Below are positions 1 through 64,000 of a stretch of DNA of 64,000 nt, piece after piece. The stretch comes from a virus (Duplodnaviria > Heunggongvirae > Uroviricota > Caudoviricetes). The stretch lies in the IMG/VR virus record IMGVR_UViG_3300029887_000004; one strand, written 5' to 3'. How positions within the stretch are numbered: the first letter of the stretch is position 1; every line of letters starts with the position of its first letter. The notes under the pieces were generated by a model. That model did not search any database. It was not told where the DNA came from and saw only the letters and a list, made by a program, of their open reading frames with translations. Both the position numbers and the translations under genes were made by a program.

Positions 1-2585
1 TTACCGAATTCTGAAAAGAAATTTAATTTAATAAGAATTTCTAATTGTTTCGAATTAACAGATGTGTTTTTAATATCAATCAACAAATCAATAAAAGTTT
101 CATATTGATTATCTTTTAATAAATATAAATCATCTCCGACATTATCTCCGATATATTTAATTGAAGACATTCCTTTATAAATCGTATTCTCTTTTTTATT
201 ATAAGAATATTTAGATGTCGAATGTCTAAATTTAATATCGCTCAATTTAATGCCAAAATATTCAAGTTCTTTTTTTAATTTATTAGTTCTAACCTGATCA
301 TCTGCATAATTATTGAAACATACACTATAATATTCCAATGGATAATTTACTTTCAAATATGCTCCATAACACATGTCAAGAGACACCGCTGCGGCATGAG
401 CACTACAAAATCCATACGCCATGCAGCTTTGAATCATTCCCCATGTCTCATCAAACATATCCTCGGCGCCAGTATTAATAATCCATTGTTTCTTCAGACG
501 TTCTTCTAAGTTGGCAAAATCCTGTGGTTTGATTTTTTTCTTTGAAATTTTCTTAATTAAACCAATGGATTCCGCCGGTGTAACCCCAAGCCAATTAAAA
601 TATTGCATTAAAGACTCTTGAAACAGAATATATCCATGTGTATCTTTCAAAACCTGATCAAGTTGTCGTGATCCAGTAGAATATTTCTCTCTATTTAAGA
701 ATGATTCTCTCCATGAATCAAAAGATGGACGGATGGCAGCTGCGATATGTGCGCCATCTTCAAAAGATGAAATTTTATATCTTTTCGCCTGTTGTGATCC
801 ATTATCACTATCGACTTGATTTAATGTACAAGTAATACCATTTTTAAATAAATCCCATATTTTTTGATCGTTTTTGATTTCATTCAAAAGTTGATTGGCA
901 GGAATAATTGGCTTCCCAATTTCTTTAAATGTTTCATCAATTAACTTCCATACTTTAACGATCAGATAATCGTTCTTTAATACTTTATATTCATCGGCTT
1001 CTGATGACGTAATAAGAACACAAAGATTTTCGCCCAAACGAGTAACGCCATATTCATATAATAAATTTTTATCACTAAGAATATGAGCACAGGGATGCAC
1101 TGAGCCAGACACAATGGTTCCAACATATTTATTCGCTTCTTCGATGATCGGTTTCCATTTTTCATCGTTTTCATATGATTCCAGGTTCTTGGCAACATCA
1201 TTAAATTCATCAAAATCCATACCTTTGGAACGACATACATTTCTAAATGCTTCAGACATTTGCATCGTTCCTGGTGCATACATAGGATAACAACCGTGTT
1301 CGCCTAATAATTCTCTCGACGCCTTAACAAACGGTTCCTGCTCTTTAACATTGAAGTCAATATCTGGTAAACTACGGTTTTCAAGTAATCTTGCCGTAGA
1401 AGCAAATCTATCAGGGAACAAAGGAAGATTAATCTTAAATCTATCTAACTGAGTCATGCCTAAAATTCTGTTAATATAGAAAGATCCGCAACTTCCTCTT
1501 CCGCCTCTTGTTAATACACCACCATATTTATTTACCGCTAAATCGACATTTTTTTCATTAAAAAGAAAATAGTCTGCAGTATGTACTTCATCATTAGTAT
1601 CTTCAATGATTTTCATTTCATATCTAATACCTTTTTTATATACTTTGTAATCTTCATCTGAAATATGTTCTTCTTTTCTGATTACTTTAAAGCGTTTATT
1701 TACCTCTGATTTTAGCAAATTTACACGTTGTTTTGGTGTGAGATCGGGATAAATAGTTGGCATCTTAATAGAATAATCAAGCTGTATTTCTTCGCAATTA
1801 TCAAAAATTAATGTATTATTAATAGCTGAATCGATTTGTTGTTCCGATAAAACACCTTGTTTTTTAAAGCGATGTATCATTGTCTCCGCAGTAGGATAAT
1901 CTAATATAAAATCATCTTCGCTGCCATAATTAATATGTTTTCCTTTTAATAACTCTAATCTTTCTTGCTTTCCTCCCTCGTCAATATAATGTGAATCATT
2001 AGCCGCAATTAAAGATAGCCCGTATTCATCGGAATAATATATAGCTTTTTTATTGATCTCAACTTGAATGGGATCAAGATGATCTTGAACCTCCAATAAT
2101 ACGTTATTCCCAAAATGCTCAAATAACGGCATAAAAATTTTATTAATCGAATCATCATCCCTCAACAAACCAGCGACACAGGCTGTGGTAATATAAACAT
2201 CATCTTTGTCTAGGGTCAATAAATCCTTCATAAAGAATCTCGGTTTATAATAAAATCCATTGATATTTGCCATGCTAGAAACATAGTTCATCTTTTTACG
2301 AGCAAGATCTGTTTTAGGAATAACAATTATATGATAGTTCCGTTTATCTTTTTCTGAAGCATCTGGAACAATATATCCTTCAATTCCTGCAATACATCGG
2401 ATTCCGTATTTATTACATAAAGTTCTTGCTTCAAATATATCTCCAAAACTACCATGATTCGTTGTGAAATAATTCATATGCCCGTATTCAATCGCCTTTT
2501 TTATATATTCTTCCTGTTTAGTGTTTGTGTCCGGCGAAAAAATATTGGAAATATGATCATGTTTATGATAATTATTATATCTCAA
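1..2585 (-). CDS. dnaE: DNA polymerase III alpha subunit (DnaE-type); N-terminal ~860 codons, C-terminus lies beyond the window start
   Basis: The minus-strand frame is open from 2621 to position 1, which is why the ORF track shows no stop here. The N-terminus reads MRYNNYHKHDHISNIFSPDTNTKQEEYIKKAIEYGHMNYFTTNHGSFGD, a PHP-domain signature (HxHxH, TNHG). The TTG start at 2585 has RBS GGAAGAGGAAA and overlaps the upstream stop as TTGA. The track's ATG at 2477 would remove the PHP motif. Confidence 0.8.
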   Translation of the reverse strand, partial: MRYNNYHKHDHISNIFSPDTNTKQEEYIKKAIEYGHMNYFTTNHGSFGDIFEARTLCNKYGIRCIAGIEGYIVPDASEKDKRNYHIIVIPKTDLARKKMNYVSSMANINGFYYKPRFFMKDLLTLDKDDVYITTACVAGLLRDDDSINKIFMPLFEHFGNNVLLEVQDHLDPIQVEINKKAIYYSDEYGLSLIAANDSHYIDEGGKQERLELLKGKHINYGSEDDFILDYPTAETMIHRFKKQGVLSEQQIDSAINNTLIFDNCEEIQLDYSIKMPTIYPDLTPKQRVNLLKSEVNKRFKVIRKEEHISDEDYKVYKKGIRYEMKIIEDTNDEVHTADYFLFNEKNVDLAVNKYGGVLTRGGRGSCGSFYINRILGMTQLDRFKINLPLFPDRFASTARLLENRSLPDIDFNVKEQEPFVKASRELLGEHGCYPMYAPGTMQMSEAFRNVCRSKGMDFDEFNDVAKNLESYENDEKWKPIIEEANKYVGTIVSGSVHPCAHILSDKNLLYEYGVTRLGENLCVLITSSEADEYKVLKNDYLIVKVWKLIDETFKEIGKPIIPANQLLNEIKNDQKIWDLFKNGITCTLNQVDSDNGSQQAKRYKISSFEDGAHIAAAIRPSFDSWRESFLNREKYSTGSRQLDQVLKDTHGYILFQESLMQYFNWLGVTPAESIGLIKKISKKKIKPQDFANLEERLKKQWIINTGAEDMFDETWGMIQSCMAYGFCSAHAAAVSLDMCYGAYLKVNYPLEYYSVCFNNYADDQVRTNKLKKELEYFGIKLSDIKFRHSTSKYSYNKKENTIYKGMSSIKYIGDNVGDDLYLLKDNQYETFIDLLIDIKNTSVNSKQLEILIKLNFFSEFG

Positions 2586-3853
2586 GATATTTCCTCTTCC
2601 TGAATCATTTGTAATAATTCATCTTCTTTAATTTCTGATAAATCATATTTGTCAATTATCTTCTTAGTTTTTACATAGGGAATTTGATGGCTACGACAAT
2701 AATTATTTAAACCAATTTTATTGCCATCATTTAAAACGATGTACACATACCGAACAGGTGGTGTAACATTAGAGTTGTTTATTATCTTTTTTTGGATAAT
2801 ATCAAAATTTTCAGGGAAAATATTCAAAATCATTTTATCGATTTTTCTACTTGATGGTGCGTCAAAAGTTAGATATCTTTCATCTTTTTGTCGCCAACAT
2901 ATTAGATTTAATCGTTCTTTGCATAATCGAATATATAAATCAATTTCTTCTTGAGAATATTCTGCTAAACATAAATACCAAGTATTTCCTCTGCTTCCAT
3001 CGTCAAGAACATGTAAACATAATCCAAGTTCATTGAGTTTTTGAATTTTTTGAATGCGTGGCATATCCCGAATTTCTTTTAATTGATTAATAATTCTTGT
3101 TTCAAATCTATAATATGGTTTGCATAGATATTGTTTATTCGTTCCAAAACTTGTATAAGTTGCTTCATAATATTTTGGTGGCGCACTACATAAATCCTTT
3201 AATTTATCATACTTCCAAAACACATAGTCCGTTTCGTCGATAGCATGACTTTCAATGTAAAGAGGTTGATCCTCCCTCTTATCTATATGTCCATCTCCTA
3301 ATGTTCCAAATAGAATTATTTGATATTGTAAGTCTGATAATTGCTTATACTCTTTAAAACTCCATTTATTCAATCTATGTATTTGAGAGCACCATTTTTG
3401 AATTACTCTTAACGATGCTCCACATTCATTCGCCATTTCCTGATGTGTCATACCTTGTACTATGTATCTTTGATAGCACCAATCATAATCCTGATAAACT
3501 GCTTTAAATTTCACATTATTACTTCGCATGTATTTATCGCCAAGTTTTAAACTACAGCTTTTAGCTCTTACGGATTTTACCGACAATCCCATCTCCTTAC
3601 CAATGTCGCACATGGACAATCCAATAGCATATAGAGATTTTAATTGTTCTTCTTCTTCCTTCGTCCATTTATGTCGTTTCTGATGAGTTGATTGTTCTTT
3701 ATCCAATAAATATCCATGTCGAATAAGCTGATTATAATGTTTGTTACATAATTCTTTAAGATAAAATTCGCCTTGTCGTTGCCAAATATAATATGCAATA
3801 CTTTCCGTGTCTCCACACACAGAACAACGTTTTTGTTTACTGGACTTACTCAT
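2582..3853 (-). CDS. freestanding homing endonuclease (LAGLIDADG-like motifs LFGTLGDGHIDKRE / LHVLDDGSRG) with N-terminal CxxC zinc finger and sigma-region-4-like HTH
   Basis: 423-aa ORF lying between dnaE and recJ. It has a CSVCGDTE zinc knuckle, an HTH (LKSLYAIGLSMCDIGKEMGLSVKSVR) and two LAGLIDADG-like motifs. Confidence 0.5.
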   Translation of the reverse strand: MSKSSKQKRCSVCGDTESIAYYIWQRQGEFYLKELCNKHYNQLIRHGYLLDKEQSTHQKRHKWTKEEEEQLKSLYAIGLSMCDIGKEMGLSVKSVRAKSCSLKLGDKYMRSNNVKFKAVYQDYDWCYQRYIVQGMTHQEMANECGASLRVIQKWCSQIHRLNKWSFKEYKQLSDLQYQIILFGTLGDGHIDKREDQPLYIESHAIDETDYVFWKYDKLKDLCSAPPKYYEATYTSFGTNKQYLCKPYYRFETRIINQLKEIRDMPRIQKIQKLNELGLCLHVLDDGSRGNTWYLCLAEYSQEEIDLYIRLCKERLNLICWRQKDERYLTFDAPSSRKIDKMILNIFPENFDIIQKKIINNSNVTPPVRYVYIVLNDGNKIGLNNYCRSHQIPYVKTKKIIDKYDLSEIKEDELLQMIQEEEIS

Positions 3854-5462
3854 CGGAATTCACCTCCGAAAGTACATCGCATACTGCTTTTAGTACAAAT
3901 TTTCTACCTAAAAATCCACTATCTAGACTACATACGGCTTCGAATTCATCATTCATAGTGCTATGATCCTCCATATCATCAAATGAACCGTCGAAGTTCC
4001 ATTTGATAATTTGCAAGTAATCATTCGGTTTTAGAACTAAATGTTTATAATCACTCATCTGACCAATTTCGTAATCACAAATATTATCCATATAAGCTCT
4101 TACTGGTTTAAAATTTGTGCCAGAAATACGATCAATCTTTTTGATATTCTCTACTAATCGTCTGGTAATATCTTCGACATCAATTTGAATATCAATGTCA
4201 ATTGTTGGTTCTTTAAACTCTGGAAGGTTTGTCTCAATATAAGACAAGAAATTGTTAAGATCTGATTTTTTGATTTGAATACCTGATGCAAGTTCATGTC
4301 CATCTGCTTTTGCATAACCACTATCATTGCAGATTTTTCGGAAATCATCAACACCTACGGCTCTCATAGAACCTGCATATTTTGATCCGATATCTTTCAA
4401 CACTAAGATCGGCTTTTGATACTTTTCTAGTAGCTTATTTCCTAATAAACCAGCAATACCATATTGTGTATCAATATATACAGCGATTACCTTTTGATCC
4501 TTTTGTTTCTCACATTGTTCATAAACATTCGGCAGTAAACGCTCCACTTCTTGATTTTGTTCTTCCTTACATTTCTTTAATGCTTTTACATAGGCAAGCA
4601 CTTGTTTGTTATTATCTTCTAGAAATGCATTCATAGCAGTTTCATTTTCACCCATACGGTTCGCTGCATTTACAATTGGAGCAATACTAAACGCAATTGC
4701 CGTACTGTTGAATTCAAATCCGCCGACAATCTTCTTAACTGCTGGATTATAAATCTTCTCAAGCCCTTTCGATACGATATAACGGTTTTCCATAACTGTC
4801 ATATCCATCATATCTCCAACTAGACCACATGCCGCAAGATCTACTAATTCATCTGCATAATCTGTAAGAAATTGTTCATCCAAATATTTACAGAATTTCC
4901 ATACCACCCCTGCTCCAGATAATTGCGAATTATCATAATCTCTTTGCGAAGAAATAAGAATTGTATATGTATCATATGGAATTTCCCGTTTAATTGCATG
5001 ATGGTCTAAAATAAGTACATCAATTCCTGCTTCTGACAATTCTTTATACTGAATTTCGTCTTCGTCTAAACTATCTACAACAATCAATAAATCTAAAGAT
5101 GCAAACTGCTGTAAATTTTGTCCTTTTAGTCCATGCTGCTTACCATCATCAATATATGTAAAAATGTCGTCGGTGAAATGTCTCAAATATCGCGTCATAA
5201 TCGTTCCTGCAGTGATTCCATCCGTATCTGTATCAAACAAAATACCAATGTTTTCGTTTTCTTCAATTGCCCGATTAATACGCATATATGCTTCATCAAT
5301 CCTATATAAAGAATCCAGTGGAAGCAAATCTTCTTCTGTCGGATTTAGAAAATGTTTCGCATCTTGAATTCCTCTTTGTTTAAGAATCGTATCAAATACT
5401 TCATCCTCATACATTCCTCTACAATCGTTTAAAATATTATAATTCTTCTTCGTCCTTATCAT
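3846..5462 (-). CDS. recJ: RecJ-like single-strand DNA exonuclease (DHH/DHHA1 phosphoesterase)
   Basis: Motifs LFDTDTDGITAG, ILDHHA (DHH) and a GSMRAVG region (DHHA1). Length 538 aa. Confidence 0.75.
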   Translation of the reverse strand: MIRTKKNYNILNDCRGMYEDEVFDTILKQRGIQDAKHFLNPTEEDLLPLDSLYRIDEAYMRINRAIEENENIGILFDTDTDGITAGTIMTRYLRHFTDDIFTYIDDGKQHGLKGQNLQQFASLDLLIVVDSLDEDEIQYKELSEAGIDVLILDHHAIKREIPYDTYTILISSQRDYDNSQLSGAGVVWKFCKYLDEQFLTDYADELVDLAACGLVGDMMDMTVMENRYIVSKGLEKIYNPAVKKIVGGFEFNSTAIAFSIAPIVNAANRMGENETAMNAFLEDNNKQVLAYVKALKKCKEEQNQEVERLLPNVYEQCEKQKDQKVIAVYIDTQYGIAGLLGNKLLEKYQKPILVLKDIGSKYAGSMRAVGVDDFRKICNDSGYAKADGHELASGIQIKKSDLNNFLSYIETNLPEFKEPTIDIDIQIDVEDITRRLVENIKKIDRISGTNFKPVRAYMDNICDYEIGQMSDYKHLVLKPNDYLQIIKWNFDGSFDDMEDHSTMNDEFEAVCSLDSGFLGRKFVLKAVCDVLSEVNSDE

Positions 5463-6465
5463 CTCCTAATATTAAAATTTCGTTGTTTATGATATACTCA
5501 AATTTTTCTTTACCCATATCGGTTGCAGAAACCTTTGGAGCATAATATGATTTTGTCCAGTCCCAATATCCAATTTCAAATTCTGCAAACTTAGAATAAT
5601 GACGTAAAACTTCTACGTTTCTCTTTATATTGTCTAATTCATATCCTTGGTCATGAAGAAAAATCACCTTTGTTGGATGTAATTCCACAAGCAACCGTGC
5701 TTGCTGTACACTTAAACTTCCACTCATAAGCGCAACAGCGTTTCTATATCCGTATGAATAACATTGCATGACAAATTTTTCTGCTTCTCCTACAAAAACA
5801 GTATTTTCAACAAGATATTGATAATTTTGAGCATAACCAAATAATGTAGTGCTGCAACGCCCAGGATAAGAATAAAAATATTTCAGCGCACCATCTGAAA
5901 TCTCATAATTAAAACGTTCCTTAACCCCAATAAGCTGTCCATATTCATTTCTGATGGGAATAACAATTCCTTGTGATTCGACGTCATATCTTATTCCAAA
6001 ATACTGCTGTGCATCTAATGATATATGATCTTTCAAAAATCGAATATTGGGATAGAATTGAAATTCATCTAATATTTTTTCGTCATATATTTTCGATTGA
6101 ATAGTGTTTCTTTGTCTAATCTTTTCATAAAATCCTCCAAAGATTCCTTTTTTCTGAAAGTGTCCAATATAATCTTGTATATGTAACACATTTTTTATTT
6201 CATTTAAGACATCTACAAATTCTACTTTTCTTTGATTGGTGATATATGAAAAGATATCAGTTTGAATATTTCGAGCATAATCATGTACGTACAGCCAATT
6301 ATTATTTTCAAGCTTAATTACAATACTTTTTTTCGAAGATTCTTCATCTCGCCCAAATTGCATGTATGTAGACCGAATGACTATATTACAGTATCCAAAA
6401 TGTTCCAATACCTCTTTTAGTTTTTCTGGATTATTTAATAGCTCTTTTTTAATATCTTCTAACAT
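5437..6465 (-). CDS. DnaG-like DNA primase (TOPRIM domain)
   Basis: VFVGEAEKFV (the TOPRIM ExxD region) followed by KVIFLHDQG. Sits directly upstream of the helicase gene. Confidence 0.65.
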   Translation of the reverse strand: MLEDIKKELLNNPEKLKEVLEHFGYCNIVIRSTYMQFGRDEESSKKSIVIKLENNNWLYVHDYARNIQTDIFSYITNQRKVEFVDVLNEIKNVLHIQDYIGHFQKKGIFGGFYEKIRQRNTIQSKIYDEKILDEFQFYPNIRFLKDHISLDAQQYFGIRYDVESQGIVIPIRNEYGQLIGVKERFNYEISDGALKYFYSYPGRCSTTLFGYAQNYQYLVENTVFVGEAEKFVMQCYSYGYRNAVALMSGSLSVQQARLLVELHPTKVIFLHDQGYELDNIKRNVEVLRHYSKFAEFEIGYWDWTKSYYAPKVSATDMGKEKFEYIINNEILILGDDKDEEEL

Positions 6466-6486
6466 ATATCACCACCAAGTTATTTT

Positions 6487-8046
6487 TTATCTTATTTCTC
6501 CATGTTTTGGACGGCATTGTGCCACTTCTCTGAAGATAGAATGATCGCCTGAAAACTTCAAAAGATACGCAATACCAGTATCACTGGAGTTATTACCATT
6601 CCGAGTTTTTTCTACAAATAACATTCTCCATACTGCATTTGGATCTGCTCTATATTCCTCTTCAATCCATTTATCGTTAATCTTTTTCAGTCTAAATGGA
6701 TGGCAATAATATTTACTTTTTTCATCAAGTTCTTCAGCATAAACAGTTCGCATAAGGAACAAATTCTCAAGAATTTCTTTCGTCTGCTTGGCATTACTAA
6801 GGCAACTGGCATCCAGGAATAATTTTCCTTTCATATATTCTGCCAACTGAACTGATGCCAACATGATTAAATTATATTTTTTTGCCAACTTATCTAACTC
6901 TCTACTGTCTCTAACTAAAGACAAATCTTGTCTGGAGGATGAAAAATCGCTCTCTTGGATTTTAAACGTATCGTATAGAACTGTATCATATCCAAATTTA
7001 AGAACATTCTCGCGTACTTTCTTCTTAACAACAGCCATGTCTGCATCGTTCATAGCAATGAACTTTACGCGACCCTTATAATTCTTTCTCCAGAATGCTT
7101 GCACATCTTTTAATTGCTCACGACTTTCCTTGTTTATATCACCCACAGACATTTTCTTTTTCGTAAGTTTAAAATATCTGTTCCTCTTGCCAAGGAGCCA
7201 AACCATAAATTTGATTTTAAATTTTTTAATATTTTCTTCGTTGGAAATAATAAGAATTTTCCGATCATAATATAGAAGAGCCATAAGAACTGTAATCCAC
7301 CAAGTGGATTTTCCTGCGCTACTGAATCCTCCCATCATTGTGAGAGTTCCTTCTAACAATCCCATTATTTGCCTAGATAAAAAAGGAAAACAATTGATTT
7401 CTTCTCCGTTTTTATCATATCCTGCTATATCAAAAGGTACACCATTTTCTTCACCTTCTGCACATGATTCAATAAATTCGTCATCGAAATCTATTTCTTC
7501 TTCTTCCAGGATCTTGCTCGAATATCCGGTACCATAAGTGCTTATTCTTGCCTCGTACCAATCCGTTACCTCTTCAGCAGTCATCTTTCGAAATAATTTA
7601 AGAGGAATAACTTTCTTATCCTTGATATTAATCTCTTTTAAAAGATTAAATCCATCATCGCACATGCGAAGCATAACATTTTCTCGATACAAGATATCAA
7701 TGTATGTATCAAAATTCTGTGTATTGATAATGTCCATCTGATGCTGAATCGAATCCCATCCACCACAATCCTCATATCGATCAATGACTTCTTGTTTTGA
7801 ATTTGACAGAATAGTTATTTCATCAAGAGAATAGAATCCTTTTTTTCGTAAATCTTTCAGTAGTGAAAAATAAAACCGACCATCAACAGTGATAAAATCG
7901 TCCTTCTCAAATGTCGTGTCATCCAAAAGAAGCATATCCTTAAAGAAACAGCTTACAACATTTCCCTCATATTCAATTCGTCCTTTCAATAGCTGCGCAG
8001 GATACTTTTCTTTGACACCTGTAATAAATTCAGCTATATTACTCAC
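6487..8046 (-). CDS. DnaB-family replicative DNA helicase
   Basis: Walker A GGFSSAGKSTWWITVLMAL and a RecA-like C-terminal domain. 519 aa, adjacent to the primase. Confidence 0.8.
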   Translation of the reverse strand: MSNIAEFITGVKEKYPAQLLKGRIEYEGNVVSCFFKDMLLLDDTTFEKDDFITVDGRFYFSLLKDLRKKGFYSLDEITILSNSKQEVIDRYEDCGGWDSIQHQMDIINTQNFDTYIDILYRENVMLRMCDDGFNLLKEINIKDKKVIPLKLFRKMTAEEVTDWYEARISTYGTGYSSKILEEEEIDFDDEFIESCAEGEENGVPFDIAGYDKNGEEINCFPFLSRQIMGLLEGTLTMMGGFSSAGKSTWWITVLMALLYYDRKILIISNEENIKKFKIKFMVWLLGKRNRYFKLTKKKMSVGDINKESREQLKDVQAFWRKNYKGRVKFIAMNDADMAVVKKKVRENVLKFGYDTVLYDTFKIQESDFSSSRQDLSLVRDSRELDKLAKKYNLIMLASVQLAEYMKGKLFLDASCLSNAKQTKEILENLFLMRTVYAEELDEKSKYYCHPFRLKKINDKWIEEEYRADPNAVWRMLFVEKTRNGNNSSDTGIAYLLKFSGDHSIFREVAQCRPKHGEIR

Positions 8047-8521
8047 CTACCTGTTCTTCAATATCAGATAAACTTCTTTTCTTCTGTCGTCGTTTATAAT
8101 GACCATCCGATATATCAACTTCCACCTGTTTAGGTACTTCTTTTTCTTTTACTTTAAAATCTGCGATACCATTTTTGATCATTGCAGAAAAATATCTGAT
8201 TTTAGCGTATTCACTCGAATAATCTCTTTGCTGAATGACAGATGTCATGTAATCTTTATTCTCTTCTAAATATGCTAAAATCCGATCATAAGAATAAGAT
8301 CCAATTATAAAACTTAACTCTTTGAATAATGCAGTATTAATTACTTTATAACCAAAAATCTCATTAATACACTCGTATGTATCGTCTCTTATTTTTCTGT
8401 CATGCAATACAGTTAGATATTCTGCTTCATTGCAGTAGTAGATGTTTTTACCATCCACTACCACTTTGAAAGCATCTTTTCTATCTACCTTGTTATTGCA
8501 ATATCTGCATTTAACAAGCAT
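8039..8521 (-). CDS. hypothetical Cys-rich protein
   Basis: ORF with RBS AAGGAG 8 nt upstream. Contains a CRYCNN...YYCNEAEY zinc-finger-like region. Confidence 0.5.
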   Translation of the reverse strand: MLVKCRYCNNKVDRKDAFKVVVDGKNIYYCNEAEYLTVLHDRKIRDDTYECINEIFGYKVINTALFKELSFIIGSYSYDRILAYLEENKDYMTSVIQQRDYSSEYAKIRYFSAMIKNGIADFKVKEKEVPKQVEVDISDGHYKRRQKKRSLSDIEEQVGE

Positions 8522-8533
8522 ACATGATACTCC

Positions 8534-9676
8534 TTAGTTCATCATATCGTAAATTCGTTTCAGTCCATCTTCATCTACATCATTAAGTTTGCCATATTCT
8601 GCAATGACTTTTCTGACGCTTGCTTTCTTATCTTTATCAGTACACTCTTTGAACATTGTACGAATTACTGCAGCGAGATCATCCGGATAATCAGAAGTTT
8701 CTGTCGTGGTTTCTTCTTGTGCTACTGTCTCCTCTACTGGAATATCATCAATATCCTCATCTTCTTCAATCGGTTCCAGATCAGGTTCTACTTTTTTCTT
8801 CTCCACAACTGGTTTAGATTTTTTACCAAGAGTAGATTTAGATTTCTCCATACCTTCCTCGACAACTCGAATAAAATCTGCCGCCATATTAGGTTTATCA
8901 AATACCAGATATTCTGGCACAGCGCCATCTGCAAAACGACCACCTGCGTCAATGAGTGTTGTTCCTCTGAAATAAAGTTTGCGAATAGTATCTGTCGCAT
9001 ATTTTTTGGTTTTATCTCCGACTTTTTTCTCCTCAAGATCACGGTCAATGACACCAGTAAGAGTTACATCAAAAATGTCTCCGAATGCTGCTTCATAATC
9101 CGATCCCATATTTGAAGAAAGCTGCATGTAACCATCTTCTTCCAGTCCACCCTTTTCTTTAATTGTTTTGAATTTTGTATGAGCAATAACCCACACGCCA
9201 AACCCAGCATCTTCAAGACGAGTCATATACGGTTTAATGATGTCATTTGCGGAGAATTTTTCACCTGCTGTATATCCTCCAAATGCAGCCTTAATTGATT
9301 TACATTTTTTGGTTGGATTCTCTACATTACTCTGACGAATTGTTTCCGCATCTGCAATTAGAGCAAGTTCATCACCGGTATCAAATGCCACCATTTCGAT
9401 ATCATGCTCTTTACCCTTTTCTTTAATAAGCCAGTCTGCTAACTCCTGAAGATCTTTATATGTCTTGACCTGTGTGGTATTTAAATTGTCAAGCATTTTA
9501 TAACCTTTCTCGTTTCCACATCCGACAAGCAGACCTTTTGCCGGATCTCCATATTTTTCCAGAATTACATCACGGAAAAGTGTCGTCTTACCAAATTTCT
9601 TAGTACTTCTAAGGTAAATAGAAAGATTTTTGATGTCTGGTTTAATTACATTGATTGTTGGTTTCTGAAATGCCAT
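8534..9676 (-). CDS. RecA-fold AAA ATPase (Sak4-like recombination/annealing-associated ATPase)
   Basis: P-loop TKKFGKTTL and an acidic C-terminus. Gene order typical of phage recombination modules. Confidence 0.55.
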   Translation of the reverse strand: MAFQKPTINVIKPDIKNLSIYLRSTKKFGKTTLFRDVILEKYGDPAKGLLVGCGNEKGYKMLDNLNTTQVKTYKDLQELADWLIKEKGKEHDIEMVAFDTGDELALIADAETIRQSNVENPTKKCKSIKAAFGGYTAGEKFSANDIIKPYMTRLEDAGFGVWVIAHTKFKTIKEKGGLEEDGYMQLSSNMGSDYEAAFGDIFDVTLTGVIDRDLEEKKVGDKTKKYATDTIRKLYFRGTTLIDAGGRFADGAVPEYLVFDKPNMAADFIRVVEEGMEKSKSTLGKKSKPVVEKKKVEPDLEPIEEDEDIDDIPVEETVAQEETTTETSDYPDDLAAVIRTMFKECTDKDKKASVRKVIAEYGKLNDVDEDGLKRIYDMMN

Positions 9677-9744
9677 AAATATATATCTCCTTTATATATG
9701 TAGTTTATTATTGAAGAATAAGGAGGACATAGCCCTCTTAATTC

Positions 9745-10953
9745 TTATAGTTCATCATCCTCGTCGAAAAGATCTTCTGTTCCTTCCGGAAGTTCTTGCT
9801 CGATACTATGAATCACCATGTCGTCTGCAGCGTACACCGTGTCCTGGCGGCCTTTCGTGAACCCTCTGGCTGGTTTTACAAACTGATACTCCTTGATTCT
9901 GTCACCATAAACTCCTTTGCTATATTCAGCACGGATATCATCCATAGTGATAAGTCCACAATCAAGGTCATTTTTCTGCTCATCGGTCAGCATATCTTCT
10001 GTAATTTCAATTCTCTGTGCGCCATTCAGCATATTAACGATTACGCCATATTCCTTAAAACCATCATCCTCGACGATAAATTTATGTTTAATTGCTTCGA
10101 TTCTTTTCTTAGCTTTTTCATCTGCATCTTCTGCTGCTACTGGAATTGCGACCGTAACCGGCACTGGAATATTGGCTTTTCTATTGTTGTCATACTCCAT
10201 CATGTAACCATTAACATAATATTTGCCCTTTTCTTCAACGCTCATATCATCAAAGCTTTCGGAATTGAATAGAATATTAAATGTTGCCGTCGAAGATTCT
10301 TCTGCATCTTCTGCTGCTAGATAAATTCTATTTGGCATATAAGATTCATAAACAGTTCCTTTATTGTCGGAATACTGATATTCTCCATTTCCTCGAATAA
10401 AGAATTTTTTATCAGCATATTTTCCACTGTCAATTACTTTCTTAATGAAATCGATATAATCCCATTCAGAAATAAACTCATGACGTTTTTTAATACTCTT
10501 CTCAAGCGCGTCGGATACCTCATCTGGAGATGTCAGTCCAACTTCTTTTAGTTCTTCATCCGTTAGCTCACTACCCTCATGAAGCTTATCTGCCATATTC
10601 TGAAGTTTGTATCTTCGTCCAGGTTTTTCAAGATCAAAGATGAATTTTTTAAATTCAGCAACTTCTGCTAGTTTCGGAGAAGTCAGACGTTCTTTAAACG
10701 GAATCTGAATACTTTCTCCTTTAGTTTTTTTACCATTTTCATCTGTACCACCTTTACTGAAGGTATATACAAATCCGTGTTCATCACCGAAAGCTCCCGC
10801 ATTGACGGTAAGCATATGACGATTGTCCCCGCATGTCGCATTGAAAAGAAGTTGTTTTCTCACCCAACCAGATTCATACTTATTTTCAGAATATGGATGA
10901 AATTTTTCTGTATCTTTTCCAATACTTAGTTTTCCTGTCATTTCAAAATTCAT
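9745..10953 (-). CDS. hypothetical protein with acidic C-terminal tail (possible phage SSB / recombination partner)
   Basis: 402-aa ORF ending ...EDLFDEDDEL, immediately downstream of the Sak4-like ATPase. RBS TAGGAGGA. Confidence 0.45.
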   Translation of the reverse strand: MNFEMTGKLSIGKDTEKFHPYSENKYESGWVRKQLLFNATCGDNRHMLTVNAGAFGDEHGFVYTFSKGGTDENGKKTKGESIQIPFKERLTSPKLAEVAEFKKFIFDLEKPGRRYKLQNMADKLHEGSELTDEELKEVGLTSPDEVSDALEKSIKKRHEFISEWDYIDFIKKVIDSGKYADKKFFIRGNGEYQYSDNKGTVYESYMPNRIYLAAEDAEESSTATFNILFNSESFDDMSVEEKGKYYVNGYMMEYDNNRKANIPVPVTVAIPVAAEDADEKAKKRIEAIKHKFIVEDDGFKEYGVIVNMLNGAQRIEITEDMLTDEQKNDLDCGLITMDDIRAEYSKGVYGDRIKEYQFVKPARGFTKGRQDTVYAADDMVIHSIEQELPEGTEDLFDEDDEL

Positions 10954-11178
10954 TAATTTTTGTCCTCCTAAAATTAAAATTTATATTATTGTTAAATAAA
11001 ACAATCTATTTTAACGCCCAATACATGGACGGAACACAGAATTAAATCTATGTTTAACTATGTAAACAGTGATTCAGGGCGCACAAACCCAAGGTATGCT
11101 GTTAGCCACCTCAAAATTTATCTATCCTGTTTTCACAAATATTTGAAAATTTGGAATTTATTGGCTGAATAGCCGAGA

Positions 11179-11544
11179 TTAATTATTTAAGAAATTTCTG
11201 ATATCATCCATCATTTTGTCTGCTTCATTAAGACAATATCTATATGTATTTTCCCCATCGTAATACTCAAAGTATGGGATTGGTTTTTCTTCTTCATCAT
11301 ACACATAACCTAATTCTGAATATCCATCAAAATATACAGATACATGCTTATTCTTATAATCAATGGTAAATCGAATAACTGCTCCAGCAAATGGAGGAAT
11401 GATTTTTACATTCCATTCTTTGTCAAAATGAAATACTGGTAATTTTTCGATCCATCCTCTAAAATCATGAATCTGTTCTGCTTTTGACAGAATTAATACC
11501 TTATTTAGATACTCTTCCATGTTTATTTCTCTCTCTTTCTTCAT
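11179..11544 (-). CDS. hypothetical protein
   Basis: Compact minus-strand ORF with a TAA stop and good coding periodicity. Confidence 0.5.
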   Translation of the reverse strand: MKKEREINMEEYLNKVLILSKAEQIHDFRGWIEKLPVFHFDKEWNVKIIPPFAGAVIRFTIDYKNKHVSVYFDGYSELGYVYDEEEKPIPYFEYYDGENTYRYCLNEADKMMDDIRNFLNN

Positions 11545-11842
11545 CTAATTCTTGCGCTGCATCCAATTTGTATGCAAAGCGCTTAGTAACAAAATGATCG
11601 CGATGATGAATATCACATGACAAATGGTACTCATCGAACTGCAAATTTGTTATTTTTGCATCTGATGAAATATCTGCTCCAGGCATACTGCTCGCAGTAC
11701 CATAATGAACACGAAGTCCACTATAATTTTGATATTTTTTACAGTAATCTTTCCAATCGTTAATTAATATCCATCTTGCTTGATGATCTTTAATATTATT
11801 CTCTCCATCGACTGAAAGATTTGTTTCGATAATTTTTACCAT
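11501..11842 (-). CDS. hypothetical protein
   Basis: ORF overlapping the start of its downstream neighbour, a typical phage arrangement. Confidence 0.45.
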   Translation of the reverse strand: MVKIIETNLSVDGENNIKDHQARWILINDWKDYCKKYQNYSGLRVHYGTASSMPGADISSDAKITNLQFDEYHLSCDIHHRDHFVTKRFAYKLDAAQELDEERERNKHGRVSK

Positions 11843-11844
11843 TT

Positions 11845-12060
11845 TTAATTACCTGCCGTCATAAGTTTTGGAACCGCATCAAAATCTCTTTTCGTTGTTG
11901 TTGTTATCCAACTTGGCTGTCTTAATTCTTTCTGTCCATCCTGATAACCAGCTTCATATGTTTTGTTCAAAAGCTCTTCGAGATCAGTTTTCTTAATAAC
12001 GATCTTATTATTCGGATCATCCTTATCTGGTTTGAAATCGTAAAATACAATTGGTTTCAT
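11845..12060 (-). CDS. hypothetical protein
   Basis: 71-aa ORF, tightly packed with neighbours. Confidence 0.45.
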   Translation of the reverse strand: MKPIVFYDFKPDKDDPNNKIVIKKTDLEELLNKTYEAGYQDGQKELRQPSWITTTTKRDFDAVPKLMTAGN

Positions 12061-12091
12061 TTTTCTTATTCTCCTTTAACTCTTGAAATAT

Positions 12092-12126
12092 TTTAGTTTT
12101 CTGCTATAATACCCATACAGGTCATA
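12092..12126 (+). promoter_or_regulatory. sigma-70-type promoter (TTGAAA -17- TATAAT) on the plus strand
   Basis: Reads cTTGAAAtattttagttttctgcTATAATacc, directly visible in the sequence. It drives a ~180-nt GC-richer leader and the small plus-strand ORF. Confidence 0.55.
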
Positions 12127-12310
12127 GCAGCCAAGTTTACCGCATACTGACTCAATAGCACGGCTATACCTGGGCTATATCAAATAACTCATGCGGTAGC
12201 ACAATTGTAAGTTGTGCGACAAGAATAAGTGAAAAACATATCTAGCCCGTTCTGGGCAAATACTTTTCCTGTTTTGAAAATATCTTACAGGAAGGAGGGT
12301 AGAATTTAGA

Positions 12311-12496
12311 TTGTACGATTTTGTAATTTTATGTGCAATCATTGGTATTGTGCTTTGCTATGTAGCAAAAATCATCACAGTATATTGGATCTGCAAGCAT
12401 CCAAAACTGTCTGATGAAAAAGTTAAATACTTAACCAGCATGATCTCCAAACCACACGATTTATCATTTCTAAAAGATCTGATTAAGCGTTCATAA
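12311..12496 (+). CDS. small hydrophobic single-TM protein (TTG start), type-I-toxin-like or holin-like
   Basis: RBS GGAAGGAGGG 7 nt before TTG. 61 aa with TM segment VILCAIIGIVLCYVAKIITVYWI. One of only three plus-strand genes called in the window; a terminator follows it. Confidence 0.5.
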   Translation: MYDFVILCAIIGIVLCYVAKIITVYWICKHPKLSDEKVKYLTSMISKPHDLSFLKDLIKRS

Positions 12497-12567
12497 TTTC
12501 ATATCCACCTATTGTATTCATACTAGACTTGTTTGTATATTCATTTATTCTCCTTTTAATTCAATAT

Positions 12568-12610
12568 TCTTTATCGTGGTCGAGTCTTGTGTATCCACTC
12601 ACAGGATTCG
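12568..12610 (+). terminator. rho-independent terminator (GGTCGAGTC...GATTCGACC + TTTTTGC)
   Basis: 9-bp inverted repeat with one mismatch followed by a T-run, downstream of the small plus-strand ORF. Confidence 0.5.
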
Positions 12611-12642
12611 ACCTTTTTGCACTTCCACATGAGGTTATTTTC

Positions 12643-13158
12643 TTAATCTAAAATCACATCTCCTGCAGAGATAAGTCCATATGCTTTTTTGATTGAGTTT
12701 TCGTCTAATACATATCTTTCACCTGCCATTTTCATTTCTTCATTAATACTATTAACAGAAAGTATTAGTTTTTCTTTTGCTACTTCCTTATTCTCTGCAC
12801 AAACAACGATTTTTTTAATTAACGGACTTTTCTTCCATCTACCGTCAAGGTCATGCCATTCCATGTTTGCAATTCCAGTATAAAAGTCTATTGCCGCCGA
12901 ATCTTCTTCCTCTTCATCGTATTCTCCATATTCACATGTATCGCAAGTAGAAAAATATTTGTCATGGACTTTGCAGCATTCTGGTCTATTATCTTCAAAA
13001 TCATCAAAATCAATTTTGGGAACATGCTTCTTTCTTTCAGTTACAACAATTGTATCCACAATAGGCTGGCACAAAATCACTCGATCAAATCTTGTTCTAT
13101 CCTTTTCAGATAAATTATTCCACTTCTCTAAAAGCGAATCTGCATCTATTAATCTCAT
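12643..13158 (-). CDS. hypothetical protein
   Basis: 171-aa ORF with a TAA stop. Confidence 0.55.
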   Translation of the reverse strand: MRLIDADSLLEKWNNLSEKDRTRFDRVILCQPIVDTIVVTERKKHVPKIDFDDFEDNRPECCKVHDKYFSTCDTCEYGEYDEEEEDSAAIDFYTGIANMEWHDLDGRWKKSPLIKKIVVCAENKEVAKEKLILSVNSINEEMKMAGERYVLDENSIKKAYGLISAGDVILD

Positions 13159-13187
13159 ATTGCTGCTCCTTTTATATAAAATAAGTT

Positions 13188-13571
13188 TTATTTAATGACA
13201 ATGTTTGGATAAACACCAACGCCACTATCATAAATTCTGTTTAATTCGTAAACTTCAACAATCCTGTACCATAAAAACGGTGAACCAATTTCTTTTTCTT
13301 GAAACAAATCCGGTAATCGTTCTTGTAATTCATCTGTTACAAATCCGCCAATTCCTAAAGTGTTGCCAATTTCAATTAACTCATCTAATGATACTGTTTC
13401 AATATTTTTTAACTCATCTGAAGGATCAGGATCATAACAAAAATCTATTCGATCTTTCTCTAGCTCAACTACTCCAAATCGATTATGTTCAGTTCTTACT
13501 ATCATCCCAGTTTTTAAGTCTGATTTTTTCAATGACGTCTCTCCTTTCATAAATTTGTGAAGCAATTTCAA
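13188..13571 (-). CDS. hypothetical protein
   Basis: 127-aa ORF. Confidence 0.55.
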   Translation of the reverse strand: MKLLHKFMKGETSLKKSDLKTGMIVRTEHNRFGVVELEKDRIDFCYDPDPSDELKNIETVSLDELIEIGNTLGIGGFVTDELQERLPDLFQEKEIGSPFLWYRIVEVYELNRIYDSGVGVYPNIVIK

Positions 13572-13712
13572 ATTTGCATCAATTAATTCACATATAACAA
13601 GGCTTAATTTCTCACTTTTATATGTGTAATATTTTTTAATTTACGGATGAAATTAACTTTTCATTAAGTCAAATGACACAATCGTCCATTATATTCCTTC
13701 AGAAAAGTAAAG

Positions 13713-13786
13713 TGGATCATACTGGACTTGAACCAGTGACTTCCCAGTTATGAGCTGGGCGTTCTAACCTACTGAACTAATGATCC
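13713..13786 (-). tRNA. tRNA-Met (anticodon CAT), 74 nt, no encoded CCA
   Basis: Reverse complement folds as a cloverleaf: acceptor GGATCAT/ATGATCC, D-stem GTTC/GAAC, anticodon stem CCCAG/CTGGG with loop CTCATAA, T-arm ACTGG-TTCAAGT-CCAGT. Confidence 0.8.
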
Positions 13787-13942
13787 TGGTTGCACCATAA
13801 AGCGAAGCTATGCACGACCTCCAATGGATTAGCCTTTCATAATACCTTTTCGCTGCATTTAGTTACACAAAACATACGATTTTTGTGTTGCGATATTCTT
13901 TTACTTCCAACTAAACAAAGTTGCATACTTTATGGTGCTAAA

Positions 13943-14023
13943 TACTGACGGTGGGACTCGAACCCACATATCTGTGATCCTGGTATTTGAAGCCAGTGCG
14001 TATACCAATTCCGCCACGCCAGC
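13943..14023 (-). tRNA. type II tRNA, most likely tRNA-Leu (anticodon CAA), 81 nt
   Basis: D-loop GGAATTGGTA (Leu/Ser-type), anticodon loop TTCAAAT, a 12-nt variable arm with a small hairpin, T-arm GTGGG-TTCGAGT-CCCAC. The acceptor stem needs two G-U pairs and the anticodon stem has a C-A mismatch, so confidence is moderate. Confidence 0.6.
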
Positions 14024-14179
14024 ATGTGTGCGATAGTTGCTTCATCCGTTTAGGACATTTCCTAACGAGGATGCTGATCCCAACCCATCGCTTAAGTGAT
14101 CAGTTTATTACAAGTGGAGGCTTGTGTTGCGATACATGATAAGTTTTATGTCTTTCATGCTTGGACAATTATCGATTTT

Positions 14180-14395
14180 CTAACAAAAAATTACAGCTAA
14201 CGTGATAAACAAGAAAATCAAAATGATTCCGCATGATACTCCAAAACTTACATCCTCTCCCCATCGTTTTTCAACATAAGCAATAATTTTATCATATGAT
14301 TTTGCGATAAATGTCATCCCAAATACAGACACAACTGCAATCGCAACAATTTCTAATACTAAAGTTAAAAATAACATTAACCAATATTCATTCAT
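14180..14395 (-). CDS. small two-TM membrane protein
   Basis: 71 aa, sequence almost entirely hydrophobic. Confidence 0.5.
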   Translation of the reverse strand: MNEYWLMLFLTLVLEIVAIAVVSVFGMTFIAKSYDKIIAYVEKRWGEDVSFGVSCGIILIFLFITLAVIFC

Positions 14396-14414
14396 ATATG
14401 TACATTCTCCTTAA

Positions 14415-14843
14415 TCAATACTGCCTAAAAGTAAAACTCTCGCCACACTCGGTGCAAACAACCGATCCAACTGATACTTCGGCAAAATCCTGAAATTCAT
14501 ACTTAAATCGACCATTTACGATTAGTTTATGTCTTTTTGTAAGATGTTTTTCAATCCACTCTCTGATCTTAGTATCTTCATCTTCCGTAATCGGAAATCC
14601 TCGATTCAGTTCTTCCTGCATTGCTTGCATTTTTCTTTTCATCATCTGCAATTTAGAATCTTTATAAGCTTCATCCCTTAATCTTTTATTCTCTTCTCTC
14701 AATCGAGTAATTTCTTCATCACGCTTTTTTAATCCATCTTCAACATTTTTGATAATGTACGGTGTCTGATCTTCTTTATTAGCGATTTGACAAAGGATCT
14801 CATTAATATTTTTATCCATTGTTTTATTCTCCAATCTCTTCAT
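14415..14843 (-). CDS. hypothetical protein (coiled-coil, C-terminal CxxC)
   Basis: 142-aa ORF. Confidence 0.55.
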   Translation of the reverse strand: MKRLENKTMDKNINEILCQIANKEDQTPYIIKNVEDGLKKRDEEITRLREENKRLRDEAYKDSKLQMMKRKMQAMQEELNRGFPITEDEDTKIREWIEKHLTKRHKLIVNGRFKYEFQDFAEVSVGSVVCTECGESFTFRQY

Positions 14844-15042
14844 TTAGCCACTGGATACAATCTTCAATTGCCTCATCTCTATACTTAAACTGTTTTTTAG
14901 ACGGTGATTGCCAAACAAGTTTTTCATCCAGACACAAATTTTCATCTAAAATATCAGCTGTCGATTTGATATCTAATCGAACCAAATATTCGGCTAGTTC
15001 ACTAACTGGCATAACTCTCAATATGTCTAGATTTCGCATCAT
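14824..15042 (-). CDS. hypothetical protein
   Basis: 72-aa ORF. Confidence 0.4.
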   Translation of the reverse strand: MMRNLDILRVMPVSELAEYLVRLDIKSTADILDENLCLDEKLVWQSPSKKQFKYRDEAIEDCIQWLNEEIGE

Positions 15043-15126
15043 TACACCTCCATATTCTCTCTTGTTGTATAATGTTATTTCACTTAGTACTCCGTGCAGC
15101 TATTACACCGCACAGAGTAAAATACA

Positions 15127-15861
15127 TTATTTCTTTTGAGCTGCTTTTAGTGCATCCAATTTCTTCTGGAGTTCTTCATCTTTCATCTTTTTATCCAGAC
15201 GCTTCATCTGAACGTCAATGGAATTCTTGTAAGCGATTCTTGTACCGTCAGCCTGTTCTTTTGTTTTCTGAACGCCTTCACGAACCTTTTCAAGCATTCT
15301 ATCTTCTTCTTGACTTGAAGTGCTTGTGGCAGATTGTAAAGATTTTACGGTTTCTGCAGCCTCGAGTGTGAATACTGCTTTATCCTTTTCTGCTTTTAAA
15401 GATTTAATTTCTTCCTGCAGAGCTGTTAAATTTTCTTTCTGTACATCTCTATTCTCTTTTAATTCTTTCAGAGTTGTCTTAATCGTTTCAATTTTGTCCG
15501 TGATTTCCTGCTGTCTCGCAAGATATACTTTTGCACCTTCGTCATCATTTCTATCAATACAGGATGCAACACTAAGATCCATCTGCATATTCTCTTTCTG
15601 CAACTGTCTTAATTGTGTTTCATAATTCTGGATTTTACCCTCGACCTGGGTATATAAAGAGTTTATTTTGGTGTAAGTATCTCCCTTCTTCCAAATAATA
15701 GAATTATAGTAGGCTTTTGCTCCATCTGGCGTAGATGCATCATTGCCAATGATTTCATCTGCTGTTCCTGATGCTCTCATTTTTAGTCTCTTACCCGTTT
15801 TAGTTGTTGTAAAAAATACAACTGCCGCAATCACAAGAATTACGATAATCAATACTGTCAT
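15127..15861 (-). CDS. membrane-anchored PspA/IM30-like coiled-coil protein
   Basis: N-terminal TM helix, long coiled coil, and a C-terminal region SATSTSSQEEDRMLEKVREG resembling the PspA FERMEEKV motif. Its ATG overlaps the stop region of the TerD gene. Confidence 0.5.
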   Translation of the reverse strand: MTVLIIVILVIAAVVFFTTTKTGKRLKMRASGTADEIIGNDASTPDGAKAYYNSIIWKKGDTYTKINSLYTQVEGKIQNYETQLRQLQKENMQMDLSVASCIDRNDDEGAKVYLARQQEITDKIETIKTTLKELKENRDVQKENLTALQEEIKSLKAEKDKAVFTLEAAETVKSLQSATSTSSQEEDRMLEKVREGVQKTKEQADGTRIAYKNSIDVQMKRLDKKMKDEELQKKLDALKAAQKK

Positions 15862-15863
15862 AG

Positions 15864-16502
15864 TTAATCCCTTCCTTCGTCAATATCAAGTCCAAAGTTT
15901 TTGAATAGTTCTGTCATACCACCCATATAACCAGATCCAAGAGCCTGGAATTTGAATCCATCACCATATTTATAAAGCCTACCCATCTCAACGGCATTGA
16001 GCTTTTCAAAATTCTCATTTTCAGAAAGATCATATTCCCATTTTGTTGTCGGATTGTCATAATCACAGATCATCATAGTTGCGTTATTAACCATTCCAAA
16101 ATTCTGTAGTCTCTGTACAGCTCTGAAAATAGTAAGGCAAATTGTGAAGTCTGTTCTATCTGATGGAAATGTATCTGCATGAATAATAAAATATTCATCA
16201 TAATGGTGTCCGTCAAAAGTAATTCCCTGAGAATCGTCGCCAGTAAGATTGTCTCCAGAATATTCTACCCACGGATATCCACTACCATCACCATATGTAT
16301 TATAGTTTACAATATCTTTTGGATAAGCTACTTTTCGATCTGAATTTGTAAGAAATCCATTAATATCAAAATCAATATCTGATTCACCTGCATAACGATT
16401 CTGATCCCAATTCACACCAATAAAAAAGTTTTTGATTGCAGTTCCATCTTCTTTTGTCATACTAATTTTCTGATTTTTGCTCATATTAATTACGTTTGCC
16501 AT
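15864..16502 (-). CDS. terD: TerD-family (tellurite-resistance/stress, Ca2+-binding) protein
   Basis: MANVINMSKNQKISMTKEDG...GVNWD...GDNLTGDD...RLYKYGDGFKFQALGSGYMGG aligns along the whole TerD fold. Confidence 0.8.
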   Translation of the reverse strand: MANVINMSKNQKISMTKEDGTAIKNFFIGVNWDQNRYAGESDIDFDINGFLTNSDRKVAYPKDIVNYNTYGDGSGYPWVEYSGDNLTGDDSQGITFDGHHYDEYFIIHADTFPSDRTDFTICLTIFRAVQRLQNFGMVNNATMMICDYDNPTTKWEYDLSENENFEKLNAVEMGRLYKYGDGFKFQALGSGYMGGMTELFKNFGLDIDEGRD

Positions 16503-16525
16503 AATTATGTATTCTCCTTTTCTTA

Positions 16526-17296
16526 CTATTTATTATTGAGCCAATCTTTATATTGTCTTAGAAGTTCTGTATATAATTCTTCATCTGTCATTTTGTCCAT
16601 GTCTTCTACTGCAATAAATCCGGTATTATCGCATTTTCTACTCTTCATATCATCCAGAGACTTTAAATAACTAAAGCTTTCATTTCCAATTCCAACAAAC
16701 TGTACAAACATATTGTAATTAGAAAGCTCTCTCACAATTTTATTTGTTTCTCCCGTATCCCAGTTTTCACCATCTGTAATAAAAATGATAAATGCTGGAA
16801 TTGTACTTGGTTCAATGTCCTTATAATAAGAAACAATGTCTTTCAAGACTGGAGCGTAATTAGTTCCACCCATGCTCATATGAGAATTCATCATAATTTT
16901 TCGAACATAGTTTTTATAATTATCAATTGTGATTGGTTTTAGAGAATCAAAATCATTTGAAAATAGCCAAGATTCCAACTCTCTATTGTCATCAAATTTA
17001 AGAGCGATTGGCAGAAGTCTTGTAATTACATTCTGTACAGATCCATTTCTAAAAAGATTACCCATACTTCCAGAATAATCCATAGCGAGCGCAACCCTTG
17101 CTTGATGCTTAGTCATATCAATTTTGCTTGATTTCGACATATTAATTAGCACATTATTTAGATTTTCTGCTGACTTAGACATGTCAATTACAACTGGCTG
17201 CGCTGCATTTTCTTCATGTACCACAGCGGATGTATTATCCGCCATAGTATTTGTTGTTGAAGTCTTTTTTCCAAAAAGTTTGTCAAATAGTCCCAT
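16526..17296 (-). CDS. vWA-domain protein with TerD-like N-terminal segment (TerY-like)
   Basis: MIDAS motif ALAMDYSGSMG with ITDGE further on. The N-terminus (VVIDMSKS...INMSKSSKIDMTK) resembles the start of TerD. Preferred start is MGLFDKLF at 17296 (RBS AGGAGAGGA) rather than the track's 17341. Confidence 0.7.
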   Translation of the reverse strand: MGLFDKLFGKKTSTTNTMADNTSAVVHEENAAQPVVIDMSKSAENLNNVLINMSKSSKIDMTKHQARVALAMDYSGSMGNLFRNGSVQNVITRLLPIALKFDDNRELESWLFSNDFDSLKPITIDNYKNYVRKIMMNSHMSMGGTNYAPVLKDIVSYYKDIEPSTIPAFIIFITDGENWDTGETNKIVRELSNYNMFVQFVGIGNESFSYLKSLDDMKSRKCDNTGFIAVEDMDKMTDEELYTELLRQYKDWLNNK

Positions 17297-19910
17297 GATT
17301 TTTATCCTCTCCTTTGATAAATAATTTTCGAATAACATCAACCACGATTACCGTGAGTGATAGTCCAATGATTGCGATCCACTGACTCATATTCATTGCT
17401 GTTACCTGGATAAGTCCACCGAGTACATTACATAAGGCAATAGTTCCAAGTACAATACCTGCTGCAATATATACAAATGTTTTATTGTTTTTCAGTCCAT
17501 TGAGCAAATTAATATGTTCTGTACGAATACCAAATCCATTGCATACAGACATGATGCAAAGCATTGCAAATCTTGCAGTCATAGCCTCGACATCTGTTGT
17601 AAATAATTTTGATACTGGTGAAAACATAAGAACTCCATATAGTACAATAAATGTTACTGTGCTAATAGCAATTCGTTTCTTTGCACCTCGAATAAACAAT
17701 CCAGAACCCTTCTTAATTGGATTCTCTGTCATATATTCAGCTTTCGGAGGTTCACCGCCAAATGATAATGAATTAAGTGAGTCCATGATAATATTGATAA
17801 TCAGAATCTGAACGGAAGCTAGTAATACTCCGCCAGATAAAATAGGAAATAGAATACTTAAAATAAGAAGTGAAAAGTTAATTGGCAACTGAAACTCCAA
17901 AAACATCATGATATCGTGCATAAATGTTCTGCCAAGTTCCACACCTCTAATAATACTTGCGAAGTTATTGTCTGTTAGAATAATATCGGATGCTTCTTTT
18001 GCTACATCAGATCCAGCATTCATACCGAAACCTACATCAGCTCGTTTTAATGCTGGACTATCATTAACCCCGTCACCTGTCATAGCTACTGATCTACCAA
18101 GCTCTTGTGCTAATGTTACAAGTCTCAGTTTTGTATTAGGTGAGCATCTGGAAATTACTCGAAGTACAGGAATAATTTTCTTGACTTCATCGTCAGACAT
18201 CGCTTCAAACTGTGCGTTTGTAAGGGCAAGATCACCTTCTTTATAAATGCCAGCTTCCGTAGCAACGGCTACTGCAGTTTCATGACAATCACCGGTAATC
18301 TCGATAACCTGAATGCCAGCTTCATGAGCGACCTGCACAGCCTTTGGAACCTCTTTTCTTACTGGGTCAATGACACCGATAATTCCTAGAAATACCATAT
18401 CATCTGGTAATGTATTCTCCACCAGCGGTGAATTAGAAAATGTAAGAGCGATACAACGCATAGACTTTTCAGTTAAAGCCTTAATTTTGTCATACAGCTT
18501 TTTCTTGCCATCCCCACCAAATGGAATGGCTTCTAAATCTAGCCAATGCGTACAATGCTCGATCAGTTTTTCAGGTGCTCCTTTATAATATGTAAACGAT
18601 TCGCCCCAGCTATATTTGCTCTCAAAAGCAGAATATTTATTTTCACTACTAAAAGTTTGCTTCTGAACTAATGGATACTTTCCAAAAATATCTTCACATT
18701 CTTTTGGATTAACAAGACTTAAAACTGCTCTGTCAATGGAATTTCCACCTGTGATATTATTCTCTGAATCATATGTGGCACTGTTGTTTAAGCAAATATT
18801 ATTTACAATATTTTTCCAAAGATCAGAACCATGATCTACTTCATTACCTTCTCCATCAATAATAGTTACAGGCGTCATAACACCAGTCGTAAGCGTCCCT
18901 GTTTTATCAGTACAAATAAGATCAACGTATGCTAACTCAGGAATCTTATTAGGATTTTTAGCAAGAATATTGAATCGTTCCATTGTCTTGACATTCTGTT
19001 TTGTAACAAGCTTGATAATTAATGGAAGTCCTTCTGGAACAGCAGCTACAATGATTGTTAGAGCAACCGAAATGTTCTGTGCAATCTTTTGGATAACTTC
19101 TAGCACACCACCATTGATATATTCTCTGAATCCAATATACGCAATATCCGTTACCATCAGTGCAATAAACGTGACGACTGCAGCAATCGTTCCATATCTC
19201 GAAATTGTATCACAAAGTTTATCGATCGCAATCTGAAGTGCTGTTTTAGGTGGCTCAAGTGTCTGCATTTTTACAAGTGTGTCACCATTTATGGTGTTTA
19301 CGCCAACTTCGCCTACGATCATCTTTCCTTCGCCAGACAGAATCGTTGTTCCAGCAAATAAGCTATTTTGATTCGTAAAATCATCGGTGGATGTTGATTT
19401 TTTGTATACATAACCATTAATTGGAATTTTCTTACATTCTTTACTTTCTCCGTTGATAGCAGCATTGCTTACAGAAATTTTACCCTCAATAATATATCCA
19501 TCCGCGTAAATTTCCTGTCCAGTTCCAATACAAACCACATCACCAACAACTAAATTATCTTTGTTGATTGTCTGAACTTGCCCATCTCTGATAACATCAC
19601 AATACCTAGTTGATGTCTTTGCTCTTAGTTCTTGTGTTGATTTTTGAATACCAAGCGCCATTTTTACACCAATATATGTACATAATGAAATAACTAAAAT
19701 CACCATGATTGGTTCTGAAAATGATGCCAATCCAAATACTGCAGCGAAAATCTCATATGCAGATAATGCTAATAACAGCATCAGCGTTTTATCACCAAAG
19801 ATATTTTCAATCGCAAATTCATACCACTTTTTAAGTTTTGGTTCTGGTAGTTTGTTTGAGCCATATTTTTCCCGACTCATTTTTACTTGTTCGTTTGTTA
19901 GTCCTTTCAA
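17283..19910 (-). CDS. P-type (type II) Ca2+-transporting ATPase
   Basis: ICTDKTGTLT, AVPEGLP, ITGD and MTGDGVNDSPALKRADVG motifs, with ~10 TM helices. 875 aa. Confidence 0.85.
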   Translation of the reverse strand: MKGLTNEQVKMSREKYGSNKLPEPKLKKWYEFAIENIFGDKTLMLLLALSAYEIFAAVFGLASFSEPIMVILVISLCTYIGVKMALGIQKSTQELRAKTSTRYCDVIRDGQVQTINKDNLVVGDVVCIGTGQEIYADGYIIEGKISVSNAAINGESKECKKIPINGYVYKKSTSTDDFTNQNSLFAGTTILSGEGKMIVGEVGVNTINGDTLVKMQTLEPPKTALQIAIDKLCDTISRYGTIAAVVTFIALMVTDIAYIGFREYINGGVLEVIQKIAQNISVALTIIVAAVPEGLPLIIKLVTKQNVKTMERFNILAKNPNKIPELAYVDLICTDKTGTLTTGVMTPVTIIDGEGNEVDHGSDLWKNIVNNICLNNSATYDSENNITGGNSIDRAVLSLVNPKECEDIFGKYPLVQKQTFSSENKYSAFESKYSWGESFTYYKGAPEKLIEHCTHWLDLEAIPFGGDGKKKLYDKIKALTEKSMRCIALTFSNSPLVENTLPDDMVFLGIIGVIDPVRKEVPKAVQVAHEAGIQVIEITGDCHETAVAVATEAGIYKEGDLALTNAQFEAMSDDEVKKIIPVLRVISRCSPNTKLRLVTLAQELGRSVAMTGDGVNDSPALKRADVGFGMNAGSDVAKEASDIILTDNNFASIIRGVELGRTFMHDIMMFLEFQLPINFSLLILSILFPILSGGVLLASVQILIINIIMDSLNSLSFGGEPPKAEYMTENPIKKGSGLFIRGAKKRIAISTVTFIVLYGVLMFSPVSKLFTTDVEAMTARFAMLCIMSVCNGFGIRTEHINLLNGLKNNKTFVYIAAGIVLGTIALCNVLGGLIQVTAMNMSQWIAIIGLSLTVIVVDVIRKLFIKGEDKNHGTI

Positions 19911-20003
19911 TTTTACACTCCTTTTCTATTTGTTTTAGAATATCTATAACAAAGATAGTCCAAAAATAATAATGACCATCTTAGTCATCTTAATTTTTAT
20001 TCT

Positions 20004-20900
20004 CTATCGAGCAATGTCACATTCATGGAAGTCTAATAACATCTGATATTTATATTCTCCAAAACGTTCTTTCCATCTGTGTTTTGCTTTCTCTGTATTC
20101 CAACCAAATGGCATCATGTGGTAATTAACTAGAAAACACATATCCAGAAATTCGTCGCTAGATAAATCATAAAATGTATCATGTAGCTCTGATAAGATTA
20201 AATACGCAGAATATTCAGCATGACCAAAGTAATGAGCAACCCCATTTTCATCAAAGCTTTGTGTATATAATTTTCCAACGTCATGGTAAAAGGCAGCTAA
20301 TCCAAAATATTCTGGATAATTATATTTTTTAAATAACCGCATAGTATAATCGCAATGTCCGCCTAATGTTTTATTATGATATGGTGTCTTTTGATCAAAT
20401 TCATTCATAAAATTAATTACGTTGATCATATTTGCCCTATAATGAAGATTTTCAATTATAATTTTATCGAGTCCTTCTCCTTTGAACGGAATTTGAAATC
20501 TTCTAATTTGATTATCTAATACAAATTCCGGAACAGGATGTTCTCTATTCTTATTATCTTGTCTACATACCAAGATATGTTTTGGAATAATATAACAAAT
20601 CTTCTCAACATCCAAGTTTCCTACATTCTGCAAAATTGCTCTACGGCTTTTCATCGTAAGATTGGTTGCGTCTGCTATTACATTTTTATTATTCTCCAGG
20701 TTCTCACGAATTCTTTTGTGAAATACCTTGAATACTTCATCATTTCGATCCTGATTTTCATAATCACCAGTTAATTCTTCTCTAATTTGATCGGAAGAAA
20801 CAATAACTGTATTTTCATGCTCTTGTGCTAATTTCTGAGCGATTGTAGACTTTCCAGATCCACTCAGCCCGCACATAATCCAAAGTGTAGGTTTATTCAT
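20004..20900 (-). CDS. polynucleotide kinase (P-loop) fused to HD-domain phosphohydrolase, an RNA end-healing enzyme
   Basis: N-terminal GLSGSGKST with a DAT lid, C-terminal HD motifs (YHDVGK, GHAEYSAYL). ATGA overlap with the ligase gene. Confidence 0.65.
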   Translation of the reverse strand: MNKPTLWIMCGLSGSGKSTIAQKLAQEHENTVIVSSDQIREELTGDYENQDRNDEVFKVFHKRIRENLENNKNVIADATNLTMKSRRAILQNVGNLDVEKICYIIPKHILVCRQDNKNREHPVPEFVLDNQIRRFQIPFKGEGLDKIIIENLHYRANMINVINFMNEFDQKTPYHNKTLGGHCDYTMRLFKKYNYPEYFGLAAFYHDVGKLYTQSFDENGVAHYFGHAEYSAYLILSELHDTFYDLSSDEFLDMCFLVNYHMMPFGWNTEKAKHRWKERFGEYKYQMLLDFHECDIAR

Positions 20901-22186
20901 TCGTCCTCCTGTGTAAAAATGTCGGCATAATTTGATACACCCATATCATTTAATTTTAAATATTTGGGATTACCGCCCTCATGACTCTTAATAACATTGA
21001 TTGATTTTCCAAAATACAAACTTTTACAATATTGTCTGTATTTTTTCGGTATATTTCGATCGATCCAAATCATAAAATCTTTCTTACTATCTTTCGGTGC
21101 CTGATTATAATATTCTCTAATTGTCTTTTCGGTTTTCTCGATATAATCAAACACAATAAATGCGATTCTTTTTACATTATCATGGTAAGCAATAGGAAGT
21201 TTTGAAAGAAGATCATCGTATGTATCATCTGCGATACAACGAATAATAAGATTAATAGAAGACAACTTAGACAATGCTTTATGAATGTGAACATAGTCAT
21301 TGTATTTTAGCTTTACTTTATAATCATCAATATTGATTACAAATCCTTCCGCTTCATCAGATGATTTATCATCTAATTCACTCATAACTGTATCTAGTGT
21401 TTTGTCAAATACTTCAGTCGTAAGAATGTCATACTGTTTAGCAACAGCTAGTACTGTTTTGTAATCCGCTTCTATGCCAAGTGCATTGCTTCTTATTCCA
21501 ATAAGGTATAATCCCTCTTGCTCTTTGGTATATTTAACAACATGTGCATCTTTTAATGAAATATATTCAAAAATAAAAGTATGGTGTTCGAAATCTTTTA
21601 ACATCTTTTCATATCCTGGTAATGCTCGAATCATTCTATACCCATCCTGCAATCTCCAAGAATTTTCAGGATTAATAGTCTGACTACCAGCCATAACAAT
21701 TTCTCCGTTATACCACGTAGCAGACTGCATCGATCCATCCAATTTATTTGAGAATTCAACAGTATGAGCCATACTGATTCTTTTTTGAATATTCTTCAAG
21801 CTCGTTTCTGCGATCTCGTTAATATTAAAAAACTTTCGGAACGGGCATAGAACAATACAATCATTCACTACATCAATAACAATGCTCCTACATTCACGAT
21901 AAAATCCATTATATCTTTCCCAAATATCTTCACCTGAATTTTCAATTTCTCCATCGTAAATATTGCTATATCTTCCATATCTCAAAAGAAGAAAATTGTT
22001 ATGCTGATTTAATTCTAAACAAGAAAGTAAGTCTGTATATTCTGAGTATTGATTACATTGTTTTATGCTATTTAATTCATCGATCCATCTTTCCAGACAT
22101 GTTTTTGATTCATCTGTATATCCTTCTGTATAGTCATATGCGATATTGCTGAATCGTTTTTTTATACTCATTTTTGATTTCAACAA
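20897..22186 (-). CDS. RNA ligase (nucleotidyltransferase motif I KxDGS)
   Basis: EFSNKLDGSMQSA (KxDG), 429 aa, translationally coupled to the Pnk-HD gene. Gene pair resembles T4 pnk/rnl. Confidence 0.6.
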   Translation of the reverse strand: MLKSKMSIKKRFSNIAYDYTEGYTDESKTCLERWIDELNSIKQCNQYSEYTDLLSCLELNQHNNFLLLRYGRYSNIYDGEIENSGEDIWERYNGFYRECRSIVIDVVNDCIVLCPFRKFFNINEIAETSLKNIQKRISMAHTVEFSNKLDGSMQSATWYNGEIVMAGSQTINPENSWRLQDGYRMIRALPGYEKMLKDFEHHTFIFEYISLKDAHVVKYTKEQEGLYLIGIRSNALGIEADYKTVLAVAKQYDILTTEVFDKTLDTVMSELDDKSSDEAEGFVINIDDYKVKLKYNDYVHIHKALSKLSSINLIIRCIADDTYDDLLSKLPIAYHDNVKRIAFIVFDYIEKTEKTIREYYNQAPKDSKKDFMIWIDRNIPKKYRQYCKSLYFGKSINVIKSHEGGNPKYLKLNDMGVSNYADIFTQEDE

Positions 22187-22210
22187 ATTTATTTAATACT
22201 GGATTCCAAC

Positions 22211-22591
22211 TCACTCGTAATCTTCCTCCTCGAACGGAATATTTGTCTCATACCAATCTCTTGTTACAACTACACGATATTCTTCATCTCCAGAATATCT
22301 AAAAACGCAGATATGAAAATCTCCGAATCCAAGTTCAATAGCGAATTCGTCTTTATTTTCTCTAAAATACTTAATTGCTCTTCTAATCTCACGTAAAATA
22401 ACTTCGGCGCCTACTTCTTTACAGCCATGATATTTACTTTCATGCGCAAAATATTGCGGATATTTTAGATTATCTTTTGTCAAAGTAATACCTTCAAATT
22501 CATCAACCGTAGTTTCTTTCCCACAACAAGGACATGTTGTAAACCTAGCTCCAAGCCAACCAATATATGTATCATTCATTGATACTTCCAA
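22211..22591 (-). CDS. hypothetical zinc-ribbon protein
   Basis: CPCCGKE motif. The upstream in-frame region holds another CDSCDS pair but no canonical start codon. Confidence 0.5.
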   Translation of the reverse strand: MEVSMNDTYIGWLGARFTTCPCCGKETTVDEFEGITLTKDNLKYPQYFAHESKYHGCKEVGAEVILREIRRAIKYFRENKDEFAIELGFGDFHICVFRYSGDEEYRVVVTRDWYETNIPFEEEDYE

Positions 22592-22771
22592 TTCTGAATC
22601 GCAACTATCGCAGAATGTTGTTACTACATCCGTATTTTCTTTTTTATAATTATTCCTAATAACTTTTATATTCTCACCACCTTTGCAAAATTACCAGAAT
22701 TAATCTCTCATCCAAGATCCAATAATCGCAAGCCCATTACCAGACTCAACAATTAATTCGCTAGCTCCTCA

Positions 22772-23296
22772 TTAACATAATTCCCACCAGAAATCATATA
22801 ATTTATGAGCCATATTACCTTTATGTAATTCGCCCTTATATCTACGAATCTTTCTATTTGATTGCTGCTTAAAATACTTACTACGTTTTCCACGATACCA
22901 TCTTTTATAATATGGTTTAGTGTACTGAACATAGCCATGTCCTTTAATCCAAATTTCATCCATATATCCAACTGGCGCAGGATAATAACCACCAGCAATT
23001 TCATATAGGTGCTTAAGATTATTTTGATGTTTCAAATATCTCGCACGTTTATTTCTTCTCTTTTTGTTTGATTGAGTTTTAACAACATTTCCTATTTGAG
23101 AAGATTTTTCGCAGTATCCCATATATCCTACTTTTCCACCAACCTTGTCGCACCAAATAGATTGTTCGATTTCTTCTTGAGACAAATCAGTAAAGTTTTC
23201 AGATAATCTCACATAATCTTCATATCCATAAGGACAATCAAAGCACAACATTTTATTCTCCATCATACTTTTCAGGCAATGACATCCATGCAACAA
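22772..23296 (-). CDS. hypothetical protein (basic C-terminal region)
   Basis: 174-aa ORF, preferred over the overlapping 22753..23004 frame. Confidence 0.5.
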   Translation of the reverse strand: MLHGCHCLKSMMENKMLCFDCPYGYEDYVRLSENFTDLSQEEIEQSIWCDKVGGKVGYMGYCEKSSQIGNVVKTQSNKKRRNKRARYLKHQNNLKHLYEIAGGYYPAPVGYMDEIWIKGHGYVQYTKPYYKRWYRGKRSKYFKQQSNRKIRRYKGELHKGNMAHKLYDFWWELC

Positions 23297-23537
23297 CTTT
23301 ATTTCTTACAGCCATTCTTCGTCCACCTGTCCCATAGGAATACCAAATATATTCATCAGGCCATTTGAACGCTTCTTCTTTCCAACGCTCAGCAATGAAA
23401 TAATTACCATTTTTTGTATAAACCAATACTTTATCAGACCTATAATGTCTTGAATATGCTGAATATGAAATCTCTGTCATGTCAGGATATCTTTCTTTTA
23501 ACGAAATCCAACAATTTTTATCCACAATAATCACCAC
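23253..23537 (-). CDS. hypothetical protein
   Basis: GTG-start ORF preceded by tandem stops TGA-TAG of the upstream gene. Confidence 0.45.
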   Translation of the reverse strand: MVIIVDKNCWISLKERYPDMTEISYSAYSRHYRSDKVLVYTKNGNYFIAERWKEEAFKWPDEYIWYSYGTGGRRMAVRNKVVAWMSLPEKYDGE

Positions 23538-23540
23538 CTA

Positions 23541-24569
23541 TCAAATTTCATCCTTTACAACTCTTTCATTTACACTCATCACAAATTCATTGATTTTGTC
23601 ATAGTTAGGTCTTTCTGGCAAAGAAGTATTTTTCTTATCGTACTCAAGCCTTTTATCCAGCACATCAACCATCTCAAAGAATTCTGGGATTGGTTGATTA
23701 CTGCTATCTAAGTATTCTCCATTACGAATATTCATTAACAGGTCATGTTCTTTTTCTCGATAGGTAACTACTTTTTCATTCTCCAGAATGTCAAAACACA
23801 TATAATATAACCGCACTAAATGCATCATGTGTTTATTCAATTTATTCGAAGGTACAGCCTGCCTATTCGTTATACTAAGCTTCGCATAGTCTTTTACGAT
23901 ACTATGCATTTCAGCCCACATCGCCTGGTAATCTCGTAATGGATAATGTTTCAGGTTGACATCCATGAAAATTTCCTTATCCATATCTTCTTGGGTAGCG
24001 TCATCGAGATATAGTTTGATGCTATTTTCTGAATATCTAAAATATTTTTCTGGGAATGATGTCATTGCATTATAGATACTATTTAAGACATGATTTTCTC
24101 GATGTTCCTGATCGACTGTACGAACTGCTTTGTTGTCGATTCTTCGCGCTTGTGATCGAATAAATCCTTGGAAGCTATATGCTGCTTTTTTAGAAAGAAA
24201 TAAATGTGAATTATCTAATAGCTCGTATCCAATCGAGCTGACATATAAATAATGTTCTAGATTTAAACCCAGCAGCTCGATAGTGTTTGGGTTACAATTT
24301 GATAACAGCTTGATAATCTTATTAAACCCGTAGATTGTCGTATCTGTCTGCTTATTTTCAAACTGTTCAAATCGCTCGTTCGTCAAAATTTCTGCTTTAG
24401 TATTTAGTGCAATTCCGCGCACGTCTAGGTCGCTGGTTTCTACATTAGTGCCATATGAATAGCTACCACCTAATCCAAGAAGAATAATTCTATTTTCTAA
24501 ATGTTTGTCCGTCCTCAGAAAATCATACTCTTCTCCAGCAATCTTCTTTTTGATTTCTTCAATCGTCAT
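23541..24569 (-). CDS. Pol-beta-superfamily nucleotidyltransferase (GS...D.D motif)
   Basis: GLGGSYSYGTNVETSDLDVRGIA is the minimal NTase signature. The substrate is unknown; the gene lies inside the RNA-repair neighbourhood. Confidence 0.55.
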   Translation of the reverse strand: MTIEEIKKKIAGEEYDFLRTDKHLENRIILLGLGGSYSYGTNVETSDLDVRGIALNTKAEILTNERFEQFENKQTDTTIYGFNKIIKLLSNCNPNTIELLGLNLEHYLYVSSIGYELLDNSHLFLSKKAAYSFQGFIRSQARRIDNKAVRTVDQEHRENHVLNSIYNAMTSFPEKYFRYSENSIKLYLDDATQEDMDKEIFMDVNLKHYPLRDYQAMWAEMHSIVKDYAKLSITNRQAVPSNKLNKHMMHLVRLYYMCFDILENEKVVTYREKEHDLLMNIRNGEYLDSSNQPIPEFFEMVDVLDKRLEYDKKNTSLPERPNYDKINEFVMSVNERVVKDEI

Positions 24570-24578
24570 TTATATCAC

Positions 24579-25019
24579 CTACTTTAATAGCTCGGCAATG
24601 GAATCCAGCTCCAACTCCGTTTTTTTATCTTCGGATAAAAGCTTGTCCAATTTTGTTTCCATTGCTTTGAGATTATTCTCTTCCCTCTTAGTTGCAATAA
24701 CCTCTAATCTTGCTTTCACATCTGTAATCCAATCGTTCAGATCATATCCAGAAATTTCAAATTTATCTAAACCAAGATCTGCTGCAGACATACGATAAGA
24801 GTTTAATCTTACCATCAAGAAAAACAATGCACTTTCTGACAGAACATTAAGATTTAATGTTAATCCATCCATCTCAAGAATACAATTTGTCATTGGCGCA
24901 AATCGTGTCTTCTTACTTGCGATTTCTTTCTTTTTATCTTCTACCTGTTTTTTTAATTCTAAAATTCTATCATCATTTTTACTCATATAGTGTACCTCTC
25001 GTTTCATATTCTCTTCCAT
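24579..25019 (-). CDS. hypothetical protein
   Basis: 146-aa ORF. Confidence 0.5.
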   Translation of the reverse strand: MEENMKREVHYMSKNDDRILELKKQVEDKKKEIASKKTRFAPMTNCILEMDGLTLNLNVLSESALFFLMVRLNSYRMSAADLGLDKFEISGYDLNDWITDVKARLEVIATKREENNLKAMETKLDKLLSEDKKTELELDSIAELLK

Positions 25020-26196
25020 TTTTTAAATACATTTTGATATATTCTGGATGCATCTTTTCATAAATTTCTTCCAAAGTAACAGGAATCATTCGTTTCTCAT
25101 AATAAGACGTCTCTTCACATGGAAATAAATCTGATCTCTTGAAATATGTGTTTTTTTCATCAATATATCCTTCTGTAATAGTATATTTCCCTGGCCCCTC
25201 ATGATGAAGTTCAAAAGTGTTATATTCACCTTTACATTTGCTTATGAATTTAAACCAACATTGTGTTTCTACTTCATGTTTAAAATCATCAATATCCCAT
25301 GATTTGTATTCATCCTTTGATGGATCATAAGGAGAGTATCTGTGATCCCCTTCCATCTCATAAAATAAGTCAGCATATTTTTCGCTACATGTATCATCAC
25401 TGCAGCAAACAATTTTATTCTTAGGAAATGATTTTTGATGCATAAATTGACGATAATGTGAATCACCAGTATAAAACCAAAATTGTTTTCCAACATATCC
25501 AGTTGTGTATTTATATTCATACTCACGGTATGAATAATTAGAATCATATGTTATCCCCTGTTTTTGACACCATTCACGAAGCGCTTTGTATGTAGTGAAG
25601 GTTTCTTCGATATCATCTCTTGTATAACAATAGTTATCATACGTATCGTATTTACCCATATAGATCCATTCTTCATTATCTTTTGTCAAATATGTAGCAC
25701 CAACAACCAAATCTTTTGCTTTAATGTCTTGTTTATCATTTATCTTATCACTAAACGCAGAAATTTCTTTATAGTCAGGTGAATCAACCGGCATAAGAAT
25801 CAGTTCTTTCCCGTCCCAACCATATACAAATTTTCCTTCAAGTCCTTTTCCTTTAACGCATGAACAATTAGCCAGAATATATAGTAAATTCTCGATCGTA
25901 ATCTCAAACTCAAAATCTCTAGGATCATAAACTCTGCAGTACGATTTACGAACATCCCATTCATTGGAATATTCTCTACCGCCAGCAGGTTTATTGAGTA
26001 CAAACCCTTCTGTCGGAACATTATCAAATTCTGTATTAGCGATTTCCTCATCTCGCCAATTATTCCAGGATGTTTCTTTTCTTAGTTTTCCTTTTTCATC
26101 ATAATAAATAACATACGCAATTTTCCCTGTATATGTGTCTTCTCTGTTCTGGTATCCGACATTAAGTCGTTTTGGAATATAAATATTACTTTTCAT
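24979..26196 (-). CDS. hypothetical protein
   Basis: 405-aa ORF, Tyr/Trp-rich, no recognised domain. Confidence 0.55.
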   Translation of the reverse strand: MKSNIYIPKRLNVGYQNREDTYTGKIAYVIYYDEKGKLRKETSWNNWRDEEIANTEFDNVPTEGFVLNKPAGGREYSNEWDVRKSYCRVYDPRDFEFEITIENLLYILANCSCVKGKGLEGKFVYGWDGKELILMPVDSPDYKEISAFSDKINDKQDIKAKDLVVGATYLTKDNEEWIYMGKYDTYDNYCYTRDDIEETFTTYKALREWCQKQGITYDSNYSYREYEYKYTTGYVGKQFWFYTGDSHYRQFMHQKSFPKNKIVCCSDDTCSEKYADLFYEMEGDHRYSPYDPSKDEYKSWDIDDFKHEVETQCWFKFISKCKGEYNTFELHHEGPGKYTITEGYIDEKNTYFKRSDLFPCEETSYYEKRMIPVTLEEIYEKMHPEYIKMYLKNGREYETRGTLYE

Positions 26197-26347
26197 TAGT
26201 CACCTTCTTACTCTAATAAATCAAGTGTCACAACTGTAGGAAGCGCAAACGCCCACAAACATTTCATATCATGCATTGTCACAATTCCAGCAATTACTGC
26301 TGCGGATATGGCAATCCACATTAAACCAATTGTTATATTTTTCAAAC

Positions 26348-26749
26348 TTATTCTTCTCCGTTATGTTGTTTCATAATTTCAGCAATCATTTCTAAATAAG
26401 ACGTCATATCTGTGAAATCTCCACTCATCATGGCACCAGTTGTTTTAATTTGATACCTATAATTCTCTGGTTTAATTGTAGGTTCTATTGGATAACCATG
26501 ATACAGAACTGTACCTTTAGGAATTGTTACTGTTGCGTATGTATCAAGATAATCTCTTTTTAACTCTTTCAGACAAGACCGACATCCTTTATTGTATGTT
26601 TTACAATTGTCTCTTCCTGTATTATTGACTTCCACAATACGATTTGTTTTCTTAGAATAATCCTTGTATAAGAATTTATTTACAATAAGCAGCACACCAT
26701 CTGTGATTCTATAAACATCTTGATATTCTGTGTTTGCTAATATTTCCAT
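26348..26749 (-). CDS. hypothetical protein
   Basis: 133-aa ORF. Confidence 0.5.
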   Translation of the reverse strand: MEILANTEYQDVYRITDGVLLIVNKFLYKDYSKKTNRIVEVNNTGRDNCKTYNKGCRSCLKELKRDYLDTYATVTIPKGTVLYHGYPIEPTIKPENYRYQIKTTGAMMSGDFTDMTSYLEMIAEIMKQHNGEE

Positions 26750-26793
26750 CTACTCATCACCATCTTTCCATGCATAATACTTATTCTCCATCT

Positions 26794-27153
26794 TCAAAAA
26801 ATTTCAACATCAATACACAACAAATCATGCAGATTCTTAATCTGTTCTTCGGTCGGTTTCTTCCATGACGTATACTCTGTAATATCAAAAGTCATTGCTC
26901 CGCCACATAATTTAATTCTTGCAATTGTTTTTGGTAAGCTACATTCTACGACTTTCGGCATCGGAATATCACAACTTGTTTTTGGTAATTGTGATTTCTG
27001 TGAATATTCAAACGCTCTTAATTCATCTTTTCCAAGCCATTTTATCCATGCTCCACAAACATCACAATATAACCCTGTGTTATTACCTTTTACTTCCGTA
27101 TGCAAAGATGTACTTCCACACTTTTTACAACAATTTTGATACATAATCTTCAC
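26794..27153 (-). CDS. hypothetical zinc-ribbon protein
   Basis: CCKKCGS...CDVCG motif. Confidence 0.5.
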   Translation of the reverse strand: MKIMYQNCCKKCGSTSLHTEVKGNNTGLYCDVCGAWIKWLGKDELRAFEYSQKSQLPKTSCDIPMPKVVECSLPKTIARIKLCGGAMTFDITEYTSWKKPTEEQIKNLHDLLCIDVEIF

Positions 27154-27159
27154 ATCGCG

Positions 27160-27696
27160 TCAAATCAATTTATTCTCTACCAATTCGCCAATGTAATAAT
27201 ATCTGTCAATTGATTCTTTATCTCCAAGAACCCACCTGTTGCATTCAACTTCTTCCATCTCATCAATCCAATTATCCCAATTATCTGCAATGAGCTGACA
27301 GAATTTTTCACCACTTCCACGCAAGAAACATCTTCCAATCCACTCTGCTTTCATACTTCTATCTGGATAAACCAATGTGAAATAGATTCCATTTTCAATC
27401 AGAGCATCTCTTACTTCTTTGTGGCTGCTTACGAAAATATAATCAGCTTTTCCAATATTCTCTTTAATGTGCTGAATATAATTACTTGGAAATTCTGGAT
27501 TACGAACCTTTATATACCTTTCTTTGTAATTCTTTTTCCCACGATTCTTCATTTCATATATTTTATCAACAACATCCATCCAACTAAATTTACTACTGTC
27601 GCTATCGAGAATTTCATACCCATTCTCATTAAGTTTTTCAAAAGCATATGTTTTCCCACAAGCAGGGAACGCACTAATAATTTTTGTTTTCTTCAT
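27160..27696 (-). CDS. P-loop NTPase / nucleotide kinase-like protein
   Basis: Walker A SAFPACGKT, 178 aa. RBS GGAAGGAGAA. Confidence 0.55.
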   Translation of the reverse strand: MKKTKIISAFPACGKTYAFEKLNENGYEILDSDSSKFSWMDVVDKIYEMKNRGKKNYKERYIKVRNPEFPSNYIQHIKENIGKADYIFVSSHKEVRDALIENGIYFTLVYPDRSMKAEWIGRCFLRGSGEKFCQLIADNWDNWIDEMEEVECNRWVLGDKESIDRYYYIGELVENKLI

Positions 27697-27709
27697 AATA
27701 TTCTCCTTC

Positions 27710-27871
27710 CTAAGAAATCATTTCAGGATAGAAATCATATAAATAATCTCTAAAGTCTCCGCCAGTATCAGAACCAATTATCTTCTGCCAATGATTTATC
27801 CATTCCTTACCCTCTTTTGTTAGTATGAATTTTTCGTATTCCTCTTTAAGTTCTTTTTCTTTTGTAGTCAT
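27710..27871 (-). CDS. small hypothetical protein (53 aa)
   Basis: RBS GGAGGA followed by ATG. Missed by the ORF track because it is under 60 aa. Confidence 0.35.
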   Translation of the reverse strand: MTTKEKELKEEYEKFILTKEGKEWINHWQKIIGSDTGGDFRDYLYDFYPEMIS

Positions 27872-27913
27872 TATTTATTTTTTATCCTCCAAACGAAACA
27901 AAACTTTTATATA

Positions 27914-28111
27914 TTAATTGTTATTATTAAACACAATTTCATTTTCGCATTGTGGGCAAACAATAATTCCATAAGATTTCTTACGTACTTCCATTCCGCA
28001 TATACCAATTCCAGTACGAATATTCACATCTTCATCGTCAAAAGAAAATAAACATCCGCAATCATTACAACGTATTTTATGATTTGTTCCTTTTTCAATA
28101 ATTTTGATCAT
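27914..28111 (-). CDS. hypothetical zinc-ribbon protein
   Basis: CNDCGC...CPQC motif. Confidence 0.45.
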   Translation of the reverse strand: MIKIIEKGTNHKIRCNDCGCLFSFDDEDVNIRTGIGICGMEVRKKSYGIIVCPQCENEIVFNNNN

Positions 28112-28133
28112 AGCTTATCTCCTATATTTGTAT

Positions 28134-28247
28134 TATCGACAATAATCCATCTTGTTAATTACTTTCTGCAAAGTATCACAACATTTCTTGTCAATTTCAA
28201 ATGACTCTAAAATGTTGATACCGGCTTCTTCAATCCCAAGATCCATG
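28134..28247 (-). CDS. small protein (37 aa), truncated paralog of the C-terminal domain of the 28841..29119 product
   Basis: RBS AAGGAG. Shares the motif CCDTLQKVINKMD / YCDALQRVIDEME with that gene, and a ~45-bp DNA repeat is found at 28143-28190 and 28851-28898. Confidence 0.3.
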
Positions 28248-28335
28248 CCACAAGCTCCTCTAAAATAACTCTTTGCTGTAATTTTCATATTTAATTTTCC
28301 TATTCTGTGAAATTATTTGAGCGAACACTCATGAA

Positions 28336-28560
28336 TTATTTATTTCTATCTAAGACTTGTTTAATATCATAACATATTAACGAATTTATATCCCAAGCAC
28401 AATTTGTACACAAATCTACTTCCGTTGGTTTTACCACATCAAAACACAAGATTGTATTGCAGCCAGATTTATCATTCGCTTTTTCTTTGTAATGAAAAGG
28501 TAGTACGTACTTCGTGGTTTTCGCTTTTTTACCGCAAATATCACAATATTCTTTGATCAT
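28336..28560 (-). CDS. hypothetical Cys-rich protein
   Basis: 74-aa ORF. Confidence 0.45.
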   Translation of the reverse strand: MIKEYCDICGKKAKTTKYVLPFHYKEKANDKSGCNTILCFDVVKPTEVDLCTNCAWDINSLICYDIKQVLDRNK

Positions 28561-28840
28561 TTTTCCCCCTAATTGTTTTTTTATTAGCTGTGATCAACCT
28601 AAACTATGAGATGGAGACCAATGATATGCAATAGCCTTATATGGTTTTAAATCAGGATATTTCTCTTTTAAAATTCTCTACATTGATGTTCCGTGATTAT
28701 ATTTTCTTCTAACCAAATAATGTCTGCATCTTCATGTTTTTTATAATACTTTTTTTTATTAAGTTTATCGATCCAATAAAACCATCTATCTTGGTAATGC
28801 ATATAGTGTAAACATTTATTTTCTTCCATCGTCTCCATTG

Positions 28841-29119
28841 TTACTCCATCTCATCAATTACTCTCTGCAAAGCATCACAATATTTCTGTGCAGCTTCTTT
28901 ATCCAAAACTTTTACATTACATGGTACAATAGCTGCACCACACCTATCAAAAATCCCAGCACCTTCCCATGCCTTATAGAATTCAAGAACAGTACCAATA
29001 TTTATATATTCATTTCCTGGATCAAATTGAAGAACAACTACATCACCTTTATCTGGATGAATCTTTCTCAGCTTAATCATGTTCTTCTTAATAAACTTCT
29101 TTTTCTGTCGTTTGTTCAT
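28841..29119 (-). CDS. hypothetical protein
   Basis: 92-aa ORF, paralog of the small 28134..28247 ORF. Confidence 0.5.
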   Translation of the reverse strand: MNKRQKKKFIKKNMIKLRKIHPDKGDVVVLQFDPGNEYINIGTVLEFYKAWEGAGIFDRCGAAIVPCNVKVLDKEAAQKYCDALQRVIDEME

Positions 29120-29164
29120 ATCTATCTTCCTTATCTTTGTAATAATCTGACATTTATTTGCACC

Positions 29165-29416
29165 TCACATAAATTCTAAATAATACGCAGCAACATATTT
29201 TCTTCTCTTCCAAAACTTCCACCACGGAAATTTTACATATTTTATTTCAATAACTCGAAACATTTTATCTCTATTTTTACCTAAAGCAGGTGATCCAAAC
29301 ATTACTTCAGCTAATTCGTCAACAGAAATATATTTTCCAATCTTATATTTTTGTTTGTGTGGTTGTGGAGGTCTGTAAGAAATTATGTCATGTTGGCGCA
29401 ATTCGTATACTGCCAT
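29165..29416 (-). CDS. hypothetical protein
   Basis: 83-aa ORF. Confidence 0.45.
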   Translation of the reverse strand: MAVYELRQHDIISYRPPQPHKQKYKIGKYISVDELAEVMFGSPALGKNRDKMFRVIEIKYVKFPWWKFWKRRKYVAAYYLEFM

Positions 29417-29428
29417 CTATTTATTCTC

Positions 29429-29842
29429 CTATATTTTTACTGTAACAATACGATTCTTTACCTCAGACCAATCTTCAAATTCAATACGACCATCATCAAA
29501 TTTAATCAATCTAGGCATAATAATAGGATGTATAATACAATCTTTTACATCTTGTCTTATATCTGCATCTACAATACAACCATTGAATTTGTATCCTGTA
29601 CAATTTTCTGATGGTTGAAAGATTTTCATATAACTACCGTTCGAAAACTCTACAAACATTTCTCTTTCTGTGAACCGGCATTTTATAATTTGTAACTGTA
29701 AATTCGCTTCATTTTCTTTCTTCAAAATTTCCTTTATCTTGCCAATCTTTAACGTATCTGAAACAAAAATTGCTGCTTTATATCCGTCAAAATTTATGCA
29801 ATATTCGATTTGTTTCTTGATTTCTCGTCTTAAACTATCCAT
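29429..29842 (-). CDS. hypothetical protein
   Basis: 137-aa ORF. Confidence 0.5.
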   Translation of the reverse strand: MDSLRREIKKQIEYCINFDGYKAAIFVSDTLKIGKIKEILKKENEANLQLQIIKCRFTEREMFVEFSNGSYMKIFQPSENCTGYKFNGCIVDADIRQDVKDCIIHPIIMPRLIKFDDGRIEFEDWSEVKNRIVTVKI

Positions 29843-29944
29843 GGCATTTATTCTCCATAAACCAATACTATATATAGTGTATGGTCGTTCTTATATCTAC
29901 TATATATAGTTTTATTTTTCGGATGAAATATCGCTTTCGTTGCT

Positions 29945-30559
29945 TTACCTATTTCCCCTAAAAGATGAAATATCTTTAATCTCTTCCCAGGTTCTAGGAC
30001 AATAATCAATCCAATCCATCATTGCACCAACATTATAAGCATATGGAAGGTTTCTGAATTTTTTCATTTCTTTATTCTCTGTATTTAATTCTCTTACTTT
30101 ATATCTGAGTTTTTTCAGGGATCCCTGATAGATAATATCGTCGAAGTTGCCATGTGTATGACCATAGAGAAGGACTGTATCTTTATAACAACCATTCCAT
30201 GAAAAGATAGGATAATGCGAAAGCACGATTTTTTGATTAATTCCGTTATGATTATCAGTAAGTTCGAAATAATCTACGACTGATTCAAATAGCTGTTTTA
30301 CTCTGTAATCTTGTAAACATTTTTCGTCATGATTCCCAACCACTAAAATTTTTTTAGATTTAAGTCTTGATATAACAGAACACAAATATTCATTGTCTTT
30401 GTTAGTTCCACATCTTCCAATATCACCTAGAATGAATGTTATATCATTATTATTAACAACAGAATTCCAGTTCTTAATAAGAATCTCATCATGCTCTAAA
30501 GCACGATGTTCAAAAGAATTCATGCATCCTATGTGTAAATCTGCAATATATCTATACAT
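29945..30559 (-). CDS. calcineurin-like metallophosphoesterase
   Basis: DLH...GDIG...GNHD...GHTH motifs present. Confidence 0.7.
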   Translation of the reverse strand: MYRYIADLHIGCMNSFEHRALEHDEILIKNWNSVVNNNDITFILGDIGRCGTNKDNEYLCSVISRLKSKKILVVGNHDEKCLQDYRVKQLFESVVDYFELTDNHNGINQKIVLSHYPIFSWNGCYKDTVLLYGHTHGNFDDIIYQGSLKKLRYKVRELNTENKEMKKFRNLPYAYNVGAMMDWIDYCPRTWEEIKDISSFRGNR

Positions 30560-30816
30560 TACTTTTCTCCATTAATTCTTCGCAGACATGTATTAAAACC
30601 TGCTGTCCAACCACGATCGAAACTACATAGATCTTCATTTCCGTTTTCTTCTTTTGGTAGCTCCTTTAATGGACACCCTTTCATTAACTCATCCCACGAA
30701 TCACCGGCATTGAAATTTGCATCATCATCTTGTACTATGCATTTATCTTCACTATTTAATAATAGACAATGTATGCATTTCTCTGGTGTGTCCATGACTA
30801 ATACTGATTTATTCAT
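30559..30816 (-). CDS. hypothetical Cys-rich protein
   Basis: 85-aa ORF. Confidence 0.45.
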   Translation of the reverse strand: MNKSVLVMDTPEKCIHCLLLNSEDKCIVQDDDANFNAGDSWDELMKGCPLKELPKEENGNEDLCSFDRGWTAGFNTCLRRINGEK

Positions 30817-30829
30817 ATTATATTCTCCC

Positions 30830-31459
30830 TCAATTCAATAACCCTTTGTCAATAATCTGGAAATTAGCTCTGTGAATATACAGCGCCTTTCCGTCAATCA
30901 TTAATTTTGTCGTTTTCGGCAGATCTTCGCATACCTCATAATACACACTATCACCAGAATAAGCACAAATCGGATCACCAAGCTGAGACTGGATGACGAC
31001 TACACGAGCCTTACCAAAATAATTCTTAAATCTATTGACAACGCTTGCAATAATAACATTCTCTCCAAGACTACCATCAGTTTTGCTATTGATTACTTCT
31101 GGACTCTGAAAATCCACATCAGGATTTAATCCTTTTTCAGCAAAAATCATTGTAGTTCCACAGTTCTCCACTTCCTTACCATCGATTGTAACCGTAACTA
31201 CGCTGGACAATTTTTTCGTATAACCCCAACTTCCGTCTGAATACGTTTCTTCTTCTACAATATTGGAATCCAGGTCAATTTTCTGTCCACTCATATCCAT
31301 GAACTTTTCACCTTCATTCGTATAAAATGAAGCATTATATGTATTACCCGTAATAGATCCATTTAGATCGTTTACTTCGCTATTCAACCCTTCGCATCCC
31401 GTAAGACATGATACCGCAAGTGCTGCCATTAGAATTCCTGCTACTAATTTTTTCTTCAT
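30830..31459 (-). CDS. lipoprotein (signal peptide with lipobox LTGC)
   Basis: N-terminus MKKKLVAGILMAALAVSCLTGCEG. Confidence 0.65.
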   Translation of the reverse strand: MKKKLVAGILMAALAVSCLTGCEGLNSEVNDLNGSITGNTYNASFYTNEGEKFMDMSGQKIDLDSNIVEEETYSDGSWGYTKKLSSVVTVTIDGKEVENCGTTMIFAEKGLNPDVDFQSPEVINSKTDGSLGENVIIASVVNRFKNYFGKARVVVIQSQLGDPICAYSGDSVYYEVCEDLPKTTKLMIDGKALYIHRANFQIIDKGLLN

Positions 31460-31525
31460 ATGTATTTTCTCCTTTATTTTTTTATAAATGTCACCCGTAG
31501 CTATGACACCACGGATGACAAAATA

Positions 31526-32452
31526 TTATTCTCCAATACTTACGATAGGAGTATTACTTCCCTGTACCTGCGGAACATCGCCGCTCCACTTTTCAATCTT
31601 CTGCTTTTCGATAAGCTCTGGAGTAAGAGATTCTGCAATCTTTTTATTCGCTTCAGCTTCCGCCTCTGCTTTGATTCTTGTAGCTTCCGCTTCACCTTCA
31701 GCCTGGATCTTCTTCTGCTCTGCTTCGATTGTAGCCTTTTCTTTTTCCTGTTCTGCAGCAATAAGAGCCACTTCTTTATCTTTATCGGCCTGTACCTTAG
31801 CTGTCTTTGCTTCGATATTTGCCAGCTCAAGTTCCTGCTGTGCAGTTACTTTTCTCTGGATCGCTGCAGACGTCTCCGAATCCGTTACAATATTGGTAAA
31901 ATTAACAGTGTCAATAACAATACCATATGGCTCAAATTTTTGTTTCAGATATACATCAAGAGCTTCATTTAATTCCTGACGTTTGTCCCCAAATACATCA
32001 GTAACAGGGAATTTTGCTGTAACTTCCTGTGTCCAAGCTCTCATTTTAGGCTTGATAAATGTATTCTTCACTGTCTCACCAGACTGACCTTTAAACATTG
32101 TAAAAGTTTTAGTAATTCTATCTGGATCAAATTTGTAAGAGAACTCAAGATCTACAGTAAGAGATTTTCCGTCAGATGTTGGTGTAGAAAAACTTTCATC
32201 TTTTGGAGAATCACCCTTATCTTCGGATGTAAGGTATGACTGCTCAATACCAACCGAATATGTAGTTACTTTTTTCGTAGGAGATACAAAATGCCATCCC
32301 TGTGTTAGCACCTGATCGGAAATTCCGCTTGAGAAGTTATACACAACTCCTACATATCCTGCTGGAACTCTTTCCATACATTTGATACCAACGATCAAAC
32401 CTGCTGCAAGAACTACTCCTAAAACAATTCCGCCTAATTTACCATTTTTCAT
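31526..32452 (-). CDS. SPFH/band-7 (prohibitin/HflKC-like) membrane protein
   Basis: N-terminal TM helix, SPFH core, and a long Ala/Glu/Lys coiled-coil tail. Confidence 0.8.
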   Translation of the reverse strand: MKNGKLGGIVLGVVLAAGLIVGIKCMERVPAGYVGVVYNFSSGISDQVLTQGWHFVSPTKKVTTYSVGIEQSYLTSEDKGDSPKDESFSTPTSDGKSLTVDLEFSYKFDPDRITKTFTMFKGQSGETVKNTFIKPKMRAWTQEVTAKFPVTDVFGDKRQELNEALDVYLKQKFEPYGIVIDTVNFTNIVTDSETSAAIQRKVTAQQELELANIEAKTAKVQADKDKEVALIAAEQEKEKATIEAEQKKIQAEGEAEATRIKAEAEAEANKKIAESLTPELIEKQKIEKWSGDVPQVQGSNTPIVSIGE

Positions 32453-32619
32453 TTTTCTTTCTTCTCCTTTTCTTTATGTTTTTCATCGTCTTCCATTGTT
32501 TCTATCGTATCGTCTATGATACGAAGTAGGAATTTTCCTAATGGCTGGAACAGAAAAGTCAACAGAAACCATAAAATTACTGTAACTAATACTGCTCCAA
32601 GGATCAAAATTGGATTCAC
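32449..32619 (-). CDS. small membrane protein (56 aa, GTG start) translationally coupled to the SPFH gene (NfeD-like partner)
   Basis: RBS GGAGGTGATGAT-GTG; reads VNPILILGAVLVTVILWFLLTFLFQPLGKF...; its TGA stop overlaps the SPFH start as ATGA. Not in the ORF track because it is under 60 aa with a non-ATG start. Confidence 0.5.
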   Translation of the reverse strand: MNPILILGAVLVTVILWFLLTFLFQPLGKFLLRIIDDTIETMEDDEKHKEKEKKEK

Positions 32620-32636
32620 ATCATCACCTCCTCATC

Positions 32637-32915
32637 TTAGATGTTTCCAAAAATTTCATTCTTGACTTTATACTCTCTATGGTCTTTTTTTTCAATATTT
32701 CCTATAAAATTTTCTTTGTTAGTGAACGAGTTATAGCAAACTTCATGCAGAAGCATATTTGGAATATATTTATGATTATTAATCATCAAAATAACATTTT
32801 CGTCAGATCCTATATTTTCATTACAACAATAGCATTTTCTTGGATTCAAATACATTTGTAATTTTTTAAGATGATATACTTTAACAAATGAATCTTTATA
32901 ATTTATTGTTTCCAC
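32637..32915 (-). CDS. hypothetical Cys-rich protein
   Basis: 92-aa ORF. Confidence 0.45.
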   Translation of the reverse strand: METINYKDSFVKVYHLKKLQMYLNPRKCYCCNENIGSDENVILMINNHKYIPNMLLHEVCYNSFTNKENFIGNIEKKDHREYKVKNEIFGNI

Positions 32916-32947
32916 TATTAAATCACCTCCATCATGAAAGACGCATT

Positions 32948-33571
32948 TTATTCTATGTTTGTAACAACAGGATGTGTCTCCTTGTATCTATCTTGTTCTT
33001 TTAAACATTTTCTATAGTAATCCGTCGATTTTAAACTTTGATCTTTACTGTTTTTCAAATCATTACAATACAAACATCTGTAACGTTCATGTTCTTCAAG
33101 ATCTCCTGCATCATACAATTCTACTACCATATCTTTTGTGCATAATCTATTGCAATCACAGCACGTAACAATATCTTCATATGTAATACCAAGTTGTTGT
33201 TCGATGATGTCAATAAAATACCCTAAAATAAAATGCCTATCAATAAGCATATCCGTAATTTCGCCATCAAATAAATCGGCATCATACCATGGTAACGTTC
33301 TACTATAATTATAAAGTTCCTCAGATCCTGTTAGCATACAAGCCTTAAAGAATGCTGCTGAATAACCACCTGTTCCTGTATTCACTGGAACACTATATTC
33401 TGCAAATGCATCAAGTTTATAGTATCCATGAATTCTAAAAAGTTGATCACGAAATTCTTTTAAAAATTCATCTGTAACAAGCTTTTTGATGTTTTCTGGC
33501 ATGTGATATTCTACATGGACATCTTTTCCTTCTCCTACTATGGGCATAATCATTTCCTCCTCTTCATCCAA
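32948..33571 (-). CDS. hypothetical protein
   Basis: 207-aa ORF with a C-terminal Cys cluster. Confidence 0.5.
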   Translation of the reverse strand: MDEEEEMIMPIVGEGKDVHVEYHMPENIKKLVTDEFLKEFRDQLFRIHGYYKLDAFAEYSVPVNTGTGGYSAAFFKACMLTGSEELYNYSRTLPWYDADLFDGEITDMLIDRHFILGYFIDIIEQQLGITYEDIVTCCDCNRLCTKDMVVELYDAGDLEEHERYRCLYCNDLKNSKDQSLKSTDYYRKCLKEQDRYKETHPVVTNIE

Positions 33572-33803
33572 CTGCTCCGAACACAGTCATATCTATATAT
33601 ACCGGTTCTTCAGGATGATAACCCTTAGATACGTCATCCTCATATTTTTCTTTTAATCTTGTATTTTTCTTTTCTGCGTACTCACGCATTTCTGAAATCG
33701 TAGCATCATCATATTCTACATGATTGTAGATATAATTATTTAGCTTTCGTTCCAAAATATATTCTCTCTTAAAAATATTATCTATTCTTTTTAATCCATT
33801 CAT
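33564..33803 (-). CDS. hypothetical protein
   Basis: 79-aa ORF. Confidence 0.4.
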   Translation of the reverse strand: MNGLKRIDNIFKREYILERKLNNYIYNHVEYDDATISEMREYAEKKNTRLKEKYEDDVSKGYHPEEPVYIDMTVFGAVG

Positions 33804-34053
33804 TAAAGCTTAAATCATACATATTATTCATCCTGTATCCATTTTTAAGATAATCCAATAAATCTTTAATGAATTGTGTTATTCCTCCAAGAGTACTAAC
33901 CTTGTATTTATAGTTTCCTACACAGAATCCAATATATTCTAATGCTTTGTCGTACCCATATTTTCTCTGGTTATAAATTAGTTCGTGATATTCGTCTTCT
34001 GTAAAAGTATAAGTCTTGACTGTTTGAGTAACTTTTTCTTCTTTAATTTCCAC
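33778..34053 (-). CDS. hypothetical protein
   Basis: 91-aa ORF. Confidence 0.45.
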   Translation of the reverse strand: MEIKEEKVTQTVKTYTFTEDEYHELIYNQRKYGYDKALEYIGFCVGNYKYKVSTLGGITQFIKDLLDYLKNGYRMNNMYDLSFNEWIKKNR

Positions 34054-34071
34054 GCTGCATCCTTCCTCAAT

Positions 34072-34443
34072 TTAATACGCATAGTCATAAGATAAATAAT
34101 ATCCTTGATCAGATAGCTTTTTAAACCATTCAATGCGAGATCTCATATTAACCTTATCTATCTCTCTTCCGTCTAAAATTCTCTGGCAAATCTCAGTCAT
34201 TTCTTTTGGATCAATCAGATGTAAATCTTGATCTTCTGAATCGAGCCATTCTCCTTGTATAGCAGGTATTCTCTTTCCACTATATTTTTCGATCAAATCT
34301 TGCACCAAGCCAATATTATATTCAGAATGTGATGTGCTGCCTCCGCCAATATATTCGATGTCTGAATCATCATAGTCATACATCGTGGTTCCTTTATGGA
34401 TGTGTATTTTGTATGATTTGAACCAATTGAATCCTACTGACAC
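34072..34443 (-). CDS. hypothetical protein
   Basis: 123-aa ORF. Confidence 0.5.
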   Translation of the reverse strand: MSVGFNWFKSYKIHIHKGTTMYDYDDSDIEYIGGGSTSHSEYNIGLVQDLIEKYSGKRIPAIQGEWLDSEDQDLHLIDPKEMTEICQRILDGREIDKVNMRSRIEWFKKLSDQGYYLSYDYAY

Positions 34444-34486
34444 ATCATTCTCCTTTCACATATTTTGCAATGAAAACAACATTTCA

Positions 34487-34657
34487 TTAGTTTTTGTCAA
34501 CCGTTATCATAAATATATTTTTATCGCCATCTTCGTTTTCTCTCATCCAGCGTACTCTAAATCCTTGATTTTTAAGGCTTTTTAGATCATCATCTGTTAA
34601 ATATGTTGGATTTAAGGCAATTTCTTCGATTTTGTAACCATTTATAACTTTTTCCAT
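34487..34657 (-). CDS. small hypothetical protein (56 aa)
   Basis: Open frame in an otherwise unannotated 245-bp gap, with a weak RBS. Confidence 0.3.
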   Translation of the reverse strand: MEKVINGYKIEEIALNPTYLTDDDLKSLKNQGFRVRWMRENEDGDKNIFMITVDKN

Positions 34658-34688
34658 AATTTTTCACCAGATGAAATTTCGATTTCAT

Positions 34689-35585
34689 TTATTCATTCTC
34701 TGTCACAATTCGCCTAAACATCTCATCTGTAGAATCTATCAGATCATATCTTTTATCCATTGGCGCTGTTGAACTTTTTGCAAATTTTCTTTCTACCATG
34801 TCAATATAGTAAGTAAAATTGCCATCATCGCCCATGTAAAATTCTTCCCATTCTTTGTCCGTAAAGAAACGTCGCATATTAAGCTGTTCGATGGCTAGAT
34901 TGTCAAATGACACAACTTTGAATTTGTCGTAAATGTTACAGATGTTCTCTTTCAACCACATCTGTCTTACTACAATATTTTCATGATCTTCTGTATACCA
35001 ATCAGTCCCTCTACGGAGCTGCTTATAGCCCAGGATCAGCATCTTCAGATTATTATTCTGTAATGCTTCAATATCTGATGGTTTTAAAATTCCATTAATA
35101 ACATGGAGTACTACATTTGGATACTGCTTTATCATGGAGATGAATTTTTCCGTTGGATTGACAAGTGATACACCAAGACCGTAGATCAGTTTTTCATTAA
35201 CTAATCTTTTTATCAGATCCTGTTTTTGTTCAAAATGAATCTGATTTACAGTAATATTCGCAATTACTTTTCGTTCTTTAAGTTTTTGTAGGAATGGAAT
35301 TACATCAGGATGTGTAGTGATATCACCGCCACCGATTGCTACCTCCTGATATGGATGTAAAGTATCAATAAACTTTTCGTTCATAATATCTCCATGTCTG
35401 CCATTTTCCGTACTTCCTTCATGACACATAGGACAATTTCGATCGCAACAATTTGTTATTTTGATATCCATATTTTCTGCAAAATCCGGAATAAACTCAT
35501 CATCATTTGTTTTTCTGATCTTTGTCCCATCGCTCAATATAAGAGTACGATAATTGCCATTTTTATAAGCTCCTAATAATTCCAT
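34689..35585 (-). CDS. radical SAM domain protein (CxxxCxxC)
   Basis: NCCDRNCPMCH gives a Cx3Cx2C motif, with a glycine-rich GGGD segment after it. Confidence 0.6.
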   Translation of the reverse strand: MELLGAYKNGNYRTLILSDGTKIRKTNDDEFIPDFAENMDIKITNCCDRNCPMCHEGSTENGRHGDIMNEKFIDTLHPYQEVAIGGGDITTHPDVIPFLQKLKERKVIANITVNQIHFEQKQDLIKRLVNEKLIYGLGVSLVNPTEKFISMIKQYPNVVLHVINGILKPSDIEALQNNNLKMLILGYKQLRRGTDWYTEDHENIVVRQMWLKENICNIYDKFKVVSFDNLAIEQLNMRRFFTDKEWEEFYMGDDGNFTYYIDMVERKFAKSSTAPMDKRYDLIDSTDEMFRRIVTENE

Positions 35586-35608
35586 TCCTATAATCCTCCT
35601 AAATTTTA

Positions 35609-36019
35609 TCAGCAGTCATACCCATTATAGCCGAACGTAATAACAGTGTCCCCATTCTCTGTTGTGAATGATTCTTCAAAAGTTTCCCAATCTTCGCACC
35701 ATTCATTCCAAAAATAATCATAATCATACCATTCATTTTCATGAAGAAAATCCAAAAGATCTCCTTCTGTGTCGTATGTAAAATTTGGATGATACTTGCT
35801 AGATTTTTCAAAGGTGATTGCTTCTTCTTTTGTATAAAAATGATTTACTTGAGGTTTGTTGCCATCTGGATAAGCATAGCCACTTCCTCTAAATAGAAAT
35901 ACTTTTCCTTGCTCCCATTTATCATAATCGCTTTTATTACACATTACGAGCGAGTGAACCGAGCTACTATTTGTTTCAAATGTTCCTTTTCTAATTTGTG
36001 TTTTCATCTTTCCCACCAT
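35609..36019 (-). CDS. hypothetical protein, paralog family MKTQIRxGxFExNSSSxHSL
   Basis: Its N-terminus is conserved with that of the adjacent gene. Confidence 0.5.
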   Translation of the reverse strand: MVGKMKTQIRKGTFETNSSSVHSLVMCNKSDYDKWEQGKVFLFRGSGYAYPDGNKPQVNHFYTKEEAITFEKSSKYHPNFTYDTEGDLLDFLHENEWYDYDYFWNEWCEDWETFEESFTTENGDTVITFGYNGYDC

Positions 36020-36750
36020 TCCCCTTCTGGATATTCATGATCAATTGCATCCATATTGATTAAACCTGCTTCTTTCATTCCAGAAAAATAGCATGTTTCA
36101 TCTCCATCCTGAATTACTACATATTTTTTGTTAGAAATAAACTCTTCTAATGTGATATTCTCTTTTTTTAAAAATCCACTAAGGATATCTTCATCCACAG
36201 AACCAGTATCTGGAATATTGAATCTCCAGAATTCATTTTCTGAATCAGTCCAATAATTAATTTCAATTCCATATTGTTCTTCTTTGTCAGAAAGAAACTT
36301 GTTTAACTTTTCTTCCGTCATTCCTTCCTGGTAATAATTGTCTGCATTATATTCTTCGTTATCTTTATTCGGAATATATTTACATTTTTTTGGAAGTTCA
36401 ATTTTCTTTAATGTCGGCACATATTTCTTAACAATTCGTAATAATTCTTTATATGTATCATCATTATATTCTTCAACCAACGAAGCACAAGCATATAGCC
36501 ATTTATCAGAAAAACTTGCTAATGCCCTAAATGGAGATCTTCCAAAATATAAATCTCCCTCATATGGTATCCAAATACAATTTTTCTCTCCTGTTTTTGA
36601 ATCATTCCATAACCACATATCATGAGTAATTTCTTGTGGAGTATATTTACCTTCATTTTTCATCACGCAAAGCGAATGCATACTTGATGAATTTGATTCA
36701 AACACACCCATTCTAATTTGAGTTTTCATATTTCCTTTTCTTCTATTCAA
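36004..36750 (-). CDS. hypothetical protein, paralog family MKTQIRxGxFExNSSSxHSL
   Basis: 248 aa, tandem paralog of 35609..36019. Confidence 0.55.
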   Translation of the reverse strand: MNRRKGNMKTQIRMGVFESNSSSMHSLCVMKNEGKYTPQEITHDMWLWNDSKTGEKNCIWIPYEGDLYFGRSPFRALASFSDKWLYACASLVEEYNDDTYKELLRIVKKYVPTLKKIELPKKCKYIPNKDNEEYNADNYYQEGMTEEKLNKFLSDKEEQYGIEINYWTDSENEFWRFNIPDTGSVDEDILSGFLKKENITLEEFISNKKYVVIQDGDETCYFSGMKEAGLINMDAIDHEYPEGEWWER

Positions 36751-37054
36751 AAATACAAATCATACCATTATTATCGACACCTGCAGTCTCATCAAAATAA
36801 ATATAGGGCCATGTAATCCCTGAAATAACGTCAAAATTCATATCATGTGTAGCAATTTCTTTATCACCATATTTCTCCATCGCTTTCTGTAGTAGTTCGA
36901 TAAAGTCCGAAATTTTATATACATTGTCTTTATCGAATGTCAATGCTTTTGTTATATGCTTATCAAGACATTCAAAATCTTCCTCGATGATCTTATTCAT
37001 CCATATCTCCTCTACAAATTTTATTAGCATTTTCTTTGCCGTACACAACTTCAT
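36743..37054 (-). CDS. hypothetical protein
   Basis: 103-aa ORF. Confidence 0.45.
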   Translation of the reverse strand: MKLCTAKKMLIKFVEEIWMNKIIEEDFECLDKHITKALTFDKDNVYKISDFIELLQKAMEKYGDKEIATHDMNFDVISGITWPYIYFDETAGVDNNGMICIFE

Positions 37055-37271
37055 CTGCCAGTTTTCGAGAAATACGGCTAACCTGCTTTAATCCCTCTCT
37101 GATAATTGTTCCGCTCGGCTGCTGATGATCTTCGATAAATTCGATCCACTGATCTTCGTTTAGAATGTTTCTTTCACTTTCATATACTACTGCATAGTTC
37201 AGTTCCCGTTTCACAAGGTGAAGTGTTTTGATCATGCAGTCAATATCATCTAATACATCTTTAATCGGCAC
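36993..37271 (-). CDS. hypothetical protein
   Basis: 92-aa ORF. Confidence 0.45.
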   Translation of the reverse strand: MPIKDVLDDIDCMIKTLHLVKRELNYAVVYESERNILNEDQWIEFIEDHQQPSGTIIREGLKQVSRISRKLADEVVYGKENANKICRGDMDE

Positions 37272-37398
37272 TGGTTTTTTGTCCTCTCTTTATGTAAATA
37301 GTTATATGTTTCTATGTAAGATTATTCTCTTAGAATCCATTTTCAAAAAGCGTTCTACAATTTATATACCTAGTAAATTAGAATTGATTGTAGAACGC

Positions 37399-38880
37399 TC
37401 ATGATATCAAATTATTAAAGTTATTTTGGATTGTTGATTCTACGGCATTGTTTCGTGCTTTGTACTCCCAAATAAAACCTCGACATGATTTTTGTCTATG
37501 TGCACAACATGCTTGTATATTTGTATGTGCTATCATAAAAAAATTTGCTGCTTCGGTTATGCTGCTCCATTCTTTAATAATATTTCCATTTTTATCTTTT
37601 TGATAAACTGCTTTTGCTGATGTTTTATTTGGAGAAGATGCCCATTTAATTGCATCTTCTATGTTCAAATTATCATCGTCATGTGCCCATGCATATCCAC
37701 CAGCTGTTTTACAATGTCTTTTACAGCAGTCTGAAATTTGACCATATGAAATTCCTGTCCTTCTATGTGCTTCTTTCAAGCTTTCATATCTAGCAACAAT
37801 AGTCCTCGTATTGATATCAATTTGAACAACTTTTCTTTTTGGTACAAGTTTATGTTTGATCTGATATTCGTTCTTTATATCTTGTGATGTAAAAATAAAA
37901 TTTTTATTTGTGATATTATTTTCAAAAATTTCTTGATAAAATTTTTCAAATATTTGTTCCTTTACATTAAAATTTGTATATTTAATTAATAAAAGTGGTA
38001 TTTGGTTTTTATTACAATATGATGTCTTTATCTCATCCTTATGTTTTCTATCTTGAAAATTTTCTTCTTTTACTAAATCAGATTCTCCACAAAACGTAAA
38101 TGGAGTATAATGTTGTTGGCCTTGTAATTCAATTAAAAACATTAGCTCTTTATTGACTGGATGGAATATAGCAAAATCAAAAGGAAGACGTTCTTTATCT
38201 TTACAATCTTCAAATTTATACTGGGATATATACTGTATGTTCTTCTGCTGAATATATTTTTCTAGTTCATATTCTGCTGCAGATATAAGACATCCACATG
38301 ATTTTTTATGCCCAGAACATAGTTCAGATGTACATGCAATACAAGTATTTTCACATTCACATTTACAATACCAATACTGTTTCCCGTCTTTTATAAACGC
38401 TCTTTTATATGGCGTTAATTTTCCAAAATGCTGATTTGTTATATCTTTTGCTAAAATTTTTCTCATTTTTTCAGTTCTAACACAACCACAACTTGTTGTA
38501 TGTCCCGATCTTAAATGTGTATCTGTGACATTTACAATATTTCCACAATCACATATACATTCCCATATAACTTTTGTTGAACCATTTGGTTGCATTTTAT
38601 TCTCTAAACGACTTAATACTACTAATCTTCCAAATCTTTGTCCGACTTTTGTACCAGTCTCTTGTTGATTTGGTTTGCAGTTTTCACAATATTGATAATT
38701 ATTATTACGAACTTTATATGCATTAAGTTCTTTAATATTTCCACAATTTATACATTCGCATACATAGTATGGTTTTGATTGTCCACTTGGTGTTATTCTG
38801 CTCTCTGCCATTCCTATAATTCTATAACACCCATATATCATTCCAATTTTATCTTTTGATTTGTTTCTAATATTTAGCAC
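37399..38880 (-). CDS. homing endonuclease: N-terminal zinc fingers, Vsr/DUF559-like nuclease core (FDFAIF...LIELQGQQH), two C-terminal NUMOD/IENR-type DNA-binding repeats
   Basis: Tandem C-terminal repeats IVARYESLKEAHRRTGISYGQISDCCK and IIKEWSSITEAANFFMIAHTNIQACCAHR. The gene is immediately adjacent to the disrupted pncB. Confidence 0.6.
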   Translation of the reverse strand: MLNIRNKSKDKIGMIYGCYRIIGMAESRITPSGQSKPYYVCECINCGNIKELNAYKVRNNNYQYCENCKPNQQETGTKVGQRFGRLVVLSRLENKMQPNGSTKVIWECICDCGNIVNVTDTHLRSGHTTSCGCVRTEKMRKILAKDITNQHFGKLTPYKRAFIKDGKQYWYCKCECENTCIACTSELCSGHKKSCGCLISAAEYELEKYIQQKNIQYISQYKFEDCKDKERLPFDFAIFHPVNKELMFLIELQGQQHYTPFTFCGESDLVKEENFQDRKHKDEIKTSYCNKNQIPLLLIKYTNFNVKEQIFEKFYQEIFENNITNKNFIFTSQDIKNEYQIKHKLVPKRKVVQIDINTRTIVARYESLKEAHRRTGISYGQISDCCKRHCKTAGGYAWAHDDDNLNIEDAIKWASSPNKTSAKAVYQKDKNGNIIKEWSSITEAANFFMIAHTNIQACCAHRQKSCRGFIWEYKARNNAVESTIQNNFNNLIS

Positions 38881-38891
38881 CTCTTTTTATT

Positions 38892-40133
38892 TTAATTATT
38901 TTTTCTTTCATGTTCCATTCTCCAATCGATACATCTCTGCAGATAATCAACGTATTCTGGATTTTTACACATGCATTTACCCATATCATCACTGATCTTA
39001 GCTACATCCTGTCCATTTGCAACAGTTACTTTCATAACAATGTTAAGTGGTGATACTTCTGTATCATTGGATAAGTATGTTCCGATGCCAAATGCAACAT
39101 TTGTTCTTCCATTAAACACTCTAAAAATCTCATCGGCTTTTTCAAAATTTAAAGAATCAGAAAACAGCAGAGTTTTTGTTCTTGGATCAATACCAAGACT
39201 CTGATAATGATCAATCATCTTCTGCCCTCATTCAATCGGATCTCCAGAATCATGACGTACACCAGAAAATAATGTGGCGTATGTGAGCTGGAAATCTTTA
39301 AGAAAACAATCTGTTGTAATTGTATCAGTTAATGCGATGCCGTTAAGAACTCCATATTCTTTGATCCAGGCATTCAATGCATACCAATTTGAATATGCTG
39401 GATTATGTTTATGATTTCCCTGACCTACACACATAATCCATTCGTGTGCCATTGTTCCAACCGGTGTTACACCGTATTTTTTGGCCAGATACACATTGGA
39501 CGTTCCAATGAATTTTGAAGCAGAATGCATTGTATCATTTAGGTGAGAAAACTTTTCCACAACCATTTCCTGGGCTTCTGCAGATAATCTTCTACGAAGA
39601 CCAAACTCCGAAAATGTTCCTGCATACCAATTTCCATATTTCAGTTTGTTGAATTTCTCATCAAGACGTTTTTCAAAGCTTTCAAGAAGCTCGTCATAGT
39701 TGTACTTCATACGGAAATATACTTCATTTACAATTGCAAGAACAGGAATCTCATACATAGAAGTATTGAGCCATGTACCTGCTGTTTCAATACTAAGTCC
39801 GCATTCTGCATCATTTGAAATCGTAAAATCTTCAAAACGTGGCTGCCAAAGTCTTAAGAAGTCAACGTAGGAACCTTTGATCCATTTGATACTATTGAGA
39901 CAAATCAGCTCCTCTTCTGTAAACCGAAGATTGCAGTATGCTTTAACCTGTTCTGTAATTTCGTCTACCATATCTGTAGTAAAATATACATCTTTGTTTC
40001 GACATTTGAATGTCCAAGTCGTTTTATAATCCGAGAACTGATGATAAATTGCCTGACCCATACTGTACTTATATAAATCATTAGACAGTAGACTTGTAAT
40101 AATCTGATCTAATTTCATATCTCTATTCTCCAA
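38892..40133 (-). pseudogene. pncB: nicotinate phosphoribosyltransferase (PncB) interrupted by a single in-frame TGA at 39228-39230, at the conserved DPxEW position
   Basis: The two track ORFs (301 aa and 108 aa) are collinear and in the same frame: ...RHDSGDPIE-TGA-GQKMIDHYQSLGIDP...FGIGT. E. coli PncB has W at this point ([13 protein letters not shown]). Other tryptophans in the gene are TGG. Confidence 0.6.
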
Positions 40134-40632
40134 TCACATTAATCTGGCAACTTCTCATAACTTCGAGTGCTGCTTTATGTTTCTCAGGTGTCGATCCAGC
40201 ACAGCAGCTGGCATCTACTGTAATTTCTGTTTTTGGAAACACTGCTCTTAAAATCAATGCATTTGAAATCACACAGATATTCGTCGTTAAACCGACTAAC
40301 TCAATATCACCTCTAACCCATCCCAATGTAATCCATTGCAAAGTTCCAAAACAATCTTTATTTACATACATGCAGTTAGGAACTTCAAGTCCATCTACAA
40401 TCTTCCAGCCTTTTGAACCGTAAATACAATGTTTTACTGGAAGTTTTCTTCCTTCCTGAGTATTCAAATAATCGTCATAATGCGTATCTCTTGTAAAGAT
40501 AATTTGATCTCCACGATTGTAATACTCCTCAATTTTCTTTTTTACATTCGGAATGATCGCCTGTGCTTCTTCCGATCCAAGGCTCCCATTTACGAAATCA
40601 TTCTGCACATCTACTACAATTAAAGTTCTCAT
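40123..40632 (-). CDS. pncA: nicotinamidase / pyrazinamidase (isochorismatase family)
   Basis: LIVVDVQNDF together with the catalytic-Cys context TNICV. 169 aa. Confidence 0.7.
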   Translation of the reverse strand: MRTLIVVDVQNDFVNGSLGSEEAQAIIPNVKKKIEEYYNRGDQIIFTRDTHYDDYLNTQEGRKLPVKHCIYGSKGWKIVDGLEVPNCMYVNKDCFGTLQWITLGWVRGDIELVGLTTNICVISNALILRAVFPKTEITVDASCCAGSTPEKHKAALEVMRSCQINVIGE

Positions 40633-40835
40633 TGTTTATTCTCCTCTCTTACTTCGTCAAATCTCTTTACCCAGTCCTCAAATGACACATCGTCTCCCAC
40701 TGTGCCATCGTATTTACACATCCAATATAGAGTTTTCTTTCTCTCGTATTCCAAGTCATCTCTTAAATTATGAATAATTGACTGAGCAAAATCTTTCATG
40801 TGATTGTATTCGCTTTTTAAGACTAATCCAAACAT
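40629..40835 (-). CDS. hypothetical protein
   Basis: 68-aa ORF, ATGA overlap with pncA. Confidence 0.4.
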   Translation of the reverse strand: MFGLVLKSEYNHMKDFAQSIIHNLRDDLEYERKKTLYWMCKYDGTVGDDVSFEDWVKRFDEVREENKQ

Positions 40836-41215
40836 TAAATTTCCTCTTTATCTTCTGCAAGTTTATTCCAGACACTTGCAATTTCTGACATCACTTCTTC
40901 TACGGTTTTGCCATCCGTTGAAATTCCTAATCTATCAAGATATTCCTTTAATTCAGACATCGTGTTTTCTATTATTTTTTCCTCACTTTCCAAAATTTTA
41001 GTAATCGTTACTAATTTCTAATTTCGATTTTTTTTCGAATCTATCTACATATTCTCTGACACGTTCGTATGCTGCAGGAACACTAATATGTTCTTTCAGT
41101 AAAAGTTCTTCTACAGCTGCTCGTTCAATAAGAATTTTTCGATCGTGTTCTTCTTGCGTCATAATAATCACCTTATAAGTTTGGCTGACCAGTTTTATAC
41201 CAGCCAGCCATTTTT

Positions 41216-41596
41216 TTAGTCTAATTCATCAAGCATTTTCTGCAGATCTTCAACGGACGCATTTCGAAGTGCTTCATCCTGTTTTGTAGCAATAATCTGC
41301 ATAATCTTCTGTTTCTTCTCTTTACGTTCTGCAGCTTCCTGCCGATTCTTTTTCTCTTCCAGTTTCTCATTAAAGATATATTTTACAATCTCAATCTTAG
41401 TCGCAAGAATATCATCTTCCTCGGATTTAGTCTGAAGCAGACTTTCTTCATCCGTCTTCTTTACTTCTGCATTCAGCGTCTTAAACACTGTATCCAGCGA
41501 TCCAAGCGGAAGATCATATAAATCTTCTACTGCAATCTGTCCCTTATACGGGAAACGATATTTACCTTTTACTGCTTTTTCAAACATATTACTCAT
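41216..41596 (-). CDS. hypothetical protein
   Basis: 126-aa ORF. Confidence 0.5.
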   Translation of the reverse strand: MSNMFEKAVKGKYRFPYKGQIAVEDLYDLPLGSLDTVFKTLNAEVKKTDEESLLQTKSEEDDILATKIEIVKYIFNEKLEEKKNRQEAAERKEKKQKIMQIIATKQDEALRNASVEDLQKMLDELD

Positions 41597-41613
41597 AATT
41601 TTATTCTCCTTTA

Positions 41614-43677
41614 TTAAAATTTGATTTTCATAATTCTTTCTGTAGCACCTTTAACTTTTACAACAAGCTCATTGCGCTGCGTCAGACTAAAACCAACACC
41701 AGAGAGCTGATCATCGACGTCTGTTACACTACACTTTGCACCAAGTGCTTCAAATACTTTACGATGTGGAACTAATTCATTCTTAAGATATTCCACAAAG
41801 AAACCATTCGGCTGTTCTGGATTTACACATCCATTCAGGAAGAAGAAAAGATGTTTATTCCCGATCCCATTCTGCTCATCAAAATAGTTCGGGCTGTAAC
41901 TGATTACAGATACAGGTGTAAACTGATTTGTCTGTACTCCCCATACTTCTCTACTAGAAGTAACCGAGTGACCAAAAAGTTTTTCTTTGATGGTAAAGTT
42001 TCCGTTCGTATCCATAATTACTTCTGCGACGTCTACGTCTCCACGCACTGGGTTATTGTATTCAAACGAATAGATCTCGCCATCGAATTCAATTTCTGCT
42101 TTAAATCCTTTACTTCCTCGGTTGGTATACTGATTTACAAAGAATCTGTATGCGCCAGGAATCATTCTCGATTTGTCCTGCCATGTAATATTTTCCACTG
42201 CTGGCTTCCCTGGCATACTGCTATATGGCTCAATCACATCAATATCAAGCTGACCACCAAGTTTCGACATAGATGGTTTTCTATCACTACCAAAATAGAT
42301 TTCATGACCATTTGGTTCAATACAGTGAGCATCAAGATCACTGTTGTCATTCTGATCCTCGTTCCACATAATAGAGAATCTAAGCACTCCATCTACATTT
42401 CCACCAGCATTCTTTACATTCTGTTTGATATCAGAATCGGTAATGTTTCCTGTATATGCCCAGCTCAGACCATTGTTCCATTTGAACATTGTGTTGGCAT
42501 TCGAATTTTCTGGGGCAATTAAAGAAACAAAGTTTTTCTCATGTTTATTCTCTACAAATACTTCAACCTCTTTCGCGGTCGGAAGAACCTTTTCTACGAA
42601 ATCCTGTGCTGTCACTTCTTCTACTCTAGAAAATTTCTTTGGATTAACTGCTACAGATTTTGACATCTCTGTAAAAATGTCTCCTCTACCAGAAATTCTC
42701 TTCGCTGCATCTTTATTAGAAAATAGAATATTATTTACTGAGATATCATCCAGATTTGCAAAGCGACGCTTCAGAGAATCCATATACCCAAGTTCTGTAA
42801 GAGTTTTCTTTGCATCGTCCAGCATTCTCTGAGTATAAATTGGCTTACTTCTTTTATAGTTGCTGGGTGCTACAATCTGCTCATATTTTTTAACTGCAGT
42901 ATCAAGATCCATTCCTTCACTTACATTTACAAGTAGTGTTCCAATAGAATGGTTTCTGATTTTACCAATAACAGCTCCTGCTTTCAGAGATTTCTCCCAA
43001 ACATACAAATCTTTTTCTTCTTCTGGAAGTTTGTCGTATTCCTTTTTGTATTTCTTGAATTCAACCAGCGGAACCCTCCACTCTGCTCCACGATACAGCG
43101 TATTGGAATTAATCAGCTCAAGAATTGTTTCCACAGAATCCATAGTGATCTCATCCAGAGAACGTTTAAATACGTTTTTAATATCTCTGTATTCACCATG
43201 GATATTACCTGCAGATCTACGAGAGTCAAATACAAACTTATTAGGAAGTCTCATATAAAAGTGATCCCACTGATGAGATTTTCCGTTGATCATTTCAAAG
43301 TTCTTATCTGTGCCAATATTTTTAAGCTGACTTACAAAAACATCGACTACCTCTTCGTTATGGATAAGTTTGGAAAGTGCCTTGACTACCGGCTCATAAA
43401 TAGTTCCAGACATATCTACATCCCAAATACTTTCCATTTTATTATCCTTGATTACAACCACAGCGCCGATTGTACGAATGAACTGGCGGCAGCAGGTACA
43501 GTCATGTTCTCTTCTCTCTCTAAAAATATTGTTCGTTCCTGGCGCAAAGCTATCGAGATATGTATCCCACAGCAGTTCCTTGTCTACGTCCACTTCGAAT
43601 AACTTATCTGCATTTGCGGACATTTTATCGAAATGTTTCTGAAGCTTCTCCTTAAAAATTACGAACTGATCTAACAT
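41614..43677 (-). CDS. large hypothetical protein (687 aa)
   Basis: Long intact ORF with no recognised motif, sitting next to the NAD salvage genes. Confidence 0.55.
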   Translation of the reverse strand: MLDQFVIFKEKLQKHFDKMSANADKLFEVDVDKELLWDTYLDSFAPGTNNIFRERREHDCTCCRQFIRTIGAVVVIKDNKMESIWDVDMSGTIYEPVVKALSKLIHNEEVVDVFVSQLKNIGTDKNFEMINGKSHQWDHFYMRLPNKFVFDSRRSAGNIHGEYRDIKNVFKRSLDEITMDSVETILELINSNTLYRGAEWRVPLVEFKKYKKEYDKLPEEEKDLYVWEKSLKAGAVIGKIRNHSIGTLLVNVSEGMDLDTAVKKYEQIVAPSNYKRSKPIYTQRMLDDAKKTLTELGYMDSLKRRFANLDDISVNNILFSNKDAAKRISGRGDIFTEMSKSVAVNPKKFSRVEEVTAQDFVEKVLPTAKEVEVFVENKHEKNFVSLIAPENSNANTMFKWNNGLSWAYTGNITDSDIKQNVKNAGGNVDGVLRFSIMWNEDQNDNSDLDAHCIEPNGHEIYFGSDRKPSMSKLGGQLDIDVIEPYSSMPGKPAVENITWQDKSRMIPGAYRFFVNQYTNRGSKGFKAEIEFDGEIYSFEYNNPVRGDVDVAEVIMDTNGNFTIKEKLFGHSVTSSREVWGVQTNQFTPVSVISYSPNYFDEQNGIGNKHLFFFLNGCVNPEQPNGFFVEYLKNELVPHRKVFEALGAKCSVTDVDDQLSGVGFSLTQRNELVVKVKGATERIMKIKF

Positions 43678-43721
43678 GATATTTTCTCCTTCTTTATGTT
43701 TTTCTTCTATTTTGTTATCTT

Positions 43722-44768
43722 TTACTCTACTTTGCTCTCTGTTTCCTCCATCTTATTGGTTGTTTCTTCTTTTACATTATTCTCCGGACTTTCTTCTTTA
43801 TTATTTTCACCAACTACATTTGCTTTTTCTGGTTCTTTATTTTCCTTTGTATCTTCTGTAGTATTCTCTGCATCAGAAAGCAGTTTTTCAACCTTTTTTA
43901 CGATTTCTTTTGTTGATTCGGTCTGTTTTTCTTCCTCTTCTTTTTTAGATTCGAGTTTCTTTTTCTCTTCTTCAAACTCCATCATTGCCTGAAGATATGC
44001 TTCTTTCTGAATTGCAATCTGTTCATTTCTTCTCTCTTCTTCTTTTTTAGTTGCTTCTTCTGCTCTTCTTGCACGACGTCGTTCATTTCTCTCATGACGT
44101 TTCTGTTTCTGACGAAGTTTAATTTCTTCCTCTTCTTTGTCTAATGCGGCGAGCTTCTGCTGACATTCATATACTTTCAGAGCATTCTTGACTTTGGATA
44201 CATAAGATTTTGCATATTTAAACTCATAAGCTTTCTTCTCAATACCTTCTGACGTATACACGTCATTATATTGTCGTTTTGCATATGCGATGTATAATGC
44301 TCTTTCAAGAGAGAATGTATCATTTTTGTCGCATACTGTTTTTACTTTTGCTTTCGTCCAAAGATCATCATTGAAAGTCACTTCCACCACTCGATTTGGT
44401 ACAATAATATTGACAGAGCATACACCCGACTTATAGATATACTCTTCCATTTTGTTTTCAATACGTTCCCTCTGTGTTAATCCTACTTCCTGTTTTCTCA
44501 TTTCTTTGTTCTCCTTTTTAGCATTGAATGTAAATGTATCATTTTTATTTCCTGAGTCAGAGTTTGCAACAACTTTTTCAAGACACTTTTCTTCAAATAT
44601 AAAATCAGCACCGCAATTTAACCTATATGCACTACAATCAGAATACAATGTTATTTCAGTTATGATATATTTATGCCCACAGTAACATTTCATACTTGGC
44701 ACAAAAGTAGAACAATCAATGTCTTTATAATCCTTAACTCTTACAATATCTCCTACTTTGAAACTCAT
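43722..44768 (-). CDS. hypothetical protein with Lys/Glu-rich C-terminal low-complexity tail
   Basis: 348-aa ORF. The upstream gene ends in a tandem TGA-TGA. Confidence 0.55.
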   Translation of the reverse strand: MSFKVGDIVRVKDYKDIDCSTFVPSMKCYCGHKYIITEITLYSDCSAYRLNCGADFIFEEKCLEKVVANSDSGNKNDTFTFNAKKENKEMRKQEVGLTQRERIENKMEEYIYKSGVCSVNIIVPNRVVEVTFNDDLWTKAKVKTVCDKNDTFSLERALYIAYAKRQYNDVYTSEGIEKKAYEFKYAKSYVSKVKNALKVYECQQKLAALDKEEEEIKLRQKQKRHERNERRRARRAEEATKKEEERRNEQIAIQKEAYLQAMMEFEEEKKKLESKKEEEEKQTESTKEIVKKVEKLLSDAENTTEDTKENKEPEKANVVGENNKEESPENNVKEETTNKMEETESKVE

Positions 44769-44774
44769 ATTTCA

Positions 44775-45227
44775 TCACGCCTCCACTTCTTTTGATAATT
44801 CTTTATACTCTTCCAGAAGCTTTGCAAATTTTGAATTCGTTTCTGCAAAAATCTCATATTTTTTATCATCTTTTGTTGACTGAATAATATCATCCATCAT
44901 TTGTCTTAACTGATGTTTTTTATATTGTATTTTTGCTAATTCCTTTCGTCTTTTCTCTCGATCTTCGTAAGCTGTCATGTCAATAGCACCTGGGTCGATT
45001 TTACAAACAATTTCCTGCGTGATTTTTTCGTTTTCATGAAAATGTTTCATATCATCCAATGTAAGAATATTTTGAATTGTTAAAATTTGACCTCTACGAT
45101 AACCAGTAACTAATACCTTATCTCCCTTTTCGTATTTATAGCCGTCGTTATAAATTGCAAAATATTCTTCCTTCCCCATAAGATTAATTCCTGCTACGGC
45201 TATATAGCCTGTTAATTCTTTTGCCAT
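44775..45227 (-). CDS. hypothetical protein
   Basis: 150-aa ORF. Confidence 0.5.
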   Translation of the reverse strand: MAKELTGYIAVAGINLMGKEEYFAIYNDGYKYEKGDKVLVTGYRRGQILTIQNILTLDDMKHFHENEKITQEIVCKIDPGAIDMTAYEDREKRRKELAKIQYKKHQLRQMMDDIIQSTKDDKKYEIFAETNSKFAKLLEEYKELSKEVEA

Positions 45228-45428
45228 GTTTTATTCCTTCTTATGTTTATATATTTTCTAAAGAAATGTGCCTTTCATCTCGTTTTATATTTCAGTCATG
45301 CGATTTGAAATGCCTAAAAATGGATGGACGGCGTATCCATCATCTCAGGTACTCTTTGCAGAGTGCGTCGGGAACCATTTCCAACCTCATTTTTAGACAT
45401 GTTAAATCGCATGACCTACTATTCTCCG

Positions 45429-45584
45429 TTAATATATTCCGAAAAAGCTATACACTAGCTCAACCACAGTAGTTACAATAATAGTGATCCATAAAGCCTT
45501 TTCACTTTTTCGTTCTGGCTTCTCTTCAATTAGATTTAACCAGGCGAAGATAATTAGAATGATTCTTAGGATTGTAAGTAGCAT
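45429..45584 (-). CDS. small membrane protein (51 aa)
   Basis: RBS AGAGGTGA. Reads MLLTILRIILIIFAWLNL.... Lies 24 nt downstream of the iscB stop. Confidence 0.4.
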   Translation of the reverse strand: MLLTILRIILIIFAWLNLIEEKPERKSEKALWITIIVTTVVELVYSFFGIY

Positions 45585-45607
45585 GTTTTTCACCTCTTTT
45601 CTTTTAT

Positions 45608-47155
45608 TTATACAGCCATTCCTTCTTGATCCGTATGGGTCGCTTCGTACTCTAGACGATTATATTTTCTCCAAATCATTCCACGCCTTGTTCTTACAAT
45701 TTTTACTTTGTCTAATAAATTACTCTTTAGTAATTCATATTCTTCTTGTTTTATATTTATAGAAGGGTATTTGACTGTTTGTGCTTTATATGTAAATCGT
45801 ATTTTGAAATTACCATTAGGTAGTTTTTGCATGGATTCTACTTCTGCGATATTTCCTTTATGCTTTCCACTATTTATGTAAATTAAATCTCCACATTTCA
45901 AACAATATGAATTACAAACAAAAGTGCGTTTACCAGGTTTAATTTTCTTACCACGAAATTGTCTCATATTGTTTATATATTCTTTTTGCGTGACTCGTTT
46001 AGACGGAGCATTTGGAAGCCTTTCCTTATATAATGTATTACCACTTTTTTCTTTTCCATCACGTACATCTATGTATTTTGCATCACTAAATGTCTCCATG
46101 CTCCTGTCATTGCATCGTTTTTGATCTACAATATAGATATTCTCCGTTAATGTCACATCCTTGTAATCATTAATACAAACAGCATCCGTATAATGAAATT
46201 TTCTTAAACCGGTATTCCTTCTATTAATTTTTGTTTGATATCCATACCCAACTTTGACGTCATATTTGCCAGAAAGCCTTTCAAAAAGTTCCCAACGAAC
46301 CATATTCATATAAGTACTGTCTTTGTATGTATCCGATAACTTCATACTCTTGACTTTCTCAAAATATTTATTGTCGTTATTATTGGAATGCACCTTCCGA
46401 TGACAACTATGACATAAAGATATTAGATTACTTGGTTTATCGGTTCCTCCCTTTGAACGCGGTTGGATATGATGAACTTCAATCACAACATTTTTATTTG
46501 CGCCACACAACCGACATGTATGTTTATCTCTATCTCTAACATAAGCTGCTGCATTTTCATATCCTTTCATTTCTCCATTTTGATAATCTTTTCCTGATAT
46601 TTCTTTCCCGTCAGCTAAAGCTTTTATCATCTGGATATCAAATTTAGCAACTTCTACAATTACCTTATCTACTGGAATCCATGACGCAATTTTATCTATT
46701 AAACGAATATGTGAATCAATTTTATGTTGTATTGATGGAGCAAACCATCCTTCTTCATTTCCATTTTTATATGTTGGATTATGTATAGTTTTGTAGTCAA
46801 TGTTCTTATTTTTTCTATACCTAATTCTGGATCTTCTCGTTCTTCTATATCCATTTCGATTTGTTAATCTATCCGACATTCCTTTTAATAATTCGACTTG
46901 TCCAGCTAAATACTCATGATAATTATCACTGACAGAAAATCCTATGTTCAAATATCCACTATCAATTTTTAATTCGAAAATATCTCTATTTTCAAAATCG
47001 CTTTGATAATCGTCTATTCGTTTTATTACTAATGGATCATGATTAATGATTTTTGCTTTATTATTTCTAAGCAAATAACCAGCTCTACCGTTTGAAATCG
47101 GTACACACGGTTTATCATTTTTATCTACTACTAAAGTAAAATCTAAATATTCCAT
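45608..47155 (-). CDS. iscB: IscB (OMEGA) RNA-guided nuclease, Cas9 ancestor: PLMP-like domain, RuvC-I, Arg-rich bridge helix, RuvC-II, HNH, RuvC-III
   Basis: N-terminus KPCVPISNGRAGYLLRNNKAKII...PLVIKR (PLMP domain); RuvC-I ELKIDSGYLNIGFSV; bridge helix RTRRSRIRYRKNKN; RuvC-II IVEVAKFD; HNH CRLCGAN...EVHHIQPRSKGGTDKPSNLISLCHSCHRKVH; RuvC-III HYTDAVCIN. 515 aa. Confidence 0.85.
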   Translation of the reverse strand: MEYLDFTLVVDKNDKPCVPISNGRAGYLLRNNKAKIINHDPLVIKRIDDYQSDFENRDIFELKIDSGYLNIGFSVSDNYHEYLAGQVELLKGMSDRLTNRNGYRRTRRSRIRYRKNKNIDYKTIHNPTYKNGNEEGWFAPSIQHKIDSHIRLIDKIASWIPVDKVIVEVAKFDIQMIKALADGKEISGKDYQNGEMKGYENAAAYVRDRDKHTCRLCGANKNVVIEVHHIQPRSKGGTDKPSNLISLCHSCHRKVHSNNNDNKYFEKVKSMKLSDTYKDSTYMNMVRWELFERLSGKYDVKVGYGYQTKINRRNTGLRKFHYTDAVCINDYKDVTLTENIYIVDQKRCNDRSMETFSDAKYIDVRDGKEKSGNTLYKERLPNAPSKRVTQKEYINNMRQFRGKKIKPGKRTFVCNSYCLKCGDLIYINSGKHKGNIAEVESMQKLPNGNFKIRFTYKAQTVKYPSINIKQEEYELLKSNLLDKVKIVRTRRGMIWRKYNRLEYEATHTDQEGMAV

Positions 47156-47203
47156 AATTCATTTCCTTTAATTAATAACTCGACTTATAGTCGGTAATAC
47201 TCT

Positions 47204-47232
47204 TTGACAATGTTATTACAAGTTTTTATGCT
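47204..47232 (+). promoter_or_regulatory. candidate sigma-70 promoter (TTGACA -17- TATGCT) reading toward the repeat array
   Basis: ctcTTTGACAatgttattacaagttttTATGCTtaa. Transcription could instead run on the minus strand as an iscB 5'-leader. Confidence 0.35.
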
Positions 47233-47397
47233 TAAATCACTTGCGACAAGAAAGTTAGACGTAACGCATGTTTAAATCTAAACGATATAATTTGATACTA
47301 GAGTTACATATCAATATATTTTGTTGTAATAACGTAGATTAAATCTAAGTCTATTTTTATTTAACGTCTTAATTTTATAGAGTTATTTTATTTTGAG

Positions 47398-47695
47398 GAT
47401 TTGCAACCCTATAAAATTACATTCCTCTAAAACAGCATCGGAAAGAGGAAAAACCGCGCAAGGATTTACAACCCTATAAAATTACATTCCTCTAAAACAA
47501 GCAGACTACAATCGGATTTCAGTAGTGGGATTTGCAACCCTATAAAATTACATTCATCTAAAACAGCATCCTCGTAATCAATCAAAAGAACGGTGATTTG
47601 CAACTCTATAAAATTACATTCATCTAAAACCTTAACATAGACGTTTTGGAAAGCAGATGGATTTGTAACCCTACAAAATTACATCCCTCTAAAAC
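47398..47695. CRISPR. CRISPR-like array: five 36-bp direct repeats (consensus GATTTGCAACCCTATAAAATTACATTCCTCTAAAAC) with four unique 29-30-bp spacers
   Basis: Repeats at 47398, 47463, 47529, 47595 and 47660. Spacers are 29, 30, 30 and 29 bp. Mismatches rise from R1 (0) to R5 (4), and a possible sixth degenerate unit follows. The minus-strand repeat reads GTTTTAGAGG..., like type II repeats. Confidence 0.7.
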
Positions 47696-47858
47696 TTACT
47701 ATGTAATTTATAATAGGTTTGTGGATTTTCAGCTTGAATCAGCCATTCAGATGTGATATCCTAAGACTGAGGATAAATTCCTTCAACCTATTAATTTCTC
47801 TTTTTGAAGATCATCGTGATCTGGTCGCCAAACTTTCTCACAATGGTCTTCTATGTAT

Positions 47859-47913
47859 ACTATATATAGTGGTTTTATTTTCGCTAGACCACTATATATA
47901 GTATTTATTTTCC
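47859..47913 (+). terminator. rho-independent terminator hairpin (14-bp perfect stem ACTATATATAGTGG / CCACTATATATAGT + ATTTATTTT)
   Basis: Perfect inverted repeat followed by a T-rich tract on the plus strand, about 160 bp past the array. Confidence 0.45.
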
Positions 47914-47932
47914 TATGAAATCAGTCTTTCAT

Positions 47933-48130
47933 TCAGAAGAAGCTCTTTGATGTCGGACAACCAAGACATAACATACATTGTGTTAAATCGCACATATGAT
48001 GTGCCTTAATAAAATCCTTATCAGCAGCCTGTTCATCTGTGATTACGGTTCCACATTCGTCCATATTCTGGATCTCGTTTTCTTCATAAACCTTTCCTGA
48101 ATATTTTCCTAACCTTTTCATTTGTCTCAC
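47933..48130 (-). CDS. hypothetical Cys-rich protein
   Basis: 65-aa ORF. Confidence 0.45.
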   Translation of the reverse strand: MRQMKRLGKYSGKVYEENEIQNMDECGTVITDEQAADKDFIKAHHMCDLTQCMLCLGCPTSKSFF

Positions 48131-48137
48131 CTCCTTT

Positions 48138-48614
48138 TTATTTCGTTTTAATTTCGATCTTTTTGTTGATCAGCACCTTACTGTATTCTCTCCCGTCAAT
48201 AATATTCTCTCTTTGAATTTCTGTAACTTTGACTGGTTTTACACCTTTTTTCGTAACACATAATACTGCGTCACCAATCTGCAGATTATTGATGAATTTT
48301 CTCCATCCTTTAACTCTTGGCACTCGCCAAATGTATTCTTTCGTACCAATACCATCGTAATTGATATGAACACCTTTGATCAGCGCACCTGGCTGACCTT
48401 TATATACTGTCCGAATTGTTTTGGCACCATTTCTTTTCATGATAAGATATCGGATATATCCATCTACGAGATAACCATTCTTATCCAAAATAATTGGCTT
48501 GTCTTGATGATTTGTACGAAGCCAATATTTTTCAAATCGTTCCATCTTTTCTTGAGATGGATGAGAATCAAGAAACTGATCTGAAATTTTGATGTCATCA
48601 ATATTCATCTGCAT
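48138..48614 (-). CDS. hypothetical protein, possible ParB/Srx-fold domain
   Basis: ILDKNGYLVDGYIRYLIMKRNG resembles the ParB N-terminal motif; the match is weak. Confidence 0.4.
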   Translation of the reverse strand: MQMNIDDIKISDQFLDSHPSQEKMERFEKYWLRTNHQDKPIILDKNGYLVDGYIRYLIMKRNGAKTIRTVYKGQPGALIKGVHINYDGIGTKEYIWRVPRVKGWRKFINNLQIGDAVLCVTKKGVKPVKVTEIQRENIIDGREYSKVLINKKIEIKTK

Positions 48615-48632
48615 TATTTTATTCTCCTTTCT

Positions 48633-49061
48633 TTACACTGCGTTTCCTTTCCCAACAAGAAAGTTTTCGAAATCTCGTTTCATGAATCTGAAATTAATAC
48701 CCTGATTGGAACTATATTCATCATCTGCATTCTGATATTCTCCAATCCACTGTTCAAATTCCTGATCCTGATTATTCTGCGCTGCATAAACCATCAATGC
48801 AATTAACGCTGTTTTACACTGCTGATAAACATTTGCAGACACTTTTGTATCCTGAAGACACTCGTTGTAAAATTCGATGTCGTCTGGATCTACTTTCTCA
48901 TTTACATGAGTATGTACAAAATCAATATCATTCTGATCAATACGATCATCAACACCAATGATTGCAGATTCTTCACCCTCTGAATTTTCTGATGAGTCTT
49001 TGATACTTTCGCTCTCTGCATCTTCATTTGGTTTATTCTCTTTAATATGTAAAAAATCCAC
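48633..49061 (-). CDS. hypothetical acidic protein
   Basis: 142-aa ORF. Confidence 0.5.
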   Translation of the reverse strand: MDFLHIKENKPNEDAESESIKDSSENSEGEESAIIGVDDRIDQNDIDFVHTHVNEKVDPDDIEFYNECLQDTKVSANVYQQCKTALIALMVYAAQNNQDQEFEQWIGEYQNADDEYSSNQGINFRFMKRDFENFLVGKGNAV

Positions 49062-49080
49062 TAATAAAGTATGTAAATAA

Positions 49081-50136
49081 TCAATCTTCTGCTGAATTAC
49101 TTTTTTTGTCCTTCGTGTGTTTATCCTGTTCTATTTCAATCCAATCAGTATCATTGACTTTGATTTCTTTCATGTCATTAAATGCAATCAGGAATTTTCC
49201 AAAATTTTCTGGTGAAACTCCTTCATCTAAGGCTCTTTTCATAAGAGTCATCCATGCCATAAAATCTTTTGACACAAATAATTCAGCTACTTCTGTATGA
49301 TCGAGTTTATCTGCGTAAGGAATTAACATATTAAAGTATTTGTTCAGTGTATCAAATTCTTCTTCTGTTCCGTTCTCATTAAGATACTTGCAGATATCCC
49401 TTGGCGCCTTTTTCCATTCTTCTAAATGAAACATCGCCATAACGCATTCGATGATCACTCTTTCCCAGATGCCTTTTTTCTTGTCTAACTCATTCAGCAT
49501 CGTACAATCTTTAAGAAAACGATTATTATCTTTAATCCGTTTAATTTTATCCGCAAATGTACCAATGTAAGTAAACGCCTTCTGGCTTACATTCATTGGA
49601 ATAGTAGAGTTATATAACATGACAAGATCGCAGGTATCTTCTGGAGTACATTCCTGATAAATTGCAGCAGACAACTGACATGATCTCATTCTCTTTTTCA
49701 GTTCTGGTGGGAAATCATTATAAGTTTTATTAACCAGATCAAATGTTTTGATTTCTTTGATCAGTTTTCCATTTTCATCTCTCATAGGTTTTCCATTTTT
49801 ATCCAGTTTGTTTCCTTGATAAGTCACATATCTATTCCGGATTGATTTAGAGATCTTATGCCCATCAAACACAAAACGTCTGAGCGCTTCTGTTCTCTGA
49901 CCACCATCCACTACGTATGTAGTAGTAAGCCCATCTTCTCTTTTTTCTTCTGCAAGAATAATGTTGGGAATGTAAATCCGTTTTGGAGATACAGTACTAT
50001 AAATCAAATTATTGATCATTTCATTTGACCAACAAAACGCTCTCTGGACTGCCTGATCAACAGTAATAACTTCCTCATCAATACTATCAACATAAGCTCC
50101 TACGCCCATCTGTTCGATTCTGTATTCATCTAACAT
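49081..50136 (-). CDS. DUF262 (ParB-like nuclease superfamily, DGQQR motif) protein
   Basis: VVDGGQRTEAL, the motif found in GmrSD/DndB-type N-terminal domains. Confidence 0.5.
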   Translation of the reverse strand: MLDEYRIEQMGVGAYVDSIDEEVITVDQAVQRAFCWSNEMINNLIYSTVSPKRIYIPNIILAEEKREDGLTTTYVVDGGQRTEALRRFVFDGHKISKSIRNRYVTYQGNKLDKNGKPMRDENGKLIKEIKTFDLVNKTYNDFPPELKKRMRSCQLSAAIYQECTPEDTCDLVMLYNSTIPMNVSQKAFTYIGTFADKIKRIKDNNRFLKDCTMLNELDKKKGIWERVIIECVMAMFHLEEWKKAPRDICKYLNENGTEEEFDTLNKYFNMLIPYADKLDHTEVAELFVSKDFMAWMTLMKRALDEGVSPENFGKFLIAFNDMKEIKVNDTDWIEIEQDKHTKDKKSNSAED

Positions 50137-50846
50137 TAATAATCCCTCCTAAGTATTCTTGTATTTGAGTTGTTCCGGATAGCTTTTAAGCTATCGTTAT
50201 AGAGTGACTTAGAAATATGTAAATTTTGAAGAATTTCTTCTTCATTAAATCCATCTGCAAGCATATGTAAAATTACACTCTGTACTCGTGATAATTTACT
50301 TGTATATTCTCTCATTAATGAAGACATTTCTTGATCATTTTGAAAGACGACATCTTCCACGGTTTTCCCAGATACAAATGTCTCCCAGAGCTGCATTCCA
50401 TCTTCGTCAATTTGAGAATAAATGGAAATATCAAATACAGGTTTCTCTTTAGGATTACCATCTTTATCGAATTTCTGCTTTCCAGTCTCTTCGTCAATAT
50501 CTGGAACAAAAACACAGCGTTTTTTACGTTCGATATCTCTTGTATATGTCCAATATTTTCTCCAAATATTTCCATATAAATACGTTTTAAAAGTGCATTT
50601 GACATCCGAATTGTATTTAAGTAAACTCGACAGAAAAACTTCTACTGCTAAACTTTCAAGTTCTGCATCATGAAGTGTCGGTAAATCTTGAGATGACTTT
50701 TTCTTTTTGTAAATCAAAGTTTTGCAGATTTTTTTAAGCTCGCGCATGTCGTTGTCTAAATACGTTTGCTGGATCTCATCTGCTTCTTCTGGTGTAAGAA
50801 ATTCTAATTTTTCTCTTTGAGTCTCTGTCAAATATTTGTATCTCAT
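50136..50846 (-). CDS. sigma-70-family sigma factor (regions 2 and 4)
   Basis: C-terminal HTH SVILHMLADGFNEEEILQNLHISKSLYNDSLKAIR matches sigma region 4. Confidence 0.6.
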   Translation of the reverse strand: MRYKYLTETQREKLEFLTPEEADEIQQTYLDNDMRELKKICKTLIYKKKKSSQDLPTLHDAELESLAVEVFLSSLLKYNSDVKCTFKTYLYGNIWRKYWTYTRDIERKKRCVFVPDIDEETGKQKFDKDGNPKEKPVFDISIYSQIDEDGMQLWETFVSGKTVEDVVFQNDQEMSSLMREYTSKLSRVQSVILHMLADGFNEEEILQNLHISKSLYNDSLKAIRNNSNTRILRRDY

Positions 50847-50857
50847 TTTTGCTCACC

Positions 50858-51541
50858 CTACCCTTCCAATATTTTCATCGCTTCGTCAAATTTTGCAGTT
50901 CTTGGTTTATAGTTTTCATATTCTCCATTGCCAGTTTTATTTAATTCAGTTTGCAGTTTTCCAAGAGAGTAATGGTACGTCAATGCATTTTTCATTGCCT
51001 GAAGTTTATAGATACATGCTTTCACATGTGCTCGATCAATAAGAATCCGTAAGAACAGATATCCGATTTTAGCAATTCTATGTGCTTGTGGTAATTTTCC
51101 ATCATGTTTATATGTATAAATAACGAGTGCATGTTTAATATCACTCTCTTCTGAATCAAGCTTAGACAAATATGTACTAAGAGATTCCAACATGTTGCTC
51201 AATTCAGATTCATCCCATGCAGCCAAACTTAAAAACTTTGTACACTCATCTTCAATCTGATCGAGTAAGTTCAGATCAACTACAATGTCATTTTCATTTA
51301 AAAATACACCTCCATTCCCTTTTGCTTTAGGAGAAACTGTTGGCTTGTTTCCATCCTCTCCAACCATGGAATATCCATTCCGAATCCAACCTAGTTTTTT
51401 GCTACGTGCATTCAACAGATTTTTAGCCTGTTTGAATGTAAACTGTTTTGCATTGGATGATTTTGTGGATTCCATGTACTCGCCAGGACGTATTGGATTT
51501 TCAATCACCCAATATTTTCCATTTGTGATAATGTAGTACAT
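50858..51541 (-). CDS. hypothetical protein
   Basis: 227-aa ORF. Confidence 0.55.
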   Translation of the reverse strand: MYYIITNGKYWVIENPIRPGEYMESTKSSNAKQFTFKQAKNLLNARSKKLGWIRNGYSMVGEDGNKPTVSPKAKGNGGVFLNENDIVVDLNLLDQIEDECTKFLSLAAWDESELSNMLESLSTYLSKLDSEESDIKHALVIYTYKHDGKLPQAHRIAKIGYLFLRILIDRAHVKACIYKLQAMKNALTYHYSLGKLQTELNKTGNGEYENYKPRTAKFDEAMKILEG

Positions 51542-51697
51542 TTTCTGATCACTCCTTCTTTATTTAATTTTAAAAATAGGTAAACTTAATATAGGTTCTT
51601 ATCGTTCATCAAATGAATAAGTACCTTTACGTATTGGTTATTCTCCTATTCTGTTTGTGTAAAATTGTGAAATAATAGCGAACTGCTCAAGATAGAC

Positions 51698-51726
51698 TTG
51701 CAGAATTGCAAATTAATATGTATAAT
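51698..51726 (+). promoter_or_regulatory. sigma-70 promoter TTGCAG -17- TATAAT on the plus strand
   Basis: acTTGCAGaattgcaaattaatatgTATAATgatc. Confidence 0.5.
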
Positions 51727-51732
51727 GATCTT

Positions 51733-51877
51733 AAGCAGGACATTGCTATTATTCGTTTAAGATGCTCCAACACCTTAAACACATATGAATATTGCTTGTT
51801 TTGCTTGTTATGTATAGGAAGGGATTCATACCGTATGCGCTCCAACGCAGGTATGGCTCCCTTCTTTTATTTTTGTT
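51733..51877 (+). ncRNA. candidate small RNA (~145 nt) between a consensus promoter and a strong intrinsic terminator
   Basis: Terminator GGAAGGGAttcATACCgtatgcgctccaacgcagGGTATggcTCCCTTC followed by TTTTATTTTTGTT. Internal stem ATCTTAA/TTAAGAT. No ORF longer than 8 codons in the 5' half of the transcript. Confidence 0.45.
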
Positions 51878-52018
51878 CGACAAAATTATAATACATCGAA
51901 CTAATGTTCTTGTCAATATATTTTCGAACATTTGTTTGTGTTGTTATAATTTTATCTTTCCTTATATTTCCATTTTATACCTCTTAACTTGCATATTCTA
52001 GCGGTAAATATTTCCATT

Positions 52019-52321
52019 TTATTCTTTTAAATGTGGTAAAATAATGTCATGCATAATACCTTCTCGATTGATGTGTTCGATATCTTGTATCGTAGAATAT
52101 AATTGCATATGTTCGATGATTTCATCTCTGTTAAGGAAAATAGTTTTTGCTTTTTTAATTAATTTACATCCTTCAGCAGGTGTAGTTATTTTTTTACTTT
52201 CTTCATTTTGATCATAATCAATTGTATAAATAAGAATTTTGTACTTCTTATTCTTTTTTTCAAGTTCTTTCATTTTCTGCATCGCTTGGTTATAATCAGA
52301 GTATTCATATGCTTCTATCAT
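52019..52321 (-). CDS. hypothetical protein
   Basis: 100-aa ORF immediately downstream of the MazF-like gene. Confidence 0.5.
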   Translation of the reverse strand: MIEAYEYSDYNQAMQKMKELEKKNKKYKILIYTIDYDQNEESKKITTPAEGCKLIKKAKTIFLNRDEIIEHMQLYSTIQDIEHINREGIMHDIILPHLKE

Positions 52322-52325
52322 CTTG

Positions 52326-52697
52326 TCATTCCTCCATTAATAATGTCTGCAAACTAATCTGCATTGCTCTGTTCACTTCTTTTTGCTTTTTGGGACTAAT
52401 CTCTCCGATCTTATCCAACAATCTAGCTTTATCTATTGTTTTAATTTGTTCACATGTTACTAACGAATCGGAACTTAATCCATTCAACGCATCTTTTTCC
52501 AAAATGACATGAGTAGGAAGATTGGGCTTCCTTTTTGATGTGATTGTCACGACTATGGTTGTTGGAGAATGTTTATTCCCAATGTTATTTTGGACAACAA
52601 GTGCTGGGCGTTTTCCGCCTTGTTCAGATCCTTTCGTTTTCCCGAAATCTACCCAATAGATTTCACCACGTTTAATTTCGCCACAATGTACATCCAT
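52326..52697 (-). CDS. MazF/PemK-family endoribonuclease toxin
   Basis: RGEIYWVDFGKTKGSEQGGKRPALVVQNN...PTTIVVTITS is the classic PemK/MazF signature. RBS GGAGGAA. Confidence 0.75.
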   Translation of the reverse strand: MDVHCGEIKRGEIYWVDFGKTKGSEQGGKRPALVVQNNIGNKHSPTTIVVTITSKRKPNLPTHVILEKDALNGLSSDSLVTCEQIKTIDKARLLDKIGEISPKKQKEVNRAMQISLQTLLMEE

Positions 52698-52740
52698 ACC
52701 CGGTTCCTCCTTTCTCTCTTGTTTTTCTTACGTTGAACTC

Positions 52741-52769
52741 ATTATATCAACATATCTTTAATATGTCAA
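52741..52769 (-). promoter_or_regulatory. consensus sigma-70 promoter (TTGACA -17- TATAAT) for the MazF-like gene
   Basis: Minus-strand reading TTGACAtattaaagatatgttgaTATAAT. Confidence 0.55.
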
Positions 52770-52894
52770 TACTTATTATAAATATATCTTTATTATTTTC
52801 GCTATTATATCACAATTTATCTTTATTTATATAAACATGTCTTTATGGATTTTCTTATTCAATTATGTTATAATCATTGACACGGAGGTGCAAT

Positions 52895-53224
52895 ATGATT
52901 AAATTAGATATTCAACATTTAATATTGAGCAAATATAAAAACCAAGCTGCATTCGCAGAAGCTACTGATCTCTCTTTGCCATCAGTATCAAAAATTTGTT
53001 CTGGTAATATGGCAAGCATTCGCTTTGAAACTCTTGAAAAAATTTGTGAAGCATTAGAATGCACCCCGAACGATCTACTTACTTCCGATAAAAACGAATG
53101 GGATACAAAAATTCCATCACATGTTACAGAATATATCGATCGAATGGAACATATCTCGCAAGAAATTCAGGATGCGAATTTCCGTTATAGAGCTGCAGCA
53201 TATCATAAAGAAAGCGATGACTAA
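52895..53224 (+). CDS. XRE-family HTH transcriptional regulator (Cro/CI-like), divergent from MazF-like gene
   Basis: HTH QAAFAEATDLSLPSVSKICSGN. Preferred start is the ATG at 52895 with RBS ACGGAGGTG, rather than the track's TTG at 52877. An extended -10 TGtTATAAT lies at 52866-52874. Confidence 0.7.
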   Translation: MIKLDIQHLILSKYKNQAAFAEATDLSLPSVSKICSGNMASIRFETLEKICEALECTPNDLLTSDKNEWDTKIPSHVTEYIDRMEHISQEIQDANFRYRAAAYHKESDD

Positions 53225-53240
53225 ACCAGCCATCGCTTTC

Positions 53241-53435
53241 TTACTGCTCATATTCAGATCCGCTCAAATCCATTCGAAAATTGATTTCTTGTATACACCA
53301 CCAATACAGTCTTTCTGCATCCTCATTATCTTTTCGATCTCGATCTGTGAAAATCATTAATTCTATTACATTCTCTTCTGACATATTTCTTAGATCTGCA
53401 GGTGTTACTGTATAGTCCAAATATTTTGGAATCAT
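53241..53435 (-). CDS. hypothetical protein
   Basis: 64-aa ORF. Confidence 0.4.
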   Translation of the reverse strand: MIPKYLDYTVTPADLRNMSEENVIELMIFTDRDRKDNEDAERLYWWCIQEINFRMDLSGSEYEQ

Positions 53436-53626
53436 TTTTCATTCAAACCGTTCCGTTTTAAGATTTCTGTTACTTGAGATACAGGAATACAAAATCTTCT
53501 GGATACAGCTTTCTTATCTTTGTATTTCTCGAAATCTTTTAAAATATCTTTATCTGTCCACTCTAACTGAATAGGAGCATTCATATGGTTTTCCATTGTT
53601 CTCTCCTTTTGAAATGTCTGATTCAT
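53432..53626 (-). CDS. small HTH-containing protein
   Basis: CIPVSQVTEILKRNG looks like an HTH. Confidence 0.4.
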   Translation of the reverse strand: MNQTFQKERTMENHMNAPIQLEWTDKDILKDFEKYKDKKAVSRRFCIPVSQVTEILKRNGLNEK

Positions 53627-53892
53627 TAATTGAAAACAAATTGAAAATCTTTATCGTTTATTTCACATGTCATGAGTTCTTTGTTGTTGTCAAGAATATC
53701 TACAACAGCACTTTCATATCTTGAATAAGCTGCTGTACATTCATATTCTTTACCTTCTGTAAAATGTTCATCGGTTTTTCTACAAATAGCCTTATTGTTC
53801 ATCTTATCCCTCCGTTTAAAACCATTCCAACATAGTCTTTAAATTCTCCAAAGCTCATTGTAATTGCTTTTACATTTTTCATATCGATCACT

Positions 53893-54426
53893 TTACCTTT
53901 CTAAATATTTTGTTGGTACTTCTTTAGTTAACCAAACATTATTCACAGACAAATAAAATTTATATCCATCTCTATGCATCTGACCAGATGCCACCTGATA
54001 CACAATTTCTTTTCCGTGTCTTTGTCCGACTTTTTCTGCAGTATCAACGTCACTTGAAAGATGAACATATAACCGGCTTTTTGGAATTAACCCAATCTGA
54101 TCGATTGACACTACGTATTTTTCGCCAGTTCCATGATATAAAAATTCTGGTGGCTGTTTCTCTTCTAATTCTACATCTACAGGAATCGAATGTCCTTGGT
54201 TGCATCTGATCAGTGTTTTATCTTCATTAAAAGAGTATCTTCCCTTCGAATCTGTTTCTACTATCTCGTACAGATGATCCAGATCGAATCCAGGATTGTC
54301 TTTCCTAATCCCGTCAATCAGTTCGACGACATTAGCCCACCCATGTTCATCCAAAGTAATGCCAATTGCTTCTGGTTTATGTCTGAGAATTAAACACATG
54401 TATTTACTAATATTTTCTAAGTTCAT
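53893..54426 (-). CDS. kptA: RNA 2'-phosphotransferase Tpt1/KptA
   Basis: ISKYMCLILRHKPEAIGITLDEHGW...HGTGEKYVVSIDQIGLIPKSRLYVHL is the KptA/Tpt1 family signature. Confidence 0.75.
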   Translation of the reverse strand: MNLENISKYMCLILRHKPEAIGITLDEHGWANVVELIDGIRKDNPGFDLDHLYEIVETDSKGRYSFNEDKTLIRCNQGHSIPVDVELEEKQPPEFLYHGTGEKYVVSIDQIGLIPKSRLYVHLSSDVDTAEKVGQRHGKEIVYQVASGQMHRDGYKFYLSVNNVWLTKEVPTKYLER

Positions 54427-54440
54427 GCTTTTACTTCCTT

Positions 54441-54695
54441 TTATTTAATTTTATTTTTCAGATGCCAAACAAAATCTTTTGAATCAAGTAATGAACCTTC
54501 AAACAATTTTTCACCTTCAGCTTCATAAATTCTCAACGATCCATCAAAACCAACCACAACATATTTTCCGTTATATTTTTCCATGTCAATCAGTTTCCAT
54601 TCAAGTGCTTGATACTGAGTTCCATCTTCCATCACATCTGCATATCCATCATATGTAAATAACGGAATGTCAAACATATAAATTATATTATCCAT
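54441..54695 (-). CDS. hypothetical protein
   Basis: 84-aa ORF. Confidence 0.45.
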   Translation of the reverse strand: MDNIIYMFDIPLFTYDGYADVMEDGTQYQALEWKLIDMEKYNGKYVVVGFDGSLRIYEAEGEKLFEGSLLDSKDFVWHLKNKIK

Positions 54696-54730
54696 ATTTT
54701 GTTTCTTCCTTTTGTTGTCTATATTAATTA

Positions 54731-54982
54731 TTATACGGTTTCTATATTTATTACTTCTAATAAATTATCTTCCATCCATTCGCAAATATCTTGTACTACT
54801 GCATAAGTATCTTCGTATCCATAGGAGGCATTGCTCCAGGTATAACAATCATTATATTCGTCAAACCAGATTTCTACAGATTCTCCATTTGACAAATCAA
54901 GCCTAATGGAAATTTTATCTTCTTGTTCTTCTGCATATCCCATTTCTTCGACAACATATTTGTTAATATCTGCTTCAGTCAC
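54731..54982 (-). CDS. hypothetical acidic protein
   Basis: 83-aa ORF. Confidence 0.45.
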   Translation of the reverse strand: MTEADINKYVVEEMGYAEEQEDKISIRLDLSNGESVEIWFDEYNDCYTWSNASYGYEDTYAVVQDICEWMEDNLLEVINIETV

Positions 54983-55039
54983 AACATTTCACCTGCCTTC
55001 TGAAAACAATCTTTCATCATCTCTCTATAATTGCAAAGA

Positions 55040-55249
55040 TTAGCCAAACATTTTTAATTCTGGCATATGCTTTTGAATAGCGTTACTTCCAATATTTTCC
55101 CAATCAATTTTATTTTCTGGATTAAATAAAATTTCTCTTAATACAGAAGCTCCTCCTTGGTCATTCATTTTATCTAAAATCTCCACAGCTATAATATTTT
55201 TCACCTCTGATTCTCTCATAATCTGCACCTCCTTAGTGAAGTCTTTCAT
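55040..55249 (-). CDS. hypothetical protein
   Basis: 69-aa ORF. Confidence 0.4.
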   Translation of the reverse strand: MKDFTKEVQIMRESEVKNIIAVEILDKMNDQGGASVLREILFNPENKIDWENIGSNAIQKHMPELKMFG

Positions 55250-55543
55250 CTACTCTCTAATTGTTTTATAATAACTTCCGAACCAGACATGTACAGGAGG
55301 ATTTTTCGCCCATGGCATTAAAGAACCACTTACCATTTCCCTAACCTGACCAGAATCATTCCATCCATTTGATTCCATTTCTTTTTTATGTTCCATTCTT
55401 TCTTCTTCTGAGTCGTAATAATACTGTTCTATAAGCTCTGTGTACTTATCTACGCAGTTATCTCCATCCCACACAAATTTTGTTGTATTATCTTTCATTT
55501 TAATTCTTTTCATATAATCATCCCACTTTTCCATTGAAAGCAA
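55250..55543 (-). CDS. hypothetical protein
   Basis: 97-aa ORF. Confidence 0.45.
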   Translation of the reverse strand: MLSMEKWDDYMKRIKMKDNTTKFVWDGDNCVDKYTELIEQYYYDSEEERMEHKKEMESNGWNDSGQVREMVSGSLMPWAKNPPVHVWFGSYYKTIRE

Positions 55544-55550
55544 TCATTAA

Positions 55551-55838
55551 TTAATTCCAATTATTGCAATAGAAATCATCATCTACAACTTTTCCATTCT
55601 GCTCCATACAATGAAGAGTATCTCCATCGAGATCCCCTTCTTCTGGAAAACTATTACTGCAAGATAAACAATCTCTTATCACAGATAAATTTTCAAATTG
55701 ACCACAAGCCACAAAATTTCCGTCAAGACCTAATTGTTTATTAACACTTGCAAATTCACAATCATCTTTGAAATATTTACAATCCTTACATTTATTCACG
55801 TAAACATCTCCATTCTTCCATTTAAGACAATCTTTCAT
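55551..55838 (-). CDS. hypothetical Cys-rich protein
   Basis: 95-aa ORF with multiple CxxC pairs. Confidence 0.45.
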   Translation of the reverse strand: MKDCLKWKNGDVYVNKCKDCKYFKDDCEFASVNKQLGLDGNFVACGQFENLSVIRDCLSCSNSFPEEGDLDGDTLHCMEQNGKVVDDDFYCNNWN

Positions 55839-55841
55839 TGC

Positions 55842-56120
55842 TCACATATTCTCAACACATTTCATAAATGTTTTAGTTTCCATATCAAATGGATTGCAAT
55901 CATAGTAAAAAAGACATTTTGTAAAGTTCTCTGTACACTGTAATATAAGCGTATCAATATCTGTTGTATTTGAGTCAAATAATTCAATGTCAGCTCCAAA
56001 TACTTTACAAATATGTTCTTTCTTATTTTCGTCCTCTGTTATAACCAGCTCCCAGAATTTTCCTTCTGGATAAGTATTTAAAATAAATCCTTTTCTTTTT
56101 AACAAGTCATTATAATTCAA
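55842..56120 (-). CDS. hypothetical protein
   Basis: 92-aa ORF. Confidence 0.45.
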   Translation of the reverse strand: MNYNDLLKRKGFILNTYPEGKFWELVITEDENKKEHICKVFGADIELFDSNTTDIDTLILQCTENFTKCLFYYDCNPFDMETKTFMKCVENM

Positions 56121-56134
56121 ATTTTCACCTCTAT

Positions 56135-56380
56135 TTAAAAAACGTCTGGCACATTTAAATATTTTTCTACTACTTCATTATCAAAGAAACATTCATGTTC
56201 CATATCATCATTAGAATAAATTGTCACACCAAATGTTTCTTGAATAAAACAATACCAAAAACCTTTTCTGAAAAGATAATTTTCTCCATCATTAGAATAT
56301 TTATCCTGTTTCATTTGAGTCATATGTTTTTTCAATTCATTTCTTAATATTTCAATATCTGTAATATTATCTAAGTCCAT
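56135..56380 (-). CDS. hypothetical protein
   Basis: 81-aa ORF. Confidence 0.45.
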   Translation of the reverse strand: MDLDNITDIEILRNELKKHMTQMKQDKYSNDGENYLFRKGFWYCFIQETFGVTIYSNDDMEHECFFDNEVVEKYLNVPDVF

Positions 56381-56421
56381 TTGTTCACCTCATCACCTAA
56401 CGAAAGCAATTTTTCATTATG

Positions 56422-57000
56422 TCACATTGCAGCAACTTCTTCATAAAACGAGGAAAAACTATTCTTATATTTTTCTTTAAAATCTTCTTTAAATGTTTTG
56501 TCAACAAATTCCATCATCTGATTTTTATCCGCCCTAAATATAGCGTTAAATATAGGATACAGTTCTAACCAGTCAGTCATTAAAGCATAGTATTCACCAT
56601 TTCTTTCAAAGGCGCATTTATATCCTACTTTATTGAACAATGTCAGAATAGAATTTGCAGATAAGCTTTGACTAAAATTTTCTTTGATCCAACTTAAATC
56701 TTTTTGTTGTTCTTTTACTCGATTGCATTTTATTTTTAACTGATTTATCAGTTCAACACTTCCTTCTTCAACAAATTTTAAACAATCTTCATTCCACCAA
56801 GAAGAACTACCACCCGTTTCCATATCCATAATTGAGTATCCACCGTAACAAGTTCCGTCACCATATTTTTCTCCATATGAATACTCTATTACATACAACT
56901 TTCCTATATCATTTCGTGATTCATTTAAACTACCATGCCAATAAGTATCAATTTTTCTAACAATATTACCTGACTTAAAACTCATACGATCATCTCCCAT
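56422..57000 (-). CDS. hypothetical protein
   Basis: 192-aa ORF. Confidence 0.5.
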   Translation of the reverse strand: MGDDRMSFKSGNIVRKIDTYWHGSLNESRNDIGKLYVIEYSYGEKYGDGTCYGGYSIMDMETGGSSSWWNEDCLKFVEEGSVELINQLKIKCNRVKEQQKDLSWIKENFSQSLSANSILTLFNKVGYKCAFERNGEYYALMTDWLELYPIFNAIFRADKNQMMEFVDKTFKEDFKEKYKNSFSSFYEEVAAM

Positions 57001-57015
57001 TTTCTCTTGAAATCG

Positions 57016-57369
57016 TCATTTCTTCTGCTCGTCAATTAAATCCAATACTTCGCATAAAGCCTTATATCTGCCTTCTTCTAAGTCATTCATATTGCGATTT
57101 TTTGTTTCATTTTCTAAATCCTCAATAAGCTGCTCGATTTTAATTCTTAATTCGTCCACTGTTATACCTCCAATTCTCTTTCTAATCTCTTCGTTACTTG
57201 AACACTTCTGCAACTGATTTATTGAAACATGTCGCTGTTCAATATAACCATCTTCCATTTCAAAATCAACATCTGCTTCCTCGTTTGGATTTTCCCATGC
57301 ATAATCTACAAATATTCCAAACAATTTTAAATTTTTGTGAAACACTTTATCACCTTTTTTAAATTTCAT
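57016..57369 (-). CDS. hypothetical protein, tandem paralog (shared C-terminal motif RIKIEQLIEDxENxxxNRNMNDLExGxY...LDLxDE)
   Basis: Shares a ~45-aa C-terminal domain with the gene at 57370..57678. Confidence 0.5.
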   Translation of the reverse strand: MKFKKGDKVFHKNLKLFGIFVDYAWENPNEEADVDFEMEDGYIEQRHVSINQLQKCSSNEEIRKRIGGITVDELRIKIEQLIEDLENETKNRNMNDLEEGRYKALCEVLDLIDEQKK

Positions 57370-57678
57370 TTATTTCACCTCATCTAACAAATCCAATATA
57401 TCTCTATATCCATCATATTTTCCTTGCTCTAAATCATTCATATTACGATTTCCAATACTATTTTCAAAATCTTCTACAAGTTGTTCAATCTTAACTCGAA
57501 GATCCCTCATAGTATTATCTACTGACACATCAATAACATTTAATCCAGCGTCTTCAAGATCCTGCTCAACACAATATCTAACAGTTTCTTCACTGCTTTC
57601 ATCATCATAGAATTCAGCTTCAACTTCTACTGTTAGTTTTGCTTTTATTTTATTGGGCTTATCTATTATTCTTGCCAC
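57370..57678 (-). CDS. hypothetical protein, tandem paralog of 57016..57369
   Basis: C-terminus reads RDLRVKIEQLVEDFENSIGNRNMNDLEQGKYDGYRDILDLLDEVK. Confidence 0.5.
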   Translation of the reverse strand: MARIIDKPNKIKAKLTVEVEAEFYDDESSEETVRYCVEQDLEDAGLNVIDVSVDNTMRDLRVKIEQLVEDFENSIGNRNMNDLEQGKYDGYRDILDLLDEVK

Positions 57679-57711
57679 CTATATCACCTCTTCCAAGTAA
57701 ATCATGCATTC

Positions 57712-57913
57712 CTAGTATTCTAACATCTCTTCCAGATCTCTTTCTTTGTATTCAATATTTCCCATTTCCAATCTAATTCTTTCTAACTCATGGTTATAAA
57801 ATTTTTTTTTCTTTACCACTTTTTGCTGACTTAAACATATCATAAGCAAATTTTTCTTGTATACATAATGCGTTTAAACGTGATTTTTCACAATTCTTAA
57901 TTTTATTTTTCAT
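57712..57913 (-). pseudogene. small gene interrupted by a frameshift within a T9/A9 homopolymer (57802-57810)
   Basis: MKNKIKNCEKSRLNALCIQEKFAYDMFKSAKSG... continues in another frame as ...KKKFYNHELERIRLEMGNIEYKERDLEEMLEY after the A9 run. RBS GGAGGTAA. Confidence 0.3.
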
Positions 57914-57942
57914 TTTTATTACCTCCACTTGAAATTTAACTT

Positions 57943-58122
57943 TCATTGCCAAATTTCATCGTTGTCTGCAAGCGAAGCTTCCCATTTCCAGTTATGACCT
58001 GTTTTTCTTTTTACTATTTCTATTGCCTCATCATAACTTACAGCTTTAACTACATAACAATAATTAGATACATCTTCTGAATATCACGGAACATCTTTTA
58101 CAACATATAATTCATTTTTCAT
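57943..58122 (-). CDS. small protein (59 codons) with an in-frame TGA at codon 13 (58084-58086)
   Basis: RBS GGAAGGA 7 nt before ATG. Reads MKNELYVVKDVP-TGA-YSEDVSNYCYVVKAVSYDEAIEIVKRKTGHNWKWEASLADNDEIWQ. No in-frame start exists after the TGA. Confidence 0.45.
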
Positions 58123-58156
58123 AATATTTTCCTTCCATAGAAAAAGTTAAATTTAC

Positions 58157-58381
58157 TTACCAAATACTACTTTTATCTTGAGGTTTGCCAGTTTTGATTT
58201 CTAGTTTTCTGGTTTTACAACATTTTTCTACGCTTGCTTTGATATTCTCTTTAACGCATAAACAACTGTTTTCATTATCACATGTCATAAAAATATCGTT
58301 AAGTATAACATGAATACCCTCGATTGAATTAATATCTATTTTGTTTCCAAATTCATCTGTATATATAATTTTCTTCGACAT
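58157..58381 (-). CDS. hypothetical Cys-rich protein
   Basis: 74-aa ORF. Confidence 0.45.
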   Translation of the reverse strand: MSKKIIYTDEFGNKIDINSIEGIHVILNDIFMTCDNENSCLCVKENIKASVEKCCKTRKLEIKTGKPQDKSSIW

Positions 58382-58408
58382 ATTTTTCTCCTTAATTTGT
58401 AAGTAAAC

Positions 58409-58642
58409 TTAGATTTCCTCGTATCCTAAAACTTTTAGACAATGTATAAATCCGTCAATTTCATTTTCTTGAACCATTTCTTTTCGTTCATATCCATCAT
58501 CATTTATATAAACTGTATAATAATCGCAAATTTTCATTCTAATATAAAAAGTTTGTTCCATATCAACTACTCCTTCCGTAGTAAACCTAGATTTCCTCTT
58601 GTTTTTTACAAATTTTATCCAACGATTCATATATTTTTCCAT
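58409..58642 (-). CDS. hypothetical protein
   Basis: 77-aa ORF. Confidence 0.45.
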   Translation of the reverse strand: MEKYMNRWIKFVKNKRKSRFTTEGVVDMEQTFYIRMKICDYYTVYINDDGYERKEMVQENEIDGFIHCLKVLGYEEI

Positions 58643-58988
58643 TAATATATATGTTTTCAGTAATCATTTTCAAGATTTGTTTTGCTTCGTCTAAAGTATT
58701 TATTTTGTCAATTGCATCTGGCTTATTTTTTATTATCTGTTTGTATAAACCATATATATTGTTTTTATTATTCCAATCGGCAGAATATCCACCTAAAATA
58801 TTTATATTTCGTATTCCAATTTGTTCATTAACTCTTACTTGTTCTTTTCTTTCGATATTCCATATAGAATACCCTTTTTCTCTAAACATTTCTATTACCT
58901 TAACAATATCATCCGATACACAAGTACCGCTAAATAATGAGCCGTCCATTTGAAAAACTCCATATACGCTATATTTATGCTTTGTCAT
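58587..58988 (-). CDS. hypothetical protein
   Basis: 133-aa ORF. Confidence 0.5.
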   Translation of the reverse strand: MTKHKYSVYGVFQMDGSLFSGTCVSDDIVKVIEMFREKGYSIWNIERKEQVRVNEQIGIRNINILGGYSADWNNKNNIYGLYKQIIKNKPDAIDKINTLDEAKQILKMITENIYINGKIYESLDKICKKQEEI

Positions 58989-59032
58989 TTTTAATTATCC
59001 TTTCCGTCCAAAGAAAACTTGGTTTCATTTTA

Positions 59033-59254
59033 TTATTCTTCAAATTTTCTGTTATTTATAATGTCATATTTTCCATAATTTTGTTCAATTCCATTCCATA
59101 AAAATGTAAGTTTTCCATCTGGATATAGACTTATACAAGTATTCGTAACTAGATCTGGATTTTCTTTTGAATGATAATACATTCCACCTTTTTCATGTTC
59201 GTACATTTGTACATATGTATAACCGTCCAAATATATTTCTTTTGGATATTTCAT
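59033..59254 (-). CDS. hypothetical protein
   Basis: 73-aa ORF. Confidence 0.45.
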   Translation of the reverse strand: MKYPKEIYLDGYTYVQMYEHEKGGMYYHSKENPDLVTNTCISLYPDGKLTFLWNGIEQNYGKYDIINNRKFEE

Positions 59255-59332
59255 ATAATCACCTCAATATTATATTCTCCATTATGACGAAAACGGGACT
59301 GTCTTTGTAACAATCCCATTTCTCTTTTAAAA

Positions 59333-59515
59333 CTATCGTTTGCATTCCATACAAACGTCTTTTCCATCATAATCATCAGGTCGCTCATAATGTCCAGGAA
59401 AACAATGCATACAACTATAACATGATTGATCCCATCCCATTGGACATTTCTTTGTCTCTTTTGCTTCATGCGTATAAATATGTTTTTCTTCATAATAACC
59501 CATAGTTTTTAACAT
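59333..59515 (-). CDS. hypothetical Cys-rich protein
   Basis: 60-aa ORF, preferred over the overlapping 59251..59493 frame. Confidence 0.4.
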   Translation of the reverse strand: MLKTMGYYEEKHIYTHEAKETKKCPMGWDQSCYSCMHCFPGHYERPDDYDGKDVCMECKR

Positions 59516-59525
59516 ATTATACTTC

Positions 59526-59840
59526 CTATTTTTTCGCTAAATCGTAATCTGAACCATTCACAAATTCTCCATCTGTATTTGTGTCACAATATTCAAGTGC
59601 ATATTCTTCTACATCAACGCAATCAGGATGCTCGTCATATGTACATTTATATTTTGCCAATTCTGCTTTTGCTTCATTGAGCTGATCGTATGTCCATCGT
59701 TTTAATTCTTCTGGATCAGTATTGGGTCCATAAATACAATCTCCTTCAGAGTAATTTTTGAACTGTTTTTTCGTATAAGATCCTTCAGCATGTCTTAAAA
59801 TAATTGTATTATAATATTCTCCCATTCTATTTTCCTCCAA
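59526..59840 (-). CDS. hypothetical protein
   Basis: 104-aa ORF. Confidence 0.5.
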   Translation of the reverse strand: MEENRMGEYYNTIILRHAEGSYTKKQFKNYSEGDCIYGPNTDPEELKRWTYDQLNEAKAELAKYKCTYDEHPDCVDVEEYALEYCDTNTDGEFVNGSDYDLAKK

Positions 59841-59894
59841 CTTTTATATAATTATTTATATTATATCATATTCCTCAGCAATAACATAGTTTTT

Positions 59895-61946
59895 CTATGC
59901 AGTTTCACCCAACAAAATTTTTCTAAACAGGCTTTCAAAAATCGGAACACAAATACTATTGCCAGCCTGTTTATATAATGCCATTCTATATCTTCCTCGT
60001 TTCTGTTGGACAGATGCAGCTGCTTCATAATCCTGATCCGTATATCCCATAAGTCGCCAGCATTCTCTTTCTGTAAGATATCTGTATTTTCCATTATGTA
60101 AGTCAATTACCTGTGCAGGTGTCCGATCCTGGCGAGTCGTGATTGTATAAGCATATTGGTCAATTACGGTTGCTCTTCTAATTCCGGATGCTCCAATACA
60201 TTCCAGAATGCTCGGTTGTGTTACCTCATATACTGGATCAACTTTCTGTTCCAAAAACTCATGAATGTTTCTCATTGGCGTTCTAATCAGATCAGAAAAA
60301 TCAAATTCCTTTCCTTTTAAACAACTTACAGTGAAATAGCGTTCTCTTGCTTGCGGGATACCAAACTCTCTTGCGTCTAATAGTTCATATGTACTTGTAT
60401 ATCCAAGTTTACTTAATTCTTCCATATATCTGTCGTGATTATGCACCATATATTTACTTCTGACATTTTTGACATTTTCCCAAATCACATATTTTGGTTT
60501 CCATTCTCCCATCTGTTTAATAATATTAATTGTTTCCCACATAAGACTCGATCTTGTCCCAGACCCTTCTTCTGCGCCAGCTCCATGATTTGTTCTTCCA
60601 TTTCCAGTAGCTGTGCCTTGATGTCCAGCAATAGACATATCCTGGCAATTATGCACTATACATCCATTTGCCGTATAAGAATGAGCCTCTTCCACTTCTA
60701 TATCATAAACAGTTTCTTTGTTTTCTGTATGTTCAATTTTTGTTATTGGAGACCATAAATATCCATCTTCAATAATTGACATTCTTCTATTGCACTTTAA
60801 AGTCCATCGTATTGTATATGTGTCTTTTTGATGAATCTTTCTTCCTTCTATACATCCAAATTCTTGACGTTTAAATTTACTTATTTGAAACGGTATATTA
60901 TATGCTTTCACAATCAACTGCCCAATTCCATATAATAGTTTCCTATTAACTGAAGTTATAGAATATGTATATTTTTTACATGATCCATCACTATCAACAT
61001 AACCCTCTATTAATTTCCTCACGAGATTAATTGGCATATCAAATACAAATCCAGGTAAATATTTACCTTCAGCACCTTTTCCAAATAGATTGCAAAAAGT
61101 AGCTAATTCTTTATTTGTAAATTGATATTTATATGTCGTATTGTCTTCGACTTTTACGTAATGTGCCCATTCTGGTATTTTTTCTTCAAATAGTTTATCT
61201 TCGCCATTTATTTTTGATGTACATATAATCATGCTAGAAACATTATTGTTTCTGTCTTTCCTCGTTCTTGTCCATCCGTCACCTAAAAATCTTCCTATCA
61301 AATACCATAATCCTTCGTCTTTCATGTTCAGATTATTTTTAATATATTTAGATCTTCCCCTTGTACACTCAACACCATCCCATTTGGGGACAATTGAATT
61401 TTGATTTATTGGGGTTCCGACCAAATAATTTTTATTTAGATCTTTAGCTTCGACCCATTTTGGTTCCGAAAATTTTCTTTTCATCGTCTTCTTCCCATCA
61501 ATAAATGGGTGAATATATGTCTTTTCTCTTACATAAAATTTATGATTGCTAGTAGTTTTTATTTCATGACAATTAGATGCTTTTAGTTTTATAATATTTT
61601 TTTCGCCATTGTTGAATACATTAATTACTTTGTGAAATAAACCATCATGAGAAACAACTTCTTCATTAACGGAAACATCTTTTATTTCTCTAAAACCATT
61701 TTTAGTCAATACTAATGTATCTCCTGTAAAACATGGACTTCCATGTATCAAAATATCTGGACGAAGATTGTATCCGACCACTGTTTGTGTTTTATAGTGA
61801 AGATCTTTTGCGAACATTGCATTGTATGATCTAACCGCTGCTTCGTCAATCTCGACATAATCAATTGATTTAACAGGAATACCGATATTCCGTAATGCAC
61901 ACCGTGGGCTTCCAATTCCACCGAATAATTCTAAAATTTGTACCAT
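59895..61946 (-). CDS. dcm: DNA (cytosine-5)-methyltransferase interrupted by a 362-aa intein carrying a LAGLIDADG homing endonuclease
   Basis: Extein motifs: I LFGGIGS, IV GSP|CQDMS, VI IWENVKNV, VIII GIPQARERYF. The intein runs from CFTGDTLVLT to ...GCIVHN, then the +1 Cys (residues 72-433, DNA 60648..61733). Two LAGLIDADG motifs, LIGRFLGDGW and LIEGYVDSDGS. The insertion sits exactly at the catalytic PC|Q. Confidence 0.8.
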   Translation of the reverse strand: MVQILELFGGIGSPRCALRNIGIPVKSIDYVEIDEAAVRSYNAMFAKDLHYKTQTVVGYNLRPDILIHGSPCFTGDTLVLTKNGFREIKDVSVNEEVVSHDGLFHKVINVFNNGEKNIIKLKASNCHEIKTTSNHKFYVREKTYIHPFIDGKKTMKRKFSEPKWVEAKDLNKNYLVGTPINQNSIVPKWDGVECTRGRSKYIKNNLNMKDEGLWYLIGRFLGDGWTRTRKDRNNNVSSMIICTSKINGEDKLFEEKIPEWAHYVKVEDNTTYKYQFTNKELATFCNLFGKGAEGKYLPGFVFDMPINLVRKLIEGYVDSDGSCKKYTYSITSVNRKLLYGIGQLIVKAYNIPFQISKFKRQEFGCIEGRKIHQKDTYTIRWTLKCNRRMSIIEDGYLWSPITKIEHTENKETVYDIEVEEAHSYTANGCIVHNCQDMSIAGHQGTATGNGRTNHGAGAEEGSGTRSSLMWETINIIKQMGEWKPKYVIWENVKNVRSKYMVHNHDRYMEELSKLGYTSTYELLDAREFGIPQARERYFTVSCLKGKEFDFSDLIRTPMRNIHEFLEQKVDPVYEVTQPSILECIGASGIRRATVIDQYAYTITTRQDRTPAQVIDLHNGKYRYLTERECWRLMGYTDQDYEAAASVQQKRGRYRMALYKQAGNSICVPIFESLFRKILLGETA

Positions 61947-62003
61947 AATAATTTCCTTTCTTATATGAGGCGATAAACAGGAAGTCTACCGCCTCGTTGA
62001 TGT

Positions 62004-63044
62004 TTAGATAATATTTTTCATGATTTCTACAGATTCTTTTTGTGCTTTTTCTTCCATTCCTCTTACATATAACAGCGTTGTATTAATTGATGCATGATGT
62101 AAATTTTTCTGTACAAGCACAATATCACCCGTTGCGTTGTACAATGTGGTACCATATGTTGCCCTTAGTTTATGTGGACTAATTGTTTTTCCTTTTATGT
62201 TACAAGCATATTTTTTTGTAATATCTGAAATTGCACTTGTTGACAATCTCTTTCCGGTTTTCCCAAGAAACAGAGCTGGCGTATCGCGTGCTGTTACAAG
62301 TTGATCTCTGTATGCTAACCATTTCTGCAATTCATCTAAAACTTTTGGAATTAAAATGAATGTATGAACTTTCTTTCCCTTATCTGTTACAATCAAAGTT
62401 CCTTTATCCATATTTAAGTTTTCTATATCCATATTGGATAACGCTGCACAACGTACACCTGTAGAAAGGAAAAGTTTTATAACTGCAATATCCCTTTGTG
62501 ACCAAATAGCTGATGGCTTTCTTGTTTTTCCTGTTAGCTTATGATCAACATTATAAAGATACGTTTGTGTTTCTTCTGGTGTCAAATAACTCTTTTCTCT
62601 TCTTTCTATTGTTCTCTGTTGCTCTCTCTTTTTTGGCTTCGCAATTTCTTCCATATAATTTTTCGAAAAAATTTTATATGCAAACATACATTTTGAAAAA
62701 AGTTTTAACGCAGAATAAACTGCGATTTGATAAGAAGAAACTGTTTCTAATCCATTGTCTTTATCTTGTATTTTTGCCATATAGGATACAAAATCTCTCA
62801 GTTCGAGATCTTCTTCTTTTTCTTTTCCGGTGAACTTTAGAAATTTTAATACATCACACATATAAACATATTTTGTCTTTTCTGATAAATCATGCATATA
62901 TAAAAGGAAGTCTTGTAGATTCTTAGACTTCCCTTTCATAGTGTTTTCGATTTTTCGTTTATATTTAAGTTTTTCTTCCTCTAAACCTGTCTGGACTCTT
63001 TCATTCATTTTATTCCTCCAATCATAAATCGGCAATTGCAGCAA
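62004..63044 (-). CDS. int: tyrosine recombinase / phage integrase
   Basis: LFLSTGVRCAAL, HKLRATYGT and LHHASINTTLLYV supply the R...HxxR...Y catalytic residues. Confidence 0.85.
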   Translation of the reverse strand: MLQLPIYDWRNKMNERVQTGLEEEKLKYKRKIENTMKGKSKNLQDFLLYMHDLSEKTKYVYMCDVLKFLKFTGKEKEEDLELRDFVSYMAKIQDKDNGLETVSSYQIAVYSALKLFSKCMFAYKIFSKNYMEEIAKPKKREQQRTIERREKSYLTPEETQTYLYNVDHKLTGKTRKPSAIWSQRDIAVIKLFLSTGVRCAALSNMDIENLNMDKGTLIVTDKGKKVHTFILIPKVLDELQKWLAYRDQLVTARDTPALFLGKTGKRLSTSAISDITKKYACNIKGKTISPHKLRATYGTTLYNATGDIVLVQKNLHHASINTTLLYVRGMEEKAQKESVEIMKNII

Positions 63045-63136
63045 TAATTATAATAATAATGACCCCAATTGCGACAAAGGTTCCATAGTATCCAACGGCA
63101 TATTCAAGTGACATAATATCTTCCTCCTAAAATTCA

Positions 63137-63475
63137 CTATTCAAAAATGTATGACGGAAACATCAGCTCTAATTCATCTTTTGAAATTTCCATATTTTTG
63201 TTTTGGCTTTTAAATTCTTCATCGAACTGATGATTTAATTTCAAAACATTGTAAGCACTTTCAATCACCCACTCCCTGATGAACTCCATATCTGATTCCG
63301 ACAAATCATATCCATATAGTTCTACATACCTAATCAACTTTTTTCTTATACTTGTTTGTGTTAGGTTCCATTTCTTTTCTAAATTCTCGAACTTACGCAC
63401 ATCTGTTTGACAATATTCTTTGAACGTTTTTCTTTTCATATATTCTCCTTTCTTTGCAACAAAAAACCGGCACAT
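63137..63475 (-). CDS. hypothetical protein
   Basis: 112-aa ORF; the true start is probably the internal MKRKTF. Confidence 0.5.
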   Translation of the reverse strand: MCRFFVAKKGEYMKRKTFKEYCQTDVRKFENLEKKWNLTQTSIRKKLIRYVELYGYDLSESDMEFIREWVIESAYNVLKLNHQFDEEFKSQNKNMEISKDELELMFPSYIFE

Positions 63476-63486
63476 TTCTGTACCGG

Positions 63487-63672
63487 TTAATAACGTTCCT
63501 CCTTTCTGATTTTATTCAATTTTTCTTTCTTTTGATTGATGTGTCGTACTTTTGCTCGTGGCCTATATTTATCACAATGTTGACAATAATGATTGTGATC
63601 TGCTTCTCTCCCTTTACTACATTGTCCTGCGCAAATATAGTATAAGCATGGTGTTTCTCTTGTCTTACTCAT
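63487..63672 (-). CDS. hypothetical Cys/His-rich protein
   Basis: 61-aa ORF. Confidence 0.45.
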   Translation of the reverse strand: MSKTRETPCLYYICAGQCSKGREADHNHYCQHCDKYRPRAKVRHINQKKEKLNKIRKEERY

Positions 63673-63938
63673 CTTTTATCCACTCCTATCGGCATGATAA
63701 TATAACCAGAAATACGGAACCCTCTGGACGCAAGTTCTTTTAAATCTGTTGCAATTCTACCTTCTTTCAATAATTTATGCATATTACAATGGATAGTGCC
63801 TTTGCTTTTAATTCCAACACCTTTTCCAATCTCGTCATAAGACGGAGCATAACCATGCTCAAAAATGTAGTCTTTGCAAAATTCATAGATTTTATCTGTT
63901 GTGTCCTGTATGTTATCATATTTATTTACCATAATCAT
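63669..63938 (-). CDS. LexA-like winged-helix DNA-binding protein (no peptidase domain)
   Basis: GYAPSYDEIGKGVGIKSKGTIHCNMHKLLKEGRI resembles the LexA N-terminal domain. Confidence 0.45.
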   Translation of the reverse strand: MIMVNKYDNIQDTTDKIYEFCKDYIFEHGYAPSYDEIGKGVGIKSKGTIHCNMHKLLKEGRIATDLKELASRGFRISGYIIMPIGVDKR

Positions 63939-64000
63939 TCTCCCTTCTCTTTAAAAACATCACTGACCTGCCACGAAATCATCTCATTTCCAAGCTCAAT

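Follow-up and report, generated by a model that had tools for sequence, protein, structure and literature searches.

Ca2+ P-type ATPases have been reported from gut phages, namely, the 'Jug' phages and further ones of huge size (PMC12880540; Sci Adv 2026). Besides Jug, 81 other huge phages and four smaller ones (159-197 kb) are listed there as carriers of such pumps, with Bacillota-like sequences. The Bacteroides Jug phages have TerD genes, one of which is described as adjoining a pspA-like gene, and both this operon and the Ca2+ ATPase are reported to be highly transcribed in the gut (PMC12880540). The Jug pump shares its transcript with a small gene of unknown function that lies upstream, in an operon separate from TerD and the pspA-like gene (PMC12880540).

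Jumbo phages with Ter genes were a subject of discussion in 2021 (PMC7824862). The classical ter operon (terZABCDEF, IncHI2 plasmid R478) and the abbreviated Ter operons of jumbo phages (PMC7824862) share with the operon analysed here TerD and a TerF-type vWA domain, a proposed submembrane location, and an association with phage inhibition and with resistance against pore-forming colicins. Both phenotypes are abolished by insertions in terD, terC or terZ (Whelan 1995, cited in PMC12054061), and the Pfam description of PF10138 presents TerF as a natural fusion of TerD and vWA. PspA and Vipp1 are described as ESCRT-III-family membrane-repair proteins (PMC8281802), and a broad survey of PSP systems (PMC11237479) makes no mention of a phage-encoded form, nor of Ca2+, TerD or vWA neighbours.

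This study analysed a 64-kb stretch of viral DNA (the window) whose source is a large gut phage of Clostridia. The pump encoded in it, of the Ca2+ type by its best match, resembles that of the Jug phages as a P2-type ATPase with a DKTGT motif and ten transmembrane (TM) helices from gut metagenomes. Unlike in Jug, pump, vWA protein, TerD and PspA-like protein of the present Clostridia phages are encoded in one compact operon. A sequence-only reading of the window had called a P-type Ca2+ pump very unusual phage cargo; this view has been dated by PMC12880540, whose listed phages with Bacillota-like pump sequences probably include the present lineage. Phage Ca2+ pumps and TerD/pspA-like neighbours are already known, and the finding is not wholly new; new are the link of pump, Ter and PspA in a single operon, the existence of two module variants, and a largely phage-associated clade of membrane-anchored PspA proteins.

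Gene organization and phage context

The four predicted genes were all present on the minus strand at 15127-19910 (Table 1). From the 5' end the order is ATPase, vWA, TerD and PspA-like; the vWA ATG lies 14 nt inside the end of the ATPase gene, and gaps of 23 nt and 2 nt separate vWA from TerD and TerD from the PspA-like gene, with a ribosome-binding site at each of the three junctions. This tight packing supports the contiguity and translational coupling proposed in the sequence-only reading. The intergenic leader is a possible operon promoter; promoter-like sites (20020-19993 and 19993-19966) were no more frequent than in shuffled sequence. Neither a clear terminator nor an own promoter above background was found for the operon, and its G+C content differs little from that of its flanks.

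Table 1. Coordinates of the operon features in the window
Feature	Coordinates	Strand	Basis
PspA/IM30 (ESCRT-III superfamily)-like protein, 244 aa	15127..15861	-	Pfam (sub-threshold), phrog_33389, profile, fold
TerD-domain protein, 212 aa	15864..16502	-	PF02342
vWA-TerF-like (copine-like) protein, 256 aa	16526..17296	-	PF10138, Copine, VWA, phrog_5359
P2-type (PMCA/LMCA1-like) cation pump, 875 aa	17283..19910	-	Pfam, NCBIfam, solved-chain matches
Intergenic leader, 93 nt (candidate promoter)	19911..20003	-	Upstream of ATPase gene; ribosome-binding site and two sigma-70-like hexamer pairs

Replication and nucleic-acid-repair genes with the same orientation surround the operon, phage genes on that strand continue on both sides across the whole 64 kb, and a tyrosine recombinase is encoded at 62004-63044. 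Because the flanks are phage-type, the module recurs in viral contigs and its context in a cultured isolate is that of a phage, the region is phage DNA and not host chromosome beside a prophage end. No Psp/Lia partner (PspBC/F, LiaI/F) was detected among six flanking proteins scanned with Pfam (12643-14843 and 20004-22186; four short ORFs in between were left out).

In classical Ter systems, TerC acts as the core partner in the membrane. The present operon differs from classical and jumbo-phage Ter operons in having no TerC, TerB, TelA or nucleotide-biosynthesis genes: the latter three were not found alongside the module, and in the 64-kb window a crude hydropathy scan gave no TerC, the ATPase being the sole polytopic membrane protein on the coding strand. 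Its membrane partners are instead the P-type pump and the TM-anchored PspA-like protein, and its vWA protein, unlike that of classical Ter, is not fused to TerD.

The P-type ATPase

HMM searches for TerD, PspA, VWA and E1-E2 ATPase, suggested earlier as a check, supported all four assignments, that of PspA at superfamily level only. The ATPase starts at a TTG preceded by AAGGAG and contains the Pfam domains E1-E2_ATPase, Cation_ATPase_N/C and Hydrolase (HAD). Its top NCBIfam model is the PMCA-type Ca2+ ATPase TIGR01517 (453 bits versus an equivalog cut-off of 507); it reaches no NCBIfam equivalog cut-off and passes only the general P-type model TIGR01494. The earlier call of a type-II Ca2+ ATPase is therefore borne out by strong domain matches, best to the PMCA type, though not at equivalog level. 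The nearest solved chains are plant ACA8 (2e-89) and Listeria LMCA1 (1e-84), followed by SPCA1 and SERCA.

The phosphorylation motif CTDKTGTLT (D335) and the hinge TGDGVNDSPAL are present, and DKTGT and GDGxND are kept in 83/83 phage homologues. Equally invariant in these homologues is Ca2+ site II, formed by E293 of PEGLP in M4 and N706/D710 in M6; the stretches AVPEGLPLI and NIIMD line up with these residues in ACA8 and LMCA1. The A-domain motif is NGES, and NGE[ST] replaces TGES in 79 of the 83 homologues, so that the catalytic Glu is kept and the Thr replaced. With catalytic and ion-site residues intact, the predicted pump is likely active; it most likely exports Ca2+, and its substrate may instead be Mn2+ or another cation. 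Set against LMCA1 and the PMCA-type pumps of plants and animals (P2B-like; one Ca2+ for each ATP), it shows ~30% full-length identity, shares the Glu of M4 and the Asn and Asp of M6 at site II, and likewise lacks the SERCA site-I Glu in M5. It differs from them by the absence of a calmodulin-binding autoinhibitory tail, by NGES/NGET in place of TGES, and by its sub-cut-off score.

TerD and the vWA protein

The TerD assignment held (PF02342, E=2e-35, 122 bits versus a gathering cut-off of 25.3), with matches to the solved Klebsiella TerD 2kxt (E=3e-24), a protein from which Ca2+ binding by TerD is known, and to 3ibz (~1e-24). The Ca2+ loop of the window TerD is modified, reading GDNLTGDD plus an 8-residue insertion instead of GDNRTGEGDGDDE. 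The canonical loop, GDN(R/L)TGxGDGDDE, is present in all three TerDs of a variant module (locus L017).

The vWA ORF was listed as 16526-17341; its real start is the ATG at 17296, which has an AAAGGAG ribosome-binding site, and the TTG at 17341 is probably unused. Gene callers give a homologous product elsewhere as 257 aa. PF10138 (vWA-TerF-like) matches at E=2e-59 over residues 80-270 of the 16526-17341 ORF (201.6 bits versus a cut-off of 29.4), and Copine (E=1e-9) and VWA (E=5e-7) match as well. At its N-terminus the protein has a conserved motif, MG[LF]F.KLFG; a variable linker leads from it to the vWA domain, in which the MIDAS site (DYSGS 73-77, T145, D175) is intact and invariant in 11 homologues. 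Of the earlier description, the MIDAS-bearing vWA domain stands, but the 'TerD-like N-terminus' reduces to a 13-residue motif, INMSKSSKIDMTK, resembling the first strand of the adjoining TerD (INMSKNQKISMTK); Pfam found no TerD domain in residues 1-80. Identity with TerF proper, in which TerD is fused to vWA, was rejected since this N-terminal domain is absent.

A membrane-anchored PspA-like protein

The last gene encodes a protein with one N-terminal TM helix (~residues 2-19), followed by a basic KTGKRLKMR, a cytoplasmic hairpin and two further helices. Its Pfam PspA_IM30 (PF04012) match (E=2.4e-4, 21.2 bits) lies under the gathering score of 33.9, and weak scores to this model can be inflated by coiled-coil composition; the orthologue in locus L017 reaches 25.7 bits, its match covering positions 26-219 of the 220 in the profile. 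A profile of the family, which retrieved 234 proteins among 1.84 billion cluster representatives, has Vipp1/PspA as its top PDB matches (E=0.004) in a colinear alignment. A scan of 31 sequences, made up of 30 distant homologues found with the profile plus the window protein, gave 24 matches to PspA_IM30 (lowest E=7e-33), and at least 23 of the 30 distant homologues alone are bona fide PspA_IM30 proteins; the profile widened with them matches Vipp1 at E=6e-19.

An AlphaFold model predicts helices at 45-103, 107-176, 184-199 and 216-243, with pLDDT >90 over the hairpin. In a Foldseek search of the PDB with this model, the top 21 matches are all Vipp1, PspA, CdvB or ESCRT-III, and E. coli PspA (4whe) superposes at an rmsd of 1.7 A over 116 columns. 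As profile search, intermediate sequences and predicted fold converge on Vipp1/PspA, the assignment holds at superfamily level: the protein is predicted to be a divergent PspA/IM30 (ESCRT-III superfamily) member, and the earlier 'TM-anchored PspA/IM30-like' label is retained in this broader sense, TM helix included, despite the sub-gathering score. With PspA, Vipp1 (IM30) and LiaH it shares, in the predicted model, the helical hairpin (alpha1, alpha2/3) plus alpha4 and alpha5, and colinear sequence similarity over ~150-190 residues. It differs in its Pfam score and in the absence of the amphipathic helix alpha0 that serves peripheral membrane binding, which is replaced by the hydrophobic TM helix.

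Distribution and gene-order conservation

A search for phage homologues with the same cluster retrieved the module in 102 IMG/VR viral contigs of 90-216 kb. In 76 of 80 IMG/VR loci, one or more TerD genes come after the ATPase gene and the TM-PspA gene comes after these, all on one strand; the exceptions are three short contigs and one locus (L024) with flank and no PspA-like match. The middle of the module has two variants, either vWA plus TerD or three canonical TerDs. Five GTDB genome loci have the same order, with the ATPase 46-66% and the PspA-like protein 33-38% identical. Since this order is conserved in viral and genome loci while flanking genes vary between loci and close relatives carry independently assorted alleles of the four genes, the four genes appear to be a unit under selection, conserved in a large family of Clostridia gut phages. 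Among cultured isolates, Ruminococcus sp. AM36-2AA carries the module in phage context on a 499-kb contig, and the assembly of Blautia sp. AF17-9LB has the ATPase at 90% identity; given this carriage in isolates, the phage is probably temperate. Representative genomes of 185,579 bacterial and archaeal species hold the PspA-like family at only 7 loci, and plasmid records do not contain it; the TM-PspA clade is found mostly on phage or phage-like contigs.

Possible functions of the operon

With a probability of roughly one half, the four genes are one phage operon whose products work at the cytoplasmic membrane of the host as a Ca2+-linked membrane-integrity module. We infer this mechanism, as we do the purposes proposed earlier (membrane repair, superinfection exclusion). 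The P2-type ATPase would export Ca2+ and keep its cytosolic level low. TerD, either paired with the vWA protein of copine type or present as three paralogues, would bind Ca2+ or another metal under the membrane as sensor, buffer or adaptor, and the TM-anchored PspA-like protein would polymerise on the inner face of the membrane, sealing or stabilising damaged patches. Jointly, the products could keep the membrane of an infected or lysogenised cell intact and its ion gradients in place in the face of phage-entry leaks, pore-forming host abortive-infection effectors, bacteriocins or premature lysis, such that phage production continues. In favour of this reading stand the gene identities, the tight packing, the conserved gene order and the retained pump residues, together with Ca2+ binding by TerD, the phenotypes of ter insertions, the repair role of PspA/Vipp1 and the Jug-phage precedent. 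Several observations speak against such a module, namely, the sub-cut-off score and NGES/NGET motif of the pump, the modified loop of the window TerD, the lack of alpha0 and below-gathering score of the PspA-like protein, and the absence of TerC from the window and of a Psp/Lia partner from the scanned flanks.

It is conceivable, if doubtful, that the operon serves superinfection exclusion or inter-phage competition, where Ter and PspA-like proteins alter the submembrane layer, injection of rival DNA fails, and the pump is accessory. A comparable phenotype, Phi (phage inhibition), is known from ter operons of plasmids and is lost on terD insertion (cited in PMC12054061), and the exclusion role has been put forward for jumbo-phage Ter genes by Aravind's group (PMC7824862); a phage that is probably temperate stands to gain from excluding rivals, and the tyrosine recombinase is a further point in favour. 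However, TerC, needed for the classical phenotype, is missing from the window, PADLOC defence models gave no match to any of the four proteins above coiled-coil noise, and the Ca2+ pump as invariable first gene is left unexplained. A set for ion homeostasis only is unlikely; here cytosolic Ca2+ (or Mn2+) would be lowered or re-set for phage replication, with TerDs as buffers and the TM-PspA-like protein aiding insertion or stability of the transporter. Manipulation of host Ca2+ levels is the explanation favoured in the Jug-phage paper (PMC12880540), in which, however, the pump sits in an operon apart from TerD and the pspA-like gene and therefore needs neither. Distant members of the TM-PspA clade adjoin an ABC transporter (permease, ATPase, binding protein) in other large gut phages, which also counts against the membrane-integrity module, since the PspA-like protein may serve phage-encoded membrane transporters generally and not Ca2+ signalling. 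The PspA family, though, is known for protecting membranes and is not known for transporter biogenesis.

Ter and Psp systems are classical stress-tolerance determinants, and the module occurs in the Blautia and Ruminococcus isolate assemblies. Lysogenic-conversion cargo is nevertheless improbable as an explanation, in which a prophage-expressed operon would raise host tolerance of gut envelope stress (bile salts, lantibiotics, metalloids) and benefit the phage indirectly: unlike a typical moron, the operon is co-stranded with and set within replication and repair genes, lacks both a clear terminator and a promoter of its own that exceeds background, and is close to its flanks in G+C. Chance adjacency of unrelated genes, or capture of host DNA at a prophage edge, has a negligible probability and was ruled out by the synteny data; nothing was found in its favour, while gene order is kept in the viral and genome loci down to 33-46% protein identity, phage genes lie on both sides, and the PspA-like family is rare in the representative genomes and missing from plasmid records.

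In eukaryotes, Ca2+-triggered membrane repair combines ALG-2, annexin or copine sensors with ESCRT-III. The membrane-integrity module would have in common with it, in outline, a parts list of Ca2+-binding membrane-proximal sensors (including a copine-type vWA), an ESCRT-III-fold polymer and a Ca2+ extrusion pump; except for the vWA domain and the ESCRT-III fold, this likeness is an analogy only.

Organization of the module

The four genes of the module are contiguous and lie on the minus strand, which holds every sizeable ORF of the window (G+C about 33%); all four ORFs of the sequence-only reading were recovered at the coordinates listed in the table. The vWA-TerF-like gene almost certainly starts not at the upstream TTG but at an ATG (17296) that lies eight bases downstream of an AAAGGAG; with this start, the overlap with the ATPase stop is 14 nt. 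Next, 23 nt with a further AAAGGAG separate the vWA and TerD genes, and only 2 nt lie between the TerD and PspA-like genes, with GAAGGAAGG within the end of the TerD gene. Gaps of 93 nt before and 84 nt after mark the edges of the cluster. Matches to consensus promoters and terminators at the module did not exceed the frequency seen in shuffled sequence, so that the assignment to one putative operon, and its boundaries, are drawn from gene spacing. The small genes directly downstream (14180-15042) were left out of the module because they are conserved only among close relatives.

Features of the window and of compared loci (L-numbers)
Feature	Location	Strand	Remarks
P-type ATPase	17283-19910	-	875 aa
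vWA-TerF-like ORF	16526-17341	-	271 aa counted from TTG
TerD	15864-16502	-	212 aa
PspA-like protein	15127-15861	-	244 aa
T4 RnlA-type RNA ligase and polynucleotide kinase-HD fusion	20004-22186	-	429 aa and 298 aa
tRNA-Met(CAT)	13712-13786	-	pair about 1.1 kb downstream of module
tRNA-Leu(CAA)	13942-14024	-	see tRNA-Met(CAT)
phrog_1735 protein	41614-43677	-	685-698 aa across the three loci
phrog_1735 protein, L085	3037-5133
phrog_1735 protein, L017	15565-17622
Putative DNA cytosine-5 methyltransferase with candidate intein	59895-61946	-	683-aa ORF, read by eye
Tyrosine recombinase/integrase	62004-63044	-	phrog_1, near window end
LexA-type DNA-binding domain (resemblance)	63669-63938
Split NAD-dependent DNA ligase gene, L085	364-2932
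Second TM-PspA module, L091	4686-8425
Second TM-PspA module, L094	4020-8315
Second TM-PspA module, L098	283-4712
Second TM-PspA module, L100	3135-8334
Second TM-PspA module, L101	1469-5528		GenBank MT835556.1

The pump and the Ter-type proteins

The ATPase contains the full set of P2-type cation pump domains (Pfam). Among curated models it scores best with that of the PMCA-type Ca2+ ATPase, reaching 453 bits against an equivalog cut-off of 507, and its nearest solved structures (plant ACA8, Listeria LMCA1, human SPCA1, and SERCA) are all Ca2+ (or Ca2+/Mn2+) pumps. The proposed type-II Ca2+ ATPase is thus borne out in its domains and closest matches, but falls short of the PMCA equivalog. The M4 Glu (in PEGLP) and the M6 Asn and Asp align with those of the solved pumps; M5 resembles that of PMCA pumps and is without the site-I Glu of SERCA, and this, judged from these alignments and general knowledge of such pumps, suggests a stoichiometry of one Ca2+ per cycle. 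Among 83 full-length phage homologues, DKTGT, PEGLP, GDGxND, and the M6 N...D are invariant. The TGES dephosphorylation motif is universally conserved in P-type ATPases, yet the A-domain motif at residues 152-156 reads NGES or NGET instead in 79 of these 83 homologues (loci L001-L090). This recalls the DGET of P4 flippases; the remainder of the protein is P2-type.

The second protein carries a vWA-TerF-like domain (Pfam, E=2e-59) and, secondarily, matches Copine. In TerF, TerD and vWA are naturally fused, and a vWA protein with a MIDAS motif and a TerD-like N-terminus had been proposed. The MIDAS residues are indeed intact, and they are invariant among homologues, but no TerD domain was found in the first 80 residues; the N-terminus opens with a conserved MG[LF]F.KLFG and also has a variable linker and a short motif like the first TerD strand. 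No solved structure matches this protein by sequence. The third protein is, as expected, a clear TerD domain in profile searches. TerD binds Ca2+, and an insertion alters the Ca2+-binding loop of the window's TerD.

The membrane-anchored PspA-like protein

Of the four assignments, that of the fourth protein to PspA was the weakest at the outset, with a direct Pfam match to PspA_IM30 of 21 bits only. Profile, fold, and intermediate homologues nevertheless place it in the superfamily. When a profile built from 18 family members was searched against the whole PDB, Vipp1 and PspA chains took the first four places (E 0.004-0.008), above generic coiled coils, and the alignment was colinear (query 54-200 with Vipp1 30-177). 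In the AlphaFold model (mean pLDDT 73, >90 over residues 50-170), an N-terminal TM helix precedes a long hairpin (45-103 and 107-176), which is followed by two further helices. Its top 21 Foldseek matches in the PDB are all Vipp1, PspA, CdvB, or Asgard ESCRT-III, and E. coli PspA (4whe) superposes on it at 1.7 A over 116 columns.

The family profile retrieved only 234 proteins from 1.84 billion cluster representatives. When 30 distant homologues (E 1e-18 to 2e-7) were aligned with the window protein, 24 of the resulting 31 matched PspA_IM30, down to E=7e-33, and the profile enlarged with them matched Vipp1 at E=6e-19. The 244-aa protein is accordingly assigned to the PspA/IM30-ESCRT-III superfamily as a divergent member, with a membrane anchor in place of the usual amphipathic helix alpha0. 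The basic stretch KTGKRLKMR after the TM helix would, by the positive-inside rule, place the PspA-like part in the cytoplasm. An identity as TelA was rejected, as there is no Pfam TelA match and the sole 'TelA' fold match is an unrelated LXG toxin (E=0.17).

Conservation and phage origin

Phage homologues with the same cluster were sought by tblastn of the window's proteins against 80 viral loci. In 76 of these, the ATPase gene is followed on the same strand by one or more TerD genes, with the TM-PspA gene last; of the four exceptions, three are short contigs, and L024 has flank but no PspA-like match. Two variants of the middle part were found: about a quarter of the viral loci have vWA and TerD, as in the window, and the others carry three canonical TerD paralogues instead. 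Both variants also occur among genome loci, including some with 46-48% identity to the window's ATPase and 33-38% to its PspA-like protein. The genes flanking the module vary between lineages, and among close relatives the alleles of the four genes assort independently, e.g., an ATPase of 98% identity with a PspA-like protein of 83%, or 89% with 98%. That the set stays together despite recombination argues for selection on the four-gene combination.

The neighboring genes in the window are phage-type by PHROG scans and co-directional with the module. They encode a RecJ-like exonuclease, primase, DnaB-like helicase, Sak4-like annealing protein, T4-type RNA ligase, polynucleotide kinase/HD protein, nucleotidyltransferase, several HNH endonucleases, and a tyrosine recombinase; no structural genes were found within the 64 kb. 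A scan of IMG/VR with the ATPase gave 102 viral contigs, mostly of 90-216 kb, at 64-99% identity. Hundreds of near-identical copies are present in the protein database, one annotated from Blautia sp. AF17-9LB. With one genome per species, the PspA-like protein was found at only seven loci, one of them (L085) on a contig of 499 kb from the cultured Ruminococcus sp. AM36-2AA. In this prophage the neighbors of the module are an NAD-dependent DNA ligase gene, split into two ORFs by an HNH endonuclease gene, and genes for a phrog_1735 protein, HNH endonucleases, and a Sak4-like protein.

The concern that the region might be host chromosome at a prophage end is answered by the phage genes around the module, the 102 viral contigs, and the phage flanks of L085, and the window shows no junction with host DNA. 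A cellular version of the module was also considered and rejected, as every genome locus with enough flank carries the same module; this pattern scan, which was not exhaustive, showed no non-phage context among its seven loci, and the flanks tested, those of L085, are phage genes. No PLSDB record encodes the PspA-like protein, which speaks against a plasmid origin. Among GenBank phages there is no near-identical DNA, the PspA-like protein has one weak match, and tblastn with the ATPase reached at most about 34% identity. Most of the latter matches fall on short contigs that lack annotation and carry the label Listeria or Enterococcus 'phage'; they were not counted as phage pumps because they look like host DNA. 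vWA-TerF-like genes alone are frequent in isolated phages (320 GenBank records). The module is therefore internal to a large Clostridia phage carried in cultured isolates, which is thus probably temperate. Small phage-like genes lie beyond the integrase gene, one resembling a LexA-type DNA-binding domain.

Relation to known systems

The components of the module and their presence in gut phages are already known. The view of a Ca2+ pump as very unusual phage cargo has been overtaken, since Ca2+ P-type ATPases were described in Bacteroides gut 'Jug' phages, 81 other huge phages, and four smaller ones, and were there called previously unreported (PMC12880540; Sci Adv 2026, preprint 2025). In Jug phages, however, the pump and a small unknown gene make up an operon of their own, apart from a TerD gene that neighbors a pspA-like gene, whereas the pump of the window shares one putative operon with Ter and PspA-like genes. 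Jumbo phages carry TerD, TerC, TerF, and TelA, for which a role against superinfecting phages was proposed (PMC7824862); unlike that set, the present module lacks TerC. A survey of PSP systems mentions neither phage-encoded PspA nor Ca2+, TerD, or vWA neighbours (PMC11237479), and a literature search combining TerD, P-type ATPase, and calcium returned only the Jug-phage work as relevant. The literature searched describes neither the single conserved operon, with its two variants and its lack of TerC, nor the PspA clade that is membrane-anchored and mostly phage-associated.

Possible function

The reading favored here, at a probability of roughly one half, is that the pump, the Ter proteins, and the anchored PspA-like protein jointly preserve ion gradients in the infected or lysogenic cell. 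The pump would keep cytosolic Ca2+ low, the Ter proteins would serve as submembrane Ca2+/metal-dependent sensors or adaptors, and the PspA-like protein would polymerise and thereby protect the membrane. Superinfection exclusion, pure Ca2+ re-setting, and lysogenic stress cargo are rival readings that differ mainly in purpose and are not mutually exclusive. Plasmid R478 with an insertion in terD, terC, or terZ lost phage inhibition and pore-forming colicin resistance (Whelan 1995, as cited in PMC12054061). PADLOC defence models gave nothing for TerD, vWA, or the ATPase, and coiled-coil noise only for the PspA-like protein. A strictly Ca2+-centred reading is cut against by distant members of the TM-PspA clade, which have an ABC transporter (permease and ATPase) on one side and an OmpA-fused solute-binding protein on the other. 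These second modules occur on contigs of 38 to 266 kb that resemble large gut phages, in the order ABC permease, ABC ATPase, a coiled-coil protein (174-206 aa, no Pfam match), TM-PspA-like protein, and an NMT1-type solute-binding-OmpA fusion of ~520 aa. At L091, a DUF444/vWA-like gene lies just upstream of the second module.

A bolder and rather unlikely extension, drawn by analogy, is that the operon would be a self-contained phage counterpart of eukaryotic Ca2+-triggered ESCRT-III membrane repair, by which the host would be kept alive in the face of pore-forming abortive-infection effectors, bacteriocins, or superinfecting phages. Ca2+ entering via a membrane lesion would be bound by TerD and/or the copine-like vWA protein; these would then recruit or activate the TM-anchored ESCRT-III-fold protein to seal the lesion, and the pump would remove the Ca2+. 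PspA and Vipp1 belong to the ESCRT-III family and stabilise damaged membranes (PMC8281802). If this repair scheme held, Ca2+ would be a bacterial damage signal and TerD proteins would gain a concrete biochemical role. To our knowledge, TerD proteins are widespread while their actual job has been unclear for thirty years, no trigger of bacterial PspA/ESCRT-III repair is known, and bacterial use of Ca2+ is poorly understood; a compact, portable four-gene system, maintained in two interchangeable variants in more than 100 phage genomes, makes all three testable together. The module indicates that abundant large gut-Clostridia phages invest in host membrane upkeep, with relevance for gut phage-host dynamics and possibly for bacteriocin or antibiotic tolerance.

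Other features of the window

Immediately upstream of the module, the RNA ligase and polynucleotide kinase-HD genes overlap by 4 nt. Such enzymes form the tRNA-repair pair that phages use against anticodon nucleases; the position of the pair relative to the module differs between related phages. The phrog_1735 proteins are 56-59% identical to proteins of Bacillus Tsarbomba-like phages and the Clostridioides phage-plasmid pCD1602_4, and in L085 and L017 (a variant with three TerDs) the gene is no more than about 0.6 kb away from the module. In the putative methyltransferase, a candidate intein with a homing-endonuclease domain (...HGSP|CFTGDTLVL...IVHN|CQDMSIAG) looks to be inserted in the catalytic PCQ motif, an interruption that would explain the mixed PHROG matches of this ORF (methyltransferase, NrdD, and helicase families). 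The stretch 54000-59000 stands out from the remainder of the window by an unusually low G+C (0.28-0.30) and a very strongly negative GC skew, to -0.46.

Follow-up and report, generated by a model that had tools for sequence, protein, structure and literature searches.

A very young in-frame TGA at an invariant tryptophan codon interrupts the pncB gene of a large phage

The DNA analyzed here, referred to throughout as the window, is a 64,000-nucleotide stretch of the Caudoviricetes record IMGVR_UViG_3300029887_000004, with a G+C content of 33% and essentially all of its genes on the minus strand. It encodes replication proteins (a RecJ-like exonuclease, a primase, a DnaB-like helicase, and a Sak4-like protein), an integrase, and several mobile nucleases of the HNH, NUMOD, and LAGLIDADG types. 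The source is a large phage of about 150–200 kb that apparently infects gut bacteria and probably has its host among the Lachnospiraceae. The window also carries a set of RNA-repair-type genes, all on the minus strand: a P-loop kinase gene (AAA_33; 20004–20900), an RNA ligase-like gene (20897–22186), a RlaP-family nucleotidyltransferase gene (23541–24569), and a Tpt1/KptA RNA 2'-phosphotransferase gene (53893–54426). These genes may constitute a tRNA-repair counter-defense set.

Positions 38892–40118 of the minus strand encode pncB, a nicotinate phosphoribosyltransferase (NAPRTase) gene of 408 sense codons followed by TAA and interrupted at codon 297, counting from the ATG at 40118. The minus-strand translation of 38892–40133 reads ...VRHDSGDPIE*GQKMIDHYQSLGIDP... 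and contains one internal stop, the in-frame TGA at 39230..39228, which stands in place of a Trp297 codon that is TGG in relatives wherever it was read. Two ORFs were called across the gene: one of 301 aa with a TTG start (39228–40133) and one of 108 aa (38892–39218, minus strand), which begins at the ancestral Met301 and carries the conserved FGIGT segment. The ATG at 40118 is the more likely pncB start, rather than the TTG, and termination at the TGA would be expected to yield an N-terminal fragment of 296 aa (39231–40118, minus strand). The G-to-A change that makes the stop also makes a GAGG Shine–Dalgarno-like motif (39226–39229, minus strand) out of what is GGGG in the intact allele.

Immediately upstream of pncB lies a pncA-like nicotinamidase gene of the isochorismatase family (40123–40632, minus strand; Pfam Isochorismatase, E = 2e-25). 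Its TAG stop (40123–40125) is 4 nt ahead of the pncB ATG, and it overlaps solely the alternative TTG-start ORF. A pncA homolog likewise precedes pncB in 65 of the best 80 related phage contigs. On the other side, 12 nt downstream of pncB, is a free-standing homing-endonuclease-like gene of 493 aa with NUMOD1, I-HmuI NUMOD-like, and DUF2726 matches (37399–38880, minus strand); among the best 80 more distant relatives, just 10 have the endonuclease gene.

The original prediction held that the two ORFs are parts of one collinear, in-frame NAPRTase, and the homology searches bore this out. With codon 297 read as W, the pncB product matched Pfam NAPRTase_N (PF17767; 91 bits, residues 11–131) and NAPRTase (PF04095; 223 bits, residues 169–395), both over their gathering cut-offs, and the latter was a single match running across the junction. 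The solved structures 1yir_A (E = 3e-90, query 4–398) and 3os4_A (E = 5e-81) aligned with the product end to end, each with W opposite the pncB stop, and further structure matches were obtained to 1vlp, 4hl7, 2im5, and 1ybe. This collinear homology across the TGA, rather than chance, establishes that the two NAPRTase ORFs are a single interrupted pncB. In alignment A1, W297, G298, M301, and F343–T347 were all invariant. The remaining nine W codons of pncB are all TGG, as had been predicted, and the junction peptide of a W-decoded product would read ...HDSGDPIEWGQK.

By its domains and its homology to solved structures, the gene qualifies as a bona fide member of the PncB family, and the TGA allele falls short in its uninterrupted frame alone. 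It shares full-length collinear homology with bacterial PncB/NAPRTase (EC 6.3.4.21; PF17767 and PF04095; 1yir, 3os4, and 1vlp), and the conserved HDSGDP-x-x-W, GTMAHEW, and FGIGT segments are common to the phage gene and the family. Unlike bacterial PncB, it is phage-encoded, lies beside pncA and a homing-endonuclease gene, and has a premature TGA at W297 in one strain. An uninterrupted full-length frame is absent from the window and from at least seven other assemblies, and is present in sibling strains.

Tryptophan was found at the interrupted position in every homolog checked. Among the best 80 IMG/VR phage relatives, which share about 80% identity and lie mostly on contigs of 90–200 kb, codon 297 specified W in 80/80, with TGG at 77/77 codons read directly. 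The best 80 GTDB matches gave W in 80/80 and TGG at 78/78 codons read directly; these were overwhelmingly from Lachnospiraceae (among them Agathobacter, Roseburia, Butyrivibrio, and Eubacterium) at 72–83% identity, and the closest cellular PncB homologs, at 74–83% identity, also belonged to Lachnospiraceae genomes. For phage and bacterial homologs combined, W was present in 160/160 checked and TGG at 155/155 codons read, which upholds the proposal that the TGA replaces a conserved tryptophan.

Same-species relatives were traced by exact-protein look-ups in public assemblies. Among the proteins clustered at 90% identity, intact 408-aa alleles were in the majority. One of them (P0122) equals the window protein once codon 297 specifies W; it was read in 24 contigs, with 30 index blocks listing it, and two other intact 408-aa alleles were found in 14 contigs (P0123) and in 4–5 contigs (P0001). 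Truncated alleles (P0121 and P0126) accounted for about 5–10 contigs. All 15 intact same-species contigs that were fetched carried TGGGGG at the site, and their pncB differed from that of the window at just 2–3 of 1227 nt, namely the synonymous C636T, the stop-generating G891A, and occasionally one more. The TGA haplotype and the commonest intact haplotype were 2 of 1227 nt apart in pncB, with the protein otherwise identical, in agreement with the original suggestion of a very recent TGG-to-TGA nonsense mutation.

The interrupted allele itself recurred in public data. The 296-aa N-terminal product was called as a gene in 9 public contigs and the 108-aa C-terminal ORF as a separate gene in 10, and the identical TGA was present in independent assemblies of at least seven runs or assemblies (ERR912186, ERZ28564001, ERR6121421, ERR4334145, SRR35963710, ERR14020145, and SRR35966936). 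All TGA contigs read GAATGAGGGCAG at the site. An exact scan of IMG/VR, GTDB genomes, and JGI metagenomes with a 38-nt stop-site pattern returned zero matches. Over stretches of up to 6.9 kb, the TGA contigs shared 99.98–100% identity with the window, and this near-total identity indicates that they form one clone. One of them (L083) showed no difference from the window between 38015 and about 41200 but departed from it by about 3.5% farther upstream, a pattern that identifies it as a recombinant upstream of about 41200. Within pncB, the TGA clade showed 0–1 substitutions; the sole one seen, V220G in L088, hits an invariant residue, and intact alleles carry singleton replacements too. Neighboring run accessions hold both alleles (ERR4334145 versus ERR4330073; ERR14020145 versus ERR14020728), and this accession proximity, the sole basis for the statement, suggests that intact and broken pncB alleles co-circulate. 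Taken together, these comparisons show, at the level of sequence, that the pncB stop is real, derived, very young, and polymorphic within the phage species.

pncB and the endonuclease gene lie together in a block of low diversity delimited by sliding-window divergence (37500–40100). Among 14 strain contigs, the block was 0–1% divergent, with flanks at 1–16%, mostly 3–9%. This profile looks like the product of a recent sweep or gene conversion, possibly through homing with co-conversion of pncB.

Several other loci in the window vary among the sibling strains. An A7 run at 49101–49107, which is A6 in siblings, splits a 500-aa GmrSD_N-like protein into parts of 351 and 142 aa (gene halves at 49081–50136 and 48633–49061, minus strand). 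Public records hold this frameshifted protein from 6 contigs, which indicates a real, strain-specific change and no error of the window. A 515-aa RRXRR and HNH (IscB-like) ORF (45608–47155, minus strand) lies upstream of a 'skipping-rope' RNA (Rfam RF02924; 71 bits, E = 3e-15; 45315–45395, minus strand), the RNA being about 210 nt downstream of the ORF. In some sibling strains the IscB-like ORF is swapped for a TnpB-like gene (Cas12f1-like_TNB), and in others a deletion (window 44180–46556) brings its N-terminal portion together with the 348-aa gene at 43722–44768 in a 347-aa chimera. The radical-SAM-like gene of 298 aa (34689–35585, minus strand) is intein-free in the window. In several siblings its product is 678 aa long and includes a LAGLIDADG insertion at the corresponding site, which makes the locus polymorphic for an intein or homing element. 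A DNA methyltransferase of 683 aa (59895–61946, minus strand) has an intein-like insertion; its PHROG matches are split, and its ortholog in the contig L186 matches both Pfam Intein_splicing and DNA_methylase.

Beside a nonsense mutation, the original prediction had offered a sequencing or assembly error and a functional read-through of UGA; the first is refuted and the second has found no support. In favor of an artifact hiding a true TGG codon, the site falls where the intact allele has a run of Gs (TGGGGG), and on some platforms such stretches are error-prone. However, the change is a substitution and not an altered homopolymer length, and the same base appears in at least seven runs that were assembled separately in different projects, each time in linkage with the synonymous marker C636. 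Recurrence of the TGA across that many independent runs excludes an assembly or sequencing error for practical purposes, and we regard an artifact as highly improbable. Under functional, selected read-through, decoding of the UGA as Trp would proceed at a useful rate, through the tRNA-Trp of the host or a suppressor tRNA that the phage encodes beyond the window, and would provide a tuned or conditional supply of PncB. Among bacterial stop codons UGA is the leakiest, and the predicted near-cognate decoding by tRNA-Trp would indeed restore exactly the native residue, given the W opposite the stop in homologs. The frame downstream of the TGA is intact, and several independent samples, as well as one recombinant background, have kept the allele. 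Against this reading, the in-frame TGA is limited to one clonal lineage and is not conserved among relatives, with W in the other strains as well as in all 160 homologs. When the minus strand of the window is divided into stop-to-stop segments, roughly 92 of them span at least 80 codons, and about 25 of these end in TGA; the tandem stops described earlier, TGATGA at 44772–44777 and TGATAG at 23538–23543, are both present. When TGA was treated as a sense codon, few real genes were lengthened, and most long ORFs have no internal TGA; code 4, or any window-wide stop reassignment, was rejected on these grounds, as the prediction had anticipated. Across the 64 kb, pncB alone had a TGA inside the gene at a conserved site. 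A TGA also joins two sizeable ORFs in frame at 57018, 55844, 29167, 27162, and 63671, and these five pairs were considered as recoded genes but taken to be separate genes, since in each the second ORF starts afresh shortly, within a few codons, after the stop and shows no continuity with the first. ARAGORN and Rfam detected no suppressor tRNA (anticodon UCA) in the window, which covers 64 kb of a genome of roughly 150 kb and in which tRNA-Met(CAT) and tRNA-Leu(CAA) were the only tRNAs found; none was found in six sibling loci, and a different, 98% identical strain reached from a window-end ORF yielded no tRNAs. The minimum free energy of the 141 nt around the stop was −30.3 kcal/mol, and shuffled sequences averaged −30.5 (z = 0.06); the fold is thus no better than that of shuffles, and there is no sign of a SECIS-like or stimulatory hairpin at the stop. 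The G that follows the UGA is, in E. coli, not the leakiest context. With a single clonal lineage, no second recoded gene, and neither a suppressor tRNA nor a structure in the window, read-through is unsupported, and we consider it quite unlikely. Large gut phages have been described with TGA recoded to Trp or TAG recoded to Gln and with phage suppressor tRNAs, and the source resembles them as a large, apparently gut-associated phage in which an in-frame TGA occupies the place of a Trp codon. Unlike those phages, it shows one such site in 64 kb, which is not conserved even within the species, it has about 25 genes for which TGA serves as the ordinary stop, and its window is devoid of a suppressor tRNA. 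Decoding of the UGA as selenocysteine, for which the in-frame UGA codon itself is the one point in favor, is vanishingly unlikely: the homologous residue is an invariant Trp, a hairpin directly 3' of the UGA does not rise above shuffle expectation, and sibling strains have TGG.

A further reading is that the mutation produced a two-piece enzyme, in which termination at the UGA would be followed by re-initiation three codons on, at ATG301, by way of the GAGG motif, and the 296- and 108-aa fragments would assemble non-covalently into an active protein. The change from GGGG to GAGG, made by the mutation itself, lies 7 nt upstream of the ancestral Met301 codon, and GGAG, GAGG, or AGGA cores at comparable spacing precede 29 of the 43 genes scanned in the window; the 108-aa ORF was also predicted by gene callers in every assembly. 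Yet the cut falls inside the catalytic domain, the fragments are without the invariant W297 and G298, and there has been no evolutionary time for selection on a split form to show. The split form occurs in no homolog, which also speaks against the genuinely two-subunit enzyme that the original prediction had named as its counter-case. An AlphaFold2 model of the pncB product, built on an 18-sequence alignment, had a mean pLDDT of 48.7 and is too poor to place the cut in the fold. We consider an active two-piece enzyme quite unlikely. Less likely still is that the TGA allele is a maintained low-expression or conditional variant that tunes NAD salvage, through host-dependent misreading of UGA as Trp or through two re-initiated fragments. 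The repeated sampling of the TGA lineage, in several projects and once as a recombinant, implies that it is not quickly purged, which also fits an allele that is still functional. The 111 codons downstream of the TGA are intact, but this is uninformative on selection because the lineage is nearly mutation-free.

The explanation we favor, and hold to be probable, is that a nonsense polymorphism of recent origin has inactivated, or greatly lowered the output of, the accessory phage gene pncB. One G-to-A transition in one clonal strain would have turned the invariant Trp297 codon, the TGG of TGGGGG, into TGA. Ribosomes would be expected to terminate at codon 297 in most rounds, leaving a product of 296 aa from which the final quarter of the catalytic domain, and with it the conserved FGIGT segment, is missing; to judge from family conservation, this product is presumably inactive. 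A small, basal amount of full-length wild-type PncB is expected from near-cognate reading of the UGA by tRNA-Trp, and there is no sign that selection or programming lies behind such a leak. The TGA allele would then represent a naturally occurring knock-out, or a strong hypomorph, of an accessory gene that the phage can do without. Loss of pncB would be tolerated because the host family has a closely related pncB of its own: the closest cellular PncB proteins come from Lachnospiraceae, which implies that the host probably has its own copy. That the same strain bears a second reproducible disruption of an accessory gene, the A6-to-A7 change in the GmrSD_N-like gene, makes it plausible that the loss is tolerated. 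The event is of an ordinary kind, in which a premature stop segregates in an auxiliary gene of a phage. The pncB allele shares with natural nonsense polymorphisms and pseudogenes of phage accessory genes the single-nucleotide stop, its segregation within a species, and the host redundancy of the gene, and nothing of substance sets it apart from them.

In its intact form, the pncA–pncB pair would convert nicotinamide to nicotinate and then to nicotinate mononucleotide (NaMN). Nicotinamide is a product of NADase defense systems, and a counter-defense role for the pair is a conjecture. Like NARP1–3, pncA–pncB would be a phage-borne, two-gene salvage route to NAD precursors that starts from nicotinamide. 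According to the NARP3 paper (PMC13464706), the described pathways comprise Adps and Namat (NARP1), Nampt and Nmnat (NARP2), and PnuC and NadR (NARP3), and PncA and PncB go unmentioned there. The pncA–pncB gene content differs from every described NARP pathway, and the pair alone would reach just NaMN, with host NadD and NadE needed for the remaining steps. A literature search for PncA/PncB as a phage NAD+ counter-defense found nothing among NARP1–3. The genes at 40123–40632 and 38892–40118 thus form a Preiss–Handler-type nicotinamide salvage pair outside the described NARP1–3.

For annotation, these results mean that both NAPRTase ORFs should be treated as one disrupted gene and that the site is no evidence for an alternative genetic code. 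For the biology of the phage, the existence of near-isogenic strains that differ in whether pncB is intact or broken could provide a natural experiment on the role of PncA–PncB in infection, for example against NAD+-depleting defense.

Follow-up and report, generated by a model that had tools for sequence, protein, structure and literature searches.

A phage-borne iscB gene preceded by a CRISPR-like array and an omega-RNA-derived scaffold: a probable CRISPR-associated IscB

The window, by which we mean the whole stretch of 64,000 nucleotides of phage DNA that was analysed, carries a compact locus whose elements are arranged on the minus strand in the order array (five repeats and four spacers), anti-repeat, omega-derived scaffold and iscB. 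The iscB gene (45608..47155, minus strand) is an open reading frame of 515 amino acids, which was characterized with Pfam, NCBIfam, an alignment and a structure model. The deduced protein passed the NCBIfam equivalog NF040563 (guided_IscB) with 281.5 bits at a cutoff of 175 and matched the Pfam domains RRXRR (1.7e-35) and HNH (1.7e-12). It combines a PLMP-like N-terminus (KPCVPI), a split RuvC domain (RuvC-I D65, RuvC-II E168, RuvC-III H321/D324) with an inserted HNH domain (H228/H229), an Arg-rich bridge helix (RRTRRSRIRYRK) and a beta-barrel TAM-interacting region, and it has no REC lobe, which is the architecture of an IscB. The residues D65, E168, H228/H229, H321 and D324 were invariant across 87 aligned relatives. 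With the AlphaFold model (pLDDT 79.6) as query, Foldseek returned IscB-omega-DNA complexes as best matches (E 4e-24); matches to Cas9 and Cas9d folds were weak and partial (TM 0.2-0.34), and PADLOC gave no match of a Cas9 model to the protein. The first-pass annotation, made from the letters of the DNA, had proposed an IscB with full architecture and a profile search as a check. The IscB profiles were passed, and the NF040563 and RRXRR/HNH matches, the invariant catalytic residues and the IscB folds all bear this assignment out. A C-terminal extension of about 70 amino acids with an invariant R-x-RRG-xx-W motif (R488, R490, R491, G492 and W495) is specific to the clade, whose proteins measure 513-579 amino acids.

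The array is located upstream of iscB on the same strand. Five 36-nt repeats, spaced at 65, 66, 66 and 65 nt, enclose four spacers of 29, 30, 30 and 29 nt, all of which are different; near-identical repeats at regular distances with unique spacers of uniform length are what constitutes a CRISPR array. The start codon (47155) is separated from the nearest repeat (47398) by 242 nt. The number and length of repeats and spacers and the 242-bp distance had been reported in the first-pass annotation, and their coordinates were confirmed. The same holds for an increase in repeat mismatches toward one end: counted against the consensus from the iscB-proximal to the distal end, they amount to 0, 1, 1, 3 and 3. 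Repeat 5 (47398..47433; this and all further elements of the array on the minus strand) is identical to the consensus GTTTTAGAGGAATGTAATTTTATAGGGTTGCAAATC. It is adjoined by spacer 4 (47434..47462; CTTGCGCGGTTTTTCCTCTTTCCGATGCT), which is also present with 1 mismatch in the sibling locus L035, as the distal spacer there. Repeat 4 (47463..47498, 1 mismatch), spacer 3 (47499..47528), repeat 3 (47529..47564, 1 mismatch), spacer 2 (47565..47594), repeat 2 (47595..47630, 3 mismatches) and spacer 1 (47631..47659) complete the series up to the distal repeat 1 (47660..47695), which is the most degenerate one (3 mismatches) and the same variant that heads the L035 array. The non-coding region upstream of the array (47696..47932, minus strand) presumably bears the promoter, and a promoter scan upstream of the array performed no better than chance. 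This region contains a perfect 17-bp palindrome at 47857-47904 and is variable or deleted in the siblings L002-L007.

Directly after the last repeat follows the junction motif CTCAAAAT (47390..47397, minus strand), in which CTCAA (columns C37 T38 C39 A40 A41) does not vary in any clade. On the opposite strand, the junction reads TTTTGAG/GATTT and resembles the type II-A leader-repeat junction ATTTGAG/GTTT, for which an Enterococcus II-A locus was compared; the type II-A leader-end motif has been described (PMC5382924). The anti-repeat (47355..47385, minus strand) was recognized by the inverted repeats I9 and I13-15, by duplex folding and by compensatory changes. Its predicted pairing involves repeat positions 2-6, 11-15 and 16-30 and forms a lower and an upper stem with a bulge between them; the whole repeat:anti-repeat duplex comprises 25 bp with -17.9 kcal/mol. 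Such duplexes are predicted in every clade, with -14 to -24 kcal/mol. The adjoining omega-RNA-derived scaffold (47170..47354, minus strand), defined by a HEARO match and covariation, would form the 3' portion of a tracrRNA-like RNA, with a long-range helix, two internal hairpins and, at 47181-47193, a terminator-like terminal hairpin. The Rfam model HEARO (RF02033) matched 47194-47353 with 53.6 bits (E 2.5e-9), below the gathering score of 83, and the match lacks the first 52 model positions, as in a 5'-truncated omega scaffold.

A consensus fold of 10 divergent loci displayed compensatory changes in 28 of 50 predicted pairs, including the repeat:anti-repeat helix, where they were seen in five clades. 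The lower stem covaries as well (GUUUUGG:CCAAAA in L023). Paired cells in the consensus fold amounted to 92.4% compared to 33-42% in slid controls, and none of 500 shuffles reached the former value. By predicted duplex and covariation, the RNA thus contains an anti-repeat complementary to the repeat, the hallmark of a tracrRNA. Because G-U pairs are conserved, the minus strand appears to be the transcribed strand. An alternative cis hairpin between the repeat's 5' end and CCUCAAAAU, predicted as single-sequence MFE structure, was rejected as covariation gave no support for it.

All 29 related phage loci that were compared, the most distant at 43% protein identity, share this layout; they comprise 19 IMG/VR loci, 3 further clades (43-52% identity) and 7 IscB-array loci from a metagenome scan (L034-L038, L040), some of the latter being extra copies of the same contigs. 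The clade resides on phage contigs of 80-220 kb, in which the position of the iscB-array locus is conserved, and a megablast with 18 kb retrieved no near-identical cultured phage. Each locus carries between 1 and 8 repeats, and 52 unique spacers were counted across the loci. Phages with 97-98% identical IscB harboured 0, 1, 2, 3 or 4 different spacers, and inter-repeat segments are wholly different between phages with 97-98% identical flanks. Hence, spacers vary between close relatives while the repeats are conserved, as is the case for CRISPR. A comparison of homologous phages had been proposed in advance as a check for conserved iterons; the 'spacers' turned out not to be conserved. Variant spacer pairs inside single arrays differ in a codon-like manner. 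Pairs in clade D have their distal spacers in common, but the spacer shared by the window (WIN) and L035 is proximal in one of the two arrays and distal in the other, an order that does not fit spacer acquisition with a single polarity. Phage IscBs of the canonical type (c-st and pCD1602_4, 36% identity) possess no array and a full omega RNA (140 and 124 bits).

Protospacers of the four window spacers, a search for which had also been proposed, were found neither in the window nor in 40 loci, GenBank phages, plasmids, IMG/VR or JGI metagenomes. Concatenation of 33 spacers gave nothing at E<=1 in GenBank phages and plasmids. Searches with exact 22-24-mers (WIN spacers 3 and 4, L010_s1) matched only the array of a related phage in IMG/VR, WIN spacer 4 had no match in JGI metagenomes, and codon-degenerate patterns derived from variant spacer pairs matched arrays alone in IMG/VR. 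The +/-5 kb neighbourhoods of the window's own siblings contained no match to its spacers. Only two off-array matches with up to 6 mismatches were obtained, both of sibling spacers and both in one 207-bp gene of L011. A translated-spacer peptide search (at least 8/9) against all compared loci returned this L011 HTH gene only. The two spacers differ from the gene by 3 and 5 mismatches, which fall on third codon positions and leave the encoded peptides unchanged; therefore, the true targets are probably homologues of the gene and not the exact L011 sequence. In IMG/VR, the HTH gene family was detected on L011's own contig only. The gene is part of a 1.43-kb insertion (HTH-SIR2 cassette) whose position is precisely between the array and the gene upstream of it. 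The siblings with matching spacers lack this cassette, and the flanks of the insertion are 96-98% identical between siblings. As judged from these sequence matches, the two spacers point to phage-versus-phage conflict. The mean GC content of the spacers is 43% versus 33% for the phage (p=6e-13), so that most targets are probably not sibling phages. A conserved motif at the spacer ends, either an acquisition mark or a TAM, was not present across clades.

Among the 97 other ORFs of the window, PADLOC (E<=0.001) detected no match to Cas1, Cas2, Csn2, Cas4 or Cas9, and the adaptation module of type II CRISPR-Cas is thus absent from the window. The eight flanking ORFs contain no cas or TnpA Pfam domain; with no TnpA among them and a conserved locus position, the locus does not present itself as a resident of an IS200/IS605 element. 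The earlier statement that cas1/cas2 and TnpA are missing from the window consequently stands for cas1/cas2 across the 97 ORFs, and for TnpA within the eight flanking ones. The array region, with its AT-rich repeats, lies among phage replication genes. Classical HNH homing endonucleases are also encoded in the window.

Taken together, the sequence comparisons and predicted structures make it probable that the phage encodes a CRISPR-associated IscB system at this locus: a minimal RNA-guided DNA nuclease module, type-II-like but devoid of adaptation genes. According to this model, the array would be transcribed into a pre-crRNA, each repeat of which would anneal to the scaffold's anti-repeat in the arrangement known from the Cas9 crRNA:tracrRNA, with lower stem, bulge and upper stem. 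The resulting duplex would stand where canonical omega RNA has its P1 stem, behind the fixed guide. A natural single guide might also arise in cis, by folding of the last spacer and repeat onto the anti-repeat. IscB, whose RuvC and HNH sites are intact, would bind the dual RNA and, beside a TAM, cut double-stranded DNA that is complementary to a spacer's 3' part. Its role may be the attack on competing mobile DNA, which we propose because the only recovered targets belong to the cassette of a sibling phage at the same locus. Spacers could be supplied by recombination between arrays. Their acquisition by the type II-A Cas1-Cas2-Csn2 machinery of the host is possible, since the repeats, the 36/30 geometry and the leader-end-like motif resemble type II-A. 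That the locus encodes an RNA-guided system with exchangeable guides had already been suggested in the first-pass annotation, and the collinear array, anti-repeat, scaffold and iscB, the covarying pairs and the different spacers of near-identical phages support this view.

The repeat of an Enterococcus type II-A system is identical to the window repeat at 29 of 36 positions and to the L038 IscB repeat at 32 of 36, and the 36/30 repeat/spacer geometry is common to Enterococcus II-A and the phage IscB arrays. Pairing of the L038 scaffold is predicted at -17.7 kcal/mol with the Enterococcus II-A repeat versus -16.8 kcal/mol with its own repeat, and that of the window scaffold at -11.7 versus -17.9 kcal/mol. 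Because the repeats resemble those of modern type II-A Cas9 systems, they look borrowed, which suggests that a type II array module was captured secondarily by an OMEGA system. The previous notion of a compact Cas9-IscB intermediate would give way to such a capture, and the locus would not be a survivor of the transition from IscB to Cas9. A more far-reaching scenario, which we put forward tentatively and consider rather improbable, is that host type II-A Cas1-Cas2-Csn2 loads the phage arrays via the inverted leader-anchor (CTCAA = TTGAG/GTTT) at the tracr-proximal repeat, and that the miniature effector of the phage then uses these guides for exclusion of, or homing against, rival phage alleles. 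If true, a host-loaded phage array would be a hybrid that parasitises host adaptation, and phages would be a place where modules of OMEGA and type II systems recombine.

The locus was also considered under other explanations. Regular AT-rich repeats in a region of phage replication genes could be iterons, a replication origin or a protein-binding array; the neighbouring IscB would then be a homing or transposon nuclease that has nothing to do with them and uses a single-guide omega RNA of the ordinary sort. This is extremely improbable. Iterons do not account for inter-repeat segments that differ entirely despite 97-98% identical flanks, for repeat numbers from 1 to 8 or for a repeat homologous to type II-A CRISPR repeats, and the omega RNA is devoid of its own 5' guide-proximal stem. 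The variability of the spacers and the covariation of the repeats with the anti-repeat inside the omega-like RNA refute this reading. The membership of the repeats in the type II-A family raises another issue, namely that the array and its sgRNA-like last unit might mainly act on a host type II-A Cas9, either as an RNA decoy or hijacker or by a scaffold that captures host crRNAs, and not primarily as a store of IscB guides. Phages have been described that encode sgRNA mimics by which Cas9 is subverted (bioRxiv 10.64898/2026.06.01.729453), and for the L038 scaffold, pairing with the Enterococcus II-A repeat is predicted to be no weaker than pairing with its own repeat. However, the scaffold is homologous to IscB omega RNA and not to the tracrRNA body of Cas9, it is always situated directly upstream of iscB, the window scaffold pairs far less well with the II-A repeat, and the diversity and turnover of spacers would be superfluous for a decoy. 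We therefore regard a principal role against Cas9 as unlikely; it is not mutually exclusive with a role in guiding IscB.

A specialised form of our favoured explanation is RNA-guided homing or allelic exclusion, in which IscB would be sent by the spacers to its own neighbourhood in co-infecting siblings, where it would meet the rival allele and recombinational repair would copy the iscB-array allele. In this way IscB would keep up the selfish role that it ancestrally had in IS200/IS605 elements, and the flanks with 96-98% identity would support recombination. The only protospacers found are in the L011 HTH-SIR2 cassette, which is absent from the spacer-bearing siblings, and the presence of classical HNH homing endonucleases in the window is in line with such a lifestyle. 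On the other hand, its basis is two spacers of one sub-clade that match imperfectly, no window spacer matches the +/-5 kb neighbourhoods of siblings, and a spacer GC content of 43% argues against sibling phages as most targets. Homing thus appears conceivable but doubtful.

The CRISPR-associated IscB interpretation has several implications. In a whole natural lineage, the fixed guide of the IscB omega RNA would have been split into an exchangeable crRNA and a tracrRNA-like scaffold, and the turnover of spacers constitutes field evidence, indicating that guides really are exchanged. As repeats and junction motif are of the type II-A kind, the RNA modules of OMEGA and Cas9 systems appear interchangeable, which bears on the origin of tracrRNA and of the CRISPR association. 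The lineage lives in large phages and apparently targets other mobile DNA, sibling phages among it, and might therefore represent a self-contained RNA-guided weapon in phage-phage conflict. From a practical point of view, nucleases of 515 amino acids with a short, well-defined repeat:anti-repeat that could be fused into a single guide are of interest.

CRISPR-associated IscB was reportedly found by Altae-Tran et al. in 2021. One representative, DelIscB (457 aa) from an estuarine metagenome, has repeats and an anti-repeat ahead of its ORF; it cleaves DNA and has been engineered (PMC12660989). The idea that an IscB with an array is unprecedented can therefore not be upheld. CRISPR-associated IscB is defined by a same-strand array and an anti-repeat in the non-coding RNA before the IscB ORF (PMC12660989), and exactly these elements are present here; the phage locus is a further, phage-borne member of this known group with unusual features and not a new category. 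It shares with DelIscB and its kind the IscB-sized RuvC/HNH protein without REC lobe, the repeats, spacers and anti-repeat directly upstream, the absence of cas1/cas2 and an omega-like scaffold serving as tracrRNA body. Compared by description, it differs from DelIscB in protein size (513-579 aa in the phage clade), in the conserved C-terminal extension, in its residence on phage contigs of 80-220 kb, in the type II-A repeat family and in the spacer turnover documented in nature, along with candidate targets. The protein agrees with canonical OMEGA IscB (HEARO RF02033; OgeuIscB 7XHT, 7UTN, 8CSZ) in family, fold and catalytic residues, and the scaffold core retains from canonical omega RNA its ACGUUAU nexus as well as its long-range helix and terminal hairpin. 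In canonical systems, a GUCAAC P1 stem comes after a single fixed guide, and TnpA is often the neighbour. In contrast, the first ~52-60 model positions are replaced by the repeat:anti-repeat duplex in the phage locus, which has several guides and no adjacent TnpA.

With type II Cas9, the locus has in common the dual-RNA logic of lower stem, bulge and upper stem, the 36-nt repeat and the ~30-nt spacer, and like many II-D (Cas9d) loci it is without an adaptation module. Unlike Cas9, the effector has neither REC lobe nor PI domain, and the tracr body is an omega scaffold. It also deviates from type II arrays in that it carries the degenerate repeat transcription-proximally and in that the leader-end-like motif is inverted and located at the tracr-proximal end. 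Virus-borne mini-CRISPR arrays rely on host effectors (Medvedeva et al. 2019, PMC6858448). The phage arrays resemble them, and also phage-encoded CRISPR-Cas systems, in having 1-8 repeats on a viral genome, host-like repeats, no adaptation genes and spacers that are apparently directed, in part, against close relatives; in contrast to the mini-arrays, the phage locus brings its own compact effector and tracr-like RNA.

The 515-aa product of the iscB ORF (45608-47155, minus strand) matched both the Pfam RRXRR and HNH families and scored 281.5 bits against the NCBIfam equivalog "RNA-guided endonuclease IscB" (cutoff 175). RuvC residues D65, E168, H321 and D324 and HNH residues H228/H229 were invariant across 87 aligned relatives. 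The IscB assignment made in the first-pass annotation thus passed the profile search. An AlphaFold model (mean pLDDT 79.6) was structurally closest to IscB-omegaRNA-DNA complexes (E 4e-24) and next closest to IsrB; its matches to type II-D and other Cas9s were only weak. None of the PADLOC Cas9 models matched the protein. A database search divided the homologues into a clade of 513-579 aa, at least 43% identical over the full length, and ordinary IscBs of about 440 aa with at most 41% identity and about 85% query coverage. The additional residues of the first group form a C-terminal extension (about 70 aa) that contains the invariant Arg-rich motif R-x-RRG-xx-W.

Five 36-nt repeats are located on the same strand as iscB (47398-47433, 47463-47498, 47529-47564, 47595-47630 and 47660-47695). 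They read GTTTTAGAGGAATGTAATTTTATAGGGTTGCAAATC on the minus strand and enclose four unique spacers of 29-30 nt; the last repeat ends 242 nt from the iscB start codon. The coordinates and dimensions reported for this array at first sight proved accurate, as did the rise in repeat mismatches, which climb from 0 to the consensus in the iscB-proximal repeat to 3 in both distal repeats. The intergenic region that separates the array from the upstream ORF (47933-48130) contains a perfect 17-bp palindrome with a 14-nt loop (47857-47904; ATACTATATATAGTGGT ... ACCACTATATATAGTAT). This region is deleted in the sibling loci L002-L007, in which ORF and array are directly adjacent.

Between array and gene, Rfam detected a partial HEARO (omega RNA) match (47194-47353, minus strand; 53.6 bits, E 2.5e-9, below the gathering score), from which the first 52 model positions are absent. 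In canonical omega RNA these positions form the P1 stem (GUCAAC...) directly after the guide, whereas in the window an anti-repeat (47355-47385) stands in its place. Duplex folding paired the anti-repeat with repeat positions 16-30, 11-15 and 2-6 (25 bp, -17.9 kcal/mol). The predicted duplex consists of an upper stem, a bulge and a lower stem and resembles the crRNA:tracrRNA duplex of Cas9. Covariation was analyzed in an alignment of 10 loci from eight sub-clades that covered the interval between last repeat and start codon. RNAalifold predicted 50 pairs, 28 of them with compensatory changes. Pairs were formed in 92.4% of cells as compared to 33-42% with partners slid, and none of 500 shuffles matched the observed values. 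The covarying repeat/anti-repeat helix reads UAAUUUUAUAGGGUU / AACUCUAUAAAAUUA in the window, UAAUUUCAGAGGG / UCUUCUGAAAUUA in comparison locus L008 and UAAAUUCAUAAGAU / AUCUUAUGAAUUUA in L014. The lower stem covaries too (GUUUUGG:CCAAAA in L023). Since the conserved G-U pairs would read A-C on the other strand, this pattern argues that the minus strand is the transcribed strand.

Related DNA was absent from GenBank phages. IMG/VR contained 19 loci with IscBs of 58-98% identity on viral contigs of 17-222 kb (most 80-220 kb), all 19 in the order array, CTCAA, anti-repeat, omega scaffold, iscB. The array-to-iscB order was also present in three distant members with 43-52% identity (L023, L025 and L027 with eight, five and two repeats, respectively) and in the metagenome-scan loci L034-L038 and L040, a set that includes further copies of previously counted contigs. 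Array contents vary among phages whose IscBs are 97-98% identical to that of the window. While the window carries four spacers, one spacer is common to L002, L003, L004, L006 and L007, L005 has two others, and L035 has three, the distal one corresponding to window spacer 4 with one mismatch. Altogether, 52 unique spacers were collected across the loci. The first-pass annotation had considered that homologous phages might reveal iterons with conserved 'spacers'. As spacer content differs even between near-identical phages, the repeats behave like a CRISPR array and conserved iterons are ruled out. In L001, whose IscB is 98% identical, all that remains of the array is one repeat without a spacer (4723-4758); the sequence just upstream of it would serve as a fixed guide like that of canonical omega RNA. 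In L023 (3213-3709), four of seven spacers start at an in-frame ATG with the frame open through the spacer, and most have an ATGNN-like 3' end, a pattern absent in other clades.

The spacer search against phages and plasmids proposed earlier yielded nothing: the four window spacers had no target match in GenBank phages or plasmids, in the window itself or in any comparison locus. Spacers 3 and 4 lacked a target in IMG/VR, and spacer 4 had no match in JGI metagenomes. When all spacers were searched with up to six mismatches, the only two off-array matches fell into one 207-bp ORF of the related phage locus L011, which encodes 68 aa without a significant Pfam match. The first spacers of L010 and L009 differ from it by three and five mismatches, respectively; the mismatched bases occupy third codon positions, and the peptides encoded by the spacers match the L011 protein exactly. 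Together with a SIR2-family gene, the ORF lies in a 1.43-kb insertion (L011 3178-4604; IMGVR_UViG_3300045988_130106) directly upstream of the array, precisely between it and the next upstream gene. L008, L009 and L010, with flanks that are 96-98% identical, lack the insertion. In several arrays, two variant spacers correspond to one coding site (L019 s2/s3, L023 s3/s4), an indication that the arrays track homologous genes of rival elements. Given a mean spacer GC of 43% versus 33% in the phage (p=6e-13), most targets are probably other, GC-richer elements.

A degenerate form of the repeat, with two copies required, was scanned over 185,579 species genomes. The sole match was a type II-A array of Enterococcus sp. 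PF1-24 (cas2-csn2-leader-array). Its repeat (GTTTTAGAGGTATGTAATTTTGAATGGTTCCCAAAC) is identical to the window repeat at 29/36 positions and to that of L038, another IscB-array clade with an adjacent 520-aa RRXRR and HNH ORF, at 32/36; the 36/30 geometry is common to the Enterococcus and IscB arrays. The invariant CTCAA after the last repeat reads TTGAG/G(T/A)TTT on the other strand, and exactly ATTTGAG/GTTTT in sub-clades C and E. Type II-A arrays have the conserved leader-repeat junction ATTTGAG/GTTT; for adaptation, the first repeat and the final 10 nucleotides of the leader are enough (PMC5382924). The Enterococcus locus has this junction. One possibility suggested by this motif is spacer insertion at the tracr-proximal end by a host type II-A adaptation complex, which would fit the degenerate distal repeats and the shared distal spacers in sub-clade D. 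The positions of the spacer shared by the window and L035 fit no single polarity unless a deletion is assumed. Alternatively, CTCAA may be left over from GUCAA at the omega 5' end. The scaffold of the L038 locus (locus at 6775-8738; ERZ827452 NODE-3510) is predicted to pair with the Enterococcus host repeat (-17.7 kcal/mol) as well as with its own (-16.8 kcal/mol). An unusual Cas9 locus was noted in L039 (3300-5170; ERZ773272 NODE-223, 23 kb), where array and tracr are fused several times over: a Cas9 gene encoding REC, HNH, RuvC and PI domains precedes at least five tandem units, in each of which a mini-array is joined to a tracrRNA-like sequence. Its arrays all end AAAAC|CTCAAA like the IscB loci, and a TnpB/Cas12f-like ORF (7248-8885) is nearby.

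The window is phage-like, with a single coding strand for all genes and a GC content of 33%. Two tRNA genes are present, along with genes for a RecJ-like exonuclease, a DnaB-like helicase, an RNA ligase, methyltransferases and HNH homing endonucleases; the best protein matches are in phages of Bacillota. PADLOC returned no Cas1, Cas2, Csn2, Cas4 or Cas9 among the 97 other ORFs, consistent with the earlier remark that cas1/cas2 are missing. The absence of TnpA, previously stated for the whole window, holds for the eight ORFs flanking the locus, in which neither cas nor TnpA domains were found. Downstream of iscB, a 54-aa membrane-like ORF (45429-45593) is closely followed by a skipping-rope RNA (Rfam RF02924; 45315-45395, minus strand; 71.3 bits, gathering score 36.7). 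The region holds further nuclease-type conflict genes: one for a GmrSD_N/DUF262 protein (49081-50136, minus strand), 1.4 kb upstream of the array, and, further away, one for a multi-domain HNH homing endonuclease (37399-38880, minus strand).

The nearest IscBs of cultured phages, Clostridium phage c-st and Clostridioides phage pCD1602_4 (36% identity), have no repeats upstream of iscB and possess full-length HEARO RNAs (140 and 124 bits, respectively). The c-st gene adjoins a truncated IS200/IS605 TnpA. A RAGATH-18 RNA (L029 197-257; 64 bits, gathering score 44.9) is found near this canonical locus.

Taken together, the locus is probably a self-contained, phage-borne CRISPR-associated IscB module directed against competing mobile DNA. 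The first-pass annotation had also envisaged a compact Cas9-IscB intermediate; a surviving IscB-to-Cas9 intermediate is improbable, as the repeats are type II-A-like. CRISPR-associated IscBs have been known since 2021; DNA cleavage has been demonstrated for DelIscB (457 aa), a member of this group that has also been engineered (PMC12660989). IscB/HEARO genes have been reported on viral contigs and described there as not CRISPR-associated (PMC9755519). Our literature search found no paper on IscB, arrays and phages together. What appears to be new is the coherent phage clade of CRISPR-associated IscB with its C-terminal extension, the resemblance of repeat and junction motif to type II-A, the documentation of spacer turnover and the spacer targets in a sibling phage. 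The phage IscB-array system is not categorically new; it represents a kind already known, with several unusual features.

Follow-up and report, generated by a model that had tools for sequence, protein, structure and literature searches.

A phage-borne CRISPR-associated IscB locus with a probable single-guide layout on the iscB strand

Known systems and the layout of the phage locus

IscB nucleases whose non-coding RNA combines a spacer, a direct repeat, an anti-repeat and a scaffold are known and active, according to the account of Altae-Tran 2021 given in PMC12660989. In one of them, DelIscB, the spacer, direct repeat (DR), anti-repeat and scaffold are active as one RNA, the DR/anti-repeat hairpin can be shortened to a tetraloop, and cleavage of the RNA into crRNA-like and tracrRNA-like parts is still an open question (Zhang et al. 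2025, PMC12660989). According to reviews, IscBs became associated with CRISPR on several occasions (PMC10734277). The canonical IscBs of IS200/IS605 elements (e.g., OgeuIscB, structures 7XHT and 7UTN) use instead a guide taken from the transposon flank, placed 5' of an RNA of the HEARO family (Rfam RF02033), which is now recognised as the IscB omega-RNA (PMC9755519). Kato 2022 (PMC9640706) equated the guide adaptor hairpin of this RNA with the repeat:anti-repeat duplex of Cas9.

We analysed a window of 64,000 nucleotides, i.e., the whole stretch of DNA under study, which is phage DNA with matches to PHROG families along its whole length. The IscB protein that it encodes is found, identical in sequence, on at least 23 metagenome contigs of up to 212 kb, and the host element of the locus is a large gut phage of ~200 kb. 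The CRISPR effectors of huge phages are of the Cas12 type (Cas-phi, Cas-lambda), or else the phage arrays depend on host Cas proteins. Al-Shayeb and colleagues reportedly described, in 2020, large phages with short arrays, a compact nuclease, no adaptation genes and spacers against competing phages. The effector of the window differs from these in being an IscB with an omega-RNA-derived scaffold. A preliminary description of the locus had implied that its hybrid organisation was new. The hybrid is real, but the same layout has already been described for CRISPR-associated IscBs; what is new is a phage-borne gut clade without cas1 or cas2 nearby.

On the minus strand the locus reads, in order, an array of five repeats, an anti-repeat, an omega-RNA scaffold and iscB. 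The features are the following:

45608-47155, minus strand: iscB, 515 aa (NCBIfam, Pfam and PDB matches)
47181-47193, minus strand: terminal hairpin of the scaffold, CGACUAUAAGUCG, directly ahead of the iscB ribosome-binding site (terminator-like call)
47194-47353, minus strand: omega-RNA (HEARO) scaffold core, with the pseudoknot strand AGACUUAG, the nexus and the central stems (Rfam RF02033)
47355-47385, minus strand: anti-repeat strand, with its 15-nt core at 47370-47384 (pairing, fold, covariation)
47390-47397, minus strand: CUCAAAAU motif in the hairpin loop, abutting the terminal repeat (conservation in relatives)
47398-47433, minus strand: terminal (iscB-proximal) repeat, the consensus copy GUUUUAGAGGAAUGUAAUUUUAUAGGGUUGCAAAUC, with 0 mismatches
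47434-47462, minus strand: proximal spacer CTTGCGCGGTTTTTCCTCTTTCCGATGCT, the guide if the RNA works as a cis fusion
47463-47695, minus strand: remaining repeats (47463-47498, 47529-47564, 47595-47630 and 47660-47695) and three spacers of 29-30 nt

The 36-nt repeats follow each other with a period of 65-66 nt (47398-47695), and the array lies 242 nt upstream of the iscB start codon. The interval between iscB and the anti-repeat consists of ~215 nt of non-coding, structured RNA. Neither cas1, cas2 nor csn2 was found with Pfam among the called genes within 10 kb on either side of iscB, in contigs encoding the identical protein, and a search of the same extent in four such contigs found no Y1_Tnp or other transposase. 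The genes near iscB include GmrSD-like, PemK, ClpP and NAD-salvage genes.

The protein is, by all its matches, an IscB in which the catalytic motifs of RuvC and HNH are retained. It scored 281.5 bits with the NCBIfam equivalog profile NF040563 (guided_IscB, cutoff 175), and matched the Pfam profiles RRXRR (E-value 1.7e-35, 122.9 bits for a cutoff of 25) and HNH (1.7e-12). The closest solved structures in the PDB are IscBs, namely HfmIscB (8e-30) and OgeuIscB (3.5e-25). Residues 6-352 align with the solved HfmIscB and IscB chains, and the alignment keeps the KIDSG, VEV, HH...CHSCH and HYTD motifs. The corresponding catalytic positions are D65 (KIDSG), E168 (VIVEVAK), H228/H229 (VHHIQP), CHSCH at 248 and H321/D324 (HYTDAV). 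Length and alignment indicate a PLMP-like N-terminus and a RuvC domain interrupted by HNH, without a REC lobe. A Cas9 effector with a REC lobe is thus not what we found: the protein has only 515 aa, its best matches are IscBs, and the sole Cas9 match (YnpsCas9, E-value 5e-6) is confined to the HNH region. The C-terminus is ~70 aa longer than in relatives of ~440 aa, and members of the clade span 513-579 aa.

Compared by description only, the locus and DelIscB have in common an IscB-size nuclease, an array immediately upstream in the same orientation and the same set of parts in the non-coding RNA; the DelIscB protein, of 457 aa, stems from an estuarine metagenome, whereas the 515-aa protein of the window is encoded in large gut phages. 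With the IscBs of IS200/IS605 elements the locus shares the protein family, a scaffold core upstream on the same strand and a guide at the 5' side. It differs from them in lacking a TnpA context, whereas in two canonical relatives (L029 and L030) Y1_Tnp follows immediately downstream; in having a repeat:anti-repeat stem in place of the hairpin; and in drawing its guide from an exchangeable spacer. The likeness to CRISPR-Cas of type II-A lies in the array and in the RNA: 36-nt repeats of the form GTTTTAGAG...AAAAC, spacers of 29-30 nt, a bulged repeat:anti-repeat duplex, a GAG/GTTT junction beside the repeat that is best conserved, and degeneration of the repeat at the opposite end. Unlike type II-A systems, the phage locus has an IscB effector without REC lobe and no adaptation genes in the range given above; its anti-repeat is fused to the end of the array and is not part of a separate tracrRNA gene, and its leader-like junction points the other way with respect to crRNA transcription.

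Repeat:anti-repeat pairing and the omega-RNA scaffold

The preliminary description had pointed to an inverted copy of the repeat core just beyond repeat 1, matching at 14 of 15 positions. This copy is present, and the window contains no second one. Its position needed correction, from ~47378-47394 to a site about 10 nt further left: the segment cttaattttatagagtt occupies 47368-47384, and its core (47370-47384) corresponds, in reverse complement, to repeat positions 15-29. The letters "ag" with which the quoted repeat core had ended are absent, since the repeat reads ...aaaattacat. The 15-nt core matches repeats 1-3 at 14 of 15 positions and repeat 4 at all 15, and in minus-strand RNA the one mismatched position forms a G·U pair. 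When we searched the 64-kb window for the 15-mer with at most one mismatch, we obtained six sites, which are the five repeats plus the one inverted copy. Shuffling gives an expectation of 0.01 for the inverted copy, and none of 100 shuffles reached six sites.

The core is not the limit of the predicted pairing. Past a bulge of 3 nt, repeat positions 11-15 are paired by ACGUU and positions 2-6 by AAAAU, so that the stem takes in nearly all of the 5' two-thirds of the repeat. Along the lines of the check that had been proposed, we folded the minus-strand RNA running from repeat 1 as far as the scaffold, which gave a repeat:anti-repeat hairpin of -14.9 kcal/mol (z = -3.75), a stability attained by none of 200 shuffles. 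The minimum-energy fold that includes the spacer and the full scaffold still retains the repeat:anti-repeat stem. The locus therefore shows the predicted pairing of anti-repeat and direct repeat that characterises CRISPR-associated IscBs. The hairpin CGACTataAGTCG (47181-47193) and the stretch of ~215 nt of structured RNA ahead of the iscB start are also as first described, and the anatomy of the sequence supports the minus-strand order of spacer, repeat, short loop, anti-repeat, scaffold and iscB.

We compared the window with 19 phage contigs of IMG/VR (80-220 kb), with metagenome contigs encoding the identical protein and with more distant relatives at 43-75% identity. These come from independent samples and contigs, and are not duplicates of a single sequence produced by misassembly. 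By repeat sequence they form ten groups (43-98% protein identity), all of which have the layout of the window: on the iscB strand, the array and its terminal repeat are followed by CTCAA, a short variable loop, the anti-repeat, the scaffold and iscB. The array lies beside iscB, on the same strand, in all examined relatives with at least 43% identity, and the anti-repeat core begins 12 to ~40 nt past the terminal repeat in every group.

Covariation was analysed in eight of the ten repeat groups. Both pairing sides changed at repeat positions 18, 21, 23, 25, 27, 28 and 30 across these eight groups. When each repeat was paired with each anti-region, the cognate duplex was the most stable in all eight columns and in seven of the eight rows of the cross matrix, and the true assignment of repeats to anti-repeats was the single best among 40,320 permutations (eight groups). 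The covariation of anti-repeat and repeat in the groups tested means that the pairing is, as far as comparison of sequences can tell, under selection. It is then very hard to explain the inverted copy by chance, or as the decayed fragment of a repeat, without a role in RNA pairing. The region is very A+T-rich, a TATA palindrome in the repeat core eases short inverted matches, and in one relative group the z-score of the fold is weak (-1.3). Yet only 0.01 copies are expected, two-sided changes preserve the pairing over eight groups with differing repeats, and the site coincides with the 3' strand of the canonical guide adaptor hairpin. We regard this explanation as extremely improbable. The ten versions of repeat and anti-repeat, eight of them tested for covariation, amount to a ready-made mutational map of the stem, and they also reveal the strand of the RNA.

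The strand had been left undecided in the preliminary description, where a plus-strand promoter (47204-47232) and a plus-strand terminator (47859-47913) were noted. The evidence in the sequence decides for the minus strand, and the plus-strand signals found no support. The repeat:anti-repeat stems contain 21 G·U pairs (eight groups), and the scaffold alignment has around 50 G·U cells against two A·C cells. Such stems indicate that the RNA corresponds to the iscB strand, since the complementary RNA would carry A·C mismatches. The HEARO model, moreover, matches on the minus strand only, and the guide would lie 5' of the hairpin as in canonical omega-RNAs. Taking these three lines together, we consider it settled at the level of sequence that the guide/scaffold RNA is encoded on the iscB strand. 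The supposed promoter, a match to the consensus, lies within a conserved stretch of the omega-RNA, and there is no local excess of such sites (15 sigma-70-like sites were found in the scanned region, for 17.2 expected). The terminator scan makes no call at the site of the supposed terminator. A perfect inverted repeat of 17 bp lies there, at 47857-47904.

The scaffold core (47194-47353) matches RF02033 with 53.6 bits (E-value 2.5e-9), without model positions 1-52. This is below the Rfam gathering score of 83 because the 5' domain formed by these positions is absent; two relatives scored 55.8 and 44.3. Both the low Rfam score and the lack of an IS200/605 context are accounted for by the fact that CRISPR-associated IscBs differ in these respects from transposon IscBs. 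A canonical IS200/605 relative in Clostridium sp. CM027 (L029, 38% protein identity), which has a TnpA fragment downstream of iscB, matches the full HEARO model with 140.9 bits. Its model positions 1-57 form a closed multi-stem domain immediately 5' of the conserved strand AGCUUAAG, and this domain is the guide adaptor hairpin. The repeat:anti-repeat stem of the window stops exactly at AGACUUAG, the counterpart of AGCUUAAG. Since the stem ends where the hairpin of the Clostridium RNA ends, the CRISPR repeat, by this alignment, replaces the 5' strand of the guide adaptor hairpin, and the anti-repeat replaces its 3' strand. The comparison with omega-RNA models that had been proposed for the scaffold therefore bore out the expected relationship: the HEARO core is matched on the minus strand, and the position of the 5' hairpin is taken by the repeat:anti-repeat stem.

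The core is conserved with covariation. The consensus fold of 16 scaffold sequences has 41 pairs, of which 20 show compensatory changes, and in the terminal hairpin (47181-47193) three of the four stem pairs have changed on both sides among relatives. The clade provides unusually clean comparative evidence for a CRISPR repeat replacing half of an omega-RNA hairpin, and the locus a clear natural example of the step from the fixed guide of a transposon omega-RNA to the exchangeable guide of a crRNA:tracrRNA.

Use of the spacers and alternative readings

We conclude that the locus is very probably a phage CRISPR-associated IscB with a natural single-guide layout on the iscB strand. A transcript running from the array to the scaffold, if the two are co-transcribed, would fold the last repeat onto the anti-repeat. 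The proximal spacer (47434-47462) would thereby take the position of the omega-RNA guide in cis, and the IscB so guided is expected to cut matching DNA. Other spacers could be used by pairing in trans with further copies of the scaffold, and the system may play a role in competition among related phages. The promoter scan found no convincing minus-strand promoter upstream of the array, so one continuous transcript is an assumption. Inspection by eye revealed no conserved promoter inside the repeat or the loop. The nucleases of 513-579 aa, with their array-derived guides and single-guide layout, add to the candidates for compact genome editors.

The trans component could be larger than this. 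In the manner of type II CRISPR, the anti-repeat scaffold would act as a tracrRNA that pairs with each repeat of a pre-crRNA, the duplexes would be cut by an RNase of the host (RNase III, for instance), all spacers would become guides, and the cis hairpin of the terminal repeat would be a mere precursor. Such a mode overlaps with the single-guide layout rather than opposing it, and we give it somewhat less than an even chance. Arrays reach eight repeats, and the internal ones have largely stayed intact; in multi-spacer arrays, this suggests that more is involved than use of the proximal spacer in cis. Spacers differ among phages with identical IscB, the best protospacer match (27/30) belongs to a non-proximal spacer of one phage (L010), and the repeats resemble those of type II-A (27-29 of 36 positions). 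Substitutions in internal repeats kept the pairing in 12 cases and lost it in seven, whereas in the outermost repeat it was kept in 10 and lost in 28; counted as distinct events, however, the internal substitutions give nine that keep and seven that lose the pairing, and there are few independent events. Against this mode, the stretch from the terminal repeat to the anti-repeat is too short to contain a promoter of its own, and none is conserved within the repeat as judged by inspection. Three loci (L001, L020 and L022) have one repeat and zero spacers, which implies that these can work only in cis. Repeat mismatches climb with distance from iscB (0, 1, 1, 2 and 3 in the window; 0, 0, 0, 2, 3 and 6 in L019), and this stepwise outward decay, found in several arrays, fits a lesser role of the outer units. 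Finally, DelIscB functions as a single RNA, and processing of the RNA is so far undemonstrated for any CRISPR-associated IscB (PMC12660989).

One might instead suppose that the array does not serve IscB at all but the Cas9 and tracrRNA of the host, i.e., that the phage mimics a type II-A array against rival phages, and that the inverted copy is incidental or a DNA-level adaptation signal. The repeats are indeed identical at 26-29 of 36 positions to the repeat of a Christensenella type II-A system, the opposite strand carries a type II-A leader-end motif directly beside the terminal repeat, and the phage locus lacks cas1 and cas2. However, in every group tested the anti-repeat changes in step with the repeat of the phage itself and is fused to the IscB scaffold, which has no explanation unless IscB uses the repeats. 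The array is also always beside iscB and on the same strand, down to 43% identity. We therefore hold service to host Cas9 to be very unlikely, and retain the single-guide layout of an IscB as the best account of the locus.

The few targets that could be assigned lie in another phage. Spacers of two sister phages (L009 and L010) match, at 25 and 27 of 30 positions respectively, a small HTH gene of a third (L011), where it sits in an accessory insertion encoding HTH and SIR2. Because spacers of sister phages match an accessory gene of L011, the data suggest RNA-guided competition between related phages. Spacers turn over among near-identical phages. BLAST searches with 36 spacers (four of the window and 32 of relatives) gave no match in 50,697 phage records, and exact 20-mers of three window spacers did not occur in IMG/VR. 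The flanks of the protospacers, of which there are only two, showed no common motif that could be a TAM or PAM. One further candidate, a match of a spacer (L018) to iscB of the window at 21 of 23 positions, was rejected: over its full length it reaches only 21/30, and the sequence is A+T-rich and the match near background.

The type II-A-like junction and spacer uptake

The sequence beside the terminal repeat, CTCAAAAT, resembles, in reverse complement, the end of a type II-A leader. In type II-A systems, ATTTGAG/GTTT is the conserved leader-repeat junction (PMC5382924). It is reported that the junction is necessary and sufficient for integration, and, citing Wei 2015, that the last 10 nt of the leader and one repeat are sufficient for spacer integration (PMC5382924). 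The phage junction, AAAAC/CTCAAA(N)T, is the reverse complement of the type II-A junction; it lies at the scaffold-proximal end of the array, in the loop of the hairpin. CTCAA follows the terminal repeat in all ten groups, save for GCCAAA in two phages (L012 and L013), and the rest of the loop is variable.

We scanned 185,579 species genomes for the repeat and found no prophage copy; the sole similar repeat is in a Christensenella bin (L025). Its locus has the order cas2-csn2-leader-array, with a leader that ends in AATTTGAG/GTTTTAGAAGG. The identity of 26-29 of 36 positions between the phage repeats and this repeat holds in the GTTTTAGA orientation, which is that of the iscB strand.

The degenerate repeat is always the one farthest from iscB, and in one repeat group (D) two pairs of phages have only the far-end spacer in common. 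From the leader-end motif, the distal degenerate repeat and the shared far-end spacers we infer insertion beside the scaffold. We propose, with modest confidence, that the scaffold side is where new spacers come in, possibly via the type II-A adaptation proteins of the host. The fuller proposal is tentative and, in our estimate, rather unlikely to hold in its entirety: that the array grows at its scaffold-proximal end through the inverted junction, borrowing the Cas1, Cas2 and Csn2 of the host, and that the locus is a working intermediate between omega-RNA and crRNA:tracrRNA, kept for warfare between phages. If spacers are taken up in this way, each new one would land beside the anti-repeat, straight in the single-guide position in cis, and older spacers would shift outwards and decay. 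A weak point is that the inserted spacers would be transcribed in the sense opposite to that of the host, so that the PAM of the host would be misaligned with the TAM of IscB. The leader-end-like motif could alternatively have a role at the level of RNA.

In the literature consulted on CRISPR-associated IscBs (the primary 2021 paper apart) there is no mention of the inverted leader-end motif, the type II-A-like repeat, the single-repeat variants or spacers against sister phages; the inverted motif beside the terminal repeat thus seems unreported. If the inverted junction is functional, the origin of adaptive spacer uptake in the lineage from IscB to Cas9 would become directly testable. Contig ends inside the terminal repeat are an effect of assembly and not a sign of variability.

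Array junction and single-repeat loci

Directly after the terminal repeat, the iscB-proximal copy of the array, the motif CTCAAA(N)T (47390-47397 in the window) was found in all ten repeat groups, i.e., sets of relatives with different repeat sequences and the same array-scaffold-iscB layout, the exception being two related loci with GCCAAA (L012 and L013). The motif of the phage arrays is the reverse complement of ATTTGAG, the leader end of type II-A. A canonical type II-A array in a Christensenella genome bin (L025, 1330-1350) has the leader end AATTTGAG, and its repeat is identical to the phage repeats at 26-29 of 36 positions.

Three relatives have one repeat and zero spacers: L001 (3700-3760), L020 and L022 (both at 9700-9760). 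The sequence joined to the lone repeat on its upstream side varies: in L020 and L022 it is the 3' end of the preceding ORF, in L001 it is intergenic. In all three the would-be guide is a sequence whose continuation differs in sister phages, and the undeleted allele is therefore a possible target. Such targeting by single-repeat loci would resemble that of the empty site by a transposon omega-RNA. In one group B phage (L011, 2524-3478), an HTH gene and a SIR2-family gene are inserted immediately upstream of the array; spacers of the sister phages L009 and L010 match this HTH gene at 25/30 and 27/30 positions, respectively.

Elements flanking the array and iscB

The interval between the array and a 65-aa ORF contains a perfect 17-bp inverted repeat (47857-47904, arms ATACTATATATAGTGGT and ACCACTATATATAGTAT, loop of 14 nt), which several group A relatives conserve; L014 and L028 have a diverged version. 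The inverted repeat is no canonical terminator, and a weak promoter-like site on the minus strand (47919-47891) overlaps it. On the other side, ~210 nt beyond the iscB stop codon and on the iscB strand, we found a full-length match to the skipping-rope RNA (Rfam RF02924; 45315-45395, minus strand), which scored 71.3 bits (gathering score 36.7). Its final hairpin looks like a terminator. Among the other repeat groups that were searched, none had a skipping-rope RNA beside iscB.

The IscB C-terminus and neighbouring genes

Proteins of the CRISPR-associated clade (513-579 aa) extend ~70-130 aa further at the C-terminus than their nearest canonical IscB relatives (~440 aa). In the window this region is:

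45608-46100, minus strand: extended C-terminal region of IscB (residues ~350-515)

It gave only weak Pfam hints (KOW and zinc-ribbon-like), and did not match the TAM-interacting domains of solved IscBs.

The neighbourhood of iscB (~37400-45230 and 48100-54500 in the window; L020) resembles an accessory or counter-defence island of a phage, and its genes include the following:

PemK toxin, HTH regulators
Some relatives: ClpP protease
NAD salvage (NAMPT/NAPRTase, NAD synthase, macro domain, isochorismatase)
RNA 2'-phosphotransferase
37399-38880, window: HNH/NUMOD homing endonuclease (493 aa), which, compared with L020, interrupts the NAPRTase region

The gene with a GmrSD_N domain is a single ORF of 500 aa in L020, L022, and L023. 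In the window (48633-50136, minus strand) and in L021 it is broken into ORFs of 351 and 142 aa, probably through a frameshift or a stop.
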